Shown: positions 1-64,000 of the stretch, piece by piece | How the letters are laid out: each line of letters starts with the position of its first letter | Position numbering within the stretch: position 1 is the first letter of the stretch | Assembly (NCBI GenBank): GCA_023245335.1 | Contig: JAHFKK010000001.1 | Location: forward strand, 491,282 to 555,281 | DNA: 64,000 nt | Source of the DNA: Candidatus Gottesmanbacteria bacterium | GTDB taxonomy: Bacteria > Patescibacteriota > Microgenomatia > UBA10105 > UBA927 | Direction: 5' to 3' | Notes under the pieces: generated by a model | The model's database searches: none | Seen by the model: only the letters and a program-made list of their open reading frames with translations | Told to the model about the DNA's origin: nothing | Made by a program: the position numbers and the translations under genes

Positions 1-390
1 GGAGTAGAGGTGGATACGCTTTTTGTGACGGCGTTTTTGACGACCATGAGCTTTTCGGTGCACGATACGATCGTGGTGTTTGACCGTATACGCGAATATC
101 TCAAGCGCGACCGGTCACGGCCATTTGAGGAACTTTGTGATCTCGCTCTTACTGAAACCATCAACCGGTCCATGACGAATTCATTTACTATTATTTTCAT
201 GCTGACGGCACTCGCCCTTATGGGAGGGGATACCACAAAATGGTTTATCATCGCGCTTCTTATCGGAACGGTTTCCGGTACCTATTCCTCGCCGTTTATA
301 GCAACCCCGGTACTTCTCCTTTGGGACCGCTGGGAACGGTCGCCTCGTCGGCGACCCGCCGAAGTGGCGGGCGGAAAAAGGTCAATTTAA
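1..390 (+). CDS. secF: Protein-export membrane protein SecF (or SecDF), C-terminal fragment; the 5' end lies outside the window
   Basis: ORF 10..390 translation 'VVFDRIREYLK...TNSFTIIFMLTALALMGG' matches the conserved SecF C-terminal TM region; the frame is open to the window edge. Confidence 0.7.
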   Translation, partial: GVEVDTLFVTAFLTTMSFSVHDTIVVFDRIREYLKRDRSRPFEELCDLALTETINRSMTNSFTIIFMLTALALMGGDTTKWFIIALLIGTVSGTYSSPFIATPVLLLWDRWERSPRRRPAEVAGGKRSI

Positions 391-1743
391 TGTGGGCCGT
401 AATTCTTGTAGTCTTTTCAGTAATGCTTCGCGTTCGTTGGGAATGGCGCCGGCTTCCACTTGGGCAAACAACGCATCTAATACTGTACCGATGATGGGAC
501 CCGGTGCGACGTCGTAGATTTTCATGACATCGTAGCCGTTTACGACAAGGTCAGAAACGGTGAAGGGTTGTTGTTGGACTTCCAGAAGCCGTTTTTTGTA
601 GAGTTCGAGTCTCCAGGATGTCTCGCTTGCGCCTCCGCCGAGACGGTCACCGATCCGAAGCGCCAGGATGTGTTCGAGGTTTTCCTTACCGACCCGTCGT
701 ATGAAGCGTCGGAGTGCCGCATCGGTTTGCCGTTCATCGACGCTGAATTGGTGCCAGCGAACGAGCGTCGTGAGAAGTTCCGTCTGTTTGTTGGAAAGCC
801 GCAGGCGTTTGGCTACATCGCGGGCAATTTTGGTGCTCACGACTTCGTGATTATAAAACGTTATGACCCCGTCCGGGAGTTCGCGGTAGGTCTTGGGTTT
901 TCCCAGATCGTGGACGAGGGTCGCGAGCCTCACGATAGGATCATTTGAAGGACAGTTTTTGAGCGCAAGCACGGAATGCGTTCCGACATCGTAGACGTGA
1001 TGGCGTTTTGGACTTTTTTGCGGCGTGGCAAACGATACTTCGAGTTCCGGCAGGATGAAATGCAGAAGCCCCAGATTTTTAAGAACGAGGATCGCATCGG
1101 CTGCGTGTTCGGCAGATACTATTTTCAGGAATTCGTCCCGTATCCGTTCCGCAGAGATTTCCGTGAGGAGTTTCGCATGAGCGGTAATTGCCAGAGCTGT
1201 TTTTTCTTCGATCGCAAATCCGAATGTTGCTGCAAACCGTACCGCGCGTAGGAGCCGAAGCGCATCCTCCTCAAACCGAAGGGATGAATCTCCCACAGTG
1301 CGGATGAGCTTGGCTTTGAGGTCGTCCTGTCCGTGGTACGGATCGGTAAGCGTCTTACCGTCGAATGCGATCGCGTTTATGGTGAAATCCCGGCGGGACA
1401 GATCTTCCGCGAGCGACTTTCCCCATGCGATGGTATCCGGGTGCCGGTGATCTTTATACCCTTCTTCGCTCCTATATGTGGTAATTTCATAGATATCTTC
1501 TAGTTCCTCTGCGGTTTTGGATTTACGTATTTTTACTCCGACGGTACCGAATTGATTGTCGTAGAAGCTGTCCGGAAAAAGCTTAAGGATTTCTTCCGGC
1601 GTTGCATTTGTGGTGAAGTCCCATCCCTTGGTCTCTTTACCCACGAGGAGATCTCGTACCGACCCGCCGACGGCATAGGCCTCAAACCCTGCTTTTTTGA
1701 GGGTATCGATGATGCGTTGTGCGTTTTTCGGAAGCGTAATCAT
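382..1743 (-). CDS. cca: CCA-adding tRNA nucleotidyltransferase (PolyA-pol head + HD domain)
   Basis: N-terminal 'AYAVGGSVRDLLVGK' (GGxVRD nucleotidyltransferase motif) and a later HD motif 'LVHDLGKP'; 453 aa. Confidence 0.85.
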   Translation of the reverse strand: MITLPKNAQRIIDTLKKAGFEAYAVGGSVRDLLVGKETKGWDFTTNATPEEILKLFPDSFYDNQFGTVGVKIRKSKTAEELEDIYEITTYRSEEGYKDHRHPDTIAWGKSLAEDLSRRDFTINAIAFDGKTLTDPYHGQDDLKAKLIRTVGDSSLRFEEDALRLLRAVRFAATFGFAIEEKTALAITAHAKLLTEISAERIRDEFLKIVSAEHAADAILVLKNLGLLHFILPELEVSFATPQKSPKRHHVYDVGTHSVLALKNCPSNDPIVRLATLVHDLGKPKTYRELPDGVITFYNHEVVSTKIARDVAKRLRLSNKQTELLTTLVRWHQFSVDERQTDAALRRFIRRVGKENLEHILALRIGDRLGGGASETSWRLELYKKRLLEVQQQPFTVSDLVVNGYDVMKIYDVAPGPIIGTVLDALFAQVEAGAIPNEREALLKRLQELRPTLN

Positions 1744-1749
1744 AGCCGT

Positions 1750-3438
1750 ATGATATCATATGAAGCGATGAAGAAATGGCTGATAGCAAACAAAGCCGGT
1801 GATACCGCGGATAAAGATCTGGAAGAGCATCTTCTCGCAGAGCTTCTTAAGGGTAAAGGACTGGACACCAAAAAGGCGGTTGAAGAATTTCTTCATCCGA
1901 TAAAGGCTATGGAGTTGAGTGCGTCTGACGTCGGAATAGACCCCTCGGAGCTTCGTGAAGCTCTTGCACGGATCACAAAAGCTGTTAAAGAGAAAGAATC
2001 TATCGTCGTATATGCCGATTATGACGCTGACGGCATAACCGCAGGGGCAGTGATGTGGGAAACACTTTGGAAGTTGGGGGCGAGAGTGATGCCGTATATC
2101 CCGCATCGGGTAGACGAGGGCTACGGGCTTTCAACGAAAGGAATTGATGCTGTGCGCGAGCAGTATGACCCCACGCTTATCATCACGGTTGATCACGGCA
2201 TCACGGCGCATGAAAAGGTAGCCTATGCCAAAAAGTTGGGGATAGACGTCATCATTACCGACCATCACGTCAAACCGAAGAAGCTGCCTGATTGTACGAT
2301 CGTCCACACGACGAACCTTGCAGGGAGCGGTGTGTCATGGTTTGTCGCCAAAGAATTGGCAAGGGAAAGCACAGAGCATAGAATTGAGGACGGCGTCGAG
2401 GATTTATTGGCGCTTGCGGCTCTCGGTACCATCGCGGATTTAGTTCCGCTTATCGGTCCTAACAGGTCTATTGCCAAGTACGGACTCGAGGTTATGCGCA
2501 GGACCCGTCGCGTGGGTTTAAACGCACTTATGACGGACGCAGGAGTCACCAAAGAGGGCATCGAGACATATATGATATCTCATATGCTGGCCCCGAGGTT
2601 AAACGCCATGGGGCGGCTTGAGCATGCGCTTGATGCGTTACGGCTCCTCTGTACGAGTGACGGCACGAAAGCTACCCTCCTTGCTCAAAAGTTGGGGCTC
2701 ACGAACAAGGAACGGCAGCAGCTGACGGAGGATACCGTGGTGCATGCGCATACGATACTTCCCGATAAATCGAAGAAGCTTATATTTATCGCTCACGAAA
2801 GCTACAACCAGGGAATAATCGGGCTGGTCGCCGGGAAACTTGCAGAAGAATACTATCGTCCCGCGATCGTGGTATCTATAGGAGACGGGTTTTCCAAAGC
2901 TTCGGCGAGATCTATCCCGGGATTTAATATCATTGATGCGATCCGCACATTCAGCGATCTTCTGGTAGATGCGGGCGGGCACCCCATGGCGGCGGGATTT
3001 ACCGTCGAGACCAAGAATCTCGGTAAGCTTCAGAAGAAACTGGAAGCTCTCGCGGAGAAAGAACTGGATGAGGAGAAGCTGACGCGCGTACTGAAAGTCG
3101 ATATGGAAATTCCGCTCACGGCGGTAAAAGAGACATTGTGGAAAAAAATACAGCAATTTGCACCTTTCGGGATGGGTAATTTCGAGCCGGTATTTGCAAG
3201 CCGGGGAGTGACCGTATCGGATGTTCGTCTGATCGGCGCTACCAGAAAACATCTCAAGCTCAAAATTCTCGCGCCTGATTTATCTGCACCGCTGGACGCC
3301 ATAGGATTCAGCATGGCCGGCGTCTACGGCAAACTCAAGCCCGATAAGCCAGTCGATATAGCCTACACGATAGACATGAATGAGTGGAACGGTAGACGAC
3401 AACTGCAGCTCAAGTTAAAAGATATCCTCGTACCATAA
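1750..3438 (+). CDS. recJ: Single-stranded-DNA-specific exonuclease RecJ (DHH/DHHA1)
   Basis: 'VYADYDADGITAGAV', 'TVDHGITAHE', 'ITDHH' DHH motifs and a C-terminal DHHA1 'GGHPMAAGF'. Start chosen at ATG 1750 (MISYEAM); the upstream part of ORF 1552.. overlaps cca and is judged an artefact. Confidence 0.85.
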   Translation: MISYEAMKKWLIANKAGDTADKDLEEHLLAELLKGKGLDTKKAVEEFLHPIKAMELSASDVGIDPSELREALARITKAVKEKESIVVYADYDADGITAGAVMWETLWKLGARVMPYIPHRVDEGYGLSTKGIDAVREQYDPTLIITVDHGITAHEKVAYAKKLGIDVIITDHHVKPKKLPDCTIVHTTNLAGSGVSWFVAKELARESTEHRIEDGVEDLLALAALGTIADLVPLIGPNRSIAKYGLEVMRRTRRVGLNALMTDAGVTKEGIETYMISHMLAPRLNAMGRLEHALDALRLLCTSDGTKATLLAQKLGLTNKERQQLTEDTVVHAHTILPDKSKKLIFIAHESYNQGIIGLVAGKLAEEYYRPAIVVSIGDGFSKASARSIPGFNIIDAIRTFSDLLVDAGGHPMAAGFTVETKNLGKLQKKLEALAEKELDEEKLTRVLKVDMEIPLTAVKETLWKKIQQFAPFGMGNFEPVFASRGVTVSDVRLIGATRKHLKLKILAPDLSAPLDAIGFSMAGVYGKLKPDKPVDIAYTIDMNEWNGRRQLQLKLKDILVP

Positions 3439-3684
3439 AAATCCCCGCGTTCTTTGCGGCGCATATGCCGGTGAACACGGGGATTTATGAATTAATACAC
3501 ATAGAATTCCCTCCATCCACCAAATGCTCACGAATGAAAACTATTCTTCATTCGCAGGAAAAGGGTGGATGGAAAGATTAAAAATCGGAAATAGTAGTAA
3601 TGAATATAAAAGTAACTCGCAAGTGAGTTAATCTAGTTTCCACTAAGCTCTAAGTCGATAAAATGATTCAAGGAAAAGACCTTG

Positions 3685-3731
3685 AAAAAAAGGGGGGACC
3701 CAGCAAGATTGCTGGAGCTGGGTCCTCACCC
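3685..3731 (-). terminator. Rho-independent terminator (minus strand)
   Basis: Perfect hairpin GGACCCAGC-AAGATTGCTGGA-GCTGGGTCC (3696-3725). On the minus strand it is followed by CCCC+T7 (complement of the A-run 3685-3691). Confidence 0.6.
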
Positions 3732-4198
3732 TCATGACGTTCCCGCCTATCTTTGCTGATTAGTTGTTGTCTGTCTCTCCTGAAGACACCTCCAGCATGT
3801 TTGCCCTTGGCGTAAAGTCACGTCAGGATGCTTTTGGCAATGCTTGCTTAATTGTCCCGTGTGGGTGATAACACGTGCCATTTTTGGTCTTGCGATAATC
3901 GAACGAACATGGTGATGATTGTGAGTCGATTCTTGTCGGTGTTGACTGTTACTTGTACACATCAGGTTTGCTCCTCATTTGATTTGTCTTGCTCGGATTT
4001 GGGTTTTACTTCGTACTGCGGTGTTCGTTTGGTTATTGGGTCATAAAGATTGTATCTCCTTCTTAATTTAATTTTTGAACAAAAAGAAAGACAGAAGGAT
4101 AGGAATTTCTGTCTTTATCCTTGGTCAAAACTCTATTTGTAAAAGAGCAACAACGCCTTCTCACAGCTAGTTCTTAACAGTTCGCTAAAAAACAGCAC

Positions 4199-4465
4199 TT
4201 ATTTTTCGGGATCAGTGTCTGTAATCAGATGTTTCATGGCGTTAAATGTTTCTATTATTCTCTTGCCACGCTTAGCTTGGTTATGTGCCTTCCCTGATTC
4301 AAATGAGTGAGTCAGTCTTAATATGACACTGTCTGCGTCTCTACGAGGAACTCTGGCTGCACGATAACCTCGCCGTAGCCCTTCGAGTGCTAATTCGACA
4401 CCGTCCTTGTCCGCAACATTTCCATATAGCGCGGCTTCCTCAAATATTTTTTCTGCGTTTACCAT
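4199..4465 (-). CDS. Hypothetical 88-aa basic protein; sole ORF of a minus-strand unit bracketed by two terminators
   Basis: ORF track only; no recognisable motif and no obvious SD. It lies between the terminators at 4629-4662 and 3685-3731. Confidence 0.3.
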   Translation of the reverse strand: MVNAEKIFEEAALYGNVADKDGVELALEGLRRGYRAARVPRRDADSVILRLTHSFESGKAHNQAKRGKRIIETFNAMKHLITDTDPEK

Positions 4466-4628
4466 ATGATTTGTTTATAGAGTCAGTTAGTGTGACTGAG
4501 CTCGGAAACAATACCGCGATTTTTTCATTGTTTTTTCCGCGGAATGTCGTTACTTCCCATAAACAGGGAGACTTAGTAAATAATGATTTGGTTTCTACAG
4601 ATTGATTTAGTTCCATACGTATTCCCAT

Positions 4629-4662
4629 TAAAAAACCCCGCTTGGTGCGGGGCTCTTTGTTG
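4629..4662. terminator. Bidirectional intrinsic terminator hairpin
   Basis: A6-CCCCGC-TTGGT-GCGGGG-CTCTTTGTT: GC stem flanked by an A-run upstream and a T-rich tract downstream, so it reads as stem+U-tract on both strands (stronger on minus). Confidence 0.6.
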
Positions 4663-4796
4663 GTCTTACTGAAAAATTTCTTTATGCAGCAGTCTCCACA
4701 AGAGCCCCTTCCGCCTTTCGGAGGGTAATAAGGGCCATAATGTGGACGTACTGGCTTTGCATAAGAAAAATATATTATATGGATCAAACTGGCATA

Positions 4797-4825
4797 TTGT
4801 CAAGAGTTAAATCGGGAGATATACT
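4797..4825 (+). promoter_or_regulatory. Sigma70-like promoter for the aspS leader
   Basis: -35 TTGTCA (4797-4802), 17-nt spacer, -10 TATACT (4820-4825). Confidence 0.45.
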
Positions 4826-4831
4826 TGCGGT

Positions 4832-4980
4832 GACGAAAGAATACAGCGCAGATGGCCTGACAAGCCGGAGCTTCCTGGTGTCGTAACCGGGACGGGAGAG
4901 CCCGTAACCACTCAGAATGAGAAGTAAGTAAGGTGGCACCACCCCCGATCAACATCGTGGGTCCTTATATCAGGGAACGG
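4832..4980 (+). promoter_or_regulatory. Structured 5' leader of aspS with intrinsic terminator; candidate compact T-box (Asp) riboswitch or attenuator
   Basis: 'AAGGUGGCACCACC' resembles the T-box 'AGGGUGGNACCGCG' (UGGC would pair with tRNA-Asp G73-CCA). There is a GGC-CUGACAA-GCC hairpin with a GAC(A) Asp codon in the loop, and a long hairpin GGCACC...GGTGCC (4925-4974) followed by T6 (4975-4980) 44 nt before the aspS ATG. Confidence 0.4.
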
Positions 4981-5023
4981 TGCCTTTTTTGATGGTGAAA
5001 TCATGATAAGATGGAGGTAATCT

Positions 5024-6907
5024 ATGCGAACACTCACAACTGATACGGTTAGTAAGATCGGTGAAGAAGTGACACTCCAGGGCTGGGTGCTGGCACGGCG
5101 CGATCACGGCAAGATCATGTTCCTGGATTTACGTGACCGCAAAGGCATCGTACAGCTGGTCGGCAACAAAGCCCTAGGAGATGCGCGGGCGGAAGATGTC
5201 GTTGAGGTCGCGGGACTCGTCAAAAAGCGGCCGGAGGCAATGGTAAACGAAAAAATCGCAACCGGCACTGTTGAAGTCGAGATACAAAAGCTTACCGTCA
5301 TTTCCAAAGCCCACGACCTCCCGTTTCCTATAGATACCAACGGCTACGAAGTGAACGAGGAGATACGGAGTAAATACCGGTATCTCGACTTACGGCGTCC
5401 CCGCATGGCGAGAAATATCAGATTACGGTCAAAAATGGTCGCATTCATCCGGAATTTTCTTCTTACCCAGGACTTCGTCGAGATAGAAACGCCGATGCTC
5501 ACCAAAACCACTCCGGAGGGAGCGCGGGATTTTTTGGTGCCCTCCCGGCTTCAGCCCGGCAAGTTTTATGCGCTGCCGCAGTCGCCGCAGCAATATAAGC
5601 AGCTTCTTATGGTTGCGGGTATGGAGCGGTATTTCCAGATTGCCCGGTGTTTCCGCGATGAAGATCCGCGACGGGATCGCGCCTACGGTGAGTTTACCCA
5701 GTTGGATTTGGAGATGTCGTTTATCACCCAAAATGATATTTTAGAGCTCATCGAGGGCATGTTTACCCGATTGGTAAAGGAATTGTTCCCCGACAAGCAC
5801 ATTTTGAAATCTCCGTGGCCGAGACTTGCCCACAAAGATGTCATGAAAAAGTACGGTACGGACAAACCGGATCTTCGGGAGCACAAGGATGATCCTGACG
5901 AGCTTGCATTTTCCTGGACCGTCGATTTTCCGCTTTTTACGGAACAATCGGAAGCGGATTTCTTTTACGGATCCGGCAAGGCGAAATTTGCGCCCAGCCA
6001 CCATATGTTTACGGCGCCGCATCCGGATGACATCCCGCTTCTCGATACGGATCCGATGAAGGTGCGCGGGCTTCAGCACGATCTTGTCCTCAACGGATTT
6101 GAAGTAGGAGGGGGGAGTATCCGTATCCATCAACCGGAGGTGCAGACAAAGGTGTTTGACCTCATCGGGTTTACCCAGGAACAAAAGCAGGAGTTCGCGC
6201 ACATGCTGACCGCATTTTCCTACGGCGTGCCGCCCCATGGTGGGATTGCGCCCGGCATAGACCGGTTTCTCATGGCGCTTCTCGGGGAGCCGAGCGTACG
6301 GGAAGTCATGGCGTTTCCGACGTCCGCATCAGGAACCACAAGCGTCATGGATGCACCGAGTACTGCCGCCCCGGAACAGCTTTCCGAACTCGGGATAAGC
6401 GTGAAAGGGCCGATCTTGGGCAAATCAGGCGGGGAAGGTGTATACGCGAGGATTATCGAAGACTTGAAGTCTGCAGGAGTCGCGTACGAGCCATACGAGC
6501 ATGAAGCGGTCCGGACTTCGGAAGAAGCCGCCCGGATACGAAATACGCCCCTCCGCGAAGGCGCGAAAGCGCTGGTTTTATACGCGGATGACAAGCCGGT
6601 CATGGCGGTCGTTCCGGGTGACCGGAAACTGGATACTAAACTGTTTAAAGCGACATACCAGGTGAATGATCTCCGGATGGCGACACCGGAGGAAGTGGAA
6701 AAAGTAACCAATGTGCAAATCGGTGCGGTACCGCCTTTTGGTCACATATTCGGCATACCGATTTATGTGGATGCGGCGATCCGTGAAAATTCCAGCGTTT
6801 CATATAATGCCGGGATGCATACGCGTTCCGTGCGTATGGCGGAAAAGGATTATGAGAAGGTAGCCAAACCCATTGTCGGAGCATTTTCCAAACTTACCAA
6901 TGCCTAA
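5024..6907 (+). CDS. aspS: Aspartyl-tRNA synthetase, archaeal/short type (no GAD insertion), fused to a C-terminal YbaK/ProX-like aminoacyl-tRNA deacylase domain
   Basis: N-terminal OB anticodon domain 'VTLQGWVLARRDHGKIMFLDLRD'; class II motif 2 'FRDEDPRRDRAYGEFTQLDLEMSF' and motif 3 'GGIAPGIDRFLMAL'; the final ~170 aa ('KALVLYADDKPVMAVVPGDRKLD...ATPEEVEKVTNVQIGAVPPFG...IYVDAAI') follow the YbaK/ProX deacylase pattern. Confidence 0.85.
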   Translation: MRTLTTDTVSKIGEEVTLQGWVLARRDHGKIMFLDLRDRKGIVQLVGNKALGDARAEDVVEVAGLVKKRPEAMVNEKIATGTVEVEIQKLTVISKAHDLPFPIDTNGYEVNEEIRSKYRYLDLRRPRMARNIRLRSKMVAFIRNFLLTQDFVEIETPMLTKTTPEGARDFLVPSRLQPGKFYALPQSPQQYKQLLMVAGMERYFQIARCFRDEDPRRDRAYGEFTQLDLEMSFITQNDILELIEGMFTRLVKELFPDKHILKSPWPRLAHKDVMKKYGTDKPDLREHKDDPDELAFSWTVDFPLFTEQSEADFFYGSGKAKFAPSHHMFTAPHPDDIPLLDTDPMKVRGLQHDLVLNGFEVGGGSIRIHQPEVQTKVFDLIGFTQEQKQEFAHMLTAFSYGVPPHGGIAPGIDRFLMALLGEPSVREVMAFPTSASGTTSVMDAPSTAAPEQLSELGISVKGPILGKSGGEGVYARIIEDLKSAGVAYEPYEHEAVRTSEEAARIRNTPLREGAKALVLYADDKPVMAVVPGDRKLDTKLFKATYQVNDLRMATPEEVEKVTNVQIGAVPPFGHIFGIPIYVDAAIRENSSVSYNAGMHTRSVRMAEKDYEKVAKPIVGAFSKLTNA

Positions 6908-6938
6908 TTCAGAATCGCCTCATCCAAAGAAGCACGCG

Positions 6939-7880
6939 ATGCTTTCGTTTGTTCTGCGCCAGTGGGACAAACTGCTTTTTTTGGTGCTGCTTGCCCTATT
7001 TTTTGTGCTCATGCCGATTCAATCCGGGCGGGTTTTTCAATTTGCCGTGCCCGGTAAACCGCTTCTGCAGCTTGTACCGTTTACCACGCCGACTCCCGCA
7101 CCATACCCGGTGAACCGGACCAAAGTTTACCCCGGGAGTGAAGTGACGGCAGAGGGAGTCGTCATCTACGATGTGACGAGCGCGACGACTATGTATGCGC
7201 GAAACGGTGAAGAGTCATTGTCACCAGCATCTACGACCAAGATCATGACCGCGCTTGTCGCGCTCGATTCATATAGTCTTGATGATGTCGTTTCTGTAGG
7301 AACCGTCGCAAATGACGGGCAGGTGATGGGACTTATCCCGGGAGAGCAAATGACGGTCGAAAATCTTCTGTACGGAGCATTGGTATTTTCCGGTAATGAT
7401 GCAGCGTGGGCGCTTGCGGAACACTACCCCGGGGGCGTCGACGCCTTTGTACAGGCGATGAATGCGAAAGCCGCGAAATTACATCTTACCCACACGCATT
7501 TTACCAATCCGGTCGGGTATGATGACCGGAATCACAAGATGACGGCCACGGACCTCACGCGTCTTGCGGCATTCGCCCTGACGAATAAAACCATTGCAAA
7601 AATCGTTGCCATCCCGCAAATAACCGTTTCGGATATCACCTATACGCATTTCCATGCGCTCACAAACGTCAATCAGCTTTTGGGTAAAATTCCGGGAGTC
7701 GCCGGCATTAAAACAGGTTGGACCGAAGAAGCAGGGGAAAATCTCGTCACCCTTATAGACCGGAACGGTCACCGGGTCATCATTGTCGTACTCAAAAGTC
7801 AGAACCGGTTTACCGATACACAGATACTCATTAATTGGGTATTTGGAAATTATGATTGGCAGACATTTGGTCCATCCTAA
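6939..7880 (+). CDS. D-alanyl-D-alanine carboxypeptidase (peptidase S11, PBP5-like), N-terminal TM/signal
   Basis: SxxK 'ASTTKIMTA', SxN 'FSGND', KTG 'IKTGWT'. Start placed at ATG 6939 to avoid overlap with aspS; the ORF opens at 6873. Confidence 0.8.
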   Translation: MLSFVLRQWDKLLFLVLLALFFVLMPIQSGRVFQFAVPGKPLLQLVPFTTPTPAPYPVNRTKVYPGSEVTAEGVVIYDVTSATTMYARNGEESLSPASTTKIMTALVALDSYSLDDVVSVGTVANDGQVMGLIPGEQMTVENLLYGALVFSGNDAAWALAEHYPGGVDAFVQAMNAKAAKLHLTHTHFTNPVGYDDRNHKMTATDLTRLAAFALTNKTIAKIVAIPQITVSDITYTHFHALTNVNQLLGKIPGVAGIKTGWTEEAGENLVTLIDRNGHRVIIVVLKSQNRFTDTQILINWVFGNYDWQTFGPS

Positions 7881-8941
7881 TGCGTGGCGTCCACATACGT
7901 AGGATCGACGGCAGGTACATAAGCCGCAAATCCGTCATCTCCCTCGAAGACAAAGACCGGTTGTAAATACGTTTGTGGGTCTAGTGAATCGTAATACGCG
8001 AGGTAAACGTTTCGGACCGTGATGACGTTTCCGGTTGGATATTTCAGTACATAGCCACTGCCGCTTTCGAGTTCCTGCCATGCCTGGTTGCTGGTTTTTA
8101 ACGCGTATGTTGCGCTCGTCTGATAGTCAATCGGCCAGTAGGTATAGCTAAATTGCAGGATGCGTCTTTGCGTGTTTTTGGAGCCTGAAAATATGATGGA
8201 AATCGGTCCGCCGGAAGCCCCTGTGACGATAGGAGTATTGGCAACGAGCGGCCGATAGAAGTCGACTCGTACCGCATCGGCCTGCGACTGACTGGGGACC
8301 GTCACGAGAGTACTTTGACTTACTTTATAAAACGTCACCGTCACGTCTCCGCCGGTATAGTCCTGCGGATACAATCCGTACGTTTGGAGTAAATTACGTG
8401 CTTCGGATTGTGCTTCTTCGGATGTCGGGACGTTGCTATTCAGAAATATGCCCGCATCCTGCTGGAAGTCATACCGGATAATGAAGTTCGTCGATACCAC
8501 GTCATACCATAAATGCCGCAAAGGAGCCGTAGGATCGTCGAACCGGTAGATGTTGTTATTGGTAGGATCGCTTATGGGATTGGTCCCGAACCCTAAGCGT
8601 TTGGCAAAGGTCTGTGCTGTGGAAAGGGCAAGGAGATTTGAGCCGGTTTTTGGCATGAAATAGACATTTGCGGAAACGGATGCATCCGGCACAGATCCCT
8701 GGATGGTTTGGAGCTGAAAAATAAGCTGCCCCGATGGCGACGCTGCATTTATCGGAAACTTGAGTGACGGCAGGGAACCGAATGCGTGATTGGGCGGCGG
8801 TGCTTTCGGCGGAAAAATCATGATGTAGACCGCGATCAAAATACCCCACAAAATTTTAAGTAGTATGTATCCGATGAGGCCGATGATGCTCCAGTTGATC
8901 GCGCGGCGCGTGTAATATGCAGTTTCCGTTAATGAAGCCAT
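7877..8941 (-). CDS. Membrane-anchored hypothetical exported protein
   Basis: N-terminal TM helix 'INWSIIGLIGYILLKILWGILIAVYIMIF' then a ~300-aa beta-rich extracytoplasmic domain; no catalytic motif recognised. Start at the internal Met 'MASLTETAYY' to avoid overlap with gltX. Confidence 0.5.
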   Translation of the reverse strand: MASLTETAYYTRRAINWSIIGLIGYILLKILWGILIAVYIMIFPPKAPPPNHAFGSLPSLKFPINAASPSGQLIFQLQTIQGSVPDASVSANVYFMPKTGSNLLALSTAQTFAKRLGFGTNPISDPTNNNIYRFDDPTAPLRHLWYDVVSTNFIIRYDFQQDAGIFLNSNVPTSEEAQSEARNLLQTYGLYPQDYTGGDVTVTFYKVSQSTLVTVPSQSQADAVRVDFYRPLVANTPIVTGASGGPISIIFSGSKNTQRRILQFSYTYWPIDYQTSATYALKTSNQAWQELESGSGYVLKYPTGNVITVRNVYLAYYDSLDPQTYLQPVFVFEGDDGFAAYVPAVDPTYVDATH

Positions 8942-9007
8942 AGGCAGTACGCACAAGTAATGTGCGCTACTTTGAGTATACGTTGAGCTCATGCTAGAAT
9001 CAATCGT

Positions 9008-10453
9008 ATGACAGTTCGTACGCGCATCGCGCCGTCCCCGACCGGATTTCCTCACATAGGGACGATTTATCAGGTTTTGATCGATTTTGCTTTCGCGCGC
9101 AAAGCAGGAGGGAAGTTTATATTACGCCTGGAGGATACGGACAGGGCGAGGTTTGTCGAAGGCGCGGAGGACGTGATATATAGTTCCCTTGCCTGGTTTA
9201 GTCTCAACCCGGACGAATCCCCGAAGATAGGGGGCCCGTTTGCGCCGTACCGTCAATCAGAACGCCTTCCTATCTACAAGAAATATTCGGACGAACTGAT
9301 CGCGAAAGGACATGCATATTACTGTTTCTGTACCCGTGAACGTCTGGAAGAGATGAGGAAAAATCAGGAGGCTCATCACCTGCCCCCTATGTATGATAAA
9401 ACGTGCCTCAAACTCACGCCCACGGACGTGAAGGCGAAACTAGATGCCGGCGTACCTCATGTGGTGCGTATGAACGTTCCCGTTCACGAGAAAATAGCAT
9501 TCGACGACCTCGTATCAGGACACATTGAATTTGACAGCGACGTCATCGATCATCAGGTGATCATGAAATCCGACGGGTTCCCTACATATCACTTCGGCGT
9601 TGTCGTCGATGATCATCTCATGGAGATCACCCATGTGTTTCGGGGAAAAGAATGGATTTCATCGACCCCGAAACATGTGCTGCTCTATCAATATTTCGGC
9701 TGGAAGATGCCGGTGCACGGACATCTCCCGCTTATCCTCAACGAAGACGGAAAAGGGAAGCTTTCGAAGCGCCACGGTCATGCATCCGTTGACTACTACC
9801 GGAAGTTGGGATACCTCCCGGAAGCGGTGTTGAATTATTTATCCAATATCGTCTGGAATCATCCGGAAGGAAAGGAAATTTATGACCTCGATGAATTCAT
9901 CAAGCGATTTGATGTGGAGAAGATTACCTCCCAGGGACCCAGATTCGATCTCAAAAAATTGGATTGGGTGAACGGTCAGTATATCCGCGCATTGACTGAT
10001 GACGCGCTGCAGACACGAGTCAGCGAATTTGACGAGCGGGTGAGTAGAGCCGATGCTAAGCTTGTCGCAAAGACGATGCCGCTTGTGAAAGAACGGATGC
10101 ACGTATTGAGTGACTATTGGTCGCTTGCATCATTTTTCTTTACCAAACCGGATTCGTTTGAGACGCCATTACGTAAAGACATGCTCTCCGGATTATACGA
10201 GACGCTGACGCCAGTTGACTGGAAGCATGAACCTATGGAGCAGTCGATACGGCAGCTTGCAGAAAAGAACAGTTGGAAACCCAAGGATGTCTTTATGCAG
10301 CTGCGACTCGCCGTCACGGGGAAGACTGTAGGGCCGCCGCTTCTGGAATCACTGGAGATATTGGGGAAAGAAGAAACACTGATCAGATTAAGCGTGGAGT
10401 TAGATAGTCATTATCCTTCCTTTGAAGAGAAAATCGTTGGGAAAAAACCGTAG
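9008..10453 (+). CDS. gltX: Glutamyl-tRNA synthetase
   Basis: HIGH motif 'PSPTGFPHIGT', KMSKS 'KLSKRHG'; 481 aa. Confidence 0.9.
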   Translation: MTVRTRIAPSPTGFPHIGTIYQVLIDFAFARKAGGKFILRLEDTDRARFVEGAEDVIYSSLAWFSLNPDESPKIGGPFAPYRQSERLPIYKKYSDELIAKGHAYYCFCTRERLEEMRKNQEAHHLPPMYDKTCLKLTPTDVKAKLDAGVPHVVRMNVPVHEKIAFDDLVSGHIEFDSDVIDHQVIMKSDGFPTYHFGVVVDDHLMEITHVFRGKEWISSTPKHVLLYQYFGWKMPVHGHLPLILNEDGKGKLSKRHGHASVDYYRKLGYLPEAVLNYLSNIVWNHPEGKEIYDLDEFIKRFDVEKITSQGPRFDLKKLDWVNGQYIRALTDDALQTRVSEFDERVSRADAKLVAKTMPLVKERMHVLSDYWSLASFFFTKPDSFETPLRKDMLSGLYETLTPVDWKHEPMEQSIRQLAEKNSWKPKDVFMQLRLAVTGKTVGPPLLESLEILGKEETLIRLSVELDSHYPSFEEKIVGKKP

Positions 10454-10487
10454 GTTTTGTCCCAAAGAGGGGGTGGTCCGAATATCG

Positions 10488-11348
10488 TCAGATATAATCC
10501 GCCCAGTGCGCATCAACCTCGACGGTGAGCTCAAGATATACCTTTTTACTGGAGGCGACCTCAAGTTCCTTACGTGCAGTCGCGCCGATTTCTTTGATGG
10601 TTGATGCGTTTTTGCCGATGATCATACCTTTGTACCGGTCGGCGGATGTGAGGATCCGGGCTTTTATGTACATGACGCCGTTTTCGCGTTCCGCGACATC
10701 GTCAACGACGGTCGTAAGCGTATAGGGCACTTCTTTCCGCAGTGTCAGGAATGCTTTTTCCCGGATGATTTCGGCGATAAACATTTTGCTGTCCAGGTTT
10801 ATGCCCGGTTGGGTCATGTTGGCGGTATCCACGATTGCAGGGCCTTCCGGTAAACGCTCAAAGATGGCATTGAGGAGTAACGGCAGATGTTTGCCGGTGA
10901 AGGCGGAAAGCTCGATGACTTCGTCAAATTCTTCTTCCATAAACCGGTATTGGACGATGTGCGTGGGAGCTTTTACATCTACTTTATTGATGACGAGAAT
11001 CTTGGGGATATTCACTTTCCGCACGATGCCCAGCACTTTGTTTTCTTCCTCGGCGCGCTGCCGTGTGTGGTCTACGATGTAGGCGATGAGATCAACTCCC
11101 TGTTCAATCGCTTCTTCGGTCCGCAGGTTGATGCGGGAGGAAACCTGATCTTTGACTTTGGCAAATATTCCGGGTGTATCGACAAAGACGATCTGTCCGC
11201 GCTCATCTTCATAGACCGCCTGGATCGGGAAGCGCGTTGTCTGAGGTTTGGGCGAGGTGATGGATACCTTTTGTCGAAGGATATTATTGAGAAGTGTTGA
11301 TTTGCCCGCGTTGGGACGGCCCACAAGCGCGACTATGCCTGATTTCAT
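10488..11348 (-). CDS. era: GTPase Era
   Basis: G1 'GRPNAGKST', G3 'DTPG', G4 'NKVD', C-terminal KH domain; 286 aa. Confidence 0.9.
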   Translation of the reverse strand: MKSGIVALVGRPNAGKSTLLNNILRQKVSITSPKPQTTRFPIQAVYEDERGQIVFVDTPGIFAKVKDQVSSRINLRTEEAIEQGVDLIAYIVDHTRQRAEEENKVLGIVRKVNIPKILVINKVDVKAPTHIVQYRFMEEEFDEVIELSAFTGKHLPLLLNAIFERLPEGPAIVDTANMTQPGINLDSKMFIAEIIREKAFLTLRKEVPYTLTTVVDDVAERENGVMYIKARILTSADRYKGMIIGKNASTIKEIGATARKELEVASSKKVYLELTVEVDAHWADYI

Positions 11349-11431
11349 TGTCCTATTGTACTATATTTACCTCTCATCAGCTTGCTTTCAGTTTAAGTTC
11401 GTACTATACCTTACATATGGAGGTGTATTCT

Positions 11432-11797
11432 ATGCAAGGAATCAAACATCAGCAGGGGTTTGGAGCACTTGTAGTCGTCATAGTAGTTGCGGTACTTGCT
11501 CTGGCAGGCGCCGGAGTATGGTTCAGTATGAGGAAGGCTCCGGAGGCGGCAATAACGCCGACGGATACTTCTATGTCCGCTTCAGGATCAATAGGAGTAA
11601 GTAATACACCGGCTATGTCCGGTTCGTCCGGTACTGCGGGAGCTTCGGGCACGATGAAGGTATCCGCAGATACGTCAGACACCTCTCTGGATCAGAATTC
11701 ACAGGATGTCAGTACAAAGCTCAACGTCCTAAACAGCGATTCGGTGAGCGTGGATCAAGCACTTAATGATAAACAGGGAAACCTGTCTGAACAATAA
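11432..11797 (+). CDS. Small membrane-anchored Ser/Thr-rich hypothetical protein
   Basis: RBS GGAGGTG 8 nt upstream of ATG 11432; TM helix 'GALVVVIVVAVLALAGAGVWF' followed by low-complexity S/T/G/A sequence. Confidence 0.5.
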   Translation: MQGIKHQQGFGALVVVIVVAVLALAGAGVWFSMRKAPEAAITPTDTSMSASGSIGVSNTPAMSGSSGTAGASGTMKVSADTSDTSLDQNSQDVSTKLNVLNSDSVSVDQALNDKQGNLSEQ

Positions 11798-11812
11798 AAG
11801 GAGGAAATATCT

Positions 11813-12610
11813 ATGACAGAACAAAAACGTATTATTACATCAATTAAATCCGGTATAGTCGCGGGGACGCTTATGATTGCGCTCTCCTTTGGCATGACGC
11901 CCGTCTACGCCCAGACGCCTACCACGGGTACGGTATCGACGACCCCGGGTGCCCGGGCAGCCGCACGGCTGTCAGCAAATGAGACTAGGCTGAAAACCAG
12001 GGGAGACGCCGAAATTACCCGGCGTATCACTGCCCTTAATACTCTTCTCACCAAGCTTGGTGCCATGAAGCGGTTGACGGACAGTCAAAAGGCAACGTTC
12101 ACAAGCGGCGTCCAAGGGGAGATTACGACGCTCACGAATCTTAAGGCAAAAATAGACGCTGACACCGATATCGCGACGCTTCGGACTGACGTACAGTCCA
12201 TCGTGCAGTCGTACCGGGTATTCGCGTTGTATTTGCCGCAAATAAATATCATGGCCAATGCGGATAAGGCACTCGCGATTGTCGATGAAATGAACCAGAT
12301 CTCGACAAAGTTGCAAACGAGGATCGATGCGGCGAAGGGAGCCGGTCATGATACGACGGCGCTCGTCACCCTCATGACGGATCGTGCCGCCAAGTTGACC
12401 GATGCGTCGACACAGGCAAACAATGCGATAAATACGGTGGTACCGCTCACCCCCGCCGGGTATCCGGGAAACCGGCCGACGCTCCTTAGCGCACGGACCA
12501 TGCTGCAGACAGTCCATACGGATTTAACCACAGCGGAGAAAGATGCGACCCAAATAAGGCAAACCCTGAAGGGATGGGGGACGACGGTGAAACCGACGCC
12601 TACGCCATAA
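11813..12610 (+). CDS. Secreted alpha-helical hypothetical protein (signal peptide)
   Basis: RBS AGGAGG upstream; signal 'GTLMIALSFGMTPVYAQT'; no enzymatic motif. Confidence 0.55.
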   Translation: MTEQKRIITSIKSGIVAGTLMIALSFGMTPVYAQTPTTGTVSTTPGARAAARLSANETRLKTRGDAEITRRITALNTLLTKLGAMKRLTDSQKATFTSGVQGEITTLTNLKAKIDADTDIATLRTDVQSIVQSYRVFALYLPQINIMANADKALAIVDEMNQISTKLQTRIDAAKGAGHDTTALVTLMTDRAAKLTDASTQANNAINTVVPLTPAGYPGNRPTLLSARTMLQTVHTDLTTAEKDATQIRQTLKGWGTTVKPTPTP

Positions 12611-12639
12611 GTTTGTACGTATATAAATGTATAAGTATT

Positions 12640-12663
12640 CCAGCCCCTCCGGGGGCTGGGTTG
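12640..12663 (+). terminator. Intrinsic terminator-like hairpin (weak U-tract)
   Basis: CCAGCCCC-TCCG-GGGGCTGG followed by GTTGGTAT. Confidence 0.45.
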
Positions 12664-12670
12664 GTATAAT
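12662..12670 (+). promoter_or_regulatory. Extended -10 promoter (TGGTATAAT) for a probably leaderless mutY-like mRNA
   Basis: TGnTATAAT ends 9 nt before ATG 12680, with no SD. Confidence 0.4.
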
Positions 12671-12679
12671 ACGGCAGAG

Positions 12680-13501
12680 ATGCAACTTACCAAACGAAGG
12701 ATCACATCATTTCAGAACAAATTATTTGTATGGTGGGAGTCTCATAAGCGTGATCTCCCGTGGCGTAGAACGAGGGATCCCTACCGTATTTTAGTTTCGG
12801 AAGTCATGCTCCAGCAAACTCAAGTCTCCCGGGTGCTCCCGAAGTATGAGGAATTTCTCTACTATTTCCCGGATGTGTACGCTTTAGCGCGGGCTTCCTC
12901 TGCCAAAGTGCTTCGGGTATGGAAGGGCATGGGGTATAACCGTCGCGCCCTATACCTCAAGCGGACCGCGGAAGCGGTCGTCAGGGATTTCCACGGTGAC
13001 TTTCCACAAGACGAGACGGAGCTTACTCAATTACCCGGTTTGGGTATATACACTGCTCGAGCACTTTTGGTGTTCGCATATGAGCATGATGTCGCCATGA
13101 TCGACACAAACATCCGCCAGATCATCACGCACTTCTTCTTTCAGGATAAGCCGCAAAAAGAAAAGGTTATTCAGGAACTTGCCGACCAACTGCTTCCGAA
13201 AGGAAAATCCTGGGAATGGCATCAGACCCTCATGGATTTCGGCGCGCTTGAACTCAAGCGGCGGAAGAAAATGAAACGTGATGTCAGGATATATGCACAT
13301 CCGTTTCGTGAATCAAACCGGTTTTATCGGGGTAGGATCGTTGACCATTTACGGGAAAGAAGCAGTGCCGAGACGGTCCTGATGAAAATACTTGAGAAGA
13401 AATACGGAAAGCAGGCGTCGTTTTTCCCGCCGATCATTCGTGGACTCATCAAGGACGGACTGATTGTTCGTTCAGGGGCAAGACTTCATTTACCGGAATG
13501 A
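12680..13501 (+). CDS. HhH-GPD DNA glycosylase of the MutY/Nth family, lacking the [4Fe-4S] Cys cluster and NUDIX domain
   Basis: 'LPWRRTRDPYRILVSEVMLQQTQVSRV' MutY-type N-terminus, HhH 'LPGLGIYTARALLVF', catalytic 'LMDFGA'. There are no cysteines after the HhH-GPD core; a basic C-terminal tail is present. Confidence 0.7.
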   Translation: MQLTKRRITSFQNKLFVWWESHKRDLPWRRTRDPYRILVSEVMLQQTQVSRVLPKYEEFLYYFPDVYALARASSAKVLRVWKGMGYNRRALYLKRTAEAVVRDFHGDFPQDETELTQLPGLGIYTARALLVFAYEHDVAMIDTNIRQIITHFFFQDKPQKEKVIQELADQLLPKGKSWEWHQTLMDFGALELKRRKKMKRDVRIYAHPFRESNRFYRGRIVDHLRERSSAETVLMKILEKKYGKQASFFPPIIRGLIKDGLIVRSGARLHLPE

Positions 13502-14517
13502 CGGCCGGTGAACCACTTTTTCTGCCCTTCCTCATACAATCGTATGAGCGCGATACTGCCAAACAAAGACAAAATAAGCTGCCACCAAACAGGAAATGTA
13601 TTCGCGTGTACACGCTCGTATGTTTGGATGATGTCGATGACGATATAGTGGACAAAAAATAATCCGTATGACCGTGAACTTATCCATCGGATGACGGCAC
13701 GTACCGGTTCGGCATGAAATATGCCAAATCGCTCTCTGAGGATAAGGAGGCTCCCCATGCCGATGCCGTAGGAAAGGTAGAATATATCCGGCGGATATTT
13801 ATGAAGCGTGAGTGTCAGGGGAAAATGAAGCGAGCTCAGGAACCAATATCCATAAGCGAAAACTGCAAATGCAGTTCCTGCTATGGCAAGGTACAGTATC
13901 GGCTTCGTTTCACGCTGCGCGTCTACGCGCGCTGCGGCAAATGATACGAGAAGTATCGCACTCCATGGCAGCCACATAGTAAGCCGAAAGTCGACATCCG
14001 GACGGACAAATACGAAAAAGACGGTAGATGCAGCTGCGGCAATCATTACTGCGATCGACAACCCGCGCGATTTCCGGATAGACAGGATAAACGGCGTGAT
14101 GAACATAAGTTCCAGAAATAAAATCGGCAGCCACCCGTAATCAACACCGACAAGAAATATGGAGGAAAGCATGAACTGGGGCGATCTGGATAATCCGAGC
14201 CCTGATACGATCCCGGGTAAAAGGAACCAGAGGAAGTAATGGAGCGTGGTGAATGCGTAGTAAGGCAGGATTAACCGTACGGCTCTCCGTTTATACCAGT
14301 TAGTGAGTGTCGCAGGATTCCAGGTGATTGTTTCATATTGACGGTACATGACGTAGCCGGAGCAAAAGACAAAGAGCGGGACGACAAAGTGAAGATAGTT
14401 CCAGATGATATTTATGACATTGGTCCCGAGATTATACGACAGGACGTGTGTCGCGATCATGCCGACGATCGCAACAGCCCGGAGGAAATCTATGTGCGTA
14501 AAGCGTTTATCGGCCAT
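13486..14517 (-). CDS. Acyltransferase family 3 (OatA-like) integral membrane protein
   Basis: 'HIDFLRAVAIVGMIATH' and about 10 predicted TM segments. Confidence 0.7.
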   Translation of the reverse strand: MADKRFTHIDFLRAVAIVGMIATHVLSYNLGTNVINIIWNYLHFVVPLFVFCSGYVMYRQYETITWNPATLTNWYKRRAVRLILPYYAFTTLHYFLWFLLPGIVSGLGLSRSPQFMLSSIFLVGVDYGWLPILFLELMFITPFILSIRKSRGLSIAVMIAAAASTVFFVFVRPDVDFRLTMWLPWSAILLVSFAAARVDAQRETKPILYLAIAGTAFAVFAYGYWFLSSLHFPLTLTLHKYPPDIFYLSYGIGMGSLLILRERFGIFHAEPVRAVIRWISSRSYGLFFVHYIVIDIIQTYERVHANTFPVWWQLILSLFGSIALIRLYEEGQKKWFTGRHSGK

Positions 14518-14526
14518 AAGTTCTTT

Positions 14527-15006
14527 TTAGCGTATGGTCCGTATCGTGTACTTTCTCGAGCCCGATGGTGCGTATACAGTAATTTCTTCTCCTACCCGTT
14601 TATTGAGGAGTGCTTTCCCTATAGGCGATATATGCGAGACTGTTTTATTTGTGGGATCCGATTCGTATCCTCCGACCACCTTGTATTCGTATTCGCGTGT
14701 ACCGTCTGCTATAACGACCGTGTTGCCGAACCCCACCTGATCTGTCGCGGCGGATTCCACAACTCTCCCCAGCCGGACCAGGCGCTCGATCCGGCGAAGA
14801 TTTGCGTCTATTCCGCTTAGCCTCGCGCGTGCCGCTTTGTAATATCCGTTTTCGGAAAGGTCGCCCATCTCCCGTGCCTTATGCAGATGTTCTACGGCGT
14901 CCGGACGCTCTGCCAGAAGTTTGGCTTTTTCGTCCAGTACGTTCTGATACCCATCTTTGGTAAACGGAATGCGTTTCGGCGAGGGAGGGGTAAGTTTGAT
15001 AACCAT
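14527..15006 (-). CDS. greA: Transcription elongation factor GreA
   Basis: 'GDLSENGYYKAAR' coiled-coil tip with acidic residues and a C-terminal FKBP-like domain 'GFGNTVVIADG'; 159 aa. Confidence 0.9.
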   Translation of the reverse strand: MVIKLTPPSPKRIPFTKDGYQNVLDEKAKLLAERPDAVEHLHKAREMGDLSENGYYKAARARLSGIDANLRRIERLVRLGRVVESAATDQVGFGNTVVIADGTREYEYKVVGGYESDPTNKTVSHISPIGKALLNKRVGEEITVYAPSGSRKYTIRTIR

Positions 15007-15008
15007 AT

Positions 15009-15839
15009 TTACAGGACAAACTGTTTGCGATTTCTGATCTCATCGATTATACGACGAATCATGTTCGTGTAGGTATAGGTCGGTAATCCCAAAGCAGTAA
15101 GTTCGGAGAATGTTTGAGTTATAACGACAGTCGCGTCCTTCTTGTCGACGGGACTCACAGTTATCCCGAATGGAGAGAGTATATCCGAGGCGACATCAAA
15201 ACGCGTTTTCATTTCCGGGACGGCAATCGGGATAACCTGGTTACGGATATTTTTTTCCAGACACGCAATAATGACTTCAGAAATGTGACCCACGTAGGTC
15301 GGATGAAATTTCCAAGACGTATCGTATATTGCCGGCGTCCCCTCATCCAGATTTTTGAGCAGCCGGTTAAACGGCCGGTCATTCGTCGTATTCGGGCTGA
15401 AGCCGAGGATAAATGACGGGCGGAGGATAAGATACCTGTTTTGTACCTTTTTGACGATCTTCTCGGATTCATATTTTGTAAAGCCGTACACATTCGTCGG
15501 TTTGATGGCGGCAAAAGAAGATATGTAGATGACCGAGGCGTTATGCGCGTCAGCCGCTTGGGCTATGTATCGCGTCCCGTGTTCGTTAATTGCTTTGGCC
15601 TCTGTGGGATGCGCCTCACACCACCTTGCATTGGCATTGGATGCCACGTGGACGATCACATTTGGTCTCGTATCATGAATGACTGTATGCACCGCTTCCG
15701 AATCGGTGATATCGAGCGAAACGAATTGTTTGGAAAGCGGAGTGTGCGCGTATGTGCCCGTGACGTCATATAGCTTTTTGATATCGAAGTAGAGTCGGGC
15801 TCCGACGTAACTGTTTGCGCCGATTATGAGGACTTTCAT
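15009..15839 (-). CDS. NAD(P)-dependent epimerase/reductase (SDR, RmlD-like)
   Basis: N-terminal 'MKVLIIGANSYVG' Rossmann motif and a YxxxK-like 'YGFTKYESEK'. Confidence 0.6.
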   Translation of the reverse strand: MKVLIIGANSYVGARLYFDIKKLYDVTGTYAHTPLSKQFVSLDITDSEAVHTVIHDTRPNVIVHVASNANARWCEAHPTEAKAINEHGTRYIAQAADAHNASVIYISSFAAIKPTNVYGFTKYESEKIVKKVQNRYLILRPSFILGFSPNTTNDRPFNRLLKNLDEGTPAIYDTSWKFHPTYVGHISEVIIACLEKNIRNQVIPIAVPEMKTRFDVASDILSPFGITVSPVDKKDATVVITQTFSELTALGLPTYTYTNMIRRIIDEIRNRKQFVL

Positions 15840-15858
15840 GATTGTTTCTGTGACCTCA

Positions 15859-16689
15859 TTAATTGTTATTTAATATGTAGAGATCCTGTCCGTAGGTGTT
15901 GAGTCCTACGAGCGTCGCATTACCCGCAAGTACTGCTTCGTACGGCCGGCACGCACGACAGCCGTTCTCGTGGCACTTGAAGTGTCCGAGTTTGCGGGCA
16001 AGCGCGACTTTGCGCGCAAGATCGAGTATCTTTTTTTCCGAGGATCCTGCATCAGGAAGGGTCATGTCGACAGGCGCGTCATCGCGGTCGAGGTACCAGT
16101 AGCTTATGCCCGTTACCGCTTTGGTCTGCGTGTGTGTCGCGAGTAAATAATAGATAGGAAGCTGCAGCGAGTCCGGGTCTTCGTCGAACTTGCCGGTTTT
16201 GAAGTCGATGATCCGGACACTGTCGGAGTCTTCTTTGTATTCCAGCCAGTCCACTTTACCGCAGAGGATGATGTTGTCTTCTTCGGACAGCCAATAATAG
16301 GGAAGTTCCTGGCGTATTTTGATGGCTTTCCCCGCGAGTGGACCGGGATGCTTCATAACCCGTTCGATCATCGACACCGCGCGTTCCTTCGATTTCTTTT
16401 CCTGCTCCGGGTCGGTGAATCCTCCCCGCTTGCCGGAAATGTTCGCCCAGGCTTTTTTAAACCTATCCATAAGCGACGTCGCGAAGCGCTCTTCGGCAGG
16501 GAGTGAAGACAGGGATTCTATGGTTTCGTGTACTGCCTGGCCGAGCGCAAGGGGCGGCTCCATGACGGAGATTTTTCTGTTTGTTTTGGGATCTCGGTAG
16601 ACGTTTCGCAGGTAATAAGCTCTCGGACACTTGAGGTAGTCAGAGAGTGATGAGTGGGAAACCCATACTGCTGAGTATTTATCCTTCAT
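15859..16689 (-). CDS. PD-(D/E)XK nuclease superfamily protein, Cas4/RecB-nuclease-like with Cys cluster
   Basis: N-terminal 'DYLKCPRAYYL', core 'VDWLEYK...RIIDFKTGK', 'QLPIYY' (QhxxY) and C-terminal 'CHENGCRACRP'. Confidence 0.6.
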   Translation of the reverse strand: MKDKYSAVWVSHSSLSDYLKCPRAYYLRNVYRDPKTNRKISVMEPPLALGQAVHETIESLSSLPAEERFATSLMDRFKKAWANISGKRGGFTDPEQEKKSKERAVSMIERVMKHPGPLAGKAIKIRQELPYYWLSEEDNIILCGKVDWLEYKEDSDSVRIIDFKTGKFDEDPDSLQLPIYYLLATHTQTKAVTGISYWYLDRDDAPVDMTLPDAGSSEKKILDLARKVALARKLGHFKCHENGCRACRPYEAVLAGNATLVGLNTYGQDLYILNNN

Positions 16690-16690
16690 A

Positions 16691-17533
16691 TCAGGTAACT
16701 AATAATACACCAATAGTCGTCAGTATTGCTGCGATAATTTTTCTGCCAATATGTTTTTTCTCTTTAAGATAGATAGTAGCAAGAATAACGGTGAGTACAA
16801 TTGACGCGCGGCTAATTGAACTGATTTGCGATACAAGAGCTCCAAGAGAAAGTGATACATAAAATGTAATTGCCTGAATAGAATAAAGAAACGTAAAAAA
16901 AATAAGATTCCTGTCGATATGCCGAATCTCCTGCAATATCACCAGTGTTCGTTTGACGTAAAGAAGATAGATGAGTATTCCCGGTATGAAGCAAATGAGA
17001 GATAAATACGAAACGGCATCATAGTGACGGATGATAAAAGAGTCACTTACTACGGCAAGACCGTATGATCCGGCACCAAGTAATGCAAGTCCGGCTCCGG
17101 TGTTCAATTTAAATTTTTGTCGTGTGATGCTAATGATGACGACAGAAACTAAAATAAGAAAGACGCCGAGAAGCTGTAACAACGTGAGTTTGTCTCTTAA
17201 GAATATAAACGATGCGGCGATAGTGAAAACGACGCCAGCCCCGCCTAATACCGTTGCCTCTGAAGCTTCTATGGATTTATATGCTTTAAAAAAAGAAAGG
17301 GTGCCGGTAGCATAGAGAATTCCGCTTAGCAGAAAAAACGGCAATAGAGAAACAGACGGGGTATGTAATCCATGAATAAACCCGTAAATTAACGTGATAA
17401 ATCCAAGCAAGAACTGGAACACAATCGATGAGGCAACCGGATCGCTTGATTCCTTTTTCATGGAAAGCTTTTGGAAAAGTGACCCCACTGAAATGGAAAC
17501 AACGTTAATAGCGGCCAGTAAATACCACGACAT
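16691..17533 (-). CDS. EamA-family (DMT superfamily) transporter
   Basis: Ten hydrophobic segments with the two-fold EamA repeat. Start set at Met 'MSWYLLAAINV' (17533) rather than the 17761 ORF opening. Confidence 0.65.
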   Translation of the reverse strand: MSWYLLAAINVVSISVGSLFQKLSMKKESSDPVASSIVFQFLLGFITLIYGFIHGLHTPSVSLLPFFLLSGILYATGTLSFFKAYKSIEASEATVLGGAGVVFTIAASFIFLRDKLTLLQLLGVFLILVSVVIISITRQKFKLNTGAGLALLGAGSYGLAVVSDSFIIRHYDAVSYLSLICFIPGILIYLLYVKRTLVILQEIRHIDRNLIFFTFLYSIQAITFYVSLSLGALVSQISSISRASIVLTVILATIYLKEKKHIGRKIIAAILTTIGVLLVT

Positions 17534-17660
17534 ATGTTTGTATGTATTATACCAAGGAGTGAAGTTCGTCGGGTTCGTATCTTTTTTTGGGTCCGCACTT
17601 TGAGATTGAGGATGCTTTGTGATATAGTTTCCAGGTGCCCCTGTCCCACAGAAGTTTTCC

Positions 17661-18464
17661 ATGAAAGAAACGGTGCGTTCCAACAACGAAATCAGGGAAA
17701 AACCCCTATATAACAAATTCAGCATCATCGTGCTGGGCGATGCGTGTTCAGGCAAGACCACGCTCCTGGATCATCTGCGCGGCGCGGGATATTCCGTGCG
17801 GCCGGAGCCGGAGAACCCCATGTTTTCACTGTTCCTCAAAAATACCAAGCAATATGCGTATCACAATCAGCTCTATAAAACGGCTCAGCTCATGGAACAG
17901 GAATTGCAGGCCGCGGAATCCACGACGGAGACAGAGACCCGGTTTAATGAATCCGGCGTGATCGCGACAGACATCTATAACCGGTATCTCCGGGATCACG
18001 ATCTCATGACGCCTGATCAATTCGAGCACCTGAACGGCGTGTATACTCACTACCTCGACACCATGCCCAAACCGGATCTTGTCGTATATTTATTTGCCGA
18101 TGACGATACGATACGGCAAAGAGCGATTATGCGTGATGGGTTGGTCGCACACGATCCAAAGCAACTGCAGCCCTATTGGGATCGTCTTCTGAAAGATCTC
18201 GAAAGCCGCGGTATGCCGGTGTATCGTGTCGATACCGGTGCACATCCGGTCGGAGAGACCGCAGGCATGATTCTCCAGCAAGCAGAACGCCTCAAAGATC
18301 CGAAAAAGGTACGGCAAACCGTGCGGGAAACGACTTCACAAAAGCCGCAGGAAAATCAACCGGAAAAGCCGCAGGATAATTCCGAAGATACCGAGTCCGG
18401 GGTCTTAGAGGTGGAAGCCCTCTATATAACCGCAAAACTGCACGCAGATCCTAAAGACCGCTGA
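17661..18464 (+). CDS. Deoxynucleoside kinase (dNK/dCK/dGK family)
   Basis: P-loop 'IVLGDACSGKTTLL', ERS-like 'FNESGV', 'DLVVYL...DDDTIRQR' lid. Confidence 0.7.
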   Translation: MKETVRSNNEIREKPLYNKFSIIVLGDACSGKTTLLDHLRGAGYSVRPEPENPMFSLFLKNTKQYAYHNQLYKTAQLMEQELQAAESTTETETRFNESGVIATDIYNRYLRDHDLMTPDQFEHLNGVYTHYLDTMPKPDLVVYLFADDDTIRQRAIMRDGLVAHDPKQLQPYWDRLLKDLESRGMPVYRVDTGAHPVGETAGMILQQAERLKDPKKVRQTVRETTSQKPQENQPEKPQDNSEDTESGVLEVEALYITAKLHADPKDR

Positions 18465-20049
18465 CGCCGATTTCCTCTAAATCGGGCGGGATCAATTTAC
18501 GTTTCTCACTCCCCACAGCAATCCATTGGATGAGTACCCGTTTCAGGTCAGCGGCGATCTTGGGATACTTCGCGATCACGTTTTTTTGCTCAAGCGGCGT
18601 ATCGGTGAGGTGATACAGTTCGAATTCGGGTATCGGCGTTTTGTCGCCGGACAAGCGTCGCCACCACGAATATTTTTCCTGGGCAGTACGGCTTTCCCGA
18701 TATATGAGTTTCCATTCGGTGGTACGTACCGCGACATCGCGGAAGTGCTGGTTCGCATCAGCCTGCAGGAAATCTATGAGCCACTTTTCCGTCGGGCTTC
18801 CGGAATCGAACATGAGCGTTTCCATAAGCGGCGTACGTTCGATAAATGCATATTTCCTAAACCAATCCGGTATCCCGCTTTTCGTGCCGAGATATGACCA
18901 GAAGCTTTTGCCGTCGAGCTTGCCCTGCGGACGAAGACCCACGGCATCGAGGAGTGTCGGAAGGATATCAACGGTCGAAACTAGTTGCGATACCCGCGAT
19001 AGCGCAACACCCGGGATCTTCATAAGAAGCGGCGTATGAATTTCCGGCTCGAATATATCATAGTGAGCGAGATACCCGTGCTCGCCGAATTCCTCCCCGT
19101 GCTCGGTCGTGAATATGATGATGGTATTTTTATCCAAACCCTTATCCTTGATCGTTTGAAATACTTTACCCAGGAATTGGTCGGTGAGGTATATGCCGTC
19201 GTCATACCGGTCGATCACGAACTGGACGTCCGCGGACGTAAGCGGGACGGGCGATGATCCGTCCAACGGATACATTTCGTTTCTATATACGCGCTTGAAT
19301 TGCGAGGGGAGCTGCCAGTGCAGGGTGTCGTTCCTAAGCATCCCCTGGTAGTTGGTGTCGGCGAAATGAAACGGCTTATTATCGTTGTACGGCCAGTGGA
19401 CCGTGCCGATCGGCACCCACAGGAAAAACTTTTGTTTCGGTGCATCATTCAGCCAGTCGACGACGCCTGCCGGTACGCCGCGTTCCTGCTGGGGCCACCG
19501 GTATGCGCTTATCGCTTGGGCGGAGGGCGCGGTAGGCTTAATCTGGTTTTCGAAATACTCATCGAAAAACTGATCAAATCCGCGCTGAAAATTTTCCCGC
19601 CGTTGCTGCCACCCCGACACTCCGGCTTCATAATATTCGGGAGCGGATCCGTAGGCCGCCGTCGCGTACCCTGCTTTTTTCAGGATCTCCGGCAATGTGG
19701 GGACGTCTTCCGGTAAATGCGAGCTGAAGCTTACGACACCGCTATTAGACGGATACAGTCCTGTCTGGATGCTGGTCTGGGTGACGGGCGTGAGATCTGA
19801 TGTCGTGATGTATTGGTTAAATGCAGTCGCAGTTTTGGCCCAGGCGTCCAGGTTTGGGGAAGTATTCCGTTGGTACCCGTATAACCCCAGGTGCGTCGTG
19901 TCGACACTGTCGACCGTGATGAGGATGATGTTGCAGTCCCGGCAGATTTTGTTCTGGTTGGCCCGCTTTCTGACAAAAAATATACCAGCGCCTATGACGG
20001 CAAGTACACTGATGACGACAAAAATGATAGCGATACGGGATTTAACCAT
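18451..20049 (-). CDS. Alkaline-phosphatase-superfamily protein (sulfatase / type-I phosphodiesterase-like), membrane-anchored, no formylglycine motif
   Basis: 'CNIILITVDSVDTTHLGLYGY', 'SIQTGLYP'; TM anchor 'IAIIFVVISVLAVIGAGIFFV'; start at Met 20049. Confidence 0.65.
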   Translation of the reverse strand: MVKSRIAIIFVVISVLAVIGAGIFFVRKRANQNKICRDCNIILITVDSVDTTHLGLYGYQRNTSPNLDAWAKTATAFNQYITTSDLTPVTQTSIQTGLYPSNSGVVSFSSHLPEDVPTLPEILKKAGYATAAYGSAPEYYEAGVSGWQQRRENFQRGFDQFFDEYFENQIKPTAPSAQAISAYRWPQQERGVPAGVVDWLNDAPKQKFFLWVPIGTVHWPYNDNKPFHFADTNYQGMLRNDTLHWQLPSQFKRVYRNEMYPLDGSSPVPLTSADVQFVIDRYDDGIYLTDQFLGKVFQTIKDKGLDKNTIIIFTTEHGEEFGEHGYLAHYDIFEPEIHTPLLMKIPGVALSRVSQLVSTVDILPTLLDAVGLRPQGKLDGKSFWSYLGTKSGIPDWFRKYAFIERTPLMETLMFDSGSPTEKWLIDFLQADANQHFRDVAVRTTEWKLIYRESRTAQEKYSWWRRLSGDKTPIPEFELYHLTDTPLEQKNVIAKYPKIAADLKRVLIQWIAVGSEKRKLIPPDLEEIGVSGL

Positions 20050-20050
20050 G

Positions 20051-21508
20051 TCACCTCGGACAGTATGGTCCGCACGATGCCGGGATATCTGCGCCGAGTT
20101 TCTGGAAGACCTGGAGCGCGTCCTTGCGGTCGGCGACCGTGAGGTCATACCATTTGTCTATGAGGTTTTGCGTCTCTTCCGGATCCTTGTCCACGCGGTA
20201 GAGTTCGAGCGTCCCGTCTGCATTTTTTATGAGGTGCCAGTGATCGCTTCGTGCCGAATACCACACGTCTTTGGGTTTGTCTCCGACTGCCCGAACCAGG
20301 GGCGGAGGAGCATCCTTCATGGATTCCCATACGCTCGGGGATTTGCCGAGTAACGCTTTCAGCATGCCAGCATTTTGTGCGTCGGTGAATGCATGCATGG
20401 TGAGCGCGACTGTTCCCTTCGCATCCTTCGTCGTGAGAAACGGTACGAGGGAGGCGGCGGTAAATTCGGTATCCGGTTTGAGACCCACGAGATCCCGGAT
20501 GGTCGAGGGGATAGACCGAAGTTCGACGACGGGCGATATCCGTCGCGGCTTCTGGCCCGGTACGTATACGATGAGCGGCACATGGATTTGCTGTTCGTAG
20601 ACGCCGAACCACCCGACGATGCCGTGTTCTCCGAATTGCTCGCTATGATCGCCTTCGAATATGACGATCGTATTTTTCATGAGGCCTTCCTTATCGAGCG
20701 TCGCGATAAAGTTTTTGACGACTTTATCCAGTTCAAGCACTGTGCCGTCATAGTAATCCTTCATGATGTTGGCGTCTTCCTGCGTAATCCCGGTCGTATC
20801 GAGGTGCGGCCCCACGATATCGCGCTCATCCATGATTTTGAGAGGCGGAGTGACACCGAGTTCCTCTAGTACCGCTTCACTTGCCGGCGTGTGCGGTGAA
20901 TGCAGATGATTGGTGTTTATAAAAAGGAAAAACGGCTGTTTTTTATTTGCCTTGATCCAGTCGCTCGCAAGGCCAAAGGTCGTCGCGGCGTCATTATTGG
21001 TTACCGTATCGATAAACCACCGTTCATCAAATCCATCGAATCCCTGGCCCCATCCGTATTGGGGCTGGATAAGGATTGCCGCGGACACCGCATGCGTCAC
21101 GTACCCGCTCGCCTTGAGGGACTCCGCAAGCGTATGGGCTTCCGGCGGCAGTTTATCGGTCGTACCGTACATCCGGTTTTCCGCAGGATACCGACCTGTC
21201 AGGATGGATGTGTGGGATGTCGGGGTAAATGACCCTTGGGCGATTGCCGTATCGAAGACCGTGCTTCTGTCGCGGCCGAAGCTATCGAGGAACGGAGTGG
21301 TAGGACGGTTATATCCATAGAGCCCCATATGCTTGGCGCCCAGGGTATCGAGCGTGACGACGATGATATTGCATTTGGGACAGAGTGCTTTGGAAAAAAG
21401 AACGGTGGGATCAAGCGTATTGGAACGGAGGACAAAAATTAATCCTCCCAATATAAGAAGGCCTACAACAACGAATAATAATTTCAGTCGTCCGAACCCG
21501 CGTGTCAT
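20051..21508 (-). CDS. Alkaline-phosphatase-superfamily protein, tandem paralog of the upstream gene
   Basis: 'CNIIVVTLDTLGAKHMGLYGY', 'FTPTSHTSILTGRYP' (Cys/Ser-x-P-x-R replaced); N-terminal TM anchor. Confidence 0.65.
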   Translation of the reverse strand: MTRGFGRLKLLFVVVGLLILGGLIFVLRSNTLDPTVLFSKALCPKCNIIVVTLDTLGAKHMGLYGYNRPTTPFLDSFGRDRSTVFDTAIAQGSFTPTSHTSILTGRYPAENRMYGTTDKLPPEAHTLAESLKASGYVTHAVSAAILIQPQYGWGQGFDGFDERWFIDTVTNNDAATTFGLASDWIKANKKQPFFLFINTNHLHSPHTPASEAVLEELGVTPPLKIMDERDIVGPHLDTTGITQEDANIMKDYYDGTVLELDKVVKNFIATLDKEGLMKNTIVIFEGDHSEQFGEHGIVGWFGVYEQQIHVPLIVYVPGQKPRRISPVVELRSIPSTIRDLVGLKPDTEFTAASLVPFLTTKDAKGTVALTMHAFTDAQNAGMLKALLGKSPSVWESMKDAPPPLVRAVGDKPKDVWYSARSDHWHLIKNADGTLELYRVDKDPEETQNLIDKWYDLTVADRKDALQVFQKLGADIPASCGPYCPR

Positions 21509-21542
21509 GCAGAAGACATATTACCACATAAAATATTATTTG

Positions 21543-22820
21543 CTAGTGTTCTATTTTTTCCATTTGCGCCTTGTGATCTCTGATGACCGAGAGGGATATG
21601 AGTAATAATATAAGGGAGGCAGAGACGAGTAGCGCCTCCGACGCATAGGGCAGGCCGCGCCAGTAGCGGTAAATCCACGCGGCGAAAAACGGTCCCACAA
21701 TTCGGGCTATAGACTGCATACCCTGGTTAGCTCCCTGGACCCGTCCCTGCATCTCCCGTCCGGCAGACGTCGAGATGAGGCTTGCCTCCGTGGGCTCAAA
21801 CAATCCGTCACCGATATTGAGGATGATAAGTCCTGTGATTACTAACGCAGGTGAGATGATGATTGCAGCCGTGGCGGCGATCACAAACCCCACGATAGTG
21901 AGGATAAGTCCCATGGTAGCCACTGTCGTATCACCGAATTTCGGCAGTAATTTCCGTATGAGAAATCCCTGACTAAAGACGTCGATGATGCCGATGACAA
22001 AGAGGAATATGCCGATCTGCGTGACTCCCCAGCCATAGACGTCTTTCAGGAATATGGAATTATTGCCATACATGGCATTCATAGCCAGGAAGAAGATAAA
22101 TCCGGCGGTAAAAAGCCGCGCTAGGATTTTCGTCGTGAATATGTGGTGAAACTGCCGAAACGGGTCGAGGTGGGTGAGGTCGAGTTTCGCGGTGCGGTGT
22201 TCGTGTGCCAAGCTTTCCGGCAGGATGAAATATCCAAACAGCATGTCGACAAGCGTGATGCCAGCCGCAATAAATAGCGGGGCCGAAAGGTGTATGGCTC
22301 CCAGAAACCCGCCGATCGCTGGACCAAACATCATGCCGAATCCGGCAGCGGCCCCCAGCATGCCGAAATACTTGCCCCGGTCGCGGGGCTCGGTGATGTC
22401 CGCCATATAGGCATAGATGGTGCTGATGTTGCCGCCGGTGAGCCCGTCAATGATTCTTCCCAGGAATAGTACCCACAGAGCTCCGCCAATGCCCAGGATG
22501 ATGTAACCGACGATCGATCCCAAGAGACTTATAAGTAATATCGGCTTCCTCCCGAACCGGTCGCTAAGCGCCCCCAGCCCCGGAGCGGAGAAAAACTGGC
22601 ACAGTGCGTAGACGGAAAGGAGCGATCCTACGTAGAGCGCGACCTCATTGGGGCTCGTGACATAGCGCTCGACCATAAAGGGGAGGATGGGGAAGAGGAT
22701 GCTGAATCCCAGGAAATTGAGGAACATAGTGACCAGGATGAACACCAGCCGCTCGTTTTCCTTGGTAAAGAATTTTTGTGACATAGATAACATTGTACGG
22801 AAATAGTCAGCTTCGCTCAA
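21543..22820 (-). CDS. MFS transporter (12 TM, DHA1-like)
   Basis: MFS motif A 'GALSDRFGRKPILLISL' plus a second-half motif. Confidence 0.85.
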   Translation of the reverse strand: MSEADYFRTMLSMSQKFFTKENERLVFILVTMFLNFLGFSILFPILPFMVERYVTSPNEVALYVGSLLSVYALCQFFSAPGLGALSDRFGRKPILLISLLGSIVGYIILGIGGALWVLFLGRIIDGLTGGNISTIYAYMADITEPRDRGKYFGMLGAAAGFGMMFGPAIGGFLGAIHLSAPLFIAAGITLVDMLFGYFILPESLAHEHRTAKLDLTHLDPFRQFHHIFTTKILARLFTAGFIFFLAMNAMYGNNSIFLKDVYGWGVTQIGIFLFVIGIIDVFSQGFLIRKLLPKFGDTTVATMGLILTIVGFVIAATAAIIISPALVITGLIILNIGDGLFEPTEASLISTSAGREMQGRVQGANQGMQSIARIVGPFFAAWIYRYWRGLPYASEALLVSASLILLLISLSVIRDHKAQMEKIEH

Positions 22821-22869
22821 TGGCTAAACCCAAGCGACTTAGAGTATAATATGAGGGTATTTCCCTAAT

Positions 22870-22940
22870 TGCGGGATCGTATAATGGTAGTACAGCAGAC
22901 TCTGAATCTGCTTATCTTGGTCCGAGTCCAAGTCCCGCAG
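22870..22940 (+). tRNA. tRNA-Gln (anticodon CUG), 3' CCA not encoded
   Basis: Hand-folded cloverleaf: acceptor TGCGGGA/TCCCGCA, D-stem GTAT/GTAC with loop AATGGTA, anticodon stem GCAGA/TCTGC with loop CTCTGAA, T-stem CTTGG/CCAAG with loop TCCGAGT (C at position 55). Confidence 0.7.
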
Positions 22941-23034
22941 CAAATAGAGACTATAACCCGAAAGCCAGTATCCAGAGTTAAAACGACGAAACGGGTCTAG
23001 AATGAGATACTAAACAAAGTGATAATTTACCAAA

Positions 23035-23328
23035 ATGAAAATATCTCTTATAAAAAAACCTGGCGCATGGATCCCGATTGTTCTTTCATTTATTATGTTG
23101 ATAGTTTTAGGCATGTACCTCACTGGGGTTCTTCCCCCTGATCCCACGGGCGATGAGGGTTTAGGGGCACATCTTTTTCAGATTTGGCTGGTCCTGGAAG
23201 CACTAATGATTCTGTTTTTTGCAGTGAAATGGTTTTCTAAATCGCCAAAACAAGCGTTTCTTATTCTTATAACCCAAATCGCTCTCGTACTTGCTGTCTG
23301 TGCTCCCGTTTTTTACTTTAACTGGTAA
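23035..23328 (+). CDS. Small 3-TM membrane protein, hypothetical
   Basis: Three hydrophobic helices; AT-rich context after the tRNA. Confidence 0.45.
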   Translation: MKISLIKKPGAWIPIVLSFIMLIVLGMYLTGVLPPDPTGDEGLGAHLFQIWLVLEALMILFFAVKWFSKSPKQAFLILITQIALVLAVCAPVFYFNW

Positions 23329-23427
23329 TCTACCAACAGTTCAGTTAGAAGGATAATTTAGATCTAGATTGGAATACTCAACACAAAATTTACACCAAAA
23401 ATTAGTCCTGAAATCGGCTATACTTTT

Positions 23428-23784
23428 ATGACCGTAATTGACGATTATCTGAAAAAGATTGACCCGGCAAAACGAAAACAGCTCGAGCGGATTCGAAAAA
23501 TCGCCATGCAAGTTGTTCCGGATGCACAAGAGGTTATTTCTTATGGCATGCCGACGCTACAATATAAAAGGAAATCTTTTTTGGGGTTTAACGCGCATGT
23601 GAATCATATCGGCATCTATCCGTACGGTGGCGAGGAGATAGAAGTATTTAAAGATAGGCTCGTTTCGTATGGCTGTTCTTTGGGAGCAATCCGTGTGCCT
23701 TTCGACAAGCCATTTCCAAAGAGTTTGCTCAAAGAAATCGTTAAACACCGCATAGAACGAGTCGTAGATCTAAAGGCAGGATAA
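23428..23784 (+). CDS. DUF1801 (YdhG/YdeI-like) domain protein
   Basis: 'DYLKKIDPAKRKQLERIRKI...SYGMPTLQYKRKSFLGF...HIGIYPYG' fits the DUF1801 pattern. Confidence 0.5.
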   Translation: MTVIDDYLKKIDPAKRKQLERIRKIAMQVVPDAQEVISYGMPTLQYKRKSFLGFNAHVNHIGIYPYGGEEIEVFKDRLVSYGCSLGAIRVPFDKPFPKSLLKEIVKHRIERVVDLKAG

Positions 23785-23785
23785 T

Positions 23786-25747
23786 CTACCCAGTTTCTTC
23801 CGTCATCACGTGTCCCTTGAACTGACTGTTGTAGAGGTCGGCGTAGAAGCCGTTTTGGGCGAGGAGTCCCTTGTGGGTGCCTTTCTCTATGATCGTCCCG
23901 TGATTCATGACGAGGATGAGGTCTGCATCGCGGATCGTAGAGAGACGGTGGGCGATGACGAAGCTTGTCCTGCCTTTCATGAGTTTGCCCATCGCTTCCT
24001 GGATGAGTAGTTCCGTCCTGGTATCGACGCTGCTGGTTGCTTCGTCCAGAATAAGTATTTCCGGGTCAGCGAGAAATGCCCGCGCTATCGTCAGGAGTTG
24101 TTTCTGCCCCTGGGATATGTTGGTCGCATCTTCATTGAGTACCATGTTATATCCATCCGGCATTGTCCGGATGAAGTGGTCGGCATAGGCTTCCTTGGAG
24201 GCCAGCACGAGTTCTTCTTCTGTGGCGTCTTCCCGGCCGTAGGCGATGTTTGCGCGCAGTGTGCCGTGGAAAAGCCAGGTATCCTGCAGTACCATGCCGA
24301 ACATTTTTCGCAGGTCTTTGCGCCTAAGACGGGTGATGTCCACTCCGTCTACGAGGATCGCTCCGCCATTCACTTCGTAGAAGCGCATAAGGAGGTTCAC
24401 GAGCGTCGTCTTGCCGGCGCCGGTTGGGCCTACGATGGCGATCATGTGTCCGGGTTCTACCTTGAAGTTCATGTCCTCCATGAGGATCTTATCTTTGCTG
24501 TAGCCAAACCGGACATGCCGGAATTCTACAGATCCCTTAGGGGTTTTTATAATCGCCGGCTTTGTCGTCTCCGGAACCTGTTCCTCTTCGTCCAAAAGTT
24601 CAAAGATCCGTTCGGCAGAAGCGATAGAGGACTGGATGACGTTTGCGATGTTCGCGAGCTGTGTGATCGGCTGGCTAAATGAGGATGAGTATTGGATGAA
24701 TGCCTGCACGTCGCCTATGGAGATCGAGCCCTTGGTCGCCATGACGCCGCCGACTACGGCTACCAGGACGTACCCGACGTTTCCGACAAACCGCATGAGC
24801 GGCAACAGGATGCCGGAGACAAACTGCGCTTTCCAGCCGGAATCATAGAGGCTATCATTGAGGACATCAAATCGAGCAGTCGCCTCATCTTCGTGTCCGA
24901 ACGCTTTCACGATTTTGTGGCCCGAATACATTTCTTCTACGTGGCCGTTGAGATCTCCCAGAGAGCGCTGCTGACCGCGGAAGAAATCCTGTGACCGTTT
25001 CGCGATGCCGGTCACGATAAATATGCTTAATGGAAGGGTCGCGAGTACGATAAGCGTGAGTACCCAGCTTATCGAAAGCATCATGACAAGGACGCCGATG
25101 AGTGTCACGACAGAGGTGATAAGCTGTGTCACGTTTTGCTGAAGTGTACTTCCGATGTTGTCCATGTCGTTCACGGCGCGGCTAAGTATTTCTCCGTGGG
25201 TACGCCCGTCAAAATATTTAAGCGGCAGGCGCGAAAGTTTATGATCCACATCCTTACGGAGTTTATAGACCGTTCTCTGGGCGACCCCTGCCATGAGATA
25301 TTGCTGGATATATATAAATAATGAACTTAGGACATAGAGCGCGATGAGGATAAGCATGATCCTGCCTATATACCCGAATTCTATGCCGGGGACCGGTGAG
25401 GTAGAGAGGGGGAGTCCGGGATGGAGAGCCAGTTGCTGGAGTATGACGTGATTTTTCACTTGCACGACGAAGCTTGCTATGAGATTGTCAAAAAGTCTGG
25501 TGGTCGCAAGCCCCAGTATTTTCGGCCCGACGATATTAAATATCGATCCTACTACTGCGGCCCCGACGACGACGGAAAGCAGTACCTTTTCCGGTTTGAA
25601 ATAGGATAGAAGCCTTCTTAGCGTGCCGCCGAAGTCTTTTGCCTTCTCGACGGGCATGCCCATAGCACCCCAGCCCCCGCGGTTCATAGGGTTGCCGCCC
25701 ATCCCGACTTGGGTTGTCCGTGATTTGGTGGTAGGTTTGTCGCTCAT
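23786..25747 (-). CDS. ABC exporter, fused permease/ATPase, subunit B of a heterodimer
   Basis: 6-TM domain then Walker A 'GPTGAGKTT', signature 'ISQGQKQLL', Walker B 'ILILDEAT'. Start set at Met 25747 (MSDKPTT), 1 nt after the upstream stop. Confidence 0.85.
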   Translation of the reverse strand: MSDKPTTKSRTTQVGMGGNPMNRGGWGAMGMPVEKAKDFGGTLRRLLSYFKPEKVLLSVVVGAAVVGSIFNIVGPKILGLATTRLFDNLIASFVVQVKNHVILQQLALHPGLPLSTSPVPGIEFGYIGRIMLILIALYVLSSLFIYIQQYLMAGVAQRTVYKLRKDVDHKLSRLPLKYFDGRTHGEILSRAVNDMDNIGSTLQQNVTQLITSVVTLIGVLVMMLSISWVLTLIVLATLPLSIFIVTGIAKRSQDFFRGQQRSLGDLNGHVEEMYSGHKIVKAFGHEDEATARFDVLNDSLYDSGWKAQFVSGILLPLMRFVGNVGYVLVAVVGGVMATKGSISIGDVQAFIQYSSSFSQPITQLANIANVIQSSIASAERIFELLDEEEQVPETTKPAIIKTPKGSVEFRHVRFGYSKDKILMEDMNFKVEPGHMIAIVGPTGAGKTTLVNLLMRFYEVNGGAILVDGVDITRLRRKDLRKMFGMVLQDTWLFHGTLRANIAYGREDATEEELVLASKEAYADHFIRTMPDGYNMVLNEDATNISQGQKQLLTIARAFLADPEILILDEATSSVDTRTELLIQEAMGKLMKGRTSFVIAHRLSTIRDADLILVMNHGTIIEKGTHKGLLAQNGFYADLYNSQFKGHVMTEETG

Positions 25748-27480
25748 GTTTCCTCCGCTATTTCCGCCGCCGAGAGCTGTGACGACACGATTCCGCGGTA
25801 GACCTCGCATGTTTTCATAAGTTCTTTGTGTGTGCCTATGCCTGCTATAGCTCCGTCCTCCAGGACGATAATCTGATCAGCTTCCATGACGGTGCTGACC
25901 CTTTGGGCGACGATAAGTACTGTGGCGTCGCGGGTTTCCCCTTTGAGGGCGGCACGCAGTCTCGCATCGGTTTTGAAGTCGAGAGCGGAGAACGTATCAT
26001 CGAACACGTAAATTTCCGGCTTCCTCACCAGGGCGCGGGCTATAGAGAGCCGTTGCATTTGTCCGCCGGAGACGTTCGTGCCGCCCTGGGCTATGGGAGA
26101 GTTAAACTTTTCCGGCATGGCATCGATAAATTCAGTCGCCTGAGCAACGAGTGCCGCGTGACGAATTTCTTTGTCTGTCGCATCCTCTTTGCCGTAGCGA
26201 ATGTTGTCATTAATTGTTCCGGCAAACAGTATCGCTTTTTGCGGCACGAAGCCGATCTTCCCACGTAGCTCACGCTGCGAAATTTCGCGAACGTCTACGC
26301 CGTCCACCAGGACCCGGCCTTTTTTTGTGTCATAGAAGCGGGGGATGAGGTTAACCAGAGTAGACTTTCCCGATCCGGTGCCGCCGATTATAGCTGTTAC
26401 CGCACCCGGATTCGCTTGAAACGAGATGTCCGTGAGTGCCGGCTTTTCCGCACCGTGATAGCTGAAGGTCACGTTCTCAAATTCCACATAGCCTTTTTTG
26501 CCGGTCGCTTTGCGGGCTTTTTTTGGATCGTCTATTTCGGGCTGCATATCCAATACCTGGTTAATCCGTTTGGCAGAGGCTTCCGCACGGGGGATCATGA
26601 CGAAAACGATCGCTACCATGAGAAGCGAAAAAAGTATCTGGAACGCATACTGTAAAAACGCAAACATAGACCCTATATCCAGGTGATGTCCGGTGACGCG
26701 GATGCTGCCGAACCATATGATCGCGACACTGGAGAGGTTTATGAGAAGCATCATCATCGGCATCATGGATGCCATGAGTTGGTTGACTTTGATCGCGACG
26801 CCCGTTACGTCGTGGTTTGCCGTATCGAAGCGTGCTTCTTCATGCTGTATGCGGTTAAACGCCCGTACCACACGGACCCCGGTCAGATTTTCATCGAGGA
26901 TAAGGTTCAGCTTATCCAGTTTCACCTGCATGACGGTAAAAAGAGGCACCGTCCGTATGAGAAGGACAGTGATGAACGTGACCAGTATCGGCATGATCGC
27001 GATGAGTACCCAAGAAAGCCCTACGTCCTGTTGCAGGGCAAGGATGACCCCGACAACCAGCGTAATCGGCGCGGTCAGCAGCATATTGAGTACCATCACC
27101 ATGACCTGCTGGATTTGCGTCGTATCGTTCGTCGTACGAGTGATCAAAGAGGAGGTGCTCACGGTATCAAATTCATGGAGAGAAAACTCCTGGACTTTGT
27201 TAAATATCTCCGCGCGGAGTGTCTTGGTCATGCCTACAGCAACCTGCGACGAAAAATAGATGCCGACGACCGCACACACGGTGCCGCCGATAGCAACCAA
27301 CGCCATAAGGACCCCCGTGGCCCAGATGAAGTTGGTGTCAAACGTCGCGATACCTTTGTTCACGATATCGGCCATGAGCGTGGGCAGGTACAAGTTCGCC
27401 ACGGACTGGCCAACCGCGAGGAGAATGATCGCGACGAGTAAAAGCTGGTAGGGCTTAAGGAGCCGTAATAACCTGATCAT
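25744..27480 (-). CDS. ABC exporter, fused permease/ATPase, subunit A
   Basis: Walker A 'GGTGSGKST', signature 'VSGGQMQRL', Walker B 'IYVFDDTFSALD'. Confidence 0.85.
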   Translation of the reverse strand: MIRLLRLLKPYQLLLVAIILLAVGQSVANLYLPTLMADIVNKGIATFDTNFIWATGVLMALVAIGGTVCAVVGIYFSSQVAVGMTKTLRAEIFNKVQEFSLHEFDTVSTSSLITRTTNDTTQIQQVMVMVLNMLLTAPITLVVGVILALQQDVGLSWVLIAIMPILVTFITVLLIRTVPLFTVMQVKLDKLNLILDENLTGVRVVRAFNRIQHEEARFDTANHDVTGVAIKVNQLMASMMPMMMLLINLSSVAIIWFGSIRVTGHHLDIGSMFAFLQYAFQILFSLLMVAIVFVMIPRAEASAKRINQVLDMQPEIDDPKKARKATGKKGYVEFENVTFSYHGAEKPALTDISFQANPGAVTAIIGGTGSGKSTLVNLIPRFYDTKKGRVLVDGVDVREISQRELRGKIGFVPQKAILFAGTINDNIRYGKEDATDKEIRHAALVAQATEFIDAMPEKFNSPIAQGGTNVSGGQMQRLSIARALVRKPEIYVFDDTFSALDFKTDARLRAALKGETRDATVLIVAQRVSTVMEADQIIVLEDGAIAGIGTHKELMKTCEVYRGIVSSQLSAAEIAEET

Positions 27481-27486
27481 ATTTCA

Positions 27487-27541
27487 TTGACAAATACCTA
27501 TCTATATATTATACTATAAAATAGTTTGATAGTCTAACTAT
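27487..27541 (+). promoter_or_regulatory. marR promoter with candidate MarR operator
   Basis: -35 TTGACA (27487-92), 17-nt spacer, -10 TATACT (27510-15); inverted repeat ATAGTT-N9-AACTAT at about 27520-27541 overlapping the predicted TSS. Confidence 0.5.
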
Positions 27542-27543
27542 AT

Positions 27544-27978
27544 ATGAGCACCATGAATACGGATGAACTGGTAGAGGTCATGTTTACGCTTCTGCGTCTT
27601 ATGAAACATAAGATGTCCTTCACAAGCGACCTTACCCATTTAAGTATATTGCAAATACAGGCGCTCATGTGTCTTAGTCACAGTAACGCCGTCACCATGA
27701 GCGATATCGCAGCGCACTTCCGTATAGAACTCCCATCAGCGACAAGCTTAATAAATAAATTGTGCGATCAGAAGCTTGTCCGCCGGTATGAAGACCCGCA
27801 GGACCGCCGATTAGTAAAAGTTGCACTGACGGCCGAAGGCAAAGCTCTATTGGAGAAAGCGATGAGCCAGCGCAGAAACAAAGTGAAAAAGATGTTATCC
27901 TATTTATCAGCAAAAGAACGAGCAGAATTACTGTCGATTCTCAATACATTAAATACCAAAATGCAGAACATATCATGA
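27544..27978 (+). CDS. MarR-family transcriptional regulator
   Basis: Winged-HTH 'MSDIAAHFRIELPSATSLINKLCDQKLVRRYEDPQDRRLVKVALTAEG'. Confidence 0.85.
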   Translation: MSTMNTDELVEVMFTLLRLMKHKMSFTSDLTHLSILQIQALMCLSHSNAVTMSDIAAHFRIELPSATSLINKLCDQKLVRRYEDPQDRRLVKVALTAEGKALLEKAMSQRRNKVKKMLSYLSAKERAELLSILNTLNTKMQNIS

Positions 27979-29054
27979 AAACGATACCCAGACTTATACC
28001 GGTGAGTATCGTCGTCCTAGTCCTAGCAGGAGCAATTTTCGTATACGGCAGGGCGAGTACTCACACTCCTCTTGGATCTGCTACGACCACGACATCAGTG
28101 CGATTCGTGAGTTCCACAATCACCGCTGACGGCGCTGTCACTGCTCAAAATCAGGCCAAACTTAATTTCCAGACGCCGGGGAAGCTCGTGTACCTTCCGT
28201 TTAAAGAAGGCGACAAAGTCTCCGTTGGGCAATCAATCGCACAGCTGGATACGTACGCACTCCAGCGTCAGCTTACCGCAGCGTTAAATACATACCGCTC
28301 AACCCGCGATACGTTTGATCAGACACAACAGAACACTCAGGATAACGTGACGAGAAATCAGCAGGCTGCCACGTTCACGAGAGAAAATTCAGATAATAAC
28401 GGCGCGATAAACGACGCGATTAAACGGATAGCCGACCAGAGTCAGGCAAGCCTGGATAATTCAGTGATTACTGTAGAATTGGCAAATTACGCCGTGCAGC
28501 TTTCGACACTTACATCACCTCTCAACGGTATCATTACCCATGAGGATGTCACCGTGCCCGGAGTAAATATAACGACGCTGACTTCTTTCACCGTTGCGGA
28601 CCCGACGTCTATGGTTTTTCGTGCCAACGTGCCCGCGGGGAACATATATTATATTGCCGAAGGCTCGGCCGTCACGATTGCTATAGACGGCGTACAGGAC
28701 AAGGTCCACGGGACGGTCCAGAAAATATATCCGTCAAAGGTTATCTTAGCAAGCGGTGAAGCGGTGTATCAGGTGGATATCGTGAGTGATGAGCTCAAAG
28801 CCCATGCGAAATTAGATCAGGCGGGAGCCGCGATTATAAGCACCAACTCACAAAACGTCGCGCTTGTGCCGGCGTGGACCGTTCTTTCCGGTAAGCACAT
28901 ATGGGTAGAGGAAAACGGTAAGCCGATCCTGAAGACCGTCACCGCCGGAAAAATCCATGATAATGACATAGAGATCACTGCGGGATTGACTCCGGAAGAC
29001 CGGATCATCGTCGATCCGAAACTCATTCCGGCTATGTACTACCAAATGCTATGA
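27975..29054 (+). CDS. HlyD-family periplasmic adaptor (membrane fusion protein)
   Basis: N-terminal TM, biotin-lipoyl-like 'GKLVYLPFKEGDKVSVGQSIAQLD', coiled coil and a C-terminal beta-barrel. Confidence 0.7.
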   Translation: MKTIPRLIPVSIVVLVLAGAIFVYGRASTHTPLGSATTTTSVRFVSSTITADGAVTAQNQAKLNFQTPGKLVYLPFKEGDKVSVGQSIAQLDTYALQRQLTAALNTYRSTRDTFDQTQQNTQDNVTRNQQAATFTRENSDNNGAINDAIKRIADQSQASLDNSVITVELANYAVQLSTLTSPLNGIITHEDVTVPGVNITTLTSFTVADPTSMVFRANVPAGNIYYIAEGSAVTIAIDGVQDKVHGTVQKIYPSKVILASGEAVYQVDIVSDELKAHAKLDQAGAAIISTNSQNVALVPAWTVLSGKHIWVEENGKPILKTVTAGKIHDNDIEITAGLTPEDRIIVDPKLIPAMYYQML

Positions 29055-29689
29055 AAAAGCTATTCGCACTATTCAAAAATCCTGCAGCGCTGAAAGCCAC
29101 CGGAGTCGTTGTACTCTTCCTGGTTCTTGCGGGTTTGTATGTCTATTTCCAGACGACAACCGGGAGAGTATTTATCGACAACTCCACGATACAGTCTCCG
29201 GTTATCACCGTATCCCCATCGGCGTCCGGCAAGGTACAGGAAATTGACGTCAAGGAAGGACAAATGGTTTCAACCGGCGATACACTCGCCGTCGTCGGCT
29301 CGGAGACCCTTCGTGCTGATACGGACGGCCTGGTCATATCGGCAAGCGATCTTACCGGTTCAACGGTCAATTCTACGACTGCGCTTATTCAGATGATCCG
29401 GCCTGTTAATTTGAGGGTCGAAGGCTCCATCGATGAAGATAAAGGATTGCATGATGTCCGCGTGGGACAGGCAGTCTCGTTTACGGTCGACGCATTGCCG
29501 GGGAAGACCTTTTGGGGATATGTCGATGAAATTTCACCGAGCGCTGTCGCGCCGGCATTCTCATTTTCCACATCTACAGAACGCGCCACACAGCAGTTTA
29601 CGGTATACGCGAGATATAATGCCGCGGCATATCCCGACATCAAAAACGGCATGTCCGCAAAATTGGTCGTGTACACCAAGACCCACTAA
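29051..29689 (+). CDS. Short HlyD-like adaptor paralog (lipoyl + beta-barrel, no coiled coil)
   Basis: TM anchor, 'GKVQEIDVKEGQMVSTGDTLAVV', 'VRVGQAVSFTVDALPGKTFWGYVDEIS'. Confidence 0.6.
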   Translation: MKKLFALFKNPAALKATGVVVLFLVLAGLYVYFQTTTGRVFIDNSTIQSPVITVSPSASGKVQEIDVKEGQMVSTGDTLAVVGSETLRADTDGLVISASDLTGSTVNSTTALIQMIRPVNLRVEGSIDEDKGLHDVRVGQAVSFTVDALPGKTFWGYVDEISPSAVAPAFSFSTSTERATQQFTVYARYNAAAYPDIKNGMSAKLVVYTKTH

Positions 29690-29728
29690 ACTTGCATTCC
29701 TGTTTTTAGTGTGATACTTTTTCCTTGC

Positions 29729-30373
29729 ATGAATAAGAAAGTACTTGTTATCGTCGTCGTCCTGTTACTTCTCCTCGGCGGGGGCGCATACGTCATGTCC
29801 CGTACATCATCCGCTCCGGCATCGGGTACCACCATGACCGCAAGTCCGACCGCCGCTCCGACGACTGCACAAACACAGGGGACGCTCAAATCGCTTCTCA
29901 CGGCTGGTAAACCGCAGACCTGTACGTTCACGAGCCAAAACGGAAATACGACCGGAACTTTGTATGTAGCCGATGGCAAGATGGCTGGTGATTTCACGAC
30001 CACGACTCAGGGAAACACCGTGACAGCACATGTCATCGTCGCATCAGGATTTAGCTATGTCTGGACGGGCATGACAAAAATGGGATTTAAAATGGCGCTT
30101 ACGGACTTACAACCAACTCCCGGTCAGAACAGTCAAAGCGTGGGGCTTAACGAAACGGTTTCTTACTCGTGTAAGGACTGGTCGACCGATACGACGAAGT
30201 TTACGCTTCCGACCGATATGACATTCTCGACCATCAAAATTCCGACTACGAGCGTACAGACCGGCGCTACTACATCCGGCGGAACCGGCGCTTCATCCGC
30301 ATGCAGCGCGTGCGACAACATACCCGCAGGAGCGGCGCAGACCGCGTGTAAGACCCAGCTCCATTGCCAATAA
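29729..30373 (+). CDS. Secreted Thr-rich hypothetical protein
   Basis: Signal/TM 'KKVLVIVVVLLLLLGGGAYV'; low-complexity T/A/S sequence and a Cys-rich C-terminus. Confidence 0.5.
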   Translation: MNKKVLVIVVVLLLLLGGGAYVMSRTSSAPASGTTMTASPTAAPTTAQTQGTLKSLLTAGKPQTCTFTSQNGNTTGTLYVADGKMAGDFTTTTQGNTVTAHVIVASGFSYVWTGMTKMGFKMALTDLQPTPGQNSQSVGLNETVSYSCKDWSTDTTKFTLPTDMTFSTIKIPTTSVQTGATTSGGTGASSACSACDNIPAGAAQTACKTQLHCQ

Positions 30374-30395
30374 ATCTCCCGGTATTATTTAAGTC

Positions 30396-30424
30396 TTGAC
30401 TTAATTAAGTAAATAGTTTACATT
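30396..30424 (+). promoter_or_regulatory. arsR promoter with 12-bp perfect palindrome operator
   Basis: -35 TTGACT (30396-401), 17-nt spacer, -10 TACATT (30419-24); palindrome ACTTAATTAAGT (30399-30410). Confidence 0.5.
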
Positions 30425-30430
30425 GTCTTC

Positions 30431-30769
30431 ATGGACATGTTTTCGGCACTCGCTGATCCCACCAGACGAAGTATCGTAGAGCTTCTTGCCGCAAGCGGCC
30501 AATTATCTGCGACAGATATCTCCGACAAATTTGAAATGAGCGCACCCGCCATTTCCCAGCATCTTAAAGTATTGCGCGAGGCGAAACTCGTTGACATGGA
30601 GAAGCATGCGCAACAGCGTATCTACCAGATTAACCCGGATACGCTCGATGAACTGGATGAGTGGGTCACGAAACTTTCGAAACAATGGGATGCCCGCTTT
30701 GACAGATTGGAAAAATTACTTAAAACACAAAAAATTAAACAAAGGAGGCTCTATGCCCGATCAAAATAA
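30431..30769 (+). CDS. ArsR/SmtB-family transcriptional regulator
   Basis: 'LADPTRRSIVELLAASGQLSATDISDKFEMSAPAISQHLKVLREAKLV'. Confidence 0.85.
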   Translation: MDMFSALADPTRRSIVELLAASGQLSATDISDKFEMSAPAISQHLKVLREAKLVDMEKHAQQRIYQINPDTLDELDEWVTKLSKQWDARFDRLEKLLKTQKIKQRRLYARSK

Positions 30770-31235
30770 TAAAGAATTGACACTCGTCCGCGTCTTTGAC
30801 GCGCCGAGAGAGATGGTATGGGAAGCATGGACAGATCCCAAGCTTATCTCCCAATGGTGGGGGCCGCAAAATGTGACCGCACCCTTTGACCAAATGGATG
30901 TGGATGCCCGCGTCGGAGGGAATATAAATATCGTCATGGTTGCCGGTAAAGAGCTGGGGCAGATGGCTGGTATGAAGTGGCCGATGACCGGGAAATTTAC
31001 CGAAGTGACCAAGCCCGAGAAACTCGTATATACCGCGACCGCGATCATGAATGATAAACCAGTTCTTCTCACTCATACGACCGTGACCTTTGAGGAAGAG
31101 GGCGGGAAAACGAAGATGACCGTGCATATCCTCGTTACCAAGACGTTGATCGGTTCAGAGGGCGCACTTGCCGGTATGAAGATGGGTTGGACACAGCAAG
31201 TAGATAAACTCGCCGAATTCTTGGTGACGTCCTGA
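30753..31235 (+). CDS. SRPBCC / Aha1-domain protein (classical ArsR partner)
   Basis: RBS AAAGGAGG then ATG 30753; 'LVRVFDAPREMVWEAWTDPKLISQWWGP'. Confidence 0.75.
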   Translation: MPDQNNKELTLVRVFDAPREMVWEAWTDPKLISQWWGPQNVTAPFDQMDVDARVGGNINIVMVAGKELGQMAGMKWPMTGKFTEVTKPEKLVYTATAIMNDKPVLLTHTTVTFEEEGGKTKMTVHILVTKTLIGSEGALAGMKMGWTQQVDKLAEFLVTS

Positions 31236-31251
31236 AATTTCCTTTCAGGAC
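31229..31251 (+). terminator. Terminator-like perfect hairpin overlapping the stop codon
   Basis: GTCCTGAAA-TTTCC-TTTCAGGAC; the downstream tract is only moderately T-rich. Confidence 0.4.
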
Positions 31252-31322
31252 GAGAAATTTATCTCATTGACAGACGTCACTTTGATAATGCTACTATGTG
31301 GAAGAGATAGTAGATTTTTATC

Positions 31323-33473
31323 ATGAAAATCTTCGATAAGATCATAAATTCCGTAATTCTTACCTTATTGTTTCTTTTTTTCTTCTCCTTAGCTCCTCAT
31401 AATCTCGTTTTCGCCCAAGCGTATCATGTCTCTACTCCGAATATAGTTCCTGCTACCTGTACGAATCAGGCCTACGCCGTAGATTGTCAGAAGACAATCG
31501 ATAATGATCTTAACACCTATGGGACAATTGGCGATCCAAACGGCCAGATGTTCTATACCGTTCCTGCCAACGCTATCTCGCTTCCTGCGGACGCGACCAA
31601 CATACAAGCATGCTTCAACTTTGATTTCAGTTACTACGTGAGTACAAAGTATTCGTTGAGTCCCACGTATGACGACAATTTCGGTGGGCCCAACCAGTCT
31701 ATCCAATGGGATTTCCCCAGTAAGCAATTCACCAATTGCCGACCCGTGCTTTCCAGTAAGATCGATACGATTAATACCGGTGACACGACGTACTGGACAT
31801 ATTTTTGGGGTTCTCAATTTCCTACATTCGCCTGGGGAACATTAGGCCTTAATCATCTGAATAACTTCAATTTGTACTACTCCTACGATACGGACACGCA
31901 GCCGGTGAATCCTGTAAACCATATACCGGTATTCGTGCACGGTCTGACTGATCAGACGATAAGCCCCGGCAACACATTTTCTTCCGGTGGGGCGTTTGCA
32001 GATCAGGATTCTACCAGCTGGACAGCAACTGTCGACTATGGAGACGGGTCCGGAACGCAACCATTGGGCTTGTCCGGACAGAGTTTTGGCTTGAATCATA
32101 CCTATCCGAATGAGGGCACCTACACGGTAACTGTTTCCGTGACTGATGACGGGGGCGCAGTCGGGACAAGTGCCGCGGTCGTCACGGTGAAGTTATATGC
32201 GTATCATGTGACGACCCCCGACGTCGCACCTGCCTCCTGTACGAATTTTGCCTCGTCTGCTGACTGTCAAAACACGATGGATAATAATCCCAACACCGTT
32301 GGGAGCATATTCGGCAATAACGGGATATATTATTACACGGTAGGCGCACATACTTTTTTCCTTCCCTCTGACGCCACCAATATCCAGCTTTGCTTTGATA
32401 TAAATTTCGCTGATCATTCCAGTGTGGTATATGCACTCGGCGGTCCGCATCTGGATCCGAATCAGGGTACGCAGTGGCAAATACCGGCAAACCAATTCTC
32501 CCAGTGCCGGTCCGTATCACCCATAGATATTTCCAATATCGACAACACGGATACGCAATACTGGTTTTATATCTGGGCCGGCGGACAAACCGACCACCTC
32601 GCATCGCTCCGATTCCATTATGTATATGACTCTAATTCGCAGTATGACGCAGTACCCGCTATACAGACGGTAACACCCGCGTCAATCAACTTGGGCGACC
32701 ATTACAGTACAGTAGGTACGTTTACCGACCCGGATTCCGTGGGTTGGACGGGAACAGTGGATTACGGAGACGGTACAGGAGTACAACAGCTATCTATTAG
32801 CGGCAACACGTTTTCCCTAAGTCATGATTACGGTGCTATGGGTGACTATACCGTGGCATTAACGGTAACCGACAACCAGGGAGCGATGGGGCTCGCGACT
32901 ACGACCGTTACAGTAAACGCTGCGCCTACTCCGACGCCCACTCCTACACTAGCACCGACCCCGACTCCAACCCCGACTCCGGTACCGCAGTTAACCGCCC
33001 TTGCCCCGGCGAAAGTGTGGGTCGGCCTCAAAAATAGCGATGATGTGGGCATCAAGTTTGATTTGCTCGCCGAAGCGTATGCAAACAGCACGCTCGTGAG
33101 TTCCGGAGAATTAGACAGTGTGACAGGAGGCAGTAGTGGCTTTAACAATGCACATTTGCAAACGGTACCGTTTAATTCTTTCTCTTCGGTTGATTTCCCA
33201 TCCGGAACATCGCTTAGTCTCAAGGTCTATGCCAGAAACGCATGTACCGGGTCAGGACACAACTCCGGGACTGCTCGGCTTTGGTACAATGACAGTCAGG
33301 CAAACTCGCAATTCGGTTCTACCATCAATGGAAGCGCCTACACGGATTATCTTTTGACCGGTTCGGTTCTCGGTATCTCCGCAGGTTCCGGTCCCAAAGC
33401 GACAGTCGATATAGCGGCAGGTGCCAAATGTAGTGCCTTCAAGTCCTTCGGTACCTGGGTGATTACGCCTTAA
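31323..33473 (+). CDS. Large secreted protein with an internal ~280-aa duplication, two PKD domains, a Pro/Thr linker and a C-terminal beta domain
   Basis: Signal 'LTLLFLFFFSLAPHNLVFAQA'; repeat cores 'AYHVSTPNIVPATCTNQAYAVDCQKTIDN' / 'AYHVTTPDVAPASCTNFASSADCQNTMDN'; PKD signatures 'TATVDYGDGSGTQ...HTYPNEGTYTVTVSVTDDGG' and 'TGTVDYGDGTGVQ...HDYGAMGDYTVALTVTDNQG'; linker 'APTPTPTPTLAPTPTPTPTPVP'. Confidence 0.75.
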   Translation: MKIFDKIINSVILTLLFLFFFSLAPHNLVFAQAYHVSTPNIVPATCTNQAYAVDCQKTIDNDLNTYGTIGDPNGQMFYTVPANAISLPADATNIQACFNFDFSYYVSTKYSLSPTYDDNFGGPNQSIQWDFPSKQFTNCRPVLSSKIDTINTGDTTYWTYFWGSQFPTFAWGTLGLNHLNNFNLYYSYDTDTQPVNPVNHIPVFVHGLTDQTISPGNTFSSGGAFADQDSTSWTATVDYGDGSGTQPLGLSGQSFGLNHTYPNEGTYTVTVSVTDDGGAVGTSAAVVTVKLYAYHVTTPDVAPASCTNFASSADCQNTMDNNPNTVGSIFGNNGIYYYTVGAHTFFLPSDATNIQLCFDINFADHSSVVYALGGPHLDPNQGTQWQIPANQFSQCRSVSPIDISNIDNTDTQYWFYIWAGGQTDHLASLRFHYVYDSNSQYDAVPAIQTVTPASINLGDHYSTVGTFTDPDSVGWTGTVDYGDGTGVQQLSISGNTFSLSHDYGAMGDYTVALTVTDNQGAMGLATTTVTVNAAPTPTPTPTLAPTPTPTPTPVPQLTALAPAKVWVGLKNSDDVGIKFDLLAEAYANSTLVSSGELDSVTGGSSGFNNAHLQTVPFNSFSSVDFPSGTSLSLKVYARNACTGSGHNSGTARLWYNDSQANSQFGSTINGSAYTDYLLTGSVLGISAGSGPKATVDIAAGAKCSAFKSFGTWVITP
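32919..32990 (+). repeat. Low-complexity (CCGAC/CCCAC)n DNA encoding the Pro-Thr linker
   Basis: Reiterated ccgac(g/t)cc units visible in the sequence. Confidence 0.6.
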
Positions 33474-33554
33474 ATTCCTATTGGCTTACACATTCGGAGA
33501 AATGCAAGACAGGTCACAATCCTTCTGATTTGCAAGGTGCTAAAATACGATAGT

Positions 33555-34244
33555 ATGAAAAGCCTACACCGGAAGGTCGCATTCAGTGCGCTTAGGATTA
33601 TTGGAGTGTGCGCCGGTATCTTATTTTTTTGCCTTCTCATCCTTTTCACAGGATACATATACGCCCTACAGTCAAACCCGATGCTCTACATTCCCGGCGT
33701 TTCCGGACCGGCAAACAGTCTTATCGGTGTCATCTGGAGGCAACCGTTCAGCTATCCGTCGCCAACTCCAAAGCCTACTGTCCTGTATGGCACGATCAAG
33801 CCGGCACCGGAATTTACGGGTATCACGAAGTGGTACAAAGACGAAGCGGTTTCTCTGCGGCAATTCCGTGGTCAAAAAATTGTTGTGCTGGTCTTCGGAC
33901 GGTTGTATTGCTCGTATTGCTTCAACGTCTATACGTATCTTACCGAGTGGCAGCGGAATTACAGTTCAGAAAATGTACAGGTAGTCGCTTTGCAGTCACC
34001 ACATTATGACGGTGAGAAATCCTGGAAGGATATAGAAGCAAAGATAGTTGAGCGGGATGTGAATTTCCCCGTAGGACTGGACGAAAATCGCTCGACTGCA
34101 GCCGCTTATAACTTCGACACGGTTCCAACGGCGTATGTCATAGATAAACAAGGTATGATCCGCTATGAACATACGGGTGAAGGAGGCTTTGGTGAGGTAG
34201 AAAAGGCGATACAGGAAGTGATTTTTCTGGATTTTGATAAGTAG
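33555..34244 (+). CDS. Membrane-anchored thioredoxin-fold thiol:disulfide oxidoreductase (TlpA/ResA-like)
   Basis: TM anchor then 'VVLVFGRLYCSYCF' CxxC motif; an alternative GTG start at 33537. Confidence 0.7.
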   Translation: MKSLHRKVAFSALRIIGVCAGILFFCLLILFTGYIYALQSNPMLYIPGVSGPANSLIGVIWRQPFSYPSPTPKPTVLYGTIKPAPEFTGITKWYKDEAVSLRQFRGQKIVVLVFGRLYCSYCFNVYTYLTEWQRNYSSENVQVVALQSPHYDGEKSWKDIEAKIVERDVNFPVGLDENRSTAAAYNFDTVPTAYVIDKQGMIRYEHTGEGGFGEVEKAIQEVIFLDFDK

Positions 34245-34331
34245 AATATGGTGCAATACTTGTCTAGACGATGTAACATATTCGAAAGGATATAAATGGT
34301 CAGTTAATAATTATTTTAGAGCTTTACCTAA

Positions 34332-35186
34332 ATGAAAAAATATATAGTTCTTGACTCGAATATTATCGTAAGCTTTTTTGAAGGAGGATTTTCGCTCGTT
34401 CAGCAGAAAGGAGAGATTTCATCTTCTGAGGAAATAAGTATATTTGAATTTTTATATACTGCTTTAGAGGCGAATCAACTCGATTTAATCCTGCCCGAGG
34501 TTGTAATTTTAGAATGCGAACGTATAAAAGAGGAAATGAAAGAGTCGTTAAGTAAATTATACGATTCAGCATTTAAGTCTGCTAAGGAAGCGAGTATTCC
34601 CCCCAATAAAAAAATATCGTCCTCGTCAATTGATAAGATTAACCGAGTTTATGACTCAACCCGAGATGAGGCAATACAAAACATCGAATATGCTTGGGGG
34701 GTCTTTAATAAAATCTCTGAAAGTAAGAACACTCATATAGTCCCGCTAGATGAAGAGATTTTATTAAATGCATATAGGCGTGGTTTAATGGGAAAAAGGC
34801 CGTTCGTAATGAGGTATTCAAATAGTAAGGATCCAGACCTCAGTAATAAACCTATCCATGATATTCAACCAGATTGTGTTATTGTTGAGAGCGTCAAGTT
34901 CTTCATTAAAGGTGCAGAAAAGGGTGAATTATATTTAGCAACGAATGACAACAATTTTTTTTCTTCGATGGAAAAAACGGCGATACACACCGATATACAA
35001 GCAGAATTGAAAGCAAATAAATTTTATTTGGCTCTTTCTGATTTGTTGCAAGATGTTCTTGGTTTAAAAATACCACCTAAAAAAGAACCTAAAGACGTCA
35101 CCACCTCCGATGCGTACCCTGTTACCATCAAAAGCGTTACAGATGAAGGAAAAGGTGTGGATACCGTTGAAGTTGCAAAAGGCTAA
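34332..35186 (+). CDS. PIN-like nuclease-fold protein in an AT-rich island
   Basis: 'KKYIVLDSNIIV' (PIN beta1 Asp), 'VILECER', 'IQPDCVIVESV', 'LYLATNDNNFF' (T-x-D); coding sequence is visibly AT-rich. Confidence 0.5.
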   Translation: MKKYIVLDSNIIVSFFEGGFSLVQQKGEISSSEEISIFEFLYTALEANQLDLILPEVVILECERIKEEMKESLSKLYDSAFKSAKEASIPPNKKISSSSIDKINRVYDSTRDEAIQNIEYAWGVFNKISESKNTHIVPLDEEILLNAYRRGLMGKRPFVMRYSNSKDPDLSNKPIHDIQPDCVIVESVKFFIKGAEKGELYLATNDNNFFSSMEKTAIHTDIQAELKANKFYLALSDLLQDVLGLKIPPKKEPKDVTTSDAYPVTIKSVTDEGKGVDTVEVAKG

Positions 35187-35208
35187 AAACTTGCCTTAAT
35201 ATTATTAT

Positions 35209-35484
35209 ATGAATACCTACTTAGTATCGTTTGAGACACTCCCTCCCTCGCTCCAAATACAGGAGGATATCCTTATTAACGCAATAAAGATGTTTGGACC
35301 ATGGGCTAGACCTAACTCAAAGGTTTGGTTAATTAAAACTTATCTAACTAGGGAACAAGTAATTGAGAGTTTAAGAGCGAGTGCTGGCCCAAACGACAAA
35401 ATACTTGTTATGTCGGTTAATAATGATTGGATAGCGGTTAACCTTCCAAACGATGTCGTAAATTGGATGAAATCTGGTTTGTAA
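35209..35484 (+). CDS. 91-aa hypothetical protein, partner of the PIN-like gene (same AT-rich island)
   Basis: ORF track; 22-nt gap after the upstream gene; no motif recognised. Confidence 0.4.
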   Translation: MNTYLVSFETLPPSLQIQEDILINAIKMFGPWARPNSKVWLIKTYLTREQVIESLRASAGPNDKILVMSVNNDWIAVNLPNDVVNWMKSGL

Positions 35485-35538
35485 TATTTAAGATGTCGCT
35501 CGTTATTCTTCTTTACTAATCCCCATGGCTCATTTATA

Positions 35539-36723
35539 GTGAAGCTCTGTATGGTGACGCTCTCCAAAGATCAAAAAGCCGCATTATCACACGTTCTTGA
35601 GTGGTACCGAAAAGACCGGGACGAGATGCAGTACGTCACGCTTGGCGGCTATGCGGGGACCGGCAAGACGACGCTTATTGCCGTCATCCGTCAGGAACTC
35701 AATAAGATCGATCCGGGACTCAAAGTCGGTTTCGTGAGTTTCACCGGTAAAGCGGCGCGGGTGCTTCAGACGAAAATCAAAGAAGCGGATATACATTTCC
35801 GTCAGGACAGTGTGGGTACGATTCACGCGCTTATCTATACGCCGGTCCTCAATGACAAAGAACAAATTGTCGGATGGAAGCAAAAAGAAACGATTGACCG
35901 TAATCTTATTATCATCGATGAGGCATCGATGGTCGATTCCGTTATCTGGGAGCACCTCATATCCTACGACGTCCCGATGATCGTTGTCGGCGACCACGGG
36001 CAGTTGCCGCCTATTAAAGGTAACTTTTCTTTGATGCAGCAGCCCCAACTGCGCTTAGAAGAAATCCACCGGCAGGCAAAGCTTGACCCCATCATTTCCC
36101 TATCGATTCAGGCGCGGGAAACGGGCTTCATCATTCCCAAAAGGTATTCCGACCGGGTCATCAAATTCTCTTCGGATGACTCGACGACCGCAGAGACACT
36201 GGAGGAGATGCTCACGAACTACAAAAACGATACCCTTATCCTCTGCGGCTACAACAAAACAAGAAAACGGATAAATAGTTACATCCGCGCGGCACTCGGC
36301 ATAGAATCGCAAACACCGGTCACGGGCGATCGGGTTATTTGTCTCCGCAATAATCACAAAGCAAAGATCTATAACGGGATGCTCGGTACGATTGCCCGGA
36401 TAGAGGAAAAAAGCGATAGCGTTTACGACGTGGATATAGACATAGACGGGGAGCATGATACGTATTCAGGCCGCATCTCGACCGAACAATTTGACGCGGA
36501 TACGACGCTCAACTTCACCGAGAACCGTGCGCTCTATAACGGCATAGACCTTTTTGACTTCGGCTACGCGCTCACCGTGCATAAGGCCCAGGGGAGCCAG
36601 GCCAAACGGGTGATACTTTTCGAGGAGCGGTTTAGCCGCATGACGGATGACGAGTGGCGTCGCTGGCTCTATACTGCAGTGACGAGAGCTGAACGCGAGC
36701 TCTATATCTTTCCGTCGCTCTAG
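35539..36723 (+). CDS. SF1B Dda/RecD-like (Pif1-type) DNA helicase, compact 394 aa
   Basis: Walker A 'GGYAGTGKTT', Walker B 'IIDEASMV', 'VGDHGQLPPI', 'TVHKAQGSQ', 'LYTAVTRAEREL'. Confidence 0.8.
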   Translation: MKLCMVTLSKDQKAALSHVLEWYRKDRDEMQYVTLGGYAGTGKTTLIAVIRQELNKIDPGLKVGFVSFTGKAARVLQTKIKEADIHFRQDSVGTIHALIYTPVLNDKEQIVGWKQKETIDRNLIIIDEASMVDSVIWEHLISYDVPMIVVGDHGQLPPIKGNFSLMQQPQLRLEEIHRQAKLDPIISLSIQARETGFIIPKRYSDRVIKFSSDDSTTAETLEEMLTNYKNDTLILCGYNKTRKRINSYIRAALGIESQTPVTGDRVICLRNNHKAKIYNGMLGTIARIEEKSDSVYDVDIDIDGEHDTYSGRISTEQFDADTTLNFTENRALYNGIDLFDFGYALTVHKAQGSQAKRVILFEERFSRMTDDEWRRWLYTAVTRAERELYIFPSL

Positions 36724-36738
36724 CAGTACAATTGTCCT

Positions 36739-37314
36739 ATGGCAAACCGTATAGTCACCGCTGTCTACGTCAAGAGCTTGAACGGGACCGATGATCTCCT
36801 CAATGACACCAAGCCCCAAATAGTTTTCATGGGACGCTCCAATGTGGGTAAATCCAGCCTCATCAATTCTCTGGTGGGGAAACCCCTGGCCCGGTCCAGC
36901 AAGCAGCCGGGAAAGACGCATACACTCGACTTTTTTCTCATCAATGACAAAGTTTATTTCGTGGATCTTCCGGGCTACGGGTTTGCTAATAGGTCTAAGG
37001 ATGAGCTTGAACATTTCCGTAAACTCATCGCCTGGTATTTGTTTACCTCCGGGGCGCCGATTAAGCTTGCTGTCCTTATCATTGATGTACATATAGGATT
37101 CACCGATTACGATAGGGAATCCATGGAGTTATTGCACGATCACCAAATTCCTTTTGTCCTCGTCGCCAATAAAGCCGATAAGCTCAAGATGGGCGAACGC
37201 GTCAAGAAACTGAAAGAGTTAAGTGCGAGTTACGCAAACATCCTGGTCATTCCCTACAGTTCCTATACAAGAGAAGGTAAGGATAAACTTCTTGCGATAG
37301 TCAGCCTCAAATAA
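36739..37314 (+). CDS. engB: Ribosome-biogenesis GTPase EngB/YsxC
   Basis: G1 'GRSNVGKSS', G3 'DLPGYG', G4 'NKADK'. Confidence 0.85.
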   Translation: MANRIVTAVYVKSLNGTDDLLNDTKPQIVFMGRSNVGKSSLINSLVGKPLARSSKQPGKTHTLDFFLINDKVYFVDLPGYGFANRSKDELEHFRKLIAWYLFTSGAPIKLAVLIIDVHIGFTDYDRESMELLHDHQIPFVLVANKADKLKMGERVKKLKELSASYANILVIPYSSYTREGKDKLLAIVSLK

Positions 37315-37417
37315 TCTCGTCTGCGCTTCTGGTATGGTGGTATACTTAATCACTGTCATCAATGATCCGTCGTGACGGCTGATAATACAAAACAAAGGAC
37401 GGCGAAAGGACAAAGGT

Positions 37418-37783
37418 ATGAATAATAAAATTCTTCTTGGTATAGTTGCGGTCGTCGTTCTTATCGGGGCGGGATATTATATGTCCAAGGGCGCATACAA
37501 GCCTGCGGTACAGCCAACTCCCTCTACACAAACGGCGGCGGCACCCAATACGGTGACGGTCAATAATTTTGCGTTTGATCCGCCTGCACTCACGGTGAAG
37601 GTCGGAGATACGGTGACCTGGGTCAACCAGGATTCCGTAGGACACACCATAAAAGGCGATGCATTTAACTCTCCGCTCCTTCAGCAGGGAGAAAAGTTTA
37701 CGTTTACCTTTGCCAGCAAAGGGACGTTTAACTACATTTGCAGCGTCCATCCTTCCATGAAGGGTACTATCACGGTTGAATAA
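37418..37783 (+). CDS. Membrane-anchored cupredoxin (plastocyanin/azurin-like blue-copper protein)
   Basis: Cu ligand pattern H...C..H..M: 'SVGHT' and 'YICSVHPSMKG'; N-terminal TM. Confidence 0.65.
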   Translation: MNNKILLGIVAVVVLIGAGYYMSKGAYKPAVQPTPSTQTAAAPNTVTVNNFAFDPPALTVKVGDTVTWVNQDSVGHTIKGDAFNSPLLQQGEKFTFTFASKGTFNYICSVHPSMKGTITVE

Positions 37784-37819
37784 AAATAAGAGGTGCTTCC
37801 GGTTATATAATACAGTCGT

Positions 37820-38773
37820 ATGGCACATACCCTGAAGGCTTTTGAAGTGGATGTAAACGGAAAGGTCTTAGACTATCGGACAGCTGGCGTCGTGGATTTT
37901 CCGGCGGTTCAGCGCTTTTTTTGGAAAAAATACATCGTCAACAAACTTTGGTCCGGCGGACGGCACGTATTGGGAGAACTAGAGAAGGACGGCAGGAAAT
38001 ACTTCTTGAAACTCGCAACGACCGAGGGAATAAGCGCAGTCCTAAAAAATGAATACCATTGGAATGAAGGGTTCCATAGGGCGGTGCCGCAGGGGACGTC
38101 GGAATTCCGGGTTCCGAAAAACCTCGAGCACGGATTATTTGAGGAGCGGCTATATTTCCTCATTACGGACATGTTCGACGGTACCCTTCTGGTCGGAAAG
38201 CCGGATGCTTCCGTCGATATGTCGGTCTTTACGGATACTATAGAATCCGTCGTGAAGTTCTCGGAATTCATACAGACTTTGCCGTTCCATGATGCTACCG
38301 AGACGGGTGATTACCGTGAGCGGTTCCTCCTAAAAGTCCATGCGTGGTATGACCTAATACCGCAGGATGTGCGCGGGAAGTATGAACTCCCGGCGTTGTT
38401 GCACATTGTAGAAAAGGGTGCTGCAGGATTGAAAAAGAAACCGCGTCATGGTGACTTCACTCCGTGGCACCTCATGATGTTGTCAGACGGTAAGCTGGGT
38501 CTTATAGACGGCGAGCATTATATGGCCGCAGGCGTCGCATACTATGACATCGGGTATTTTATCCAGCGGATATACAGCGTCCTTAGTAAACCCGAAATCG
38601 CGGTCGCTACGTATGCCATGCTTATGGAGTCGGGGTACGACGCGAAGGCGCTACAGGTAATACTGGCAAGTCGAGCAATCGGCGGATTTCTGGATGCGTC
38701 GTTTGCGGAGAAACCCGACTATACGATGCATGATGCGTTCAAAGTATGGGTCGTAAATCCTAAAGTAGGATAA
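37820..38773 (+). CDS. Aminoglycoside-phosphotransferase/choline-kinase-like (APH family) kinase
   Basis: Catalytic loop 'PRHGDFTPWHLM' and 'LGLIDGEH' (DFG-equivalent). Confidence 0.55.
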   Translation: MAHTLKAFEVDVNGKVLDYRTAGVVDFPAVQRFFWKKYIVNKLWSGGRHVLGELEKDGRKYFLKLATTEGISAVLKNEYHWNEGFHRAVPQGTSEFRVPKNLEHGLFEERLYFLITDMFDGTLLVGKPDASVDMSVFTDTIESVVKFSEFIQTLPFHDATETGDYRERFLLKVHAWYDLIPQDVRGKYELPALLHIVEKGAAGLKKKPRHGDFTPWHLMMLSDGKLGLIDGEHYMAAGVAYYDIGYFIQRIYSVLSKPEIAVATYAMLMESGYDAKALQVILASRAIGGFLDASFAEKPDYTMHDAFKVWVVNPKVG

Positions 38774-38781
38774 TACCAGCC

Positions 38782-39036
38782 ATGTTTACCGTTTATATCC
38801 TCCGCACATCTTCTGACACGCTTTATATCGGGCAGGCGAAGAATTTAGAGAAGCGACTTCTCGAGCACAAAAATAAAACAGCCAAATCTGCGAAATATAT
38901 GCGGTACTTCAGGTCATTTACTCTGGTCTATACGGAAGGCAAGCGCACGAGGAGTGCGGCTCTCAGACGGGAAGCGGAATTGAAACGCTTCACGAGAAGA
39001 CAAAAAGAAGTGTTGATTGCCGGGAAAACCCTCTAG
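38782..39036 (+). CDS. GIY-YIG nuclease-domain small protein
   Basis: 'FTVYILRTSSDTLYIGQAKNLEKRLLEH' GIY-YIG signature. Confidence 0.7.
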   Translation: MFTVYILRTSSDTLYIGQAKNLEKRLLEHKNKTAKSAKYMRYFRSFTLVYTEGKRTRSAALRREAELKRFTRRQKEVLIAGKTL

Positions 39037-39052
39037 ATTTTTTAGGGACGTA

Positions 39053-40009
39053 TCAATAGTCCCATTGCCAGAAAAGCACCCGTATCTGTCGGGTTGTTTC
39101 AGGAATTGGTATCGCTGATGGCGTAGCATTTGCAGGGTTTGTAGTCTGCCAGAGTCCGCGCGGAAGCGGGGTATAGCGTGAGTAATGGGCGACACCGACG
39201 CCATACCGCTCCAGTCTCTGCAGAGAACGGTCCAGTTGAGCAACAGGGCTGGTGGTTGTCGCTGCTCGCGCGACCGTGAAGTCCGTACCGTTTGATGCCA
39301 GAGGAAGCGGCGTTGCGAGTGTCTGGTTTCTCCCATCCGCCATCGTGATCGGAGTAGCACCGCTGTCCGCGACCGTCACTTTTGCTTCATTTTCTATCGC
39401 AGTTGCCCCGGTAAATTGGACGGCGCTGAAGTTATCAAGTGGCACTTCCTGGTTGCCGTTACTTGGTGCTTCCTGTATCCATTCGGCAGAGGAGAGGGAT
39501 GAGGTGTATGAAGCAAGCGTGTTATATGACTCGCCGGTCGTATTATTTTTGAATACTATACGCCAATTTTCCGCTGACTCGAGCATAATCGAAGCGGTGA
39601 CCGAATCGCCGGACGTGACCGTCACCGGTATGGGGACGGAGGTGGCCGGTAACAGTTCCAGGAATGCGCTCGTGTTTACCTTGCCGTCGCTGGTCGCGTA
39701 GTTCAGGGTTCCGCTTTGTATGAGGTCGCTTTTTTTGACGCCACCGATTCCTACCCATGTCGAGTCTGCTGCCGTGTGGCCTGATGGAGTAATATGCGGC
39801 ACGGTCCACGTGCCGGCGACGCCGGTGAATATGCCGGTGGTCGCCGCATATCCCGACCAATTCCTCGACGTACCGACCGTGGTATTTATTCCGCCGGGAT
39901 TTTCCTGAGCATGCGCGGGCGATATGGGGAAGACTAAGAGGAGCCCAAAAAGTATGGCAAATACGATACCTCCTCCTTTTTCTGATATCCCGGAATATTT
40001 CCGTCTCAT
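39053..40009 (-). CDS. Secreted peptidase-G1 (eqolisin/glutamic peptidase)-like protein
   Basis: Signal 'GIVFAILFGLLLVFPISPAHAQ'; 'NWSGYAATTGIFTGVAGTWTVP', 'STWVGIGG', 'AEWIQEAP...FSAVQFTGATA' parallel scytalidoglutamic-peptidase blocks (NWAGAV / AWVGIDG / AEWIVEDF...FGSVTFT). Confidence 0.55.
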   Translation of the reverse strand: MRRKYSGISEKGGGIVFAILFGLLLVFPISPAHAQENPGGINTTVGTSRNWSGYAATTGIFTGVAGTWTVPHITPSGHTAADSTWVGIGGVKKSDLIQSGTLNYATSDGKVNTSAFLELLPATSVPIPVTVTSGDSVTASIMLESAENWRIVFKNNTTGESYNTLASYTSSLSSAEWIQEAPSNGNQEVPLDNFSAVQFTGATAIENEAKVTVADSGATPITMADGRNQTLATPLPLASNGTDFTVARAATTTSPVAQLDRSLQRLERYGVGVAHYSRYTPLPRGLWQTTNPANATPSAIPIPETTRQIRVLFWQWDY

Positions 40010-40076
40010 ACTTCCATGATAGCGTAAACGGGAGGATTTAGGATAACGGCAGTATGACAGGTTGAAGGATAGGTTG

Positions 40077-40895
40077 TTAGTGGGCGCTAGTCGTTCCCGA
40101 CAGTTTGGATTCTTCCTGCACAAAATACGAGAGGATTTTATTTTTCCGCTCGTCTACGGTCAACTTTGACTGTATGCCGGGGCCCATGATGCACCCGCCA
40201 TCGCAGTTTAATATGTCGAGGATCCGCAGCGAAGGGTCGGCATCGAACTCTTTGATCGCGGCGATATTGCGCGCTGGGCCGGAAACAATTTTGACAGCAT
40301 TTTTCCCGAGGGTGTCACTCACCTTGCCGCTTTTCGTGAGACCCCCATCCAACGGGTAGAGTTTGGTGAGCCCGGATATGGAGATATCGAAATGATCCTC
40401 GGGGCGTTTGACGTCGTCGGTGATATTGAAATGCGTAAACACCTGGGTAAGCTCGGTATAGGTGAGGACGAGAATATTGAGTTCCGGGGCTTCTTCACGG
40501 GCTTCATACTTTTTGACGAAGCACGGGCCGATAAATACGGGCCGGTAACCCGGATATTTTTCTTTCACGATTTTGGCGGTCGCTATCATCGGTGAATCCA
40601 CGCCTTGGGTGAGGTAATGGCTATATTGCGGCAGCTGCCGTTTGATGAGGCGGACCAGTGTCGGACAGGGGCTTGTGATGTATCGTTTATCGGGGTGACC
40701 CGAAAGGAGTTTCGTCAGTTGCTCGTTCGTGACCCTGGCGCCAGCTGCGACCTCTGCAGTATAGGTAAAGCCTAAGCTTTTGAGCATGGTGATGATACCG
40801 GGGTACGTAAATACGATAGGAAACGACGGCGCAAGCATAGCGACTAATTTTCCTTTGCGAGTGAGAAGATCGATAAGCGTGTCAATGTCGGTCAT
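40077..40895 (-). CDS. [FeFe]-hydrogenase-like H-cluster domain protein, stand-alone 272 aa
   Basis: L1-like 'ITSPCPTLV' (TSCCP with the first Cys replaced by Pro), L2 'FIGPCFVKKYE' (MPCxxKKxE), L3 'ILNCDGGCIMGPG' (ACxGGCxxGGG). Confidence 0.55.
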   Translation of the reverse strand: MTDIDTLIDLLTRKGKLVAMLAPSFPIVFTYPGIITMLKSLGFTYTAEVAAGARVTNEQLTKLLSGHPDKRYITSPCPTLVRLIKRQLPQYSHYLTQGVDSPMIATAKIVKEKYPGYRPVFIGPCFVKKYEAREEAPELNILVLTYTELTQVFTHFNITDDVKRPEDHFDISISGLTKLYPLDGGLTKSGKVSDTLGKNAVKIVSGPARNIAAIKEFDADPSLRILDILNCDGGCIMGPGIQSKLTVDERKNKILSYFVQEESKLSGTTSAH

Positions 40896-41403
40896 AGCGG
40901 GTGGTGATCGTCATAACGGCGTATGAAAGCACTCCTCCGAAAAGCGCGGTCACAAGCTGTACTATCCCCATCGCCGTCAAAAAAATCGGCGGTACCAGTC
41001 GGAATCGGAGGTAGATGAACGCTGCCGTATACAACAGAAGATATTTCGCGATTGCGGCGGCGGAGATTTTCAGCGTAAAATTGTATTTTGAGAAATGAGT
41101 AAACGCCCAAATCAGTATGTAATTGCCGAGCCAGATAAATGGTAGGAAAAAATAGAGGAATATCGTTTGCGGTCCAAAAAGGACGCCGTGAGCGAGAGCC
41201 CCGAGACTCGGCAGGATAATGACCGGTATCTGATCCTTCCGAGTGAGCCGGGTAACCGCGAGGAAGAGAAGGCAGTTTACCAGAGTCCCCGTGACTATCT
41301 GGTTGGCATTAAACGCAAGCGGTATCATAAACGCCGCGATATAGAGGGATAGCCGGAGGCTTGTGGTGAGCGGGTGCGGTATTGACACGGTCTTTGATTC
41401 CAT
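40882..41403 (-). CDS. Five-to-six-TM membrane protein, hypothetical; co-oriented with and overlapping the hydrogenase-like gene
   Basis: Hydrophobic helices; possible ECF-S-component-like topology; no motif. Confidence 0.45.
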   Translation of the reverse strand: MESKTVSIPHPLTTSLRLSLYIAAFMIPLAFNANQIVTGTLVNCLLFLAVTRLTRKDQIPVIILPSLGALAHGVLFGPQTIFLYFFLPFIWLGNYILIWAFTHFSKYNFTLKISAAAIAKYLLLYTAAFIYLRFRLVPPIFLTAMGIVQLVTALFGGVLSYAVMTITTRYDRH

Positions 41404-41483
41404 ATCTATATTATAAGGAGGATATGCGGTAATATTTACGTAAGAAATCGTACAATTGGGTCCCTTACGTTCATTGTTGGAGC

Positions 41484-42218
41484 TTGTACCATAGATATAT
41501 GGCCTCTCAAGTGAAGAATCCTAGAAGGAAGTGGCTTCGGATACTGAGCATCTGCCTCGGTGTGGCGGTCGTTGTCGCTATCCTCTATTTCACCGTTTCT
41601 TCCGGCCGTTCGTATTTACGTCGGCGGAATATCCGGTTTATGGCGACTGAAATCAACGGCTACGGTCCGCTTGCCCCTTTTGCCGTATTTTTTCTTATAT
41701 TCATAAGCACGGTTATTCCTCCGATCCCGCTTCCCATACCGCTTATAGAGATCGCCGCCGGGTATATTTTCGGCTTTTGGGAAGGACTTATCATCGTATG
41801 GGTCTCGGAAATAATAAGCTCGCTTGCAGCATTTGCCTCGACGAGATTTTTGGGACGGAGAAAAATATTCCGGAGGATTTTGGGGTCTAAGTTCGTGACT
41901 CCGTACCGGCAGTATATAGACCGAAGCGGTCCGACTGCTATCATCGTGACGCGTGCATTCATGGCGGCGCCTATGAATATCGTGAGTTTCCTTGCCGGAC
42001 TGACGATGATGGGGATATGGACATTTATCTTCGCGACCGCTGTGGGTACAATACCTGAATCGATTCTCTATCCATATGTCGGGATGCTCCTCAAAACTAC
42101 ACGATTCAGCCTGTGGCGGCTTTCCATCATTCTCGTGGTCATAAGCATAGTGGGACCACTTTCTATGTTCATATTGCAACGGATGCAAGGCGTGCGTCGA
42201 AAGCGAAAGACATCATGA
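41484..42218 (+). CDS. DedA/TVP38-family membrane protein
   Basis: 'FAVFFLIFISTVIPPIPLPIPLIEIAAGYIFGFWEGLII' re-entrant signature of DedA proteins. Confidence 0.7.
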   Translation: MYHRYMASQVKNPRRKWLRILSICLGVAVVVAILYFTVSSGRSYLRRRNIRFMATEINGYGPLAPFAVFFLIFISTVIPPIPLPIPLIEIAAGYIFGFWEGLIIVWVSEIISSLAAFASTRFLGRRKIFRRILGSKFVTPYRQYIDRSGPTAIIVTRAFMAAPMNIVSFLAGLTMMGIWTFIFATAVGTIPESILYPYVGMLLKTTRFSLWRLSIILVVISIVGPLSMFILQRMQGVRRKRKTS

Positions 42219-42228
42219 AAGGTGCGTT

Positions 42229-43071
42229 ATGTTAACTACCGCAGTCATAGCATTTCGGGAGTTTTTGGAAGCATTTCTTATCGTTGGGGTATTCCTGGGT
42301 ATATCCAGGAAACTCAAGCTTCGGAAAGGATTGGAAATCGGGTTTGCCGCAGCGGTCGGCGTCCTTCTGTCTCTGCTTCTAGCGATCGGTACGTATGTAT
42401 TTGGTGATCACGCCCGGGTCATACTGACCGAGAAGAATGCCGATGCGCTGGAAAGTTATCTCCTTATTTTTTCCGGTGTGTTTATCTCATACGTTGTGTT
42501 CTCGCTTCATGATCTCCTGCGTAAAAGTCGGGGGGGGAGTGTACTTCTCGCCCACAGGAAACTGCAGCAGCGCGAACTTTTTGATGTGTCGCTCTTTGCC
42601 ACGATAGCATTTCTCGTACTGAGGGAAGGATTTGAAATTGCGCTTTTTACTGCAAGTGTCGCGTTATTTTCCGAATTTACGCAAAACGTGTTGGGGCTGC
42701 TATTGGGATTTGCAGCGGCGGCAGTGCTCGGGCTTTCGACGTTTTTTGCGTATATACGATTGCCTCTGGGTAAGGTCTTCAGAGCGACGGAATACATGAT
42801 CATTCTCCTGGGTGCTTCGCTTACTCAACATGGAGTGACACTTCTTTTGGAGACGAATTTCAGCGTGCGCCTTTCCGACATGTTGTCATTCCATCTGTCG
42901 TTTCTCCCGGGAGAAGATAGCCTTCTCGGTCACCTGTTACAGGGGTTTTTGGGTGTTGATAGGGAGTTTAGCCTGGTGAGGCTTACGATCATGATCCTTT
43001 ACATCGGCATGATATATGCCGTGTTTCTCCGAAAAAAGAAAGTAAGACCGGATCTGCCTATTTCAGCCTGA
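42229..43071 (+). CDS. FTR1/EfeU-family iron permease
   Basis: Two RExxE motifs: 'FREFLEAFLI' and 'LREGFEIALF'; 7 TM. Confidence 0.75.
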   Translation: MLTTAVIAFREFLEAFLIVGVFLGISRKLKLRKGLEIGFAAAVGVLLSLLLAIGTYVFGDHARVILTEKNADALESYLLIFSGVFISYVVFSLHDLLRKSRGGSVLLAHRKLQQRELFDVSLFATIAFLVLREGFEIALFTASVALFSEFTQNVLGLLLGFAAAAVLGLSTFFAYIRLPLGKVFRATEYMIILLGASLTQHGVTLLLETNFSVRLSDMLSFHLSFLPGEDSLLGHLLQGFLGVDREFSLVRLTIMILYIGMIYAVFLRKKKVRPDLPISA

Positions 43072-44004
43072 GATATTGACGACGACTTTCCCTTTGGGGT
43101 GTCCCGTCACAAAGTAGTTAATGGCGAGAGCAGCCTCATCGATCGGGAATACTTTATCAACCTGTGGTTTGATGCTGCCGCTATTTATGAGTTCGGCCAG
43201 GCGCGCCAGATTTTCTGATGATGTTTTGGTACCCTGCCGTATGGCAGTGACTCCGAGTGCTTGTGCTGTGGCATCATCAGGTATTCCTATCATGGTGACC
43301 AGTATCCCGCCTTTTTTTAGCGCGGTAAGCGAGGCGTTGGTCGTCTCCCCGCCGACCGTGTCAAATACGGCATCATAGTCTTTGATACGATCCTGAAAAC
43401 GTTCCGTCCGGTAATCGATAACTACGTCGGCGCCAAGAGCTTTCGTAAACGGCACACCTTCTCCGCTTGCTGTTGCTGCGACAAACGCGCCGTGACTTTT
43501 GGCGATTTGTATAGCGAGAGATCCTATGCCGCCTGCCCCGCCCTGGATAAGAATCTTCTGATCCTTCGATATCTTTATATGCTCTTCTATAGCCTGCACT
43601 GCGCTTGTTCCTACCAAAGGAAGTGATGCGGCATCGGGGAACGTAAGTAGCTCGGGCTTTTTTGCCGTATTTGCTGCATTTGCCGCTACTTTTTCCGCAA
43701 AAGAACCGGACCCGCCATTTACGACGGCGGCACTGCCGTATACCGCGTCGCCGACCGCGTAACCTGTGACCCCCGGTCCGATTTTTTCGACGACGCCGGA
43801 GAAATCTCCGCCGAACGAGTAAGGGAGCGACAAGGAAATTTTATCTTTCAGAGCGCCTGACAGAAGCGTGATATCAAAAGGATTGATGCTCGCAGCCCGT
43901 GCTGCGATCAACAGCTGTCCGGGTTTGAGTGCGGGTTCCGTACTATCTGTGTGGAGCGATACCGTTTTGGCGTCTCCGTATGCGTCGACTTCGATAGTTT
44001 TCAT
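43063..44004 (-). CDS. NADPH:quinone oxidoreductase / MDR-family zinc-independent dehydrogenase
   Basis: 'ILIQGGAGGIGSLAIQIAK' Rossmann motif and an MDR GroES-like N-terminal domain. Confidence 0.8.
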   Translation of the reverse strand: MKTIEVDAYGDAKTVSLHTDSTEPALKPGQLLIAARAASINPFDITLLSGALKDKISLSLPYSFGGDFSGVVEKIGPGVTGYAVGDAVYGSAAVVNGGSGSFAEKVAANAANTAKKPELLTFPDAASLPLVGTSAVQAIEEHIKISKDQKILIQGGAGGIGSLAIQIAKSHGAFVAATASGEGVPFTKALGADVVIDYRTERFQDRIKDYDAVFDTVGGETTNASLTALKKGGILVTMIGIPDDATAQALGVTAIRQGTKTSSENLARLAELINSGSIKPQVDKVFPIDEAALAINYFVTGHPKGKVVVNISG

Positions 44005-44071
44005 GGGCCTCCTTATCTGTGATATAATACTCTATAAAGTAGAGTACTATAGAAACTATAGTAATGCAAGT

Positions 44072-44374
44072 ATGAAACAACAGTCGCGCTGCACAACGGA
44101 TAGCCTAAAAGTTCTCGGGGATTTTTGGACGCTTGCGATCATTCAGGAACTGCAGGTGAGTGAAAAACGGTTCTGTGAACTGGAGCGGTCGCTTAAGGTC
44201 GTCAACCCGACGACGCTTACCAACCGATTAAAGAAGCTGGAAGCACTGCGGATCATCAAGCGGCAGGAAGAGACGGTTGATAAGCTTTCCGTGACGTACG
44301 GGCTCACACCAAAAGGCCGCGCAGCACTTTCCGTCATCCGGGAAATGGCTGATTTTGCCCGCAGATATCCTTAA
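44072..44374 (+). CDS. HxlR-family transcriptional regulator, divergent from the oxidoreductase
   Basis: 'LKVLGDFWTLAIIQELQVSEKRFCELERSL...NPTTLTNRLKKLEALRII'; the intergenic region holds a TATAAT and a TACTCTA-N5-TAGAGTA inverted repeat. Confidence 0.75.
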   Translation: MKQQSRCTTDSLKVLGDFWTLAIIQELQVSEKRFCELERSLKVVNPTTLTNRLKKLEALRIIKRQEETVDKLSVTYGLTPKGRAALSVIREMADFARRYP

Positions 44375-44474
44375 GCCCCGGCGTCAAATCTATCCTCACG
44401 TAGATTTCAGCTGACTTTCAGGAACAGCGACTAGTCTTAAGGGGGAAGACATGATATAAAATACCCACGCACAT

Positions 44475-45953
44475 TTGATGAATAGAATTTATCGAACCCT
44501 CGATCAGGCTGTCGACCGCGCCACTCCCCGTAAGCTTCTGTGGTTATGTATTGCACTCTTTGTTGTTTATTTTTCCTTCGTCGCTTTCGCACGTCATGAC
44601 AATTTTTATTCCCGGCGCTTGGACCTCGGAAACATGGATCAGACGGTATGGAATGTCCTGCACGGGAACGGGTTCACCCTGACCGATCCCATGGGTACCG
44701 CGCAAGAATCCAGACTCGCGATACACGCAGATTTTCTCATGATTCTTATGGTCCCTTTATACCTCCTATGGTCGAACCCGAAGATGCTCGTTCTCGTGCA
44801 GACGGTCATCGTATGTCTCGGGGCCCTTCCGGTCTACTGGATTGCATCCGACAAGTTGAAATCCAGGAAGCTTTCGCTTCTTTTTGCAGTGGGATATCTT
44901 CTGTACCCGCCGGTTGAACGCATGATGCTTCATGATTTCCACGCGGTAGCGTTATCGATGACGTTTCTTTTGTTTGCGTACTGGTATATGTGCCGGAAGC
45001 GGTACGTATGGTTTACGCTATTTGCTATTCTCGCCGGGCTCGGAAAGGAACAGATATGGTTAACCGTCGGCCTCATGGGTCTATACATCGCCATACGGAA
45101 CAAAAAGATTTGGTTCGGACTCCTCGTTTCGTTCCTTAGCTTTTTCACCTTTTATTATTTGTTTTGGCGCGCGATCCCGGCGGTGACACCTGCAAGACAG
45201 CACTTTGCGTTGGTATACTTATCGGACTTCGGTGACCGGCAAAACGTCATTATCAAAAATCTTTTGGAAAAGCCCTGGATTGTCCTGCGGACAATACTTC
45301 TTCCCGATCGTCTATACTATTATTTTCAGCTCCTCATTCCGCTCGCGTTTCTACCATTATTTGCGCCATGGCTGTTGATTTTTTGCGCTCATAGCGTCCT
45401 TATAAACGCTCTAAGCAATAACGCGCTACTTCGACAGATCGATTATCAGTATACGAGCGATATAACGCCGTTTCTTTTTGTCGCCGCGATAGAGGGATAT
45501 GCAATCGTTTCGGCATTTGTTTCTGGCCGTTTGCAAAGTAAGTACGGAAGACATCTGTTGCGGTTTTTGCCCGGCATCGTTATGACCAGTATAGGGGTGA
45601 CGGCAATTCTGTGGGGCGAGTTGCCGGTCGGAATGCAGTCACGATTTTTATATTTTACGTCCTCCCAACCGGAAAATAGCGTAATGCGGCAGGTGGAAGT
45701 CGTCGTCAAGCCGATGTATACTGTGTCGGCGACCAACAATATCGGGGCACATTTTTCGGAACGTGAGCATCTCTATAATTTCCCGTTGAATGCGCTCTCG
45801 GCAGATTATTCGATCGCGCTTCTGGGTGATCAATATGCCTGGCCGAGCGGAGACGCACAAAAGAGCGCGGTAGATGAACTTTTGAAAAGTCCTGACTATA
45901 CACTCATCATACACGACCATAATTTTTATGCGTTTAAGAAAAAAGGATTATGA
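44475..45953 (+). CDS. DUF2079-like polytopic membrane protein (putative glycosyl/arabinosyl-transferase-like)
   Basis: About 12 TM helices with large loops; paired with the downstream GT2 gene (4-nt overlap). Confidence 0.5.
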   Translation: MMNRIYRTLDQAVDRATPRKLLWLCIALFVVYFSFVAFARHDNFYSRRLDLGNMDQTVWNVLHGNGFTLTDPMGTAQESRLAIHADFLMILMVPLYLLWSNPKMLVLVQTVIVCLGALPVYWIASDKLKSRKLSLLFAVGYLLYPPVERMMLHDFHAVALSMTFLLFAYWYMCRKRYVWFTLFAILAGLGKEQIWLTVGLMGLYIAIRNKKIWFGLLVSFLSFFTFYYLFWRAIPAVTPARQHFALVYLSDFGDRQNVIIKNLLEKPWIVLRTILLPDRLYYYFQLLIPLAFLPLFAPWLLIFCAHSVLINALSNNALLRQIDYQYTSDITPFLFVAAIEGYAIVSAFVSGRLQSKYGRHLLRFLPGIVMTSIGVTAILWGELPVGMQSRFLYFTSSQPENSVMRQVEVVVKPMYTVSATNNIGAHFSEREHLYNFPLNALSADYSIALLGDQYAWPSGDAQKSAVDELLKSPDYTLIIHDHNFYAFKKKGL

Positions 45954-46885
45954 AACATAGACTCGTGAGCTTTGTCATCCCGTTATATAACGAACGCCCC
46001 AGTCTTAAGGAATTGGTTGCTGCCATAGGGAAATCTTCCGTGACCAGGGAATGGGCCATAGAGTATGTGTTTATCGATGATGGAAGTACAGATGGGTCAT
46101 TTGAAGAACTTAAGATGCTTAAAAAGGCTTCAAAAGTGCCTATGAAGCTCATCCGTTTCCGGAAAAACAGCGGTAAGTCTATGGCTCTTACCGAAGGGTT
46201 CCAGGGCGTAAGTGGCGATATCGTCGTTACGCTTGATGCAGACCTGCAAGACGATCCGTTTGAGGTTCACAAACTCATCGATAAACTCGACGAGGGATAC
46301 GATCTTGTCGTCGGATGGCGGAATAATCGCCAGGATCATCAAAACAAGCTCCGGTTGTCGCATATTTTTAACGGAGTAGTGGCGAGGCTTGCGCACGTAC
46401 CGCTTCATGACATGAACTGCGGCATGAAAGTTATGCGGAGAACAGTTGCCGAAGAGATAGATGTGTACGGCGAGTTGCATCGCTTCATACCGGTTCTAGC
46501 TGCGGCGCAGGGGTTCAAAGTGACTGAGGTACCCATTATCCATCACCCGCGAAAGTACGGCGTGTCGAAATTCGGAGGAGAGCGGATTTTGCGTGCTCCG
46601 TTTGACCTTACGACCACACTGTTTCTGACATTATTCCGTACGCGTCCGCTTCAGATTTTCGGGCCGATCGGGATAGGGCTTATCGGAGTGGGGATTATTT
46701 TTCTTTTGTACCTTTCTGTTCTTCACTTCATTGGTCAGACAATCGGGGATCGGCCGTTACTCCTCTTAAGTATTTTATTGGTGCTTTCCGGCGTTCAGTT
46801 GTTTTCTACCGGTCTTGTGGGGGAGTTGGTGACGAAGATGAATATCCGGAAAGAAAAGCGGCCCGTCGAAGAAGTCATTGGCTGA
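45950..46885 (+). CDS. Family-2 glycosyltransferase (polyprenyl-phosphate sugar transferase, DPM1/GtrB-like) with C-terminal TM helices
   Basis: 'VSFVIPLYNE', 'IDDGSTDGS', 'TLDADLQDDP' DxD motif, two C-terminal TM helices. Confidence 0.85.
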   Translation: MKHRLVSFVIPLYNERPSLKELVAAIGKSSVTREWAIEYVFIDDGSTDGSFEELKMLKKASKVPMKLIRFRKNSGKSMALTEGFQGVSGDIVVTLDADLQDDPFEVHKLIDKLDEGYDLVVGWRNNRQDHQNKLRLSHIFNGVVARLAHVPLHDMNCGMKVMRRTVAEEIDVYGELHRFIPVLAAAQGFKVTEVPIIHHPRKYGVSKFGGERILRAPFDLTTTLFLTLFRTRPLQIFGPIGIGLIGVGIIFLLYLSVLHFIGQTIGDRPLLLLSILLVLSGVQLFSTGLVGELVTKMNIRKEKRPVEEVIG

Positions 46886-46955
46886 CGGAGCCTCATTTTG
46901 TTCACCTATTTTTCAGGTGATTTTCAGGTTAGTATCCGATACTAGGTAGAGTATT

Positions 46956-47486
46956 ATGAAAAAGTTTTTCCTGTCCGTATCGGTTGTCGCAGCCTTTGTT
47001 CTCTATTCGTTTATCCGGCAGAATACCGTACCGGCCACGGCCCCGACGAGTCCAATCACAGATGCGGCCCCGACCCCCGAACCGACTTCGCCGCCCATAC
47101 CGTCTCCGACGCAGGGATCAAAAACGACATTACCGGTATTTCCTAACGCGACGGCAATGCCTACCGCTCCGCCGCCCACGCCGACTACGGCTGTGAAGCG
47201 CGGGCAATACCGGGACGGCAGCTATATAGGGGATACGTTTGATGCGTTTTACGGCAACATTCAGGTGCAAGCGGTCGTGAGCGGAGGCAGGCTTACCGAC
47301 GTCAAGATACTTCAGTACCCTAATGACCGCAGGACCTCCGTCGCTATAAACAGCCAGGCGCTCCCCATGCTGCAACAGGAAGCAATACAGGCGCAAAGCG
47401 CAAACGTGGATATTATTTCCGGAGCGTCAGATACGAGTAGTGCGTTCGTTCAGTCACTGGGAACGGCACTTAAAAAAGCAGTATGA
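46956..47486 (+). CDS. Secreted FMN-binding-domain protein with ApbE flavinylation motif
   Basis: Signal/TM, Pro/Thr linker, 'GQYRDGSYIGD...YGNIQVQAVVSGGRLTDV' FMN_bind pattern and 'VDIISGASDTS' (D-x-x-S-G-A-S/T target Ser/Thr). Confidence 0.7.
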   Translation: MKKFFLSVSVVAAFVLYSFIRQNTVPATAPTSPITDAAPTPEPTSPPIPSPTQGSKTTLPVFPNATAMPTAPPPTPTTAVKRGQYRDGSYIGDTFDAFYGNIQVQAVVSGGRLTDVKILQYPNDRRTSVAINSQALPMLQQEAIQAQSANVDIISGASDTSSAFVQSLGTALKKAV

Positions 47487-48226
47487 AACAAACGCGCGTG
47501 ATGTGGGACATGCCGATAACGGTGGAATTGAGGGATGCCGAAAATTCGGAAGGACTTATCGATGCAGTATATTCCTACTTTCAGCATGTAGATGATACGT
47601 TCAGTACGTTCAAACCTACCAGTGAAATCTCCCGGATCAACAGAAAAGAGCTCGTAGAACATGAATGGAGTGCTGACATGCGCGAAGTGGTTGCCCTCTG
47701 TGAACAAACACGGATAGACACCCGTGGATTTTTTTCCTACATACGTGACGGAGAAATTCACCCGTTGGGACTGGTGAAAGGCTGGGCTCTCCACAAAGCG
47801 GCTGACATGTTACGAGGTAAGGGCGTGAAGAATTTTTTCATAGAGGCCGGCGGGGATGTAGAAATAAGCGGCGTAAGTGCGCCGAATGTCCCATGGAGTG
47901 TCGGCATCCGGGATCCTTTTTACCGGAAAGACATCGTCAAAAAATTATTACTCACCGATTGCGGTGTCGCGACGTCCGGCACGTACATCCGGGGATATCA
48001 CATCTATAATCCCTTTGCGCCCGATACGAATGTCGCCGGTGTGACGAGTCTTACCGTAGTGGGACCGAATGCATATGAGGCAGACCGGTTCGTGACTCCG
48101 GCATTCGCCATGGGCATAAAAGGCGTAGAATTTATAGAGACGGTTGGAGGTCTTGAGGGGTACCAGATTGATGCGCGCGGTATGGCTACGTTTACGAGCG
48201 GTTTTGAACGATATGTCGATCATTAG
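47483..48226 (+). CDS. apbE: FAD:protein FMN transferase (ApbE family), short form
   Basis: 'MWDMPITVEL' (MGTxVxI-like start), 'GLVKGWALHKAADML', 'FIEAGGDV', 'CGVATSGTY'; ATGA overlap with the upstream gene. Confidence 0.7.
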   Translation: MKQTRVMWDMPITVELRDAENSEGLIDAVYSYFQHVDDTFSTFKPTSEISRINRKELVEHEWSADMREVVALCEQTRIDTRGFFSYIRDGEIHPLGLVKGWALHKAADMLRGKGVKNFFIEAGGDVEISGVSAPNVPWSVGIRDPFYRKDIVKKLLLTDCGVATSGTYIRGYHIYNPFAPDTNVAGVTSLTVVGPNAYEADRFVTPAFAMGIKGVEFIETVGGLEGYQIDARGMATFTSGFERYVDH

Positions 48227-49751
48227 GAATCTGTTGGGCTTTGTTGATTCGATACTCGACCGTATCACCATGTATCGGGTGATACTGTATTACCTTATCG
48301 CGATTCTCCTGATCGCGATGGGGTTATCGGCGTTCGGTTTGCTTTCGTATGACCCGGTGAGTATCGGCCTAACCGCGCTGTTTTTTGTCTTCGTCAGCGA
48401 ATGGACGAACGATGTGTTTTCCAAGGTGTTTGCTGTTCCGGTCAATGTCGAGTCCACGACGATTACGGCTCTTATTTTGGCCTGCATCGTGTCGCCGGTT
48501 AAACAGGCGTCGGACTTTATCTCGATCGCCATTATCTCGGTACTTGCCGTATCGTCAAAATATATTCTCGCCATCAACAAAAAGCATTTATTTAATCCGG
48601 CCGCACTCGCTGTCGTTCTCTCCGGTTCGTTTTTTCGAGTTCCGGCGACATGGTGGGTTGGGAACCCGGCACTCGCGTGGTTCGTCGGACTAGGCGGACT
48701 TCTCGTCATGCGGAAGATACGCCGCGAACCGATGATATGGACGTTTTTCGGAACAGTACTTCTGGTGTCTACGATGACGGCTATTTTGAAAGGATCACCC
48801 CTTGTCACGCTCTACTCGCGGCTGTTTCTTCATTCATCGCTGTTATTTTTGGCATTCGCGATGCTTACAGAACCGATGACAAGTCCGCCGGTCAAGGATA
48901 TGCAGATTGTATTTGCGGCAATCGTGGGATTTTTGTTTGTGCCGGACATCCACATCGGTTCAGTATATTCCACTCCCGAGTTGGCATTAGTTGCAGGAAA
49001 TGTATTTTCCTATGTTGTGAGTCCCAAAGAGCGTCTGGTCCTGTATCTTAAAGAAAAAATTCTGCACTCCTCTGACGTCATTGATTTTGTTTTCACCCTT
49101 CCTCAGGGGATCAACCATACGCCGGGACAGTATATGGAATGGACCCTTCCGCACAAAGATCCTGACAGCAGAGGCAACCGCAGATACTTTACCTTGGCCT
49201 CGTCTCCGACGGAGTCGGAATTGCGGTTAGGCGTAAAGTTTTATGAACACTCAAGCAGTTTTAAGAAAGCGCTTTTAGCCCTTGGATCGGGGACACCTAT
49301 AGCCGCCTCACAGCGGGCGGGAGATTTTGTATTACCCAAAGACACCGCGCAAAAGCTTGTCTTCATAGCCGGAGGCATTGGCGTGACTCCATATCGGAGC
49401 ATAATCAAATATTTGGTGGATAAGGGAGAGCGGCGTGACATTGTCCTGATGTATGCCAATAAGATCAAAAATGATATCGTGTACGCGGATATATTTGAAA
49501 AGGCCCGTGTGCTTTTGGGTATGCGCACGATCTATACGTTGACTGATACTGCGGCTATCCCCGCCGATTGGGGCGGAAAACGGGGTCGTATTGATAGTGC
49601 CATGATCGCTTCGGAAATTCCGGATTTTCGCGACAGACATTTTTACCTTTCCGGCCCGTATGCTATGGTAACTTCGTATGAACGGGTGCTTTTGGGTATG
49701 GGAGTTCCGGATGCTCAGATCAAGAAAGATTTCTTCCCAGGTTTTGTCTGA
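48213..49751 (+). CDS. Fusion of an RnfD/NqrB-like polytopic membrane domain with a ferredoxin-NADP-reductase-like FAD/NAD(P)-binding domain
   Basis: Membrane part contains 'KKHLFNPAALAVV' (HxFNPA signature of NQR2/RnfD/RnfE); C-terminus has 'RRYFTLAS' (RxYS FAD motif) and 'LVFIAGGIGVTPYRS' (NAD motif). Start is ambiguous (48213 or 48270). Confidence 0.55.
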   Translation: MSIIRNLLGFVDSILDRITMYRVILYYLIAILLIAMGLSAFGLLSYDPVSIGLTALFFVFVSEWTNDVFSKVFAVPVNVESTTITALILACIVSPVKQASDFISIAIISVLAVSSKYILAINKKHLFNPAALAVVLSGSFFRVPATWWVGNPALAWFVGLGGLLVMRKIRREPMIWTFFGTVLLVSTMTAILKGSPLVTLYSRLFLHSSLLFLAFAMLTEPMTSPPVKDMQIVFAAIVGFLFVPDIHIGSVYSTPELALVAGNVFSYVVSPKERLVLYLKEKILHSSDVIDFVFTLPQGINHTPGQYMEWTLPHKDPDSRGNRRYFTLASSPTESELRLGVKFYEHSSSFKKALLALGSGTPIAASQRAGDFVLPKDTAQKLVFIAGGIGVTPYRSIIKYLVDKGERRDIVLMYANKIKNDIVYADIFEKARVLLGMRTIYTLTDTAAIPADWGGKRGRIDSAMIASEIPDFRDRHFYLSGPYAMVTSYERVLLGMGVPDAQIKKDFFPGFV

Positions 49752-49833
49752 TTCTCATTGTGCTTTGTATTACACATCAAACAGAACGATCTCACTATAA
49801 TAAAAGGTGATTGAATACATAAAGGAGGCTCAT

Positions 49834-50211
49834 ATGCAGGGATATGTTACCAATATAGAAGAAAAGACGGCAGGGAACGAATATTTCCGGCAGGTGCTTT
49901 ATACTGCTCCCCATAGTCAGTTGGTCGTGATGGCGCTGCAGCCTGGGGAGGATATCGGGATGGAAGTCCACCCCGAGCACGATCAGTTCATACGCGTGGA
50001 GACAGGGAATGGGAAAGCTATACTAAACGGGGAAGAGTCAGTGCTTTCGGAAGGCTCTGCCGTCGTGATACCGGCAGGAACCGAGCATAACATAATAAAT
50101 TCCGGAACTACGGTCATGAAGTTGTATACCGTGTATACCCCGCCGGAACATGAGGACGGGACGGTGCACAAAACAAAGGCTGAAGCGCTCGCCGCCCATC
50201 ATGAAGGCTGA
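49834..50211 (+). CDS. Cupin-2 domain protein
   Basis: RBS AAAGGAGG then ATG 49834; 'GMEVHPEHDQFIRVETGNGKAIL...VVIPAGTEHNIIN' two-His cupin motifs. Confidence 0.7.
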   Translation: MQGYVTNIEEKTAGNEYFRQVLYTAPHSQLVVMALQPGEDIGMEVHPEHDQFIRVETGNGKAILNGEESVLSEGSAVVIPAGTEHNIINSGTTVMKLYTVYTPPEHEDGTVHKTKAEALAAHHEG

Positions 50212-50978
50212 TCAGGCTTGAGCTTCATCGCTTTTATAGCAAGAAACAGCGGAATTTCTTTCCGGGTTCTGTTTTCCATTTTGCCGGTACTGCCCTTGCT
50301 GTGTTTATCGGATGCCCATTCTTCGAGTGTATCTATGACAAAGCCGTTTGTCTTGAGCATGGATGTGTAGTCTCCTAACGGGTGATGATAACTCCAGGTG
50401 ACGGTAGAATTGCTTTTTCCGGGGTGCATCGTGATGGGAATCTCAAGCGATGAAAGATATCGGTTGATGCGGCGATACTGCAATTTGTTCGTTTCATCGA
50501 TTCCCCACGATGATTGGCGCGGAATCCGGAAGCACGGATGGTTCAGGATGATGACGAGGATTCCGTTTTTGGTCAGGTGCTGGGCAGTATTTCTGATGAC
50601 ATCAAAGGGGTCTTTCATGTTCTGGAGTGACAGGATGAGTGCGGCATGAGTGAAATCCGTCCCGATTGCCAGCGGTTTTGCGACATCGGCACATACATAC
50701 GTGTGGAGAGATGAATGATCCTGATCTTTAGCTGCGGTTATAAGGCTGGGGGAGACATCTATTCCCGTATATCGGATGTCTTTTGCGATCGCACGTCCTA
50801 ATACACCGCTTCCGCATCCCAAATCCAGGATGGAAGAGGTTTTATCAAGAGCCAGAAGTTTTTGCGCGCCTGGGATGACCACGTGTTCGTGGAAATAGTT
50901 GCCCGCACCTGCGGTCGATTCTTTATACCATCTGCTGTCGTGCTCCCATGAGGTTTTGGCGTGTGGACGTCGGTACAT
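50199..50978 (-). CDS. Class I SAM-dependent methyltransferase
   Basis: 'ILDLGCGSGVLG' motif I and 'VIRNTAQHLTKNGILVI' post-I motifs. Confidence 0.8.
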   Translation of the reverse strand: MYRRPHAKTSWEHDSRWYKESTAGAGNYFHEHVVIPGAQKLLALDKTSSILDLGCGSGVLGRAIAKDIRYTGIDVSPSLITAAKDQDHSSLHTYVCADVAKPLAIGTDFTHAALILSLQNMKDPFDVIRNTAQHLTKNGILVIILNHPCFRIPRQSSWGIDETNKLQYRRINRYLSSLEIPITMHPGKSNSTVTWSYHHPLGDYTSMLKTNGFVIDTLEEWASDKHSKGSTGKMENRTRKEIPLFLAIKAMKLKPDQPS

Positions 50979-51059
50979 TGAAGCTATTGTATCAGATTTA
51001 CCGTAAGCTATCCCCGTCCCGACGATCGGGACGGGGAATAGAAAGGTAAAAAGGTTGCG

Positions 51060-51509
51060 TTACGGTGTTGGACTTTGTGTCGGAGTCGGTCCCCCGCGGT
51101 CCATGCGTGGATTCAACTGTACGGATTGTGCAGTCACGGATCCGTCTGAATTGGTTGTACCAAAAACGGAAACCGGTGCGCCTGCTTTCAGGTCGGAAAC
51201 GGTCGCTGCCGTGGCCTGATCAATTTGTGTTTTACTCGTAAGAAGGGCGATTTTCGTACTGCCGTCTGATAATTTGACGGTAACAGACTGCGCGTCTGCC
51301 GATACGATCTGACCGGCAATCGGTCGGAAGCCCTGACGGCCGGCGCCTCCCTGGCCCCGGGCTCCGCCCTGGGCGTTACCCAATCCGAATTGTCGTTGCG
51401 GTGATTGTGATTGCTGGTATTTCATACCGCCGAAAAATCCGGCTCCGCCTACGACAACCGCAACCACGAGAAGCAAACCTATATTATTTTGTTTCATTAT
51501 TTTTTTCAC
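51060..51509 (-). CDS. Secreted Gly/Gln-rich small protein (DUF5666-like beta domain)
   Basis: TM/signal 'IGLLLVVAVVVGGAGFFGG', G/Q-rich linker, 'VTVKLSDGSTKI...VSVFGTTNSDGSVTAQSVQL'. Confidence 0.45.
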   Translation of the reverse strand: MKKIMKQNNIGLLLVVAVVVGGAGFFGGMKYQQSQSPQRQFGLGNAQGGARGQGGAGRQGFRPIAGQIVSADAQSVTVKLSDGSTKIALLTSKTQIDQATAATVSDLKAGAPVSVFGTTNSDGSVTAQSVQLNPRMDRGGPTPTQSPTP

Positions 51510-52554
51510 CTCCCTTCAAATACATATCAAAAAAATCTACGGAACGCTGTAATGCAAGCGAAAGATGCCCGGATATATTGTGATCGTCACCGGGATACGT
51601 AAACAGCTCGACGCTTTTTCCTGCGGCTTTGAGTTCACTCTCGAGCGTTTCGGAAAAGACGACCGGCACTTCTTCGTCGGTGATACTGTGATCAAGCTGT
51701 ATGGGAGCCGTGATGTCGGCAAGGTGCCCGTTTGCGGAAATAGAATTCCAGAAGACAGGATTTTTGTCCGGACTCCCATATCGGGCAACCAGCGCGTTTC
51801 GCCATCCGGGAGGATTCCCGCTGCCTCCGGTCCTGAACTCGGGTCTCGGTGTGGTTTGAGGATGCCATTTGGTAAAAAGGTCGGCGTATGATGCGACGAC
51901 ACCTCCCCATATGACTGCCGCTTTGATGTCGTGGGACACAACAAGCGCGCGGAGCGTGATAAACCCTCCCATGGAGTGTCCCCACATGCCGATCTTACTT
52001 GGGTTGGCAGTACTATATTTTTTAATAGAGGCAACGGCGTTTAAGACGTCGATCGTATAGGCATTGGATCCGTATGCTCCGACGGCTTGTCCTTCGGAGT
52101 TGCCGTTTCCGCGGTAGTCGGGACGAAAGACGATATAGCCGTTCCGCGAAAATGCGTCGGTATAGGCGATATATCGCTCCGTGGGGCTATAGGTTTTGGG
52201 AGGTATATACCCGTGATTAAAGACGATGACAGGCCATCCGTTCGTCGGAGCAGTTCCATCCGGGACGGTGAGGAGCGCATAAATTTTCAACCCCTCGGAT
52301 TTATACGAGGCAAGGTACCGCTGATAATTTGATCCCGGTGCGAGCGTTTGTTCTATAGTGATGCTACTTCCGGGAAACGACGTTTGTTTCAGTGCGTCTA
52401 TCGAAAGCGGATTGTTTGCGTTGGGTGCGGGTGTCGTATTCGCATTTAGAATATTCTGGGTGTCGCGAAATTTCGGAACCTTGGAATATAGAAGTCCCGC
52501 GATGATGCCAAGTACCAGGATGGACCCGAGGACGATCACATGTGACTTATTCAT
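51484..52554 (-). CDS. Membrane-anchored alpha/beta-hydrolase (S9/dienelactone-hydrolase-like)
   Basis: Nucleophile elbow 'GHSMGG'; 'PVIVFNHGY'; N-terminal TM. Confidence 0.7.
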   Translation of the reverse strand: MNKSHVIVLGSILVLGIIAGLLYSKVPKFRDTQNILNANTTPAPNANNPLSIDALKQTSFPGSSITIEQTLAPGSNYQRYLASYKSEGLKIYALLTVPDGTAPTNGWPVIVFNHGYIPPKTYSPTERYIAYTDAFSRNGYIVFRPDYRGNGNSEGQAVGAYGSNAYTIDVLNAVASIKKYSTANPSKIGMWGHSMGGFITLRALVVSHDIKAAVIWGGVVASYADLFTKWHPQTTPRPEFRTGGSGNPPGWRNALVARYGSPDKNPVFWNSISANGHLADITAPIQLDHSITDEEVPVVFSETLESELKAAGKSVELFTYPGDDHNISGHLSLALQRSVDFFDMYLKGGEKNNETK

Positions 52555-53770
52555 ACCGCAATGCTTCGATCGGCTGTAAATCAGACGCTTTTTTGGCAGG
52601 ATACCATCCGAAGAGGATGCCTATGCCCGCTGATACGGCGAATGCAAGAAGTATCGAGGTCGGAGAAATGATAAAGAGAGAACCGGTAACGCGCGAGATG
52701 ATGAAGGATGTCAATATTCCGACGACAATGCCTATGGCGCCTCCCGTGAACGTCAGCATGATGGACTCGGCCAAAAACTGTGTCGTAATGGTTTTCTTTT
52801 TGGCGCCTAAGGCTTTACGAAGTCCGATCTCGCGTGTCCGTTCGGTGACGGTCACGAGCATAATGTTCATAATGCCGATGCCTCCTACCAGAAGCGATAT
52901 TGCGGCAATCCCGGATAATAGCGACGTAAATATCCCGGTCGTTGCCGTAGCGGTATTTAATATATCCTGCTGGGAAAAAATACGGAAATCCGCTTGCGTG
53001 GGATCATTGAATTTGTGCCGCAGGAGAAGGAGATATCCTACTTCGTTTTCCGCTTGCGTCATGACGTCGGCGCTTTTGGCTTCCAGTGCGATGCTATTGA
53101 GGTAGTCCACACCCATGAGTTGTTTTTGCGCGGTTGGGAGGGGGACGATTATGATGTCATCCTGGTTTTGGAATCCCGATCCGCCTTTAGATTTGGTAAT
53201 ACCGATAACCGTAAATGTCTGGCCGCTTATGCGGAGTTTCTGCCCTATGGGAGTTGTCCCGTCACCAAAGAGATCGCTTACGACCTGTGGTCCGATGACG
53301 GCCACCTTGGTCACGCCGTCGATATCCCGCTGCGTGATAAAGTTGCCGTTTGCTATCACGACTTTATGGACGTCCGCATACACGGGGGTTGCGCCGATGA
53401 CTTGTGTATTCGTATTATTGGCGCCGGTCGTTACCTGTATGCGGCGCTGTACTTCCGGAGAGACGGTTTTGACGGTGGTGATCTGCGTGGACGTCTGTAT
53501 GGCCTTTGCGTCATCCAGAGTAAGTGATGTTCCGCCGCCTATGGCCCCGCGTACCGCACCATTTTGTTGGGCAGAGGGGGACACTGTGAGAAGGTTAGCC
53601 CCGAGTGATTGAATCTGATCCTGTATGGATTGCTGTGTGGCCTGTCCCAAAGAGACAAGTGCGATGACGCTGCCGATACCGATGACGATGCCAAGGACAG
53701 CAAGTCCCGTCCGCAACTTGTTTATGGTAAGCGTATTTATGCTTTCGAGTAAGAGTTCAATCGGTTCCAT
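52547..53770 (-). CDS. ABC transporter permease, MacB/FtsX-type
   Basis: N-terminal TM, large periplasmic domain, then a 3-TM FtsX domain 'ISLLVGGIGIMNIMLVTVTERTREIG'. Confidence 0.8.
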   Translation of the reverse strand: MEPIELLLESINTLTINKLRTGLAVLGIVIGIGSVIALVSLGQATQQSIQDQIQSLGANLLTVSPSAQQNGAVRGAIGGGTSLTLDDAKAIQTSTQITTVKTVSPEVQRRIQVTTGANNTNTQVIGATPVYADVHKVVIANGNFITQRDIDGVTKVAVIGPQVVSDLFGDGTTPIGQKLRISGQTFTVIGITKSKGGSGFQNQDDIIIVPLPTAQKQLMGVDYLNSIALEAKSADVMTQAENEVGYLLLLRHKFNDPTQADFRIFSQQDILNTATATTGIFTSLLSGIAAISLLVGGIGIMNIMLVTVTERTREIGLRKALGAKKKTITTQFLAESIMLTFTGGAIGIVVGILTSFIISRVTGSLFIISPTSILLAFAVSAGIGILFGWYPAKKASDLQPIEALRYE

Positions 53771-54488
53771 GGTGTAGCGTTGCCTTCCGCTGTTTGTGTC
53801 CGTCACCATCCTCAACGATGTTGCCGTCCCGGACATGAATGATACGTTTGGCATGTTCCGCTATATCCGGTTCGTGTGTAATCATGACGATGGTATGCCC
53901 CTGGTCATTGAGCCTTTGGAATATAGCCATGACCTCTTCTGCCTGAACGCTTGCTATGTTGCCGGTTGGTTCATCGGCAAGGATAAGCGCGGGGTTTAGA
54001 ACAAGAGCCCTGGCTATCGCGACGCGCTGCTGTTGCCCGCCGGATATTTGGTTGGATGTATGGTAAATCCGGTTGCCTAGTCCAACCATCTCGAGAAACT
54101 TTTTGGCCGTAGCTTCCCGTTCGGCTTTCGGAATCCCTGCGTACATCATGGGTAGCGTCACATTTTTGAGCGCAGTAGTTCTCGGAAGGAGATTGAATGC
54201 CTGAAAGACAAAGCCAATTTTACGGTTCCGTATGTCGGCAAGCTCGTCATCAGTGAGGTTTTCTACGTTTTCTCCGTCGAGGACATACGTACCGCTCGTC
54301 GGTAAGTCCAACGCGCCCAAAATGTGCATGAGCGTTGATTTGCCGCTTCCCGAGGGGCCCATGATAGCGACGAACTCGCCTTTATCAATGGTAAATGACA
54401 CGTCGTCAAGCGCGACCGTCTCGATCGCGTCTGTTTTATACACCTTTCTAAGGTGAGACACCTGGATAATGGACTTGGGGCCTGACAT
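53757..54488 (-). CDS. ABC transporter ATP-binding protein (MacB/LolD-type)
   Basis: Walker A 'GPSGSGKST', signature 'ISGGQQQRV', Walker B '[10 protein letters not shown]'. Confidence 0.9.
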
Positions 54489-54493
54489 AGAGT

Positions 54494-55873
54494 TTAGTTT
54501 CCCCGTATGACACGGGTCGTGCCGCCGCCGCCTCCGCCGAAGCCGCGGTTACCGCCGCCAAGCGCGCTGAATGGGGACGTGACACTTGAGCTTGTCGTCG
54601 ATGTCGTCGGAGCAGTCGAACCCGTTACGACCGTATCGCCTTCGGCAATACCGGAAACGATTTCGGTTTGTGTATCATTGGATAGCCCCACCGTGACGTC
54701 AACTGACGTCGCAGTGCCGTTTTTGAGGGTTCGTACTGTCGATTGTCCGCCGGTTGTCTGTACGGCCGCGTTGGGAACCAAAACGACACTATCTTTGACT
54801 GCAGTAATTATGTTGGCATCAACCGCCATGTTGGGGTAAATGCCGTCTACTGCAGAATCATACGTGATATATGCAGGATATGTGGTCACCCCGGAAGACA
54901 CGGTACCAGTCGTGTCTATGCTGACGACTTTGCCGGTAAATGACTGGTTCGGGAATGCATCCATCGTTATCGTTGCCTTATCTCCGATTTTTACTTTGGG
55001 GACGTCAACCTCATTCAGGTTGACGACAGCCGTCGGAGTCGCGGTTGTTTTGATGTTCCCGATCCTTTGAGCTGTGGAGTTGCCGGTTGAACTTGTTTGT
55101 GCTGTGAGTACGGATCCGGCCTGCAGCGATATGCCGCTTATAGTACCGGAAATCGGCGCGTAGATAGTAGGTGACGATTGTTGGTATGACGCCCAAGCGC
55201 TGTTGACGGATGTTTGAGCCGCCGCAACGACGTTTTGTTGGTTGGCGTACTGTGCTTCAGCCGCGAGCCAATCATCCTGGACCGTCGTAAATTGTGTCAG
55301 GACGCGGTTGGTAGTATTCGGACTGCTGTCCGAGTTTTGATACGTGGAATTTTCTGCGAGGTCGGTGTAGGTTTTCCATTTCGAAAACATAGCTGACTGC
55401 AGTGAGTACATACCCGCTTGGGCGCTCGCGAGTTGGTTTTTGGCGCTTTGATATGAGGCGAACGCCTGAGCAGACCGTTGGTTGCCTTCCATATCCAGGT
55501 CAACAAGCGCTATGGGGTCACCCGATTTGACGGCGTCACCGTTTTTGACGTAGATTTTGGAAACGACTCCTGACGTCTGTGTTGAAACTGACGCGCTATT
55601 GGCGCTTGATACCTGGCCGGATGTCGCAAGTGTCACGACGAGTGTGTCGCGGACTGCCTTTTCTGACTGATACTGTGTTTTGGTTCCTCCTGATCCGCTG
55701 ATCTTTGTGTATCCGAACCATGCGACGGCGAAAATAAGAACCAGCGATCCAAGCTTCAGAAGAAGCGGTAAGGCAAGGAACCTTTGTACAATGGATTTTC
55801 TTTCTGGTGTCGCGGTTTCGGATGATTTCATAGTGACAATTAATTTTACTATAGTATCTTGAGCTGAAAGCAA
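54494..55873 (-). CDS. MacA/HlyD-family periplasmic adaptor with Gly-rich C-terminus
   Basis: TM anchor, lipoyl 'VVSKIYVKNGDAVKSGDPIALVD', long Q/A-rich coiled coil and beta-barrel; start possibly the internal Met 55831. Confidence 0.75.
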   Translation of the reverse strand: MLSAQDTIVKLIVTMKSSETATPERKSIVQRFLALPLLLKLGSLVLIFAVAWFGYTKISGSGGTKTQYQSEKAVRDTLVVTLATSGQVSSANSASVSTQTSGVVSKIYVKNGDAVKSGDPIALVDLDMEGNQRSAQAFASYQSAKNQLASAQAGMYSLQSAMFSKWKTYTDLAENSTYQNSDSSPNTTNRVLTQFTTVQDDWLAAEAQYANQQNVVAAAQTSVNSAWASYQQSSPTIYAPISGTISGISLQAGSVLTAQTSSTGNSTAQRIGNIKTTATPTAVVNLNEVDVPKVKIGDKATITMDAFPNQSFTGKVVSIDTTGTVSSGVTTYPAYITYDSAVDGIYPNMAVDANIITAVKDSVVLVPNAAVQTTGGQSTVRTLKNGTATSVDVTVGLSNDTQTEIVSGIAEGDTVVTGSTAPTTSTTSSSVTSPFSALGGGNRGFGGGGGGTTRVIRGN

Positions 55874-55885
55874 GCTGAAATATAA

Positions 55886-56959
55886 TTACGACATGTTTTT
55901 GTTTTGTTTGACGGGTAAACGGACAGTAAACGTGGTTCCTTTTTTCAGTATACTGACAACCTGTATGGATCCCTGATGCGACTGTACGATTTTTTTGGCG
56001 ATGGAAAGCCCAAGGCCGTACCCGTCTGCATGGACCTTGCTTCGTGCAGTGTCCGCGCGATAAAACCGGTCAAATATTTTTGGCAGATCGGTTTCGTTTA
56101 TCCCTTGTCCGTGGTCAACGACGGATAGAAGTATCGATCCGTCGGTGCGCTTTGAACGCACGGTAATCGTGGATTCTTTGGGGCTATACTTAATTGCGTT
56201 GTCCAAAAGGATAACAAATAGATCCGTCAGGCTGAATTTGTCTCCCTCGATAATAGTAGGTTGCGTCAGATTTTCTATGGAGATCTTTTTTTGTTTTGCG
56301 AGGCTTGAGACTTTTCGGATTGCCGCTTCCGCAATATCGGTGACTTGTGTTTTGGCAAACGCATTGACGATTGAAGGCTTTTCGTATTGTGCAAGCTGGA
56401 GGAGCGCATCCGAAAGCGATTGGAGCTTGTTTACGTCGGTAATACTTTCCTTCATAAGTGTCTTCGCGCCGGCAAGCGTCAGGTCCGGATCCCGGAGATT
56501 TACTTCCATGGAGCTTTTGAGCGCAGTAAGCGGCGTACGCAGTTCATGAGACGCGTCGGAAATGAACCGATGCTGCTCATCAACCATTTCGGCGATGGGC
56601 TTTAGGGTCCGGCCGGCCAAGAAATACCCGAGCCCGCCGGATAGAACTAAAACGCCAACATTGACGATGGTAAGAAACCCGATTACCCGCTGCTGTACTT
56701 CGCTCACCAATGCGTCATCAAACACGACGGGGAGTGGGGCGATTTGTCCATCATCGGGGGGCAAAGGCGCCATATTTGAGTTCAGTCCATGTTCTATGCG
56801 AACCCGCTGTACGCGCGCGAAACGCTCGACCTCGGCGGAAAACATGCGGTAAATGACCGTACTGAAGGAGAGACTTATCACCATGATGATAAGGAGATAC
56901 CATGCGGTCAGTTTGAGTCGTGCAGAATGAAACATAGGCTTATCCCAGTTTATACCCAA
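55886..56959 (-). CDS. Sensor histidine kinase (HisKA + HATPase_c)
   Basis: H-box 'SHELRTPLTAL', N-box 'DNAIKYS', G1 'DHGQGI', G2 'GYGLGLSI'. Confidence 0.9.
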   Translation of the reverse strand: MGINWDKPMFHSARLKLTAWYLLIIMVISLSFSTVIYRMFSAEVERFARVQRVRIEHGLNSNMAPLPPDDGQIAPLPVVFDDALVSEVQQRVIGFLTIVNVGVLVLSGGLGYFLAGRTLKPIAEMVDEQHRFISDASHELRTPLTALKSSMEVNLRDPDLTLAGAKTLMKESITDVNKLQSLSDALLQLAQYEKPSIVNAFAKTQVTDIAEAAIRKVSSLAKQKKISIENLTQPTIIEGDKFSLTDLFVILLDNAIKYSPKESTITVRSKRTDGSILLSVVDHGQGINETDLPKIFDRFYRADTARSKVHADGYGLGLSIAKKIVQSHQGSIQVVSILKKGTTFTVRLPVKQNKNMS

Positions 56960-57611
56960 AACCTCTCACCGTCTGTATGAGAGGCTTTCCTGATGTAAAC
57001 GGGTGGTCGATTTTATTCCGGAGGTTTCTGATATAGACCTCGACCGTGTTGGGGAGGATGTCTGCTTCGTAGTCCCACACGTGACTGATGATTTGTTCTT
57101 TGGTTATGACGGTTTTGGCATGCCGAAGGAGAAATTCAAGTAATGCAAATTCCTTATTGGACAGATTGATTTGCCGTTTGCCCCTTGTTACTTCATAGGT
57201 GACGGTATTGAGCGTCAAATCCGCGACTCGGAGCGTTTCCGAGAGTGTGGTCTTCGGCCGTCGTATGAGTGCTCGTACTCTCGCAAGAAGTTCTTCAAAG
57301 GAAAACGGCTTCGTCAGATAATCGTCAGCTCCCGAATCCAAGCCTTCTACCTTATCACGAATCTGTCCTTTGGCGGTAAGCATGAGGATCGGCGTGTGTA
57401 TTTGTTTCGCGCGAAGCTCCTTACACACCGTGATGCCGTCCATGCCGGGTAAAAGAAGGTCTAGGAGGATGAGATCATACTCTTCTGACGAGGCAAGATC
57501 AAACCCGTCGGAGCCGGTATAGGCTACGTCAACCGCGTATTTTTCCTGTTCTAGTCCTTTTTTGATGGAATTCGCGATCCTATGTTCGTCTTCCACCACA
57601 AGAATTCTCAT
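56940..57611 (-). CDS. OmpR-family response regulator
   Basis: 'MRILVVEDEH', 'LILLDLLLPGMDG', 'LTAKG', winged-helix C-terminus 'VRGFGYKL'. Confidence 0.9.
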   Translation of the reverse strand: MRILVVEDEHRIANSIKKGLEQEKYAVDVAYTGSDGFDLASSEEYDLILLDLLLPGMDGITVCKELRAKQIHTPILMLTAKGQIRDKVEGLDSGADDYLTKPFSFEELLARVRALIRRPKTTLSETLRVADLTLNTVTYEVTRGKRQINLSNKEFALLEFLLRHAKTVITKEQIISHVWDYEADILPNTVEVYIRNLRNKIDHPFTSGKPLIQTVRGFGYKLG

Positions 57612-57652
57612 GCCTTCTATTATACTCCCGAGGCTGAAAACGAGCTGAAGAA

Positions 57653-58030
57653 TTACTGTTGTCCGAAGAATTGGATAAGGTTGCCTTCCGGATCCGCGAT
57701 TGTCATGCACCAGAAGCCTCCGGGCGGGCCGGCGAACGGTTTGGCGATGATCGTGACTTTTTTGGCTTTGAGTTCTTTATATACCTCGGTTACACTTTTG
57801 ACGTTGAATCCGATCATGATGCGGTAGGGATCTTTGTTTTTGCCTTTTACCTTGTTGTGCTTACCGACATAGAAGTATGTCGGAGCAAAGTCAAAATCCA
57901 CCCCGGTATCGTCCGGAAGGGTGAGTCGGCGCTGTACTTTGAAGCCGAGTATACTCTCATACCATGCGGCGAGCTTTTCGTAATCCGGCGACCAAAGGCA
58001 CACGGAAATGTCTTTGTTTATGAGTTTCAT
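57653..58030 (-). CDS. VOC-family (glyoxalase/bleomycin-resistance-like) protein
   Basis: Paired beta-alpha-beta-beta-beta modules; 'DPEGNLIQFF' C-terminal motif. Confidence 0.65.
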   Translation of the reverse strand: MKLINKDISVCLWSPDYEKLAAWYESILGFKVQRRLTLPDDTGVDFDFAPTYFYVGKHNKVKGKNKDPYRIMIGFNVKSVTEVYKELKAKKVTIIAKPFAGPPGGFWCMTIADPEGNLIQFFGQQ

Positions 58031-58113
58031 AATACCGCTCTATGATAGTGCTTGTCAGAAAGAAGTCAATCGCCGTCATGGTATGATAGAGAGAAGAAGG
58101 GAGTAAGGGATAT

Positions 58114-58320
58114 ATGAAGATGAAAATGAATGAATTGGATTGGGCGACGTGGGTATTTGTGGTCATCGGCGCTCTAAACTGGGGTCTGGTCGGTGCCTTC
58201 AAGTTTGATGTCATCATGTTAGTCTTGGGTACGAGTCCCGCACTCGTCGAACTTGTTTATATACTCGTCGGATTATCAGGCCTGTATTGGCTTTATAAGA
58301 TGATCACGATGAAGAAATGA
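58114..58320 (+). CDS. DUF378 small membrane protein
   Basis: 'VFVVIGALNWGLVGAF' is the hallmark of DUF378. Confidence 0.75.
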   Translation: MKMKMNELDWATWVFVVIGALNWGLVGAFKFDVIMLVLGTSPALVELVYILVGLSGLYWLYKMITMKK

Positions 58321-58323
58321 GAA

Positions 58324-59085
58324 GTGTATGATACTATACGCTTCATGAAGAAACTCCTGGGTATATTCGCTCATCCTGACGACGAATCCATCGCTTCAGG
58401 TGGAACGATCGCCAAATACGCAAAGGCAGGTTGGCAAGTCGACCTTGTTACCGCGACGAGGGGGGAATCGGGGGGAAGCGGAGAGGTCAGAGCCAAAGAG
58501 CTCGCGGAAGCAGCAGAACACCTTGGTATCCGGTCCGTCACGTTTTTGGATTATAAGGATGGCCAGCTTGCAGGGAAAGTTGCCGGAGAAATCGAAGATA
58601 CGATCGTACGGCTTTTGGAAGACATGAAACCTGATGTCATCCTGACGCATGAGCCGGCGGGGATAACGCATCATCCTGACCACATCAAGCTGTCGCTTGC
58701 TGCGACCTTCGCATTCCAAAAATACGCCTGGACCAGGCATGAAGCGAATCCGGACGACGATAATCCGCCCAAATTGTATTATGCGTGTTTCCCGGAGACG
58801 ATCATTTCGTACGTCGTGAAGCATAAATATTTTCCGGCAGAGTTATTCGGCAAACCGTGTATGGGCGTTGACGATAAGCGGGTTACGACGGTCATTAACA
58901 TCAAGAAGTTCAGTGCCGCAAAACAAAAAGCTCTGGAGTCGCATGCGACCCAGCGATCATTGTTGTCAAAATATTTGGATATTCCGCGTAATCCGTTTAT
59001 GAATCAGGAATATTTCATACTTCGGATGGTCGGGCTCGTCGAAGTATTCATGGGGAAAAACGACCGCATATCGGATCGTCTATGA
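58324..59085 (+). CDS. PIG-L/LmbE-family N-acetylglucosaminyl deacetylase (BshB-like)
   Basis: 'LGIFAHPDDESI' and 'HPDH' zinc-binding motifs. Confidence 0.8.
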   Translation: MYDTIRFMKKLLGIFAHPDDESIASGGTIAKYAKAGWQVDLVTATRGESGGSGEVRAKELAEAAEHLGIRSVTFLDYKDGQLAGKVAGEIEDTIVRLLEDMKPDVILTHEPAGITHHPDHIKLSLAATFAFQKYAWTRHEANPDDDNPPKLYYACFPETIISYVVKHKYFPAELFGKPCMGVDDKRVTTVINIKKFSAAKQKALESHATQRSLLSKYLDIPRNPFMNQEYFILRMVGLVEVFMGKNDRISDRL

Positions 59086-59915
59086 AACAAAAGTCTTCTA
59101 AAATGTCAACGCTTGTTATATCGCATCTGGTTGCGTCCATAGAGGAGAAAGAAATACTGCATGGCGTATCTCTTACGGTTCGTGGAGGAGAGGTGCATGC
59201 CATCATGGGTCCCAACGGCAGCGGCAAATCGACACTCGCATCCGTGTTGTTAGGACATCCGGCGTACGCAGTAAACAGGAACCAGAAAGCAGGAAACACA
59301 AAGATAATCCTTGACGGAAAGAATTTATTTTCATTGCCGACAGAGAAACGGGCCCTGGCTGGTTTATTTTTGGCCTTCCAGTCACCGATCGCTATACAGG
59401 GAGTGACCGTTATGAATTTACTCAGGACATCGTATCAGGCACGTTTTCATGGGGATGGTTCGCAGGCGCCATCAGTGCAAAATCCGGTACTCGCCCGACG
59501 TACGCTTGTCGGCGGTTTGCCTATCGCTGATTTCATGGCGCTCGTCGGAGATTATGCGCGCCGCCTGAATCTCGATGAGTCCCTGTTGAGGCGGGGAATC
59601 CATGACGGTTTCTCCGGAGGGGAAAAGAAAAAAATAGAAATGCTGCAAGCTCTCGTCCTCCGCCCGAAATTTGCGGTCTTTGATGAAATCGATACGGGAT
59701 TGGATGTTGATGCGCTGAAAGCGGTATCCATGGGGATTTCGCTTCTTAGGAAATCAGGTGTCGGTATCATCATCATCACCCACTATCAGCGGATACTCAA
59801 ATACGTTAAACCTGATTACGTCCATATACTTGTTTCCGGTAACGTCGTCAAAACCGGAAGCGCCGCACTTGCCAAAAAAATAGAAGATTCCGGATATAAG
59901 GAATTTACCGGCTAA
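59082..59915 (+). CDS. sufC: Fe-S cluster assembly ATPase SufC
   Basis: Walker A 'GPNGSGKST', 'GFSGGEKKK', Walker B 'FAVFDEIDTGLD'; ATGA overlap with the upstream gene (alternative start 59103). Confidence 0.9.
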   Translation: MKQKSSKMSTLVISHLVASIEEKEILHGVSLTVRGGEVHAIMGPNGSGKSTLASVLLGHPAYAVNRNQKAGNTKIILDGKNLFSLPTEKRALAGLFLAFQSPIAIQGVTVMNLLRTSYQARFHGDGSQAPSVQNPVLARRTLVGGLPIADFMALVGDYARRLNLDESLLRRGIHDGFSGGEKKKIEMLQALVLRPKFAVFDEIDTGLDVDALKAVSMGISLLRKSGVGIIIITHYQRILKYVKPDYVHILVSGNVVKTGSAALAKKIEDSGYKEFTG

Positions 59916-59947
59916 ACGATGGTGTCTAGTCCGCCGTCATACTTCAT

Positions 59948-61342
59948 ATGAACACACAGCCGCCAGTGGGGAATTATAAGTACGGGTTTCACAAACCCGA
60001 GCACTACGTGTTTAAATCCGAGCGCGGATTGACGGAAGACGTCGTCCGGCAGGTGAGCGCACATAAGGGTGAACCGGATTGGATGCGCGATCGGCGATTG
60101 ACCGCGCTGTCCGTTTACGGGAAAAAGCCGTTGCCTTTGTGGGGAGCGGATCTTACGGCTATTAAGTTTGACGACATTTACTACTACATAAAGCCGACGA
60201 AAGACAAAGTGTCAGACTGGAAAGATCTGCCGCCTGAGATACGGGATACGTATGACCGGATCGGGATTCCGGAAGCAGAAAAAAAGTTTCTTGCCGGGGT
60301 GTCGGCCCAATACGAATCCGAGGTCGTCTATAAGAGTATCCAGGATACTCTCTCGAAAAAAGGCGTCGTGTTTTTGGATATGGATTCCGGGCTGAAGGAA
60401 TATCCGGATATCGTGCGGCAGTATTTTGGCACCATCATACCCACAGGGGACAATAAATTCGCGGCGCTTAATACTAGTGTCTGGTCCGGCGGGTCGTTTG
60501 TGTATGTCCCCAAAGGCGTGCATGTTGATTTACCGCTTCAGGCATATTTCCGTATTAATGCGGCGAATATGGGACAGTTTGAGCGGACGCTCATCGTTGC
60601 CGAAGAAGGAAGTTTTGTGCATTACGTCGAAGGATGTACGGCTCCCATTTACACAACCGATTCGCTGCACTCGGCGGTTGTCGAAATTATCGTGAAGAAA
60701 GGGGCGCGCGTGCGATATACCACGATCCAGAATTGGAGTACGAATGTCTATAACCTCGTCACCAAGCGGGCCCGGGTCGAAGAGGAAGGGACGATGGAAT
60801 GGGTGGACGGAAATTTAGGCAGCAAAGTAACGATGAAATATCCGAGCGTATATCTTATGGGAAGAAAAGCCCGCGGAGAAGTGCTTTCCATAGCATACGC
60901 GGGAGCACATCAGCATCAGGACGCAGGAGGGAAGGCAATCCATTTTGCACCAGAGACGACGTCGCAGATTATTTCCAAATCCATAAGTAGCGGCGGCGGA
61001 CGCACGTCGTATCGAGGGTTGGTGCACGTGTACCCCGGTGCAAAAAATGCGAAGTCCAAGGTCGTCTGCGACGCACTTATTTTGGATGAACGGTCCCGTT
61101 CGGATACGTATCCGACGATGAAAATAGATGAACAAAACGTTCAGATAGAACATGAGGCGACGGTGTCGAAAATCGGGGATGAGCAGTTATTTTATCTCAC
61201 GAGCCGCGGCGTCACCAAAGAGCAGGCGCAATCAATGATCGTCAACGGGTTTATAGAGCCGATCGTCAAAGAGTTGCCGCTTGAATATGCGGTCGAGATG
61301 AACCGGCTCATAGAACTTCAGATGGAAGGGTCGGTGGGATAA
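59948..61342 (+). CDS. sufB: Fe-S cluster assembly scaffold SufB
   Basis: 464 aa with conserved 'HYVEGCTAP', '[10 protein letters not shown]', 'HEATVSKI'. Confidence 0.9.
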
Positions 61343-61346
61343 AGGC

Positions 61347-61976
61347 ATGAAGCGCATACACAATAATCAGGTTATTGTTGAACGGGTGGGTGGAGAAGGA
61401 TTGCAGCAAGAATATATAGTGGGGAAGGACGCATCTCTCACGCTCATCCTTATGGTCCGGGTGAGCGGCGTAGTTTCCCTTACTCCCTCTGTGACATTAA
61501 AGGGTCCCGGATCCAGTGCAACTATCCTCGGCGTCATATACGGCACAGGCAAAGGGGTAGTCAACATTACGACATTACAGCACCACGAGGCTCCCAATAC
61601 CACCAGTAACCTTCTTATAAAAAGCGTTATGACGGAGGAAAGCATGTGTCGCTACGAGGGGAGCATTCTGGTAGATAAGCGGGCGCAAAAAACAAACGCC
61701 TATCAACGGAACGAAAATTTACTTTTAGGGGATCATGCGCATGCCACGAGTAAGCCGGCGCTTGAGATACTCGCAAACGATGTCCGGTGTACGCATGGCG
61801 CCCTTGTGAAGACACTTGATGCGGACGAGTTGTGGTATGCCGCGACCCGCGGTATAGGAGGTACGGCTGCGAGGTACATGATTCTGAACGGATTCCTTTT
61901 AAGTACGTTCGACGGAATTGCTGATACAATAGTTCGGGAAGAAGCATACAGAGAAACTCTGTCACTTGTGGCATAA
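61347..61976 (+). CDS. sufD: SufD, short form (C-terminal beta-helix core only)
   Basis: 'KGPGSSATILGV...QRNENLLLGDHAHATSKPALEILANDVRCTHGA' SufBD-family C-terminal core; only 209 aa. Confidence 0.7.
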   Translation: MKRIHNNQVIVERVGGEGLQQEYIVGKDASLTLILMVRVSGVVSLTPSVTLKGPGSSATILGVIYGTGKGVVNITTLQHHEAPNTTSNLLIKSVMTEESMCRYEGSILVDKRAQKTNAYQRNENLLLGDHAHATSKPALEILANDVRCTHGALVKTLDADELWYAATRGIGGTAARYMILNGFLLSTFDGIADTIVREEAYRETLSLVA

Positions 61977-61982
61977 AAGAAT

Positions 61983-62303
61983 ATGACTATGGATACCTTC
62001 GTTTTCGTAGCGAATGTAAGTGATCTCACACCCGGATCAATGAAAACTGTGATAATATCTGGAGGAAAATCGTTGGCACTGGCAAACGTCGACGGTGAGT
62101 TTTTCGCGATAGATGACACCTGTACTCACGAGCAGTGTTCGTTGGGCACGGAAGGAGCACTGGACGGTTCCGTCGTCATCTGCGGGTGTCACGGAGCAAA
62201 TTTTGATGTGACGACCGGTAAAGTTCTGGCTTTGCCCGCGCCGACTGATGTCGCTAGCTACGAAGTGAAGATAGAAAACGGTCAGGTGTTTGTGAAACTA
62301 TGA
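61983..62303 (+). CDS. Rieske [2Fe-2S] ferredoxin embedded in the suf operon
   Basis: 'CTHEQC' (CxH) and 'CGCHG' (CxxH) boxes. Confidence 0.8.
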   Translation: MTMDTFVFVANVSDLTPGSMKTVIISGGKSLALANVDGEFFAIDDTCTHEQCSLGTEGALDGSVVICGCHGANFDVTTGKVLALPAPTDVASYEVKIENGQVFVKL

Positions 62304-63535
62304 GTATGTTTGACGCAAAAACCATTCAGAAGGATTTTCCTCAATTACAAAGGAAAATTCACGGTAAACGAATCGTCTATCTTGATTCGACCGCAACATC
62401 GTTAAAGCCCCAATCCGTCATTGATAAAGAAGACGAATATTATACCCTTTATACCGCTAATGTTTTTCGCGGTATCTATACAACGAGCGAAGAGGCAACT
62501 GCCGCATACGAACATGCGAGAGACGTAGCGGCGACCCTTATTCATGCCAAGATGAGCGAAGAGATAGTATTTACCCGGAACACGAGCGAATCCATCAACC
62601 TTGTCGCATATAGTTTGTTGCTTCATGACATATCACCGGGTGAGCGGATCGTGACCACAATCATGGAGCATCACTCCAACTTCGTGCCGTGGCAACAGCT
62701 GGGAAAAGAGAGGGGAGTTGCGGTCGATATTTGGAACCTGACGCCGGAGGGGGAACTTGACTTGGGAGACTTGGAAAAGCTTGTTACCCGGAAAACCCGA
62801 ATAGTCGCAGTAACTGCCGCGTCCAATGTGCTCGGAACCATAAATCCGATATCAAAAATTGTTCGAACAGTGAAACGACTCAATTCGAAGTGTTTAGTGC
62901 TTGTGGATGCGGCGCAAGCAGTCCCTCATATGCCTGTTGATGTCCAGGAGTGGGGAGCGGATTTCGTAGCGTTTTCCAGTCACAAGATGTTGGGGCCAAC
63001 CGGCATTGGAGTACTATGGGCAAACCGTGAACAATTGGATGCTATGCACCCGTTTAACTACGGAGGTGAGATGATATCCGAAGTCCATGTGGATCGGACA
63101 GTCTTTAAGCCCGCTCCGCATAAATTTGAAGCAGGTACGCCGCATATTGCAGGTGTCATCGGATTCGGAGCCGCAGTAGAGTATCTTATGAAGCTCGGTT
63201 TGGATAATGTCCGGGCTCACGAAGAGGCGTTAGTGGCCTATGCCATCGAGCAATTCAGCCGCATGTCGGAGGTAAAGTATCTGGGCCCCCAGGACGCAAA
63301 AAAGCGAGGAGGCGTTTTTGCGATGACGATGAAGGGTGCGCATCCCCATGATATAGCGCAGATTCTCAATGAAGATAACGTCTTTGTGCGGGCCGGCAAT
63401 CACTGTGCTATGCCGCTCCATGAAAATTTGGGTGTCGCCTCAACCGTACGTGCGTCATTTTATGTTTATACGGCAAAAGAAGATATAGACGTGTTGATGG
63501 AATCCCTCGGAAAAGTGAAAAAAATATTCGGCTGA
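62300..63535 (+). CDS. sufS: Cysteine desulfurase SufS
   Basis: PLP lysine 'FSSHKMLGPTGIGVL', C-terminal 'RAGNHCAMP' catalytic Cys. Confidence 0.9.
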   Translation: MSMFDAKTIQKDFPQLQRKIHGKRIVYLDSTATSLKPQSVIDKEDEYYTLYTANVFRGIYTTSEEATAAYEHARDVAATLIHAKMSEEIVFTRNTSESINLVAYSLLLHDISPGERIVTTIMEHHSNFVPWQQLGKERGVAVDIWNLTPEGELDLGDLEKLVTRKTRIVAVTAASNVLGTINPISKIVRTVKRLNSKCLVLVDAAQAVPHMPVDVQEWGADFVAFSSHKMLGPTGIGVLWANREQLDAMHPFNYGGEMISEVHVDRTVFKPAPHKFEAGTPHIAGVIGFGAAVEYLMKLGLDNVRAHEEALVAYAIEQFSRMSEVKYLGPQDAKKRGGVFAMTMKGAHPHDIAQILNEDNVFVRAGNHCAMPLHENLGVASTVRASFYVYTAKEDIDVLMESLGKVKKIFG

Positions 63536-63557
63536 ATGAGCCGCCACAGGAGAATGC

Positions 63558-63935
63558 ATGGATTTGTATCGCGAAACCATCCTTGACCATTATAAAAACC
63601 CGCGGAATTTCGGGCATCTTTCGGGTGCAAACGTCACGAGTGAAGAAATAAACGTGAGCTGCGGAGATCGTATCGCCATAGAAATGCGCATTGAGTCTAG
63701 AGGGAAGGCGAGGATCGTTTCTGATATCCGATTTTTCGGAGAGGGGTGCGCTATAAACCAGGCCAGCGCTTCCATGCTCACGGAAAAAGTAAAAGGCTTG
63801 GATACGCGCCGCGTCATGAGGATATCGCTTGATGATATCCAAACAATGCTCGGTACGACGCTCACTCCCTCGCGGGTCAAATGCGCAATCCTTCCATTAG
63901 AAGCGATCCAAAAAGCTATACGATCCTTGAGCTGA
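63558..63935 (+). CDS. sufU: SufU/IscU-like sulfur-transfer scaffold
   Basis: 'NVSCGD', 'FFGEGCAIN', 'VKCAILP' three-Cys pattern. Confidence 0.8.
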   Translation: MDLYRETILDHYKNPRNFGHLSGANVTSEEINVSCGDRIAIEMRIESRGKARIVSDIRFFGEGCAINQASASMLTEKVKGLDTRRVMRISLDDIQTMLGTTLTPSRVKCAILPLEAIQKAIRSLS

Positions 63936-64000
63936 CGGCTGTTTTTAGGATCATAATTTTGATATAGTCGTACGTAGTATATGGATAATAATGATCCGAA

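Follow-up and report, generated by a model that had tools for sequence, protein, structure and literature searches.

Aspartyl-tRNA synthetase (AspRS) has long been held to need no proofreading. Why, then, does an AspRS carry an aminoacyl-tRNA deacylase domain? The question is raised by one gene in the window (the whole 64-kb stretch of DNA analyzed here, from a bacterium of the candidate phyla, Patescibacteria). The gene (5024..6907, +) starts with ATG, ends with TAA and appears in the ORF listing as 627 aa plus stop. There is no RelA/SpoT remnant in the gap that precedes it (3439-5023). The N-terminus of the protein fits the family consensus MxRTL in an alignment of 34 fusions, and an identical protein is found on an NCBI contig (P0001). 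An OB-fold anticodon-binding domain (residues 16-93; 5069..5302, +; Pfam PF01336 tRNA_anti-codon, E 2.8e-12) is followed by a class IIb catalytic core (residues 111-433; 5354..6322, +; PF00152 tRNA-synt_2, E 8.7e-111), with the QSPQ motif at 186-193, motif 2 at 207-233 and motif 3 at 406-421. The C-terminal part is a YbaK/INS-superfamily aminoacyl-tRNA editing domain (residues 476-627; 6449..6904, +). The original prediction had described a complete AspRS lacking GAD, with a YbaK/ProX-type deacylase domain behind it, and this layout stands. The ORF, motifs 2 and 3 and the GAVPPFG loop matched on re-checking, and Pfam recovers all three domains with no match to GAD (PF02938) in the protein.

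The type of synthetase had to be revised. It was thought to be archaeal/eukaryal, but the AspRS part exceeds the cut-offs of the bacterial models NF001750 (aspS equivalog; 606.2 bits in two stretches, cut-off 443) and TIGR00459 (545.8, cut-off 373.85) and falls below those of the archaeal-type/non-discriminating models NF003483 (229 bits, cut-off 353) and TIGR00458 (205.7, cut-off 368.4). Two relatives, P0124 and L029, do pass the archaeal-type cut-off. The phmmer alignment to Thermus thermophilus AspRS-1 (1efw; E 1.6e-136) pairs residues 11-285 with 14-294 and residues 294-461 with 418-578, and skips 1efw chain residues 295-417 across query residues 285-294. The NCBIfam scores and this alignment rule out the archaeal-type assignment. 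Judged from these comparisons, the window AspRS is bacterial-type, with the ~123-residue GAD insertion swapped for ~8 residues. The segment at the site of the missing insertion (residues 284-295, 'LREHKDDPDELA'; 5873..5908, +) is 74% conserved in the family. The bacterial-type C-terminal extension is retained to about residue 461 (residues 434-461; 6323..6406, +; aligned to 1efw up to residue 578 of 580), and its pairwise identity averages 63% across the family. The enzyme therefore has the OB domain, core, QSPQ motif, motifs 2 and 3 and C-terminal extension in common with bacterial-type AspRS (T. thermophilus AspRS-1, 1EFW; Escherichia coli, 1C0A), but is without GAD and has an extra 166 residues of linker and editing domain. 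The GAD insertion has been taken in one paper as defining bacterial-type AspRS (PMC4206432); the window enzyme shows that GAD is dispensable in an AspRS of this type.

The class II motifs and the aspartate-binding residues of AspRS are present and invariant among the 34 fusions, including K192 (QSPQ), D228 and R414 (motif 3). H28, in the 'RRDHGK' of the OB domain, is also invariant in this set, and its position is Leu in T. thermophilus AspRS-1 in the 1efw alignment. H28 may correspond to H31 of Pseudomonas aeruginosa AspRS, a marker of the non-discriminating enzyme; H31 and G83 were reportedly put forward as such markers by Bernard in 2006. The argument that an AspRS without GAD is usually non-discriminating had been part of the original prediction. 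It does not carry over to this protein, since here GAD has been replaced in a bacterial-type AspRS.

By profile, conserved residues and predicted structure, the C-terminal domain has an intact INS-superfamily signature: the profile match, the Lys, the GXXXP loop and a YbaK-type alpha/beta fold. An HMM scan places PF04073 (tRNA_edit) at 493-612 (107.8 bits, cut-off 25.5, E 4.8e-31, profile positions 1-122 of 123), and the domain alone matches solved YbaK/ProX-family structures (3op6, E 1.9e-17; 2cx5, E 6.6e-11). The conserved lysine of the superfamily, in G513-A-K515 (6560..6568, +), lines up with the Lys of 3op6, 2cx5, 1wdv and the ProRS INS domain and is invariant (34/34 fusions, 147/147 cluster representatives). 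The loop read earlier as G-x-x-P-F-G is present as GAVPPFG (567-573; 6722..6742, +) and equals the G-x-x-x-P loop of the superfamily. G567 and P571 occur in 150/150 cluster representatives and G573 in 147/150, and all three are invariant in the 34 fusions. The invariant H493 and R506 are specific to the subfamily (6500..6541, +; 143/144 and 130/145 cluster representatives, respectively), with helix 499-506 preceding the Lys strand.

Structure prediction was informative for part of the protein. The editing domain alone folds well in an AF2 model (pLDDT 95.7, pTM 0.90), and the predicted YbaK/INS fold superimposes on T. thermophilus ProX (2cx5/2z0k) with a Foldseek TM of 0.85-0.86 and an rmsd of 2.1-2.3 A. 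All 37 PDB matches at E<=1e-3 are YbaK-fold proteins or domains: the YbaK, ProX and ProRS-INS family, the YbaK-like domains of SadB (9qzk) and Maqu_0641 (3mem), and designed scaffolds based on 2cx5. The full-length model (pLDDT 65.9, pTM 0.36), built from a shallow alignment, has a poorly predicted core and gives no usable inter-domain geometry. The linker (residues 462-475, 'GPILGKSGGEGVYA'; 6407..6448, +) has a pLDDT of <50-55 in that model, and its length in 34 homologues lies between ~8 and 50 residues. Pairwise identity in that set averages 54% for the editing domain, 57% for the OB domain and 23% for the linker. These values speak for purifying selection on the editing domain, as on the OB domain, and for free variation in the linker.

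The closest solved sequence is Legionella pneumophila lpg1207 (3OP6; E 1.9e-17 over 138 aligned residues), an uncharacterized YbaK-like protein that has the PPFG loop and NAG-H motif in common with the window domain but is free-standing, 152 aa long, and has Ala at the R506 position. The best structural and second-best sequence match is ProXp-x, represented by T. thermophilus ProX TTHA1699 (2CX5, 2Z0K). The Lys, the GG/AVPPxG loop and the single-domain deacylase fold are common to both, yet TTHA1699 is free-standing, only 26-27% identical, without the subfamily's H493 and R506 (Val at the latter position) and without a link to AspRS. Two named families were set aside. YbaK proper, the Cys-tRNA(Pro) deacylase, is excluded by its models (TIGR00011, 59.1 against a cut-off of 153.25; NF007951, 23 against 243). 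Membership in ProXp-ala is not supported by its solved structures 1VKI, 5VXB and 9BU5, which give no phmmer match at E<=1 and weaker fold-level matches than ProX/YbaK.

The fusion recurs in related genomes. PF04073 is present in all 120 homologues among the matches listed, which come from many independent NCBI, JGI, ENA and Logan assemblies and are 63-100% identical to the window protein. All three domains are found in 119 of them, the remaining one (P0119) being truncated at the N-terminus. The editing domain is also encoded in 137 GTDB species representatives, from which 80 loci were kept. About 74 of the 80 have it in the same stop-to-stop ORF as AspRS. Fusions to bacterial GAD-less AspRS make up ~50 loci, fusions to archaeal-type AspRS 18 (including L072 and L078), and fusions to bacterial AspRS with GAD five to six, the last on DPANN-labelled contigs; GAD is retained in P0152, L073, L082, L084 and L091. 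The three scaffolds were confirmed by NCBIfam. At four further loci the editing gene is the next ORF after an archaeal-type aspS, and aspS is absent upstream at only two. The idea that the editing domain replaces GAD is ruled out, because fusions to GAD-containing AspRS exist.

Gene order supports the coupling. In Amesbacteria (at least 24 contigs) the two parts are separate genes, and the stop of aspS overlaps the start of the editing gene (ATGA). This aspS is archaeal-type, not bacterial GAD-less, and the order recJ-aspS-edit-dac-x-gltX is preserved though the type of aspS changes. The dac gene of the window encodes a D-Ala-D-Ala carboxypeptidase (Peptidase_S11; 6873..7880, +; identified by NCBIfam/Pfam and synteny), with a likely start at ATG 6939, 32 nt past the fusion stop. 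In a rough NJ tree the editing domains of the DPANN-labelled GAD-containing fusions form a separate clade among free-standing proteins, which suggests a second independent fusion. That the pairing turns up on three AspRS scaffolds, and in numerous uncultured lineages, suggests that the domain is a dedicated editing partner for AspRS there. Most members of the subfamily as a whole are free-standing (982 representatives at E<=1e-10, ~1,000 50%-identity clusters). Two distant members, in Saccharimonadales and Planctomycetota, are not adjacent to aspS, and the ancestral substrate of the family therefore need not be a product of AspRS.

From the architecture, fold, catalytic signature, recurrence and aspS coupling we infer that the C-terminal domain is probably a catalytically competent post-transfer deacylase dedicated to an AspRS product. 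AspRS would first esterify a tRNA. The flexible linker of 8-50 residues would then let the tethered YbaK-fold domain take up the 3′ CCA-aminoacyl end, either while that tRNA is departing from the synthetic site or once it has bound again. The ester would be hydrolyzed with the help of K515 and the loop G567-P571. In sister lineages the equivalent job would fall to a protein that is encoded separately and coupled at the level of translation. Known editing domains embedded in synthetases all edit the products of their own synthetase (PMC11295145). The nearest parallel is ProXp-ala on the N-terminus of ProRS in Plasmodium and trypanosomatids, the sole published synthetase fusion of a free-standing-type INS-superfamily deacylase (PMC11295145; PMC11286415). 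It likewise edits the product of its synthetase, but it differs in partner, in its N-terminal placement, in being eukaryotic and in belonging to another INS subfamily. The INS domain of bacterial ProRS is homologous in fold and in its catalytic motifs (2j3l, E 2.7e-5; Foldseek) and edits in cis in a class II synthetase; it is not an appended domain but an insertion lying between motifs 2 and 3, and it edits Ala-tRNA(Pro).

What the substrate might be is a more tentative matter. Our leading guess, of low confidence, is Asp-tRNA(Asn) that is made in excess or escapes channelling to an amidotransferase. To our knowledge, this is the sole mischarged species that AspRSs make in vivo. A related activity is known from Helicobacter pylori, where GluRS2 deacylates free Glu-tRNA(Gln) (PMC3241645). 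The NCBIfam model for an AspRS-GatC fusion (NF009460) provides a precedent for an AspRS-tethered module that processes Asp-tRNA(Asn). That bifunctional protein is known to us from the model name only, and the module added there, a subunit of an amidotransferase, converts Asp-tRNA(Asn) instead of hydrolyzing it. With 411 bits the window protein stays below the cut-off of this model (1379), and it is the AspRS part alone that matches. Several points weigh against the proposed editing role. AspRS is not known to misactivate proteinogenic amino acids, the breakdown of Asp-tRNA(Asn) would oppose the indirect Asn pathway, should the organism rely on it, and the closest characterized relative, ProXp-x, acts on Abu- and Ala-tRNA (PMC11295145). 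The next guess would be a non-cognate or D-aminoacyl-tRNA(Asp). Within the 64-kb window we found no asnS, gatCAB, tRNA-Asn or tRNA-Asp and neither proS nor dtd, and the literature searched gave no description of the CPR Asn-tRNA pathway.

The domain could instead be a generic ProXp-x-like trans-editing factor for Ala-, Abu- or Cys-tRNA(Pro), or for other tRNAs mischarged with small residues. The link to aspS would then be an accident of the operon, and fusion would merely secure co-expression in tiny genomes. We consider this doubtful. ProXp-x/T. thermophilus ProX is the closest characterized and structural relative (activities in PMC11295145), free-standing members are annotated by JGI as 'Ala-tRNA(Pro) deacylase', most of the family stands alone, with aspS not adjacent in the two distant lineages, and YbaK works in trans and without tRNA specificity (PMC11286415). 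Against a generic factor stands an AspRS link that outlasts replacement of the scaffold at a syntenic locus and recurs in a separate clade and genomic context on DPANN-labelled contigs. The behavior of the known synthetase-editing fusions, the low identity to ProXp-x and the unshared H493/R506 also argue against it. For similar reasons we do not favor the earlier suggestion of a reduced-genome consolidation of a trans-editing factor: the deacylase subfamily is tied to aspS on three scaffolds and as an overlapping neighbor. Proofreading of chirality or of a non-cognate residue, in place of DTD, is quite unlikely. The domain would clear tRNA(Asp) of D-Asp or of an aspartate analogue acquired from the host or the surroundings. 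E. coli AspRS puts D-Asp on ~20% of tRNA(Asp) in vitro, and D-Asp-tRNA(Asp) is a classical DTD substrate (PMC1807948). The invariant Arg/His pair could hold a carboxylate side chain, the window has no dtd, and the conserved downstream D-Ala-D-Ala carboxypeptidase is fused to the editing domain in some genomes. But 64 kb without dtd tells nothing about the remainder of the genome, synteny alone could explain why dac is adjacent, and we know of no enantioselective member of the INS superfamily.

It is very improbable that the YbaK fold is a non-catalytic appendage, serving only as an extra tRNA-binding or dimerization module that offsets, for example, the loss of GAD. Appended tRNA-binding domains are frequent in synthetases and GAD has indeed been lost from the window enzyme, yet neither the catalytic Lys nor the GXXXP loop varies, whether the protein is fused or free-standing, and the domain is also fused to AspRS that retains GAD and to archaeal-type AspRS, which never had it. 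That a frameshift or assembly error joined two genes is vanishingly unlikely. A split two-gene version does exist in Amesbacteria, but it belongs to the different, archaeal-type aspS. The reading frame runs on through a variable linker, and the recurrence of the fusion in the 120 listed homologues and the ~74 GTDB loci rules out an artefact.

The original prediction had also called the architecture undescribed. This holds for the literature searched, in which we found no description of an AspRS-YbaK-type fusion; in sequence databases the protein is abundant, named just aspartate--tRNA ligase. Textbooks and reviews from 2024 put the number of synthetase families with editing domains at seven and treat AspRS as having no need of one; INS-superfamily deacylases are described there as proteins of one domain, ProRS excepted (PMC11295145). 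AspRS might be an eighth family, although we think it rather unlikely in the following form, with proofreading of tRNA identity and not of amino-acid identity: Asp-tRNA(Asn) made by a relaxed AspRS would be hydrolyzed. If so, users of AsnRS would regain discrimination after transfer, users of GatCAB would have a safety valve for the unchannelled intermediate, and a new logic of translational quality control would be maintained in both CPR bacteria and DPANN archaea, with three AspRS scaffolds as its carriers. A conserved and apparently catalytically intact fusion that arose or was kept on these scaffolds in two episymbiotic radiations implies an unrecognized fidelity problem around Asp/Asn decoding in minimal-genome organisms. 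A defined protein, a K515A point mutant and the natural split version make this hypothesis directly testable. The fusion also offers a functional handle on the large, uncharacterized subfamily of free-standing deacylases.

The fusion gene, aspS-edit, is a single ORF of 627 aa at 5024..6907 on the forward strand, with an ATG start and a TAA stop. Pfam places an OB anticodon-binding domain at residues 16-93, the class IIb core (tRNA-synt_2) at residues 111-433 (E-value 8.7e-111), and an aminoacyl-tRNA editing domain (PF04073) at residues 493-612 (E-value 4.8e-31; 107.8 bits, the gathering threshold being 25.5). The AspRS-editing fusion of the original prediction is confirmed: the motifs it quoted sit where it had put them, and the Pfam scan it proposed for the C-terminal part found the editing profile. 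A linker (residues 462-475) joins the AspRS part to the editing domain (476-627).

The synthetase part had been read as a GAD-less enzyme of archaeal/eukaryal type. It does lack GAD, but the sequence evidence overrules the archaeal-type reading and identifies a bacterial-type AspRS. Against NF001750, the equivalog for bacterial aspS (cut-off 443), the protein scores 606 bits in two stretches; against NF003483, the archaeal/non-discriminating model, it reaches no more than 229 bits, below the cut-off of 353. Residues 11-285 align with 14-294 of Thermus thermophilus AspRS-1 (1efw), and residues 294-461 with 418-578. Because the alignment jumps from 294 to 418, the GAD insertion of ~123 residues is taken to be replaced by ~8 residues, at nt 5873-5908 (residues 284-295; LREHKDDPDELA). 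Together the NCBIfam scores and this alignment rule out archaeal-type identity. The bacterial C-terminal extension is kept to residue ~461, and the aspartate-binding residues (QSPQ/K192, D228, R414) are all present and invariant across the family. The invariant H28 in 'RRDHG' may correspond to a marker of bacterial non-discriminating AspRS, a lead only. One paper uses GAD as a marker of bacterial-type AspRS (PMC4206432), which explains the archaeal-type call. With GAD serving in the literature to define the bacterial type, an AspRS of that type without GAD is itself an unusual variant. The ~8 replacing residues are conserved, and GAD-less bacterial-type AspRS is widespread in Microgenomates.

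The C-terminal part had been assigned to the YbaK/ProX-type deacylases with their proline loop, and this was borne out by PF04073, by fold and by invariant residues. Alone, the editing domain matches an uncharacterised Legionella protein (3op6, E-value 1.9e-17), T. thermophilus ProX (2cx5, E-value 6.6e-11), and further Aeropyrum pernix 1wdv, the ProRS INS domain and YbaK. It falls below the NCBIfam YbaK equivalog cut-offs, so YbaK proper was rejected, and it matched no ProXp-ala structure at the sequence level. Of the structure predictions, the AlphaFold model of the domain by itself has very high confidence (pLDDT 95.7, pTM 0.90), and Foldseek returns the YbaK/INS fold for it (2cx5/2z0k, TM 0.85-0.86, rmsd 2.1-2.3 Å). 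The full-length AF2 model (pTM 0.36) has a core too poorly predicted for any inter-domain arrangement. The superfamily lysine K515 and the GXXXP loop (G567-A-V-P-P571-F-G573) are invariant in 34/34 fusion proteins and, among the 150 closest cluster representatives (50% identity), are kept in 147-150. Near-invariant subfamily residues among the closest representatives are H493 (143/144), R506 (130/145), S602 and M605; at the R506 position, 3op6 has Ala and 2cx5 has Val. Across 34 homologues, mean pairwise identity is 54% in the editing domain, 57% in the OB domain and 23% in the linker, whose length is roughly 8 to 50 residues. The subfamily, of which the editing domain is a normal member, is large, mostly free-standing and uncharacterised: 3,927 representatives match at E≤1e-3, 982 of them at E≤1e-10, and most are 150-165 aa long. 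Three database homologues of 448, 491 and 303 aa (P0123, P0129, P0151) have two or three stretches matching this subfamily, with a non-Arg residue scored at the R506 position; a Pfam scan of P0123 gave three tandem tRNA_edit copies.

The same fusion was found in related genomes. The editing domain is fused in 120/120 listed full-protein homologues (63-100% identity; NCBI, JGI, ENA and Logan assemblies), with all three domains in 119, the other (P0119) being N-terminally truncated. Named sources are Patescibacteria, Gottesmanbacteria or Woesebacteria, and the databases annotate these proteins only as aspartate--tRNA ligase. NCBIfam confirms the AspRS scaffolds: the NF003483 score of homologue P0124 is 508 bits (cut-off 353), and the NF001750 score of P0152, GAD included, is 815 bits; both proteins carry the editing domain. 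Scanning GTDB species representatives with the editing-domain alignment found 137 relatives, of which 80 loci were kept and sorted by tblastn and stop-to-stop ORF analysis. Most carry the fusion. One ORF joins the domain to a bacterial-type GAD-less AspRS at ~50 loci, to an archaeal-type AspRS at 18 (e.g., L029, L042, L068, L069), to a bacterial-type AspRS with GAD at five (L073, L082, L084, L088, L091), and to an AspRS bearing an insert of GAD-like size at L080. In four loci edit is a separate ORF directly after archaeal-type aspS, and in two aspS is absent within 4 kb upstream. L087, cut at a contig end, was left out of these classes. Many MAG records with typical Microgenomates loci (L017, L019, L021-L028 and others; binchicken, co-assembly) are titled 'uncultured Gammaproteobacteria bacterium', which looks like placeholder or wrong taxonomy.

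The nearest free-standing relatives (45-50% identical) are in Candidatus Amesbacteria, where an archaeal-type aspS (438-455 aa) precedes an editing gene of 149-157 aa. On at least 24 contigs the ATG of that editing gene overlaps the stop codon of aspS (AAAATGACG). The window shares with Microgenomates the order CCA-adding enzyme(-), recJ, aspS, edit, Peptidase_S11 carboxypeptidase (dac), an unknown gene(-) and gltX. Comparing recJ-aspS-edit-dac-x-gltX in L001-L007 against L012, L018, L029, L042, L062, L068, L069, L080 and the window, the order is constant whether aspS is archaeal-type split, archaeal-type fused, bacterial GAD-less fused or bacterial-with-insert fused. Thus, at one fixed locus the AspRS scaffold was swapped and the editing module remained joined to it: the core synthetase is replaced in situ, some Microgenomates having an archaeal-type and others a bacterial-type aspS. 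A rough NJ tree built from the editing domains (no support values) puts the CPR fused forms in one clade, with archaeal-type- and bacterial-type-attached domains intermixed, and the split forms at the base. The DPANN-labelled GAD+ fusions group apart in a clade lying among free-standing proteins, pointing to a second, independent fusion event. Their contigs are for the most part titled Woesearchaeota or Nanoarchaeia, with Methanosarcinales also occurring; the Microgenomates synteny is absent, and gene transfer between CPR and DPANN, or mis-binning, may account for them. In Saccharimonadales and Planctomycetota, more distant free-standing members had no adjoining aspS.

The intact predicted deacylase fold with its catalytic signature, the flexible tether, purifying selection on the editing domain, and its repeated, specific genomic coupling to AspRS make it probable that the domain hydrolyses an aminoacyl-tRNA that AspRS has produced. 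When fused it would do so in cis, and when split, in trans or as part of a complex. The invariant catalytic motifs, and the occurrence of the fusion on AspRS that keeps GAD, make a non-catalytic role unlikely. All synthetase-embedded editing domains known so far, including ProXp-ala-ProRS, act on their host's own products (PMC11295145), which backs an AspRS product as substrate. The main rival is a generic ProXp-x-like role on Ala-/Abu-tRNA, the domain merely riding with aspS, and we consider it improbable.

Among AspRS products, Asp-tRNA(Asn) is the leading candidate, though taken by itself a tentative one. To our knowledge, it is the only mischarged species that AspRSs produce under physiological conditions. 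Helicobacter pylori GluRS2 provides a precedent for deacylating a free intermediate of such a pathway (PMC3241645), and the NCBIfam AspRS-GatC model, by its name, tethers a module processing Asp-tRNA(Asn) to AspRS. D-Asp-tRNA(Asp), a real error product of AspRS (PMC1807948), is a weaker alternative. Genes for asnS, gatCAB, proS, dtd and tRNA-Asp/Asn were not found within the 64-kb window.

The original prediction also called the architecture undescribed, and full-text literature searches (AspRS with YbaK, editing domains, CPR, Patescibacteria) found it nowhere described; a passing mention in the chapter defining ProXp-7/8/9 is possible. A 2024 review counts editing domains in seven synthetase families (PMC11295145), and ProXp-7/8/9 are still uncharacterised (PMC11286415). 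Database entries plainly contain the architecture, yet do not annotate it. What is new here is an INS-superfamily editing module on a new synthetase partner, AspRS.

Between recJ and aspS-edit lies a 1,585 bp gap (3439-5023; GC 42.7% versus ~50% for the window) with no ORF >115 aa, no Rfam match and no trace of RelA/SpoT, whose gene holds this position in the loci of Amesbacteria. A plausible ORF of 88 aa lies within the gap (4199..4465, -). Two homologues of the editing domain (P0135, P0178) are, as called, a fusion or read-through in which an N-terminal editing domain and a predicted membrane segment precede Peptidase_S11, the gene also lying downstream of aspS-edit in the window (6873-7880). 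Between dac and gltX, a 392-aa protein (7877-9055, -) without an NCBIfam match keeps its place, on the strand opposite to dac/gltX, across Microgenomates loci. Elsewhere, 15859-16689 (-) has a weak Cas4-like match (37 bits versus a cut-off of 65), and a 271-aa protein (40077-40895, -) matches the Fe-only hydrogenase large subunit over the C-terminal domain alone.

What the first reader, a model, noticed from the sequence alone, without database searches (positions are those of the whole stretch)
34245..36723. AT-rich two-gene island (PIN-like nuclease + 91-aa partner) inserted directly upstream of a Dda/RecD-like SF1 helicase: candidate undescribed defence, abortive-infection or toxin-antitoxin module
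Seen: base composition drops abruptly to clearly AT-rich DNA between ~34250 and ~35530 (for example 'atgaaaaaatatatagttcttgactcgaatattatcgtaagcttttttgaagg'), while both flanks (thioredoxin-like gene ending 34244, helicase from 35539) have the ~50-55% GC of the rest of the window. This is the classic signature of recent horizontal acquisition. The island carries exactly two co-oriented genes. The 284-aa product has the four acidic positions of a PIN fold in the right order and spacing (D in 'YIVLDSNIIV', E in 'VILECER', D in 'IQPDCVIVESV', T-x-D in 'LATNDNNFF') plus a ~90-aa C-terminal extension. The 91-aa partner has no recognisable motif. Immediately downstream, in native-GC DNA, is a compact 394-aa SF1B helicase with full Dda/Pif1-type motifs (GGYAGTGKTT, IIDEASMV, VGDHGQLPPI, TVHKAQGSQ, AVTRA). 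Established: helicase plus nuclease gene neighbourhoods and small two-gene AT-rich cassettes are hallmarks of anti-phage defence islands and TA loci. Inference: the PIN-like protein and its small partner form a mobile toxin/effector-sensor pair, possibly working with or targeted next to the helicase. I could not match the pair to any named defence system by eye.
Basis: partly seen in the sequence, partly recalled or inferred. Interest (0 to 1): 0.75.

Follow-up and report, generated by a model that had tools for sequence, protein, structure and literature searches.

The report
Mobile PIN nuclease, Cas2-like gene pair
A 1.3-kb AT-rich insert in a tiny (CPR/Patescibacteria) bacterial genome carries a PIN-family nuclease gene tightly coupled to a small Cas2-like gene; this pairing recurs in defence islands and small plasmids and has no published description that I could find, while the neighbouring helicase is an unrelated resident gene.

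Summary
Window 34245-35538 has 35.5% GC against 49.9±2.4% elsewhere (z = -6.1). It holds two co-oriented genes: a 284-aa Pfam PIN_12 (DUF4935) protein with an intact acidic site, and a 91-aa protein 22 nt downstream.

The 91-aa protein is not motif-less. It has a Cas2/VapD/GhoS fold and belongs to a large stand-alone Cas2-like family of about 710 clusters at 50% identity.

The pair is rare (11 and 18 homologues in 5.8 billion proteins). The two genes are adjacent in all nine distinct genome contexts read, always AT-rich, twice directly 3' of a tRNA gene, and sometimes beside restriction-modification or recombinase genes.

The helicase is not part of it. It has native GC and 70-77% identical orthologues in eight other Patescibacteria-type genomes; six of these keep the EngB neighbour and none has the island.

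Family-wide, 25 of 72 Cas2-like loci have an adjacent PIN_12 or PIN_8 gene. Others have two-TM membrane proteins or DUF2188. Solo copies sit in prophages and small plasmids.

Best reading: a mobile toxin-antitoxin or abortive-infection-type module with a PIN effector controlled by the Cas2-like partner. The mechanism is inferred, not shown.

The parts
34245..35538 (.). AT-rich island (1294 bp, 35.5% GC) that holds the whole cassette. It runs from the base after the redoxin stop codon to the base before the helicase start codon.
   Evidence: z = -6.1; lowest-GC stretch of the window. No flanking direct or inverted repeats, integrase or attC-like site was found.
34245..34331 (+). Upstream intergenic region (28.7% GC) and presumed promoter region of the cassette. 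It has a weak sigma70-like match at 34282-34311 and a 12-nt imperfect palindrome at 34244-34255 / 34272-34283.
   Evidence: The promoter-like matches are no more frequent than in shuffles, so this is only positional inference. The upstream DNA is not conserved between cassette copies.
34332..35186 (+). Gene for a 284-aa PIN_12 (DUF4935) family nuclease. It has a VapC-like PIN core with a long two-helix insertion (about residues 56-129), a small alpha/beta C-terminal part, and a disordered tail (253-284) that ends in a clade-conserved ...DEGKG...KG.
   Evidence: D8, E61, D181 and E186 are invariant across 12 close and distant relatives; D206 is invariant in the close clade.
35187..35208 (+). 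22-nt spacer between the two genes, implying operon-type coupling. The spacer is -4 to 28 nt in the eight cassette copies measured.
35209..35484 (+). Gene for a 91-aa stand-alone Cas2-like (Cas2/VapD/GhoS fold) protein. It has a ferredoxin-like beta-alpha-beta-beta-alpha-beta core plus two C-terminal helices, an acidic residue (E9) at the end of strand 1, and conserved W32, W40, D63, W74 and W86.
   Evidence: pLDDT 93; phrog_1090, E 1.1e-10; 42 of 119 family members hit Pfam CRISPR_Cas2
33537..34244 (+). Left boundary marker, NOT part of the module: a resident AhpC/TSA-Redoxin gene with native GC (0.47; GC3 0.52).
35539..36723 (+). Right boundary marker, NOT part of the module: a resident compact SF1B RecD2/Dda-like helicase with native GC (0.51; GC3 0.63). 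It is conserved, with its EngB neighbour, in related genomes that lack the island.

Best explanation
The island is a small mobile two-gene module that entered this Gottesmanbacteria-like (CPR/Patescibacteria) genome by horizontal transfer, between a redoxin gene and a resident helicase gene.

Gene 1 encodes a PIN_12-family, VapC-fold, metal-dependent nuclease with an intact acidic site. I take it to be the toxic effector, most likely an RNase. Gene 2 is translated from the same transcript 22 nt downstream and encodes a Cas2/VapD/GhoS-fold protein of 91 aa. I take it to be the controller of the effector, as antitoxin or regulator.

The module would work like a toxin-antitoxin or abortive-infection defence or addiction cassette. 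In normal cells the Cas2-like protein keeps the PIN nuclease harmless. When its supply or activity fails (phage takeover, or loss of the element), the nuclease cuts cellular or invader RNA and stops growth.

Control could act at the protein level by binding. It could also act, as in the type V GhoS/GhoT system, by the Cas2-like protein cutting the effector's mRNA. The RNA route would explain how one conserved small protein family can be paired with unrelated effectors.

Shown: composition anomaly, gene content, folds, family memberships, strict co-inheritance, mobile and defence-type contexts, independence from the helicase. Inferred: toxicity, which protein controls which, RNA as substrate, and any anti-phage role.
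For: (1) Foreign origin. The island is 0.355 GC against 0.499 in the window (z -6.1), with GC3 of 0.32 and 0.38 against 0.52-0.63. The cassette is 0.28-0.36 GC in every host, whatever the host GC of 0.31-0.49.

(2) Co-inheritance. The two genes are adjacent, in the same order, in all nine distinct genome contexts read, with spacers of -4 to 28 nt in the eight copies measured. The pairwise identities of the two proteins correlate (r = 0.91).

(3) Mobility and defence neighbourhoods. The cassette sits directly 3' of tRNA-Gln (L001) and 29 bp 3' of tRNA-Ser (L013/L014). It sits beside an MwoI-type restriction-modification system and a serine recombinase (L006), a DNA methyltransferase (L122), and a rolling-circle Rep plus serine recombinase (L016).

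(4) The PIN is a credible active nuclease. It matches PIN_12 above the Pfam cut-off, has a VapC-like fold and invariant acidic residues. A single-gene PIN_12 protein, Cosus/Brc24, protects E. coli from T7, and protection falls more than 10^5-fold (to about 100-fold) when predicted PIN residues are mutated (bioRxiv 10.1101/2024.07.02.601719).

(6) Family-wide modularity. 25 of 72 loci with a Cas2-like gene have an adjacent same-strand PIN_12 or PIN_8 gene, and no PIN hits occur elsewhere in 294 kb of flanks. Other tightly coupled upstream partners are two-TM proteins of about 97 aa and about 211 aa (12 loci) and DUF2188 (= PADLOC PDC-S16). Nucleases and small membrane proteins are the usual toxic effectors of TA and Abi systems.

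(7) The reverse order (Cas2-like then PIN_8) makes up much of the cargo of 5-6-kb ColE1-type plasmids of Klebsiella and Rahnella.

(8) Solo Cas2-like genes occur in temperate phages, prophages, plasmids and defence islands. The small protein is therefore tolerated alone, as expected of a controller and not of a toxin.
Against: No experiment or tool result shows toxicity, neutralisation or phage defence for this pair.

The partner is more conserved than the PIN in 28 of 28 comparisons (74.6% against 56.9% identity). Antitoxins usually evolve faster than toxins.

The partner has no DNA-binding domain, and the gene order (effector first) differs from classical VapBC.

Both components can exist alone: PIN_12 genes are said to be usually monocistronic (PMC5499597), Cosus is a single gene, and solo Cas2-like genes are common. 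The pairing may therefore not be obligatory.

The acidic residue at the end of strand 1 is D or E in only 77% of family members, so nuclease activity of the partner may not be general.

PADLOC has no model for either protein, and no viral contig carries the PIN.

No empty site, target-site duplication or integrase was found, so the insertion mechanism is unknown.
Confidence: 0.55

Rival explanations
1. Two independent single-gene elements that merely travel together. The PIN_12 protein acts alone, as Cosus does. The Cas2-like protein acts alone, as in prophages and plasmids. There is no functional interaction.
For: PIN_12 genes are reported as mostly monocistronic. Cosus is a single-gene defence. 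Solo Cas2-like genes sit in phages, prophages, plasmids and defence islands.
Against: In the window's clade the two genes were never seen apart in the nine distinct contexts read, and spacers are -4 to 28 nt in the eight copies measured. 25 of 72 family loci have an adjacent PIN and none has a non-adjacent one. The association recurs in both gene orders and in distant phyla.
Confidence: 0.15
2. The roles are reversed. The Cas2-like protein is a VapD-type interferase toxin, and the upstream gene (here the PIN protein) neutralises or regulates it.
For: [quoted passage not shown] Y/F8 and D/E9, which resemble the Cas2 catalytic Y-D pair, are kept in most members. Some family members have only a small upstream gene, an arrangement like vapX-vapD.
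Against: Solo copies with no candidate antitoxin are common in prophages and on 4.9-kb plasmids. The PIN keeps a complete acidic active site under selection, which an antitoxin would not need. Other upstream partners are two-TM proteins, which are typical toxins and not antitoxins.
Confidence: 0.1
3. An activating pair rather than toxin-antitoxin. The Cas2-like protein senses a phage nucleic acid or protein, or scaffolds two PIN molecules as the Cas2 dimer bridges two Cas1 dimers, and switches the nuclease on during infection.
For: The partner is more conserved than the effector. It carries four almost invariant surface tryptophans, which suits a common ligand. The same small protein pairs with interchangeable effectors, as sensors do in other defence systems.
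Against: A 91-aa single-domain protein is small for a sensor. Nothing here shows binding. The solo copies would have no effector.
Confidence: 0.13
4. One reading: the island works with, or is targeted to, the adjacent SF1B helicase as a nuclease-helicase defence system.
For: Physical adjacency in this genome only. The helicase gives generic SF1B hits to PADLOC models.
Against: None of the other eight distinct genome contexts of the pair has a helicase next to the cassette. The helicase has native GC. It has orthologues in eight related genomes, six of them with the EngB neighbour and none with the island.
Confidence: 0.03
5. A housekeeping RNA-processing PIN enzyme with a small cofactor, or a relic of a CRISPR adaptation module.
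For: PIN domains include rRNA-maturation enzymes. Some databases name family members 'Cas2'.
Against: The distribution is extremely patchy: 11 and 18 homologues in 5.8 billion proteins. The composition is foreign and the pair is absent from close relatives. No gene with a Cas1 Pfam hit appears in the gene tables returned with Pfam calls for the cassette loci, and no tandem array was found in the window.
Confidence: 0.03

Closest known systems
VapBC type II toxin-antitoxin systems
   Different: The toxin is 284 aa of the PIN_12 family, with a roughly 75-residue helical insertion and a C-terminal extension, not a VapC of about 135 aa. The small gene lies downstream, has a Cas2-like ferredoxin fold and no AbrB/RHH/HTH DNA-binding domain.
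Cosus (Brc24), a single-gene PIN_12 anti-phage integron cassette (bioRxiv 10.1101/2024.07.02.601719)
   Same: The same Pfam domain family (PIN_12). A small mobile cassette. Protection depends on predicted PIN residues.
   Different: Cosus is a single gene on an integron cassette with an attC site, in Proteobacteria. Here there is an obligatory-looking Cas2-like second gene, no attC-like site, and a CPR host.
GhoS/GhoT type V toxin-antitoxin system
   Different: In the window the partner is a PIN nuclease, not a membrane peptide. The gene order is reversed. No sequence-level similarity to GhoS was detected. mRNA cleavage by the partner is untested.
VapD/VapX and CRISPR Cas2 (Cas2 superfamily)
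   Same: The fold, and a weak but repeated sequence match to Pfam CRISPR_Cas2. The size is about 90 aa, with an aromatic plus acidic pair at the end of strand 1.
   Different: No gene with a Cas1 Pfam hit in the gene tables of the cassette loci and no tandem array in the window. No small VapX-like gene upstream. The C-terminal two-helix extension and four conserved tryptophans are family-specific.
PADLOC candidate PDC-S16 (DUF2188) and defence islands with Shedu
   Same: Members of the same Cas2-like family lie directly after DUF2188/PDC-S16 genes and before Shedu SduA genes.
   Different: That arrangement lacks a PIN. The window's cassette has neither DUF2188 nor Shedu.

Membership tests
Pfam PIN_12 (PF16289, formerly DUF4935) | Match to the family HMM above the gathering score, over the full model | tested here: met
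   E 2.6e-10, 41.4 bits against a cut-off of 32; residues 5-209 cover model positions 1-172 of 172. All 11 homologues carry the same precomputed domain.
PIN domain-like superfamily (active nuclease) | PIN fold with 3-5 conserved acidic residues in canonical order | tested here: met
VapBC type II TA | Antitoxin gene upstream of the toxin, encoding an N-terminal DNA-binding domain plus a toxin-binding tail | tested here: not met
   The small gene is downstream. It has no Pfam DNA-binding domain and its fold is Cas2-like.
VapBC type II TA | Toxin toxicity neutralised by direct binding of the antitoxin | not testable with these tools
   This needs expression and rescue assays or a complex prediction.
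Cosus (Brc24) | Single-gene PIN_12 cassette bounded by an attC site in an integron | tested here: not met
   There are two genes. No attC-like inverted repeat lies downstream, and no integron integrase Pfam hit appears in the gene tables of the cassette contexts.
Cas2 superfamily (Pfam CRISPR_Cas2 PF09827; Cas2/VapD/GhoS fold) | Ferredoxin-like beta-alpha-beta-beta-alpha-beta fold of about 90 aa that matches Cas2 structures, with family-level sequence similarity to the Cas2 HMM | tested here: met
CRISPR-Cas adaptation module | cas2 adjacent to cas1 and a CRISPR array | tested here: not met
   No gene with a Cas1 Pfam hit appears in the gene tables returned for the cassette loci. No tandem array was found in the 64-kb window.
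GhoST type V TA | A Cas2-fold antitoxin that cleaves the toxin mRNA, where the toxin is a small membrane peptide | tested here: inconclusive
   The fold similarity is met (rank 2). The toxin type is not met in the window (a PIN), but the wider family has two-TM partners. mRNA cleavage is not testable here.
VapXD TA | A VapD toxin preceded by a small VapX antitoxin gene | tested here: not met
   The upstream gene is a 284-aa PIN_12 protein.
Known or candidate defence systems in PADLOC-DB v2.0 | A significant hit of either island protein to a system model | tested here: not met
   The PIN has only CARF_PIN at E 0.0066 with no passing stretch, and the partner has no hit. PIN_12 and PIN_8 partners in the wider family also have no hit.
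Type III TA (ToxIN-like) / RNA antitoxin | Tandem RNA repeats or a known RNA family next to the toxin | tested here: not met
   No Rfam match at E <= 1. The only tandem repeat is a 15-nt x1.9 copy at the helicase start.

The most novel reading that the evidence does not exclude
Stand-alone Cas2-like proteins are the invariant controller of a large, undescribed class of two-gene defence or toxin-antitoxin modules. Their effectors are interchangeable: PIN_12 or PIN_8 nucleases, or two-TM membrane proteins. The Cas2-like protein acts as an RNase antitoxin (type V-like, as GhoS does) or as a nucleic-acid sensor. This class would be a living relative of the toxin-antitoxin ancestor from which the CRISPR Cas2 subunit was recruited. 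Phages and small plasmids carry solo copies as defence or counter-defence genes.
Probability: 0.2. Interest if true: 0.8.

Novelty: new variant of a known kind. Interest (0 to 1): 0.62.

Why it matters
If the pair works as proposed, it adds a new architecture to the toxin-antitoxin and anti-phage repertoire: a PIN_12 or PIN_8 nuclease governed by a Cas2-fold protein. It would also give a function to a large family of about 90-aa proteins. That family has roughly 710 clusters at 50% identity and occurs in CPR bacteria, Firmicutes and Proteobacteria phages, and clinical Klebsiella/Enterobacter plasmids. Databases now label its members 'hypothetical', 'SinR-like' or, misleadingly, 'CRISPR-associated Cas2'.

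It would make the long-standing proposal that Cas2 descends from VapD-type toxin-antitoxin modules testable with an extant non-CRISPR relative. It would also give a second, far wider example of the rare type V (GhoS-like) control logic.

It is also one of few candidate defence or addiction cassettes seen moving among the small genomes of Patescibacteria.

Tried and rejected
- Helicase as a third component: rejected on context, composition and orthology.
- Exact empty site (redoxin directly followed by helicase): not found. Look-ups by the exact redoxin and helicase proteins returned only contigs of the same strain, all with the island. The eight helicase orthologue loci have different upstream genes.
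- Insertion signatures: no flanking direct repeats, terminal inverted repeats, attC-like site or integrase. Upstream DNA is not alignable between copies.
- Promoter and terminator scans: no more hits than in shuffles.
- RNA antitoxin or known RNA: none.
- PIN homologues in viral contigs, the phage collection and plasmids: none.
- Sequence searches of the partner profile against the PDB: nothing significant. The Cas2 link comes from fold searches and family-wide Pfam hits.
- NCBIfam: no hit for either island protein.
- Locus search with the diverse family alignment A4 failed for lack of a conserved stretch. A narrower alignment, A5, was used instead, so the 72-locus sample is biased towards the 'YLISYDL' subfamily and excludes the window's own clade.
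- The afdb50 fold library was unavailable.
- hhalign found no link between the 97-aa or 211-aa partner groups and PIN. They are membrane proteins.
- Literature searches for DUF4935, PIN_12, PIN_8, PF16289/PF18476, PDC-S16, 'Cas2-like + PIN + toxin-antitoxin', 'orphan cas2' and 'PIN-like + Cas2 + defense island' found no description of this pairing. The library is incomplete, so prior description elsewhere cannot be excluded.
Full report
**Observation**

The composition drop is real and sharp. In 300-bp windows, GC falls from 0.46-0.50 to 0.33-0.40 between about 34200 and 35550, then returns to 0.49-0.55. The 1-kb bin 34001-35000 (0.370) is the lowest of the whole 64-kb window. The 1294 bp between the redoxin stop and the helicase start (34245-35538) are 35.5% GC. 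Other windows of that size average 49.9 ± 2.4%, giving z = -6.1. The global minimum of the sliding window starts at 34221.

Third-codon-position GC is 0.32 and 0.38 in the two island genes, against 0.52-0.63 in six neighbours. The ORFs and all quoted peptide motifs are present as described.

**The two island proteins**

*The 284-aa protein.* It matches Pfam PIN_12 (PF16289, formerly DUF4935) over the full model and above the curated cut-off.
- An AlphaFold model (pLDDT 72.7) shows a PIN core, a long two-helix insertion (about residues 56-129), a small C-terminal alpha/beta element, and a disordered tail.
- D8, E61, D181 and E186 are invariant in an alignment that reaches relatives of 20-26% identity. 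D206 is invariant in the close clade. The nuclease site is therefore under selection.

*The 91-aa protein.* It has no direct Pfam, NCBIfam or PADLOC hit, but it is far from featureless.
- It matches phrog_1090 end to end, E 1.1e-10.
- Its model (pLDDT 93) is a ferredoxin-like beta-alpha-beta-beta-alpha-beta fold with two extra C-terminal helices.
- A profile search of 1.84 billion representatives finds 710 relatives, nearly all about 90 aa.
- When 119 of them are scanned one by one, 42 hit Pfam CRISPR_Cas2, best E 2.8e-7. One plasmid member passes the gathering score.
- The family consensus is M.TYLI.YDL...WA.P..S.WLIKT...D.NDKLLV..V...W...NL...V..W.K. It keeps an aromatic-acidic pair at the end of strand 1 (Y/F 97%, D/E 77%) and four near-invariant tryptophans.
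- Databases name members 'hypothetical', 'SinR-like' or 'CRISPR-associated Cas2'.

**The pair is one mobile unit**

Close homologues are very rare: 11 PIN proteins (41-61% identity) and 18 partners (63-76%) among 5.8 billion proteins. The two genes are adjacent and in the same order in all nine distinct genome contexts read. The spacers are -4 to 28 nt in the eight copies measured.

The neighbourhoods are unrelated to each other:
- Obg/GreA and a tRNA-Gln (L001)
- A tRNA-Ser 29 bp upstream (L013/L014)
- An MwoI-type restriction-modification pair and a serine recombinase (L006)
- A DNA methyltransferase (L122)
- A rolling-circle Rep and a serine recombinase (L016)

The cassette is 28-36% GC in every host, including another sharp drop (0.30 against 0.48) in L001. 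This is what repeated horizontal transfer from an AT-rich donor pool would produce.

The partner is always more conserved than the PIN (74.6% against 56.9% mean identity, 28 of 28 comparisons), and their divergences correlate (r = 0.91).

**The helicase is a bystander**

It has native composition. It has 70-77% identical orthologues in eight genomes labelled Candidatus Gottesmanbacteria or Patescibacteria, or mislabelled MAGs. Six of these keep the same downstream EngB GTPase gene, and none has the PIN, the partner or the redoxin gene upstream.

None of the other contexts of the pair contains a helicase next to the cassette. The helicase is a compact RecD2/Dda-like SF1B core: AAA_30, AAA_19, SH3_13 and UvrD_C_2 domains, 138 bits against a RecD2 cut-off of 500, and a phrog_325 Dda-like match. 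Its PADLOC hits are generic SF1B similarity.

I could not find an exact empty site. Only same-strain contigs share the exact flanking proteins, and all of them carry the island.

**The wider picture**

A narrower family alignment recovered 76 metagenomic and 2 viral loci with a Cas2-like gene. Seventy-two of these were analysed; six very short or partial matches were left out. In most, another gene ends -4 to +18 nt upstream. Of 44 distinct tightly coupled upstream proteins, 17 hit PIN_12 and 13 hit PIN_8; the one PIN_8 representative checked (L046) also hits PIN_12.

With HMMs built here, 25 of 72 loci have an adjacent same-strand PIN, and there is no PIN hit anywhere else in 294 kb of flanking DNA. 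The other recurrent upstream partners are:
- A two-TM protein of about 97 aa (7 loci)
- A TM plus coiled-coil protein of about 211 aa (5 loci)
- DUF2188, which is PADLOC's candidate PDC-S16 (4 loci)

Downstream neighbours include Shedu SduA, ResIII plus restriction-endonuclease proteins, an SNF2 helicase, DUF3800, a Ymh-type HEPN, SNase and NUDIX. That is a defence-island flavour.

In cultured bacteria the family appears on 71 plasmid records and 47 phage records.
- 5-6-kb ColE1-type plasmids of Klebsiella and Rahnella carry an Abi_2/HEPN-like (PD-T4-5-like) gene, then the Cas2-like gene, then a 574-aa PIN_8 protein.
- 4.9-kb Klebsiella/Enterobacter plasmids carry the gene next to an AbiLi-like ATPase.
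- Acinetobacter plasmids place it in front of a type I restriction-modification operon.
- In temperate phages it is a solo gene antisense to the early lytic genes and co-oriented with repressor and integrase (phiFL1A gp05, phiSP44-1 gp11, CP51). In a P2-like Klebsiella phage it sits beside the portal gene, and it lies inside the structural module of a Brevibacillus prophage.
- In one Patescibacteria defence island it sits alone between an S24/DUF4238 cluster and an MmeI-type enzyme.

**Mechanism**

What is shown: an active-looking PIN nuclease and a Cas2-fold protein form a co-inherited, tightly coupled, horizontally mobile pair. The Cas2-like family is repeatedly coupled to proteins of the kinds that serve as toxic effectors (nucleases, small membrane proteins). 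It is also tolerated alone.

From this I infer a toxin-antitoxin or abortive-infection-type module, with the PIN as effector and the Cas2-like protein as controller. There are two published precedents:
- A single-gene PIN_12 protein, Cosus, gives strong T7 resistance that depends on predicted PIN residues (bioRxiv 10.1101/2024.07.02.601719).
- GhoS is a Cas2-fold antitoxin. From established knowledge, it neutralises the membrane toxin GhoT by cleaving its mRNA.

An RNA-level mode of control would explain how one conserved small protein can be paired with unrelated effectors, and why it is more conserved than they are. It is untested.

Points against the antitoxin reading:
- The partner is unusually well conserved.
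- It has no DNA-binding domain.
- The strand-1 acidic residue is not universal.
- Both components can occur alone.

Alternatives kept open are an activating sensor or scaffold role, reversed roles (a VapD-like toxin), or mere co-travel of two independent genes.

**Comparison and novelty**

The cassette is not a canonical VapBC: the toxin family differs, the gene order differs, and the partner has a different fold. It is not Cosus, which is a single gene with an attC site. It is not a CRISPR adaptation module, since there is no cas1 or array. It is not VapXD or type III TA.

Neither protein is modelled in PADLOC v2.0. The 2017 PIN classification lists DUF4935 as of unknown function and 'usually monocistronic' (PMC5499597). 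My literature searches found no description of a PIN_12 or PIN_8 plus Cas2-like pairing.

The general kind, a small mobile nuclease-based TA or defence cassette, is well known. I therefore rate this a new variant of a known kind. A more novel reading, with about 0.2 probability, is that the Cas2-like family defines a broad, undescribed class of type V-like or sensor-controlled modules related to the ancestor of CRISPR Cas2 (PMC6452270).

**Limits**
- No experiment was done and no complex prediction was possible.
- The 72-locus sample is biased by the seed pattern.
- The PIN model is of moderate confidence.
- DefenseFinder and the AlphaFold-database fold library were unavailable.
- The paper library is incomplete.

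Noticed in passing
L038, L041, L044, L045, L061, L076, L077 (about 97-aa upstream genes); L054, L058, L059, L063, L074 (about 211-aa upstream genes): In 12 metagenomic loci the Cas2-like gene is preceded, 1-18 nt upstream, by a predicted two-TM membrane protein instead of a PIN. One type is about 97 aa; the other is about 211 aa with a coiled-coil tail. This arrangement resembles the membrane-toxin plus Cas2-fold-antitoxin logic of GhoST.
   Followed up: partly
L062, L069, L070 (DUF2188 - Cas2-like - SduA); also L112: The DUF2188 small protein (PADLOC candidate PDC-S16) is tightly coupled upstream of a Cas2-like gene, and a Shedu SduA nuclease gene follows 16-36 nt downstream. This may be a three-gene arrangement or a defence-island neighbourhood.
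   Followed up: partly
L117 (Klebsiella pC51_006, 5240 bp) 2090-4879; L116 (Rahnella pHW114B, 5991 bp) 2248-5124: Tiny ColE1-type plasmids whose main cargo is an Abi_2/HEPN-like (PD-T4-5-like) 220-aa gene, a Cas2-like 91-aa gene and a 574-aa PIN_8 protein. In Rahnella the PIN_8 gene is split into two ORFs. These hosts are tractable for testing the PIN plus Cas2-like idea.
   Followed up: partly
L119 2601-2879 (phiFL1A gp05); L121 3001-3264 (phiSP44-1 gp11); L031 4995-5270 (CP51); L120 3001-3270; L110 6001-6273: Solo Cas2-like genes in temperate phages sit antisense to the surrounding lytic genes. In phiFL1A, phiSP44-1 and CP51 they share the strand of the repressor and integrase. Others lie next to the portal gene or inside a structural module. 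These are moron-like positions that suggest expression in the lysogen.
   Followed up: partly
window 34332-35186, residues 253-284 of the PIN protein: The predicted disordered C-terminal tail carries a motif conserved in the close clade (AFPLV..K..TDEGKGE......KG at the C-terminus; P263, K283 and G284 invariant). It is lost in more distant PIN_12 partners. It may be a partner-binding or autoinhibitory tail.
   Followed up: partly
window 35535-35563: A 15-nt unit (TATAGTGAAGCTCTG) is repeated 1.9 times exactly at the right edge of the island. It overlaps the two candidate helicase start codons (GTG 35539, ATG 35551). It may be chance or a scar of the insertion. No matching copy lies at the left edge.
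   Followed up: no
window 22870-23784: The only tRNA gene in the window (tRNA-Gln CTG, 22870-22941) is followed by a low-GC kilobase (0.43) with two small ORFs: a hydrophobic 97-aa protein and a 118-aa protein. In L001 the PIN plus Cas2-like cassette itself lies about 190 bp 3' of a tRNA-Gln(CTG). That tRNA may be a recurrent insertion site in these genomes.
   Followed up: no
window 3001-5000: A second stretch of lowered GC (0.43-0.46 in 1-kb bins; the 1294-bp minimum outside the island, 0.411, starts at 3491). Not examined.
   Followed up: no
L013 versus L014 (same cassette, two assemblies): L014 has an extra 85-aa GIY-YIG gene just upstream of the tRNA-Ser that precedes the cassette; L013 lacks it. 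The window genome also has an 84-aa GIY-YIG ORF at 38782-39036. Small GIY-YIG genes seem to be mobile in these genomes.
   Followed up: no
L127 3078-7276 (Acinetobacter pittii plasmid pAP2044-1 and five similar Acinetobacter plasmids): A Cas2-like gene lies between an HTH regulator and a type I restriction-modification operon (hsdS-hsdM-hsdS, NucS-like), all on the same strand. This suggests the small protein can also accompany restriction-modification systems.
   Followed up: no

Follow-up and report, generated by a model that had tools for sequence, protein, structure and literature searches.

A three-gene NQR/RNF-like cassette with an ApbE that carries no export signal in a Candidatus Gottesmanbacteria genome

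Described systems closest to the locus

The closest described counterpart of the locus studied here is the NQR/RNF-like system, which was defined by Meheust et al. in 2021 (eLife; PMC8238504) together with a model in which electrons pass from NAD(P)H to the outside of the cell. In it, a membrane domain of the PF03116 family is joined to a PF00175 domain that binds NAD, and an FMN_bind gene and apbE lie alongside; operationally, its members are encoded no more than five genes away from apbE or an FMN_bind gene, and the authors regard it as a separate system that works in one direction (PMC8238504). Huang et al. modelled the complex in 2024 and noted that the RnfD flavinylation site is lost: the flavinylated threonine is gone from the NqrB/RnfD-like subunit, and the NqrC/RnfG-like partner retains its flavinylation motif (PMC10979944). 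The literature searched contained no report of a biochemical or genetic test of any such system, and searches for ApbE in Patescibacteria returned nothing beyond these two papers from the Light lab.

The RnfC-RnfD-RnfG branch of the Rnf complex (PDB 9eri, 8ahx, 7zc6) shares with our locus the 10-helix RnfD fold, the HxFNPA and TEP/TDP motifs, an FMN_bind partner that spans the membrane once and is flavinylated by ApbE, and a cytoplasmic side at which NAD(H) reacts. However, the cassette has no RnfA/E [2Fe-2S], RnfB or RnfC, its fused FNR domain sits at the docking place of RnfC, the loop of RnfD that carries covalent FMN is deleted, and there is no sign of ferredoxin coupling. Na+-NQR (PDB 7xk3, 8a1t) is similar in that the FNR domain most resembles the modules of NqrF, cytochrome b5 reductase and flavohaemoglobin, and residues 134-208 and 272-393 of NqrB can be aligned with the membrane domain. 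It differs in that the fusion lacks the N-terminal quinone-site helices and the Thr236 loop of NqrB as well as the 2Fe-2S ferredoxin domain of NqrF, while NqrA/D/E are missing from the cassette and no quinone is expected.

In the extracellular electron transfer (EET) system of Listeria (FmnB/PplA/Ndh2/EetA/EetB/DmkA), an ApbE-family enzyme likewise flavinylates a surface FMN_bind protein that passes NADH-derived electrons outward, but the route runs through a membrane NDH-2 and a demethylmenaquinone pool, there is no RnfD-like domain, and FmnB and PplA, both lipoproteins, have signal peptides. Genes for a Listeria-type NDH-2, EetA/EetB or demethylmenaquinone synthesis were found neither within 10 kb on either side of the cassette nor among the scanned proteins of the window. 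The NOX/FRE ferric reductases and the MsrQ-like/PepSY-like NAD-binding fusions described in PMC8238504 also join a polytopic membrane domain to a C-terminal cytoplasmic FNR-type domain and send electrons outward; they carry two haems on conserved histidines, whereas our fusion has an RnfD fold with one invariant histidine and presumably binds flavins.

Composition and conservation of the cassette

The window, i.e., the whole 64-kb stretch of DNA that was analyzed, contains a cassette of three genes read from the + strand (Table 1). The FMN_bind gene and apbE overlap by ATGA, as stated in the first-pass annotation. The same annotation had described the third product, at 513-535 residues, as an RnfD-like N-terminal part fused to an FNR C-terminal part, which stands. 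The open reading frame spans 48144-49751, and homologues place the start at the ATG at 48213, giving 512 residues and a 14-nt overlap with apbE.

Table 1. Features of the cassette, in window coordinates.
Feature	Position	Strand	Evidence
NqrC/RnfG-like FMN-binding protein, 176 aa: signal-anchor, P/T-rich linker, C-terminal FMN_bind	46956..47486	+	PF04205, 8p2a_A alignment
N-terminal membrane anchor or signal sequence, MKKFFLSVSVVAAFVLYSFI	46956..47015	+	Kyte-Doolittle, homologue pattern
Predicted ApbE flavinylation motif DIISGAS, residues 152-158; predicted FMN acceptor Ser158 (codon 47427-47429)	47409..47429	+	8p2a_A alignment, homologues
ApbE-family FAD:protein FMN transferase, 247 aa, bare catalytic domain	47483..48226	+	PF02424, 6nxi alignment
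RnfD-like/FNR fusion protein	48213..49751	+	
RnfD/NqrB-like 10-helix membrane domain, fusion residues 1-273	48213..49031	+	PF03116, TIGR01946, PDB profile search, Foldseek
HLFNPAALA motif, residues 125-133; H125, N128, P129 invariant	48585..48611	+	aligns with 'FNPA' of RnfD, 'LNPA' of NqrB
Short outward loop, residues 141-151 (...PATWW...), in place of FMN-bearing loop	48633..48665	+	alignment gaps
FNR-type FAD/NAD(P)H-binding domain, fusion residues 274-512, and stop codon	49032..49751	+	PF00175, NCBIfam, PDB profiles, Foldseek
RRYFTLAS (FAD motif), residues 323-330	49179..49202	+	FNR-type domain
GGIGVTP (NAD motif), residues 387-393	49371..49391	+	FNR-type domain

Gene neighbourhoods of the fusion were compared across 68 related loci. 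In 61 of them the fusion has apbE next to it, in 56 the FMN_bind gene, and six more carry a variant form of the latter; most of the loci that lack one or the other are truncated contigs. The cassette recurs in about 62 of the 68 loci, in both Patescibacteria and Chloroflexi, a linkage far beyond chance, and the co-conservation on which the initial reading had been made to depend is thereby observed in two phyla. The fused architecture is dominant, since 106 of the best 150 family representatives are at least 450 aa long, and the family far exceeds the 127 clusters counted previously (PMC8238504). Thus, all three genes are genuine and form one unit. With apbE and the FMN_bind gene directly upstream of the fusion and overlapping, the locus lies well inside the five-gene distance, and it is an ordinary member of the NQR/RNF-like system, from which no structural difference was found. 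It matches that system in architecture, in taxa (candidate phyla radiation, Ktedonobacter/Chloroflexi), in its predicted one-way path and in the lost RnfD/NqrB flavinylation site. The locus adds no new concept to a system that had been predicted in 2021 and then modelled in 2024. As far as text searches show, what goes beyond the two papers is the leaderless ApbE, the larger family and a link to a MacB-type ABC/DUF5666 module. This module adjoins the cassette, or shares an apparent operon with it, in about 15 Patescibacteria-type loci, and text searches of PMC8238504 and PMC10979944 found no discussion of it.

The cupin and methyltransferase genes beside the cassette, set aside as unrelated from the start, recur among the 68 loci only in the closest relative (L001); together with an FTR1-family permease they were dropped as parts of the system for want of co-conservation. 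Nor is any gene for an acceptor or a terminal reductase conserved together with the cassette. The FTR1 gene, at 42229-43071 and thus 4 kb upstream, nevertheless suggests a different role for the same machinery, namely assimilatory ferric reduction, in which the outer flavin would turn Fe(III) to Fe(II) for the permease and would not be an electron sink that serves energy metabolism or NAD+ regeneration. FTR1 is also near the cassette in L001 and in one other locus (L006), VIT1 iron transporters occur in six NQR/RNF-like clusters, and several flavinylated systems have been tied to iron assimilation (PMC8238504). Yet FTR1 is found within 6 kb in only two of the 68 loci, one of them being the syntenic close relative, and in the window it is separated from the cassette by an opposite-strand dehydrogenase, an HxlR regulator, a DUF2079 protein and a glycosyltransferase. 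We consider this role unlikely.

Domains, predicted cofactors and topology of the fusion protein

The membrane part of the fusion matches Pfam NQR2_RnfD_RnfE (PF03116) with an E-value of 2.5e-5 and 24.3 bits, slightly under the cut-off of 27.7, so its assignment to the RnfD/NqrB family depends on profile and fold tests. The TIGR01946 rnfD model scores 3.9e-5, and most close homologues of the fusion have a precomputed PF03116 match. A single-sequence phmmer search of the domain against PDB produced no match; a profile built from 58 membrane domains was needed, and when compared with the whole of PDB it matched only RnfD (8ahx_D, E 7.4e-6) and NqrB. AlphaFold (AF2) gives the domain ten helices (pLDDT 93.6), and the 15 best Foldseek matches of this model are all RnfD (TM 0.68-0.71) or NqrB (TM 0.58-0.67), followed by urea transporters, whereas the full-length fusion model retrieved FNR-domain matches only. 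The modelled structure thus has the 10-helix RnfD/NqrB fold related to urea/ammonium channels.

The first-pass annotation had named a ferric-reductase domain, or one unrelated to RnfD, as the outcome that would overturn its reading. By profile the domain is related to RnfD/NqrB alone and by fold it is closest to them, and no ferric-reductase Pfam match covers the membrane part. A bis-haem ferric-reductase/NOX-type domain, with four haem-ligating histidines and six helices, was rejected on account of this fold and because H125 is the sole invariant one of three histidines. The single cysteine is not conserved either; with one invariant histidine and no conserved cysteine, the domain is neither a bis-haem ferric-reductase nor an Fe-S domain, and flavins are its only plausible cofactors, which it would bind by homology with RnfD and NqrB.

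The C-terminal part matches NAD_binding_1 (PF00175) with an E-value of 7e-15 and thereby completes the PF03116-PF00175 fusion that defines the published architecture. FAD_binding_6, which had been anticipated along with the other two Pfam models, gave no score on the fusion. The FNR module was recognized by other means: NCBIfam and PDB profiles align residues ca. 270-508 to complete FNR modules, among them the flavohaemoprotein FNR module of NCBIfam (residues 280-508) and the cytochrome b5 reductase, NqrF and flavohaemoglobin profiles from PDB, and Foldseek gives a TMt of 0.82 to 4eh1.

Alignment gaps confirm the loss described in PMC10979944. NqrB residues 209-271, which include Thr236, and RnfD residues ca. 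143-221 shrink to about 15 residues in the fusion. Column 146, the second position of the A-[S/T] that precedes an invariant WW, was considered as a hidden flavinylation site and rejected, as it is Asn or Arg in 11 of 54 sequences (S31/T12/N10/R1). As judged from these alignments, the covalent-FMN threonine site of RnfD/NqrB is gone, its loop being deleted with no conserved acceptor in its place. Predicted inside loops of the membrane domain carry 11.9 K+R per protein and outside loops 1.2. The charges alternate as expected for a protein with the N-terminus inside, ten helices and the C-terminus inside, which predicts that the FNR domain is cytoplasmic and that the vestige of the FMN loop is outside.

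One can still ask whether the cassette is a piece of a conventional Rnf or Nqr complex that assembles with RnfA/E/B/C-like subunits encoded elsewhere and carries out ion-coupled ferredoxin/NAD or NADH/quinone chemistry. The homology of the membrane domain and its partner to RnfD/NqrB and RnfG/NqrC agrees with this, and since the subunit search covered 64 kb of a 1.2-Mb contig, there is room for such genes. Against it, a Pfam search of all predicted window proteins of at least 100 aa detected no RnfA/E, RnfB, RnfC or NqrA/D/E/F family member, so that the claimed absence of other subunits nearby holds for the entire window; neither the RnfA/RnfE (NqrE/NqrD) [2Fe-2S] pair nor the RnfB/RnfC or NqrA/NqrF subunits of a canonical complex are present there. 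In addition, the loop deleted from the fusion is strictly conserved in Rnf and Nqr, the fused FNR domain takes up the binding place of RnfC or NqrA on the cytoplasmic side, the three genes move as a unit in two phyla, and NQR/RNF-like systems are treated as separate and one-way in PMC8238504. A conventional complex is therefore very improbable.

Flavinylation and the proposed electron path

The FMN_bind protein matches PF04205 (E 3.7e-6, 27.9 bits; cut-off 22), and its residues 91-175 align with the solved FMN-binding domain 8p2a_A (E 1.5e-12), with SGAS opposite the SGAT motif of the latter. The motif, [DN]xx[ST]GA[ST] in the homologues, lies ca. 25 residues from the C-terminus, and its flavinylatable Ser/Thr, whose absence would have counted against the initial proposal, is kept in nearly all of them. 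The N-terminus consists of MKK and about 17 hydrophobic residues (Kyte-Doolittle maximum 2.35 across 17 residues), followed by the P/T-rich linker; it could be read either as a signal peptide or as an anchor, and the MKK-hydrophobic-HQ(K/R) pattern is kept among homologues. In these, the mean number of K/R is 2.6 before the helix and 1.5 after it, a bias that predicts an N-in/C-out orientation. The anchor and the linker together predict an outward-facing domain. The topology proposed originally, with FNR in the cytoplasm and the FMN_bind domain outside, is thus what loop charges and the N-terminal anchor predict.

The product of the second gene matches PF02424 far above the curated threshold (E 3.6e-33, 115.7 bits; cut-off 25.6) and aligns to Vibrio ApbE (6nxi) through the SGTY...HIYNP (H-I-x-[DN]-P) catalytic region, and on these grounds it can be assigned to the ApbE family. 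No signal peptide, lipobox or transmembrane segment is present in it (maximum hydropathy 0.2). The protein begins with MKQTRVMWDMPITVEL, which is the first strand of the fold, and a longer N-terminus is ruled out by an in-frame stop three codons upstream of the ATG. The 68 loci yielded 61 cassette ApbEs, and none of these, not even those of a divergent Saccharimonadales subtype or of Chloroflexi, has an export signal either. In contrast, characterized ApbEs that modify extracytoplasmic targets have an N-terminal signal peptide or lipobox. The enzyme and its substrate are therefore predicted to be on opposite sides of the membrane, and flavinylation of an extracytoplasmic domain by the local ApbE is not straightforward. 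Text searches of PMC8238504 and PMC10979944 found no discussion of the missing signal. Co-export of ApbE by programmed frameshifting or readthrough from the FMN_bind gene was discarded, for the spacing and frame of the junction vary among loci; the only locus with a single ORF (L049) runs out into junk sequence and lends no support.

The machinery may, then, be matured or located differently from what has been published for the system. A cytoplasmic ApbE could flavinylate the C-terminal motif of the FMN_bind protein before translocation, which would spare the export of FAD, or the FMN_bind domain could remain at the cytoplasmic face and shuttle electrons between the FNR and membrane domains. 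The 61 leaderless enzymes agree with cytoplasmic maturation, and so does the existence of cytoplasmic ApbEs with cytoplasmic targets, e.g., in Klebsiella (PMC12052999); ApbE accepts a motif as short as seven residues, best at a terminus (PMC12052999), to be compared with the near-C-terminal position of the motif here. A cytoplasmic location is opposed by the charge distribution and linker of the FMN_bind protein and by the pocket that the lost RnfD loop leaves behind, which is on the outer face. No earlier case of an already flavinylated chain being exported was found, and a second, secreted ApbE may be encoded elsewhere in the 1.2-Mb genome. We give such an altered maturation or location rather low odds. 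That ApbE is cytoplasmic throughout the clade, with FMN attached to the NqrC-like protein before it crosses the membrane or with a flavinylated domain that works inside, is a tentative idea at best, but either case, if true, would go against the present rule of a common compartment for ApbE and its target. Flavinylation before crossing would also give flavin-auxotrophic ultra-small bacteria a route to an outer-face flavoprotein that does not require FAD export.

Our preferred reading, to which we assign a probability of about 0.7, is that the cassette is an NQR/RNF-like member in which the RnfC-RnfD-RnfG branch is cut down to two proteins and a maturation enzyme and which exports electrons. 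Domain and motif comparisons support the proposed path from NAD(P)H through the FNR domain and the RnfD-like domain to an outer flavoprotein, which is the model already published (PMC8238504, PMC10979944). The FAD of the cytoplasmic FNR domain would oxidize NAD(P)H, standing in for RnfC or NqrF, and electrons would pass to a non-covalent flavin in the membrane domain; in RnfD/NqrB, riboflavin is located at the cytoplasmic side, ca. 8 Å from the outer-side FMN pocket (PMC12174285). They would then reach FMN attached by ApbE to Ser158 of the outer-face NqrC/RnfG-like protein, an FMN that may fill the pocket vacated by the lost flavinylated loop of RnfD. Finally, the outer flavin would reduce a putative extracellular acceptor, e.g., Fe(III), free flavins, O2 or a redox protein. 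Such a path would need no quinone, haem or Fe-S cluster, which would fit Patescibacteria.

The abundance of the family, the leaderless ApbE and the MacB-type ABC/DUF5666 link may help those who will test the system. Patescibacteria (candidate phyla radiation) generally have no respiratory chains and no quinones. For these bacteria, a conduit made of two proteins, with flavins as its sole carriers from NAD(P)H to the cell surface, might be among the few outlets for reducing equivalents, and it could also serve iron reduction or the exchange of electrons with a host cell.

Domain make-up of the three-gene cassette

The genes of the cassette, described in the first-pass annotation as three tightly linked or overlapping genes, are all present, co-directional and overlapping or nearly abutting. 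The product of the first, read there as an FMN-binding protein with an ApbE target motif, scores over the curated cut-off of Pfam FMN_bind (E 3.7e-6). The solved FMN-binding domain 8p2a_A aligns with its residues 91-175 (E 1.5e-12), and the SGAT motif of 8p2a_A falls at the aligned position of SGAS in the gene 1 protein. Since the motif DIISGAS occupies residues 152-158, Ser158 is the predicted FMN acceptor. The N-terminus starts with MKK, then has a run of about 17 hydrophobic residues and a Pro/Thr-rich linker; the anchor, whose helix has more positive charge ahead of it than behind it, and the linker together predict an outward-facing FMN_bind domain. The second gene shares an ATGA with the end of the first, and its product clearly belongs to the ApbE family, with an alignment to Vibrio cholerae ApbE that covers the SGTY...HIYNP region, in agreement with the overlapping ApbE gene annotated earlier.

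Features of the window and MacB-type modules of two related loci (L005, L041; coordinates within each locus)
Feature	Coordinates	Strand	Description
Gene 1, FMN-binding protein	46956-47486	+	176 aa; Pfam FMN_bind
Gene 2, ApbE flavin transferase	47483-48226	+	247 aa; ApbE match 115.7 bits
Gene 3, membrane domain fused to FNR domain	ATG 48213 (most likely start)	+	512 aa
MacB-type module	51060-57710	-	two-component system (response regulator, histidine kinase), membrane-fusion protein, ABC ATPase, FtsX/MacB_PCD permease, DUF5666
MacB-type module, L005	1255-4820		
MacB-type module, L041	886-4687		
tRNA-synt_2 + tRNA_edit protein	5024-6907		
Low-GC stretch	34000-36800		
PIN_12 protein	34332-35186		in low-GC stretch
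RecD-like SF1 helicase	35539-36723		in low-GC stretch
Cupredoxin	37418-37783		
PF02906 protein and overlapping polytopic membrane protein	40077-41403	-	272 aa and 173 aa
FTR1-family iron permease	42229-43071		
SUF Fe-S assembly cluster	59948-63535		SufB, short SufD-like protein, SufS
Rieske [2Fe-2S] protein	61983-62303		small; inserted between sufD and sufS

The start of gene 3 was placed at its most likely ATG because homologues begin there. Its C-terminal half (residues ~274-512) makes up a full FNR-type FAD/NAD(P)H module, as had been claimed: NAD_binding_1 matches with E 7e-15, the NCBIfam flavohaemoprotein model aligns with residues 280-508, PDB profile searches retrieved cytochrome b5 reductase, NqrF and flavohaemoglobin, and Foldseek superimposed this half on 4eh1 with a TMt of 0.82. 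Across 54 homologues, neither the RxYT/S nor the GGIGxTP motif varies.

The match of gene 3 to the Pfam RnfD-type family is weak (E 2.5e-5; 24.3 bits, under the 27.7 cut-off), with a similar value for TIGR01946 rnfD (E 3.9e-5). A profile built from 58 membrane domains and searched against all PDB sequences matched RnfD (8ahx_D, E 7.4e-6) and NqrB only. The AlphaFold model of residues 1-276 contains ten helices (pLDDT 93.6, pTM 0.90), and its top 15 Foldseek matches are RnfD and NqrB chains (TM 0.58-0.71), followed by urea transporters, which are known distant relatives of RnfD/NqrB (PMC12174285). Profile and modelled fold thus both argue that the membrane domain is RnfD-like. The alternative of a bis-haem ferric-reductase domain, which the first-pass annotation had named as a result that would overturn its reading, is excluded, as are Fe-S clusters, because the only invariant histidine of the membrane domain is H125 in HxFNPA and the whole fusion protein has a single, non-conserved cysteine.

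Lysines and arginines alternate strictly between loops, with a mean over 54 sequences of 11.9 per protein in predicted inward loops vs. 1.2 in outward ones. It follows that the FNR domain, together with the N-terminus and the RKIRRE loop, is predicted to be cytoplasmic and loop 141-151 to lie outside. This loop is the remnant of the segment that carries covalent FMN in NqrB (Thr236) and RnfD; NqrB residues 209-271 and RnfD residues ~143-221 shrink to ~15 residues in the fusion protein. The residue before the invariant Trp-Trp may be Ser, Thr, Asn or Arg, and this position was therefore rejected as a conserved flavin acceptor.

The NQR/RNF-like class and the proposed electron path

Meheust et al. 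(2021) defined the 'NQR/RNF-like system' as a PF03116-PF00175 fusion within a flavinylation gene cluster and counted 127 such clusters, most of them from Actinobacteria or the candidate phyla radiation (PMC8238504). Huang et al. (2024) presented an AlphaFold-multimer model of the Ktedonobacter complex, reported a lack of conservation at the RnfD/NqrB flavinylation site, and suggested that the flavin site of the membrane subunit is sampled by the covalent FMN of its NqrC-like partner (PMC10979944). The window's cassette belongs squarely to this class. The interpretation given in the first-pass annotation is thus supported, but the class has already been published as a predicted system, and the annotation had arrived independently at the Meheust/Huang model. 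Literature searches returned no experimental test of any member.

Electrons would pass from NAD(P)H to the cytoplasmic FNR domain, across the membrane domain by way of two flavins, and on to the FMN of the outer FMN_bind protein. The two-flavin relay is plausible by analogy, because in RnfD/NqrB a riboflavin near the cytoplasm and an FMN near the outer face are ~8 A apart (PMC12174285). Compared with Rnf, the cassette would represent the RnfC-RnfD-RnfG branch running from NAD(P)H to the outside, with the FNR domain in place of RnfC. No other Rnf/Nqr subunits lie nearby, as noted in the first pass, and none of these families turned up among the predicted proteins of at least 100 aa in the 64-kb window.

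Co-conservation and neighboring genes

Scanning a single genome per species retrieved 68 related loci. Their labels are those of Patescibacteria lineages (Microgenomates, Levyibacteriota, Saccharimonadales and others) and of Chloroflexi, among them Ktedonobacteraceae; the labels of some MAGs seem unreliable. The three genes are co-conserved: the gene immediately upstream of the fusion gene is ApbE in 61 loci, and FMN_bind is present in 56. Six further loci (L039, L044, L048, L050, L051 and L057) carry a second cassette subtype upstream of the fusion gene, whose FMN-binding protein has the motif VSG(S/A)SLTP and is too divergent for a phmmer search with the protein from the window to detect. 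The loci that are left are mostly contigs cut at the gene. Searched on its own, the membrane domain matches 314 representatives of 50% identity clusters at E <= 1e-30, rising to 1488 at E <= 1e-3; the fusion is the usual architecture, since 106 of the 150 best representatives are at least 450 aa long. The cupin and methyltransferase genes, earlier considered unrelated, are indeed found near the cassette elsewhere only in its closest relative, L001.

The MacB-type module lies 1.3 kb downstream of the cassette on the opposite strand; modules of this type sometimes include an S9/S15 peptidase. The ABC-FtsX-DUF5666 core occurs <6 kb from the cassette in 15 of the 68 loci, in three arrangements. 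In L005, L041, L042 and L047 the module is on the same strand and runs straight into the FMN_bind gene, and in several same-strand loci DUF5666 is the gene directly before FMN_bind. Only Patescibacteria-type loci show this linkage, and shared ancestry is thus not separable from function.

An FTR1-family iron permease is encoded 4 kb upstream of the cassette, which is suggestive of reductive iron uptake; it is near the cassette in only two of the 68 loci (L001 and L006). Also encoded in the window is a small cupredoxin with a membrane anchor (plastocyanin/azurin family; PF00127, E 3.6e-13), which has a C...H...M copper-site motif and is a possible extracytoplasmic electron carrier; no obvious respiratory chain is seen in the window. 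Another protein has only the Fe-hydrogenase C-terminal large-subunit domain (PF02906), and its gene overlaps that of a 173-aa polytopic membrane protein. A tRNA synthetase of class II (Asp/Asn/Lys type) with a C-terminal YbaK-like tRNA_edit domain (PF04073, E 4.8e-31) looks unusual in architecture. The low-GC stretch (0.40 vs. ~0.50 elsewhere) may be a small mobile or defense insert. A SUF cluster, interrupted by a Rieske protein gene, is also present.

A cassette ApbE without a leader

The sequence of the cassette ApbE opens with the first strand of the fold (MKQTRVMWDMPITVEL), and no signal peptide, lipobox, or transmembrane or hydrophobic segment was found over its full length. A longer N-terminus is ruled out by a stop codon 3 codons upstream. 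Likewise, all 61 cassette ApbEs from the related loci lack a signal peptide, a lipobox and a transmembrane segment, including those of Chloroflexi and the divergent subtype, in which ApbE is longer (~290-330 aa). Characterized ApbEs acting on extracytoplasmic targets are secreted lipoproteins, and there is precedent for a cytoplasmic ApbE where the target is cytoplasmic too (PMC12052999). A leaderless ApbE therefore does not fit neatly with the predicted outward-facing substrate and the outer-face pocket that this substrate would serve.

One possible explanation is that the C-terminal motif of the FMN_bind protein receives its FMN while still unfolded, prior to export; ApbE accepts seven-residue tags, best at a terminus (PMC12052999). 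It is also possible that the genome encodes a second, secreted ApbE at another site, that the cassette ApbE is exported by a non-classical route, or that the FMN_bind domain in fact lies in the cytoplasm. Text searches of Meheust 2021, Huang 2024 and the 2025 ApbE review found no mention of a leaderless cassette ApbE. So few candidate phyla radiation clusters may have been counted in the 2021 survey because it required a predicted signal peptide.
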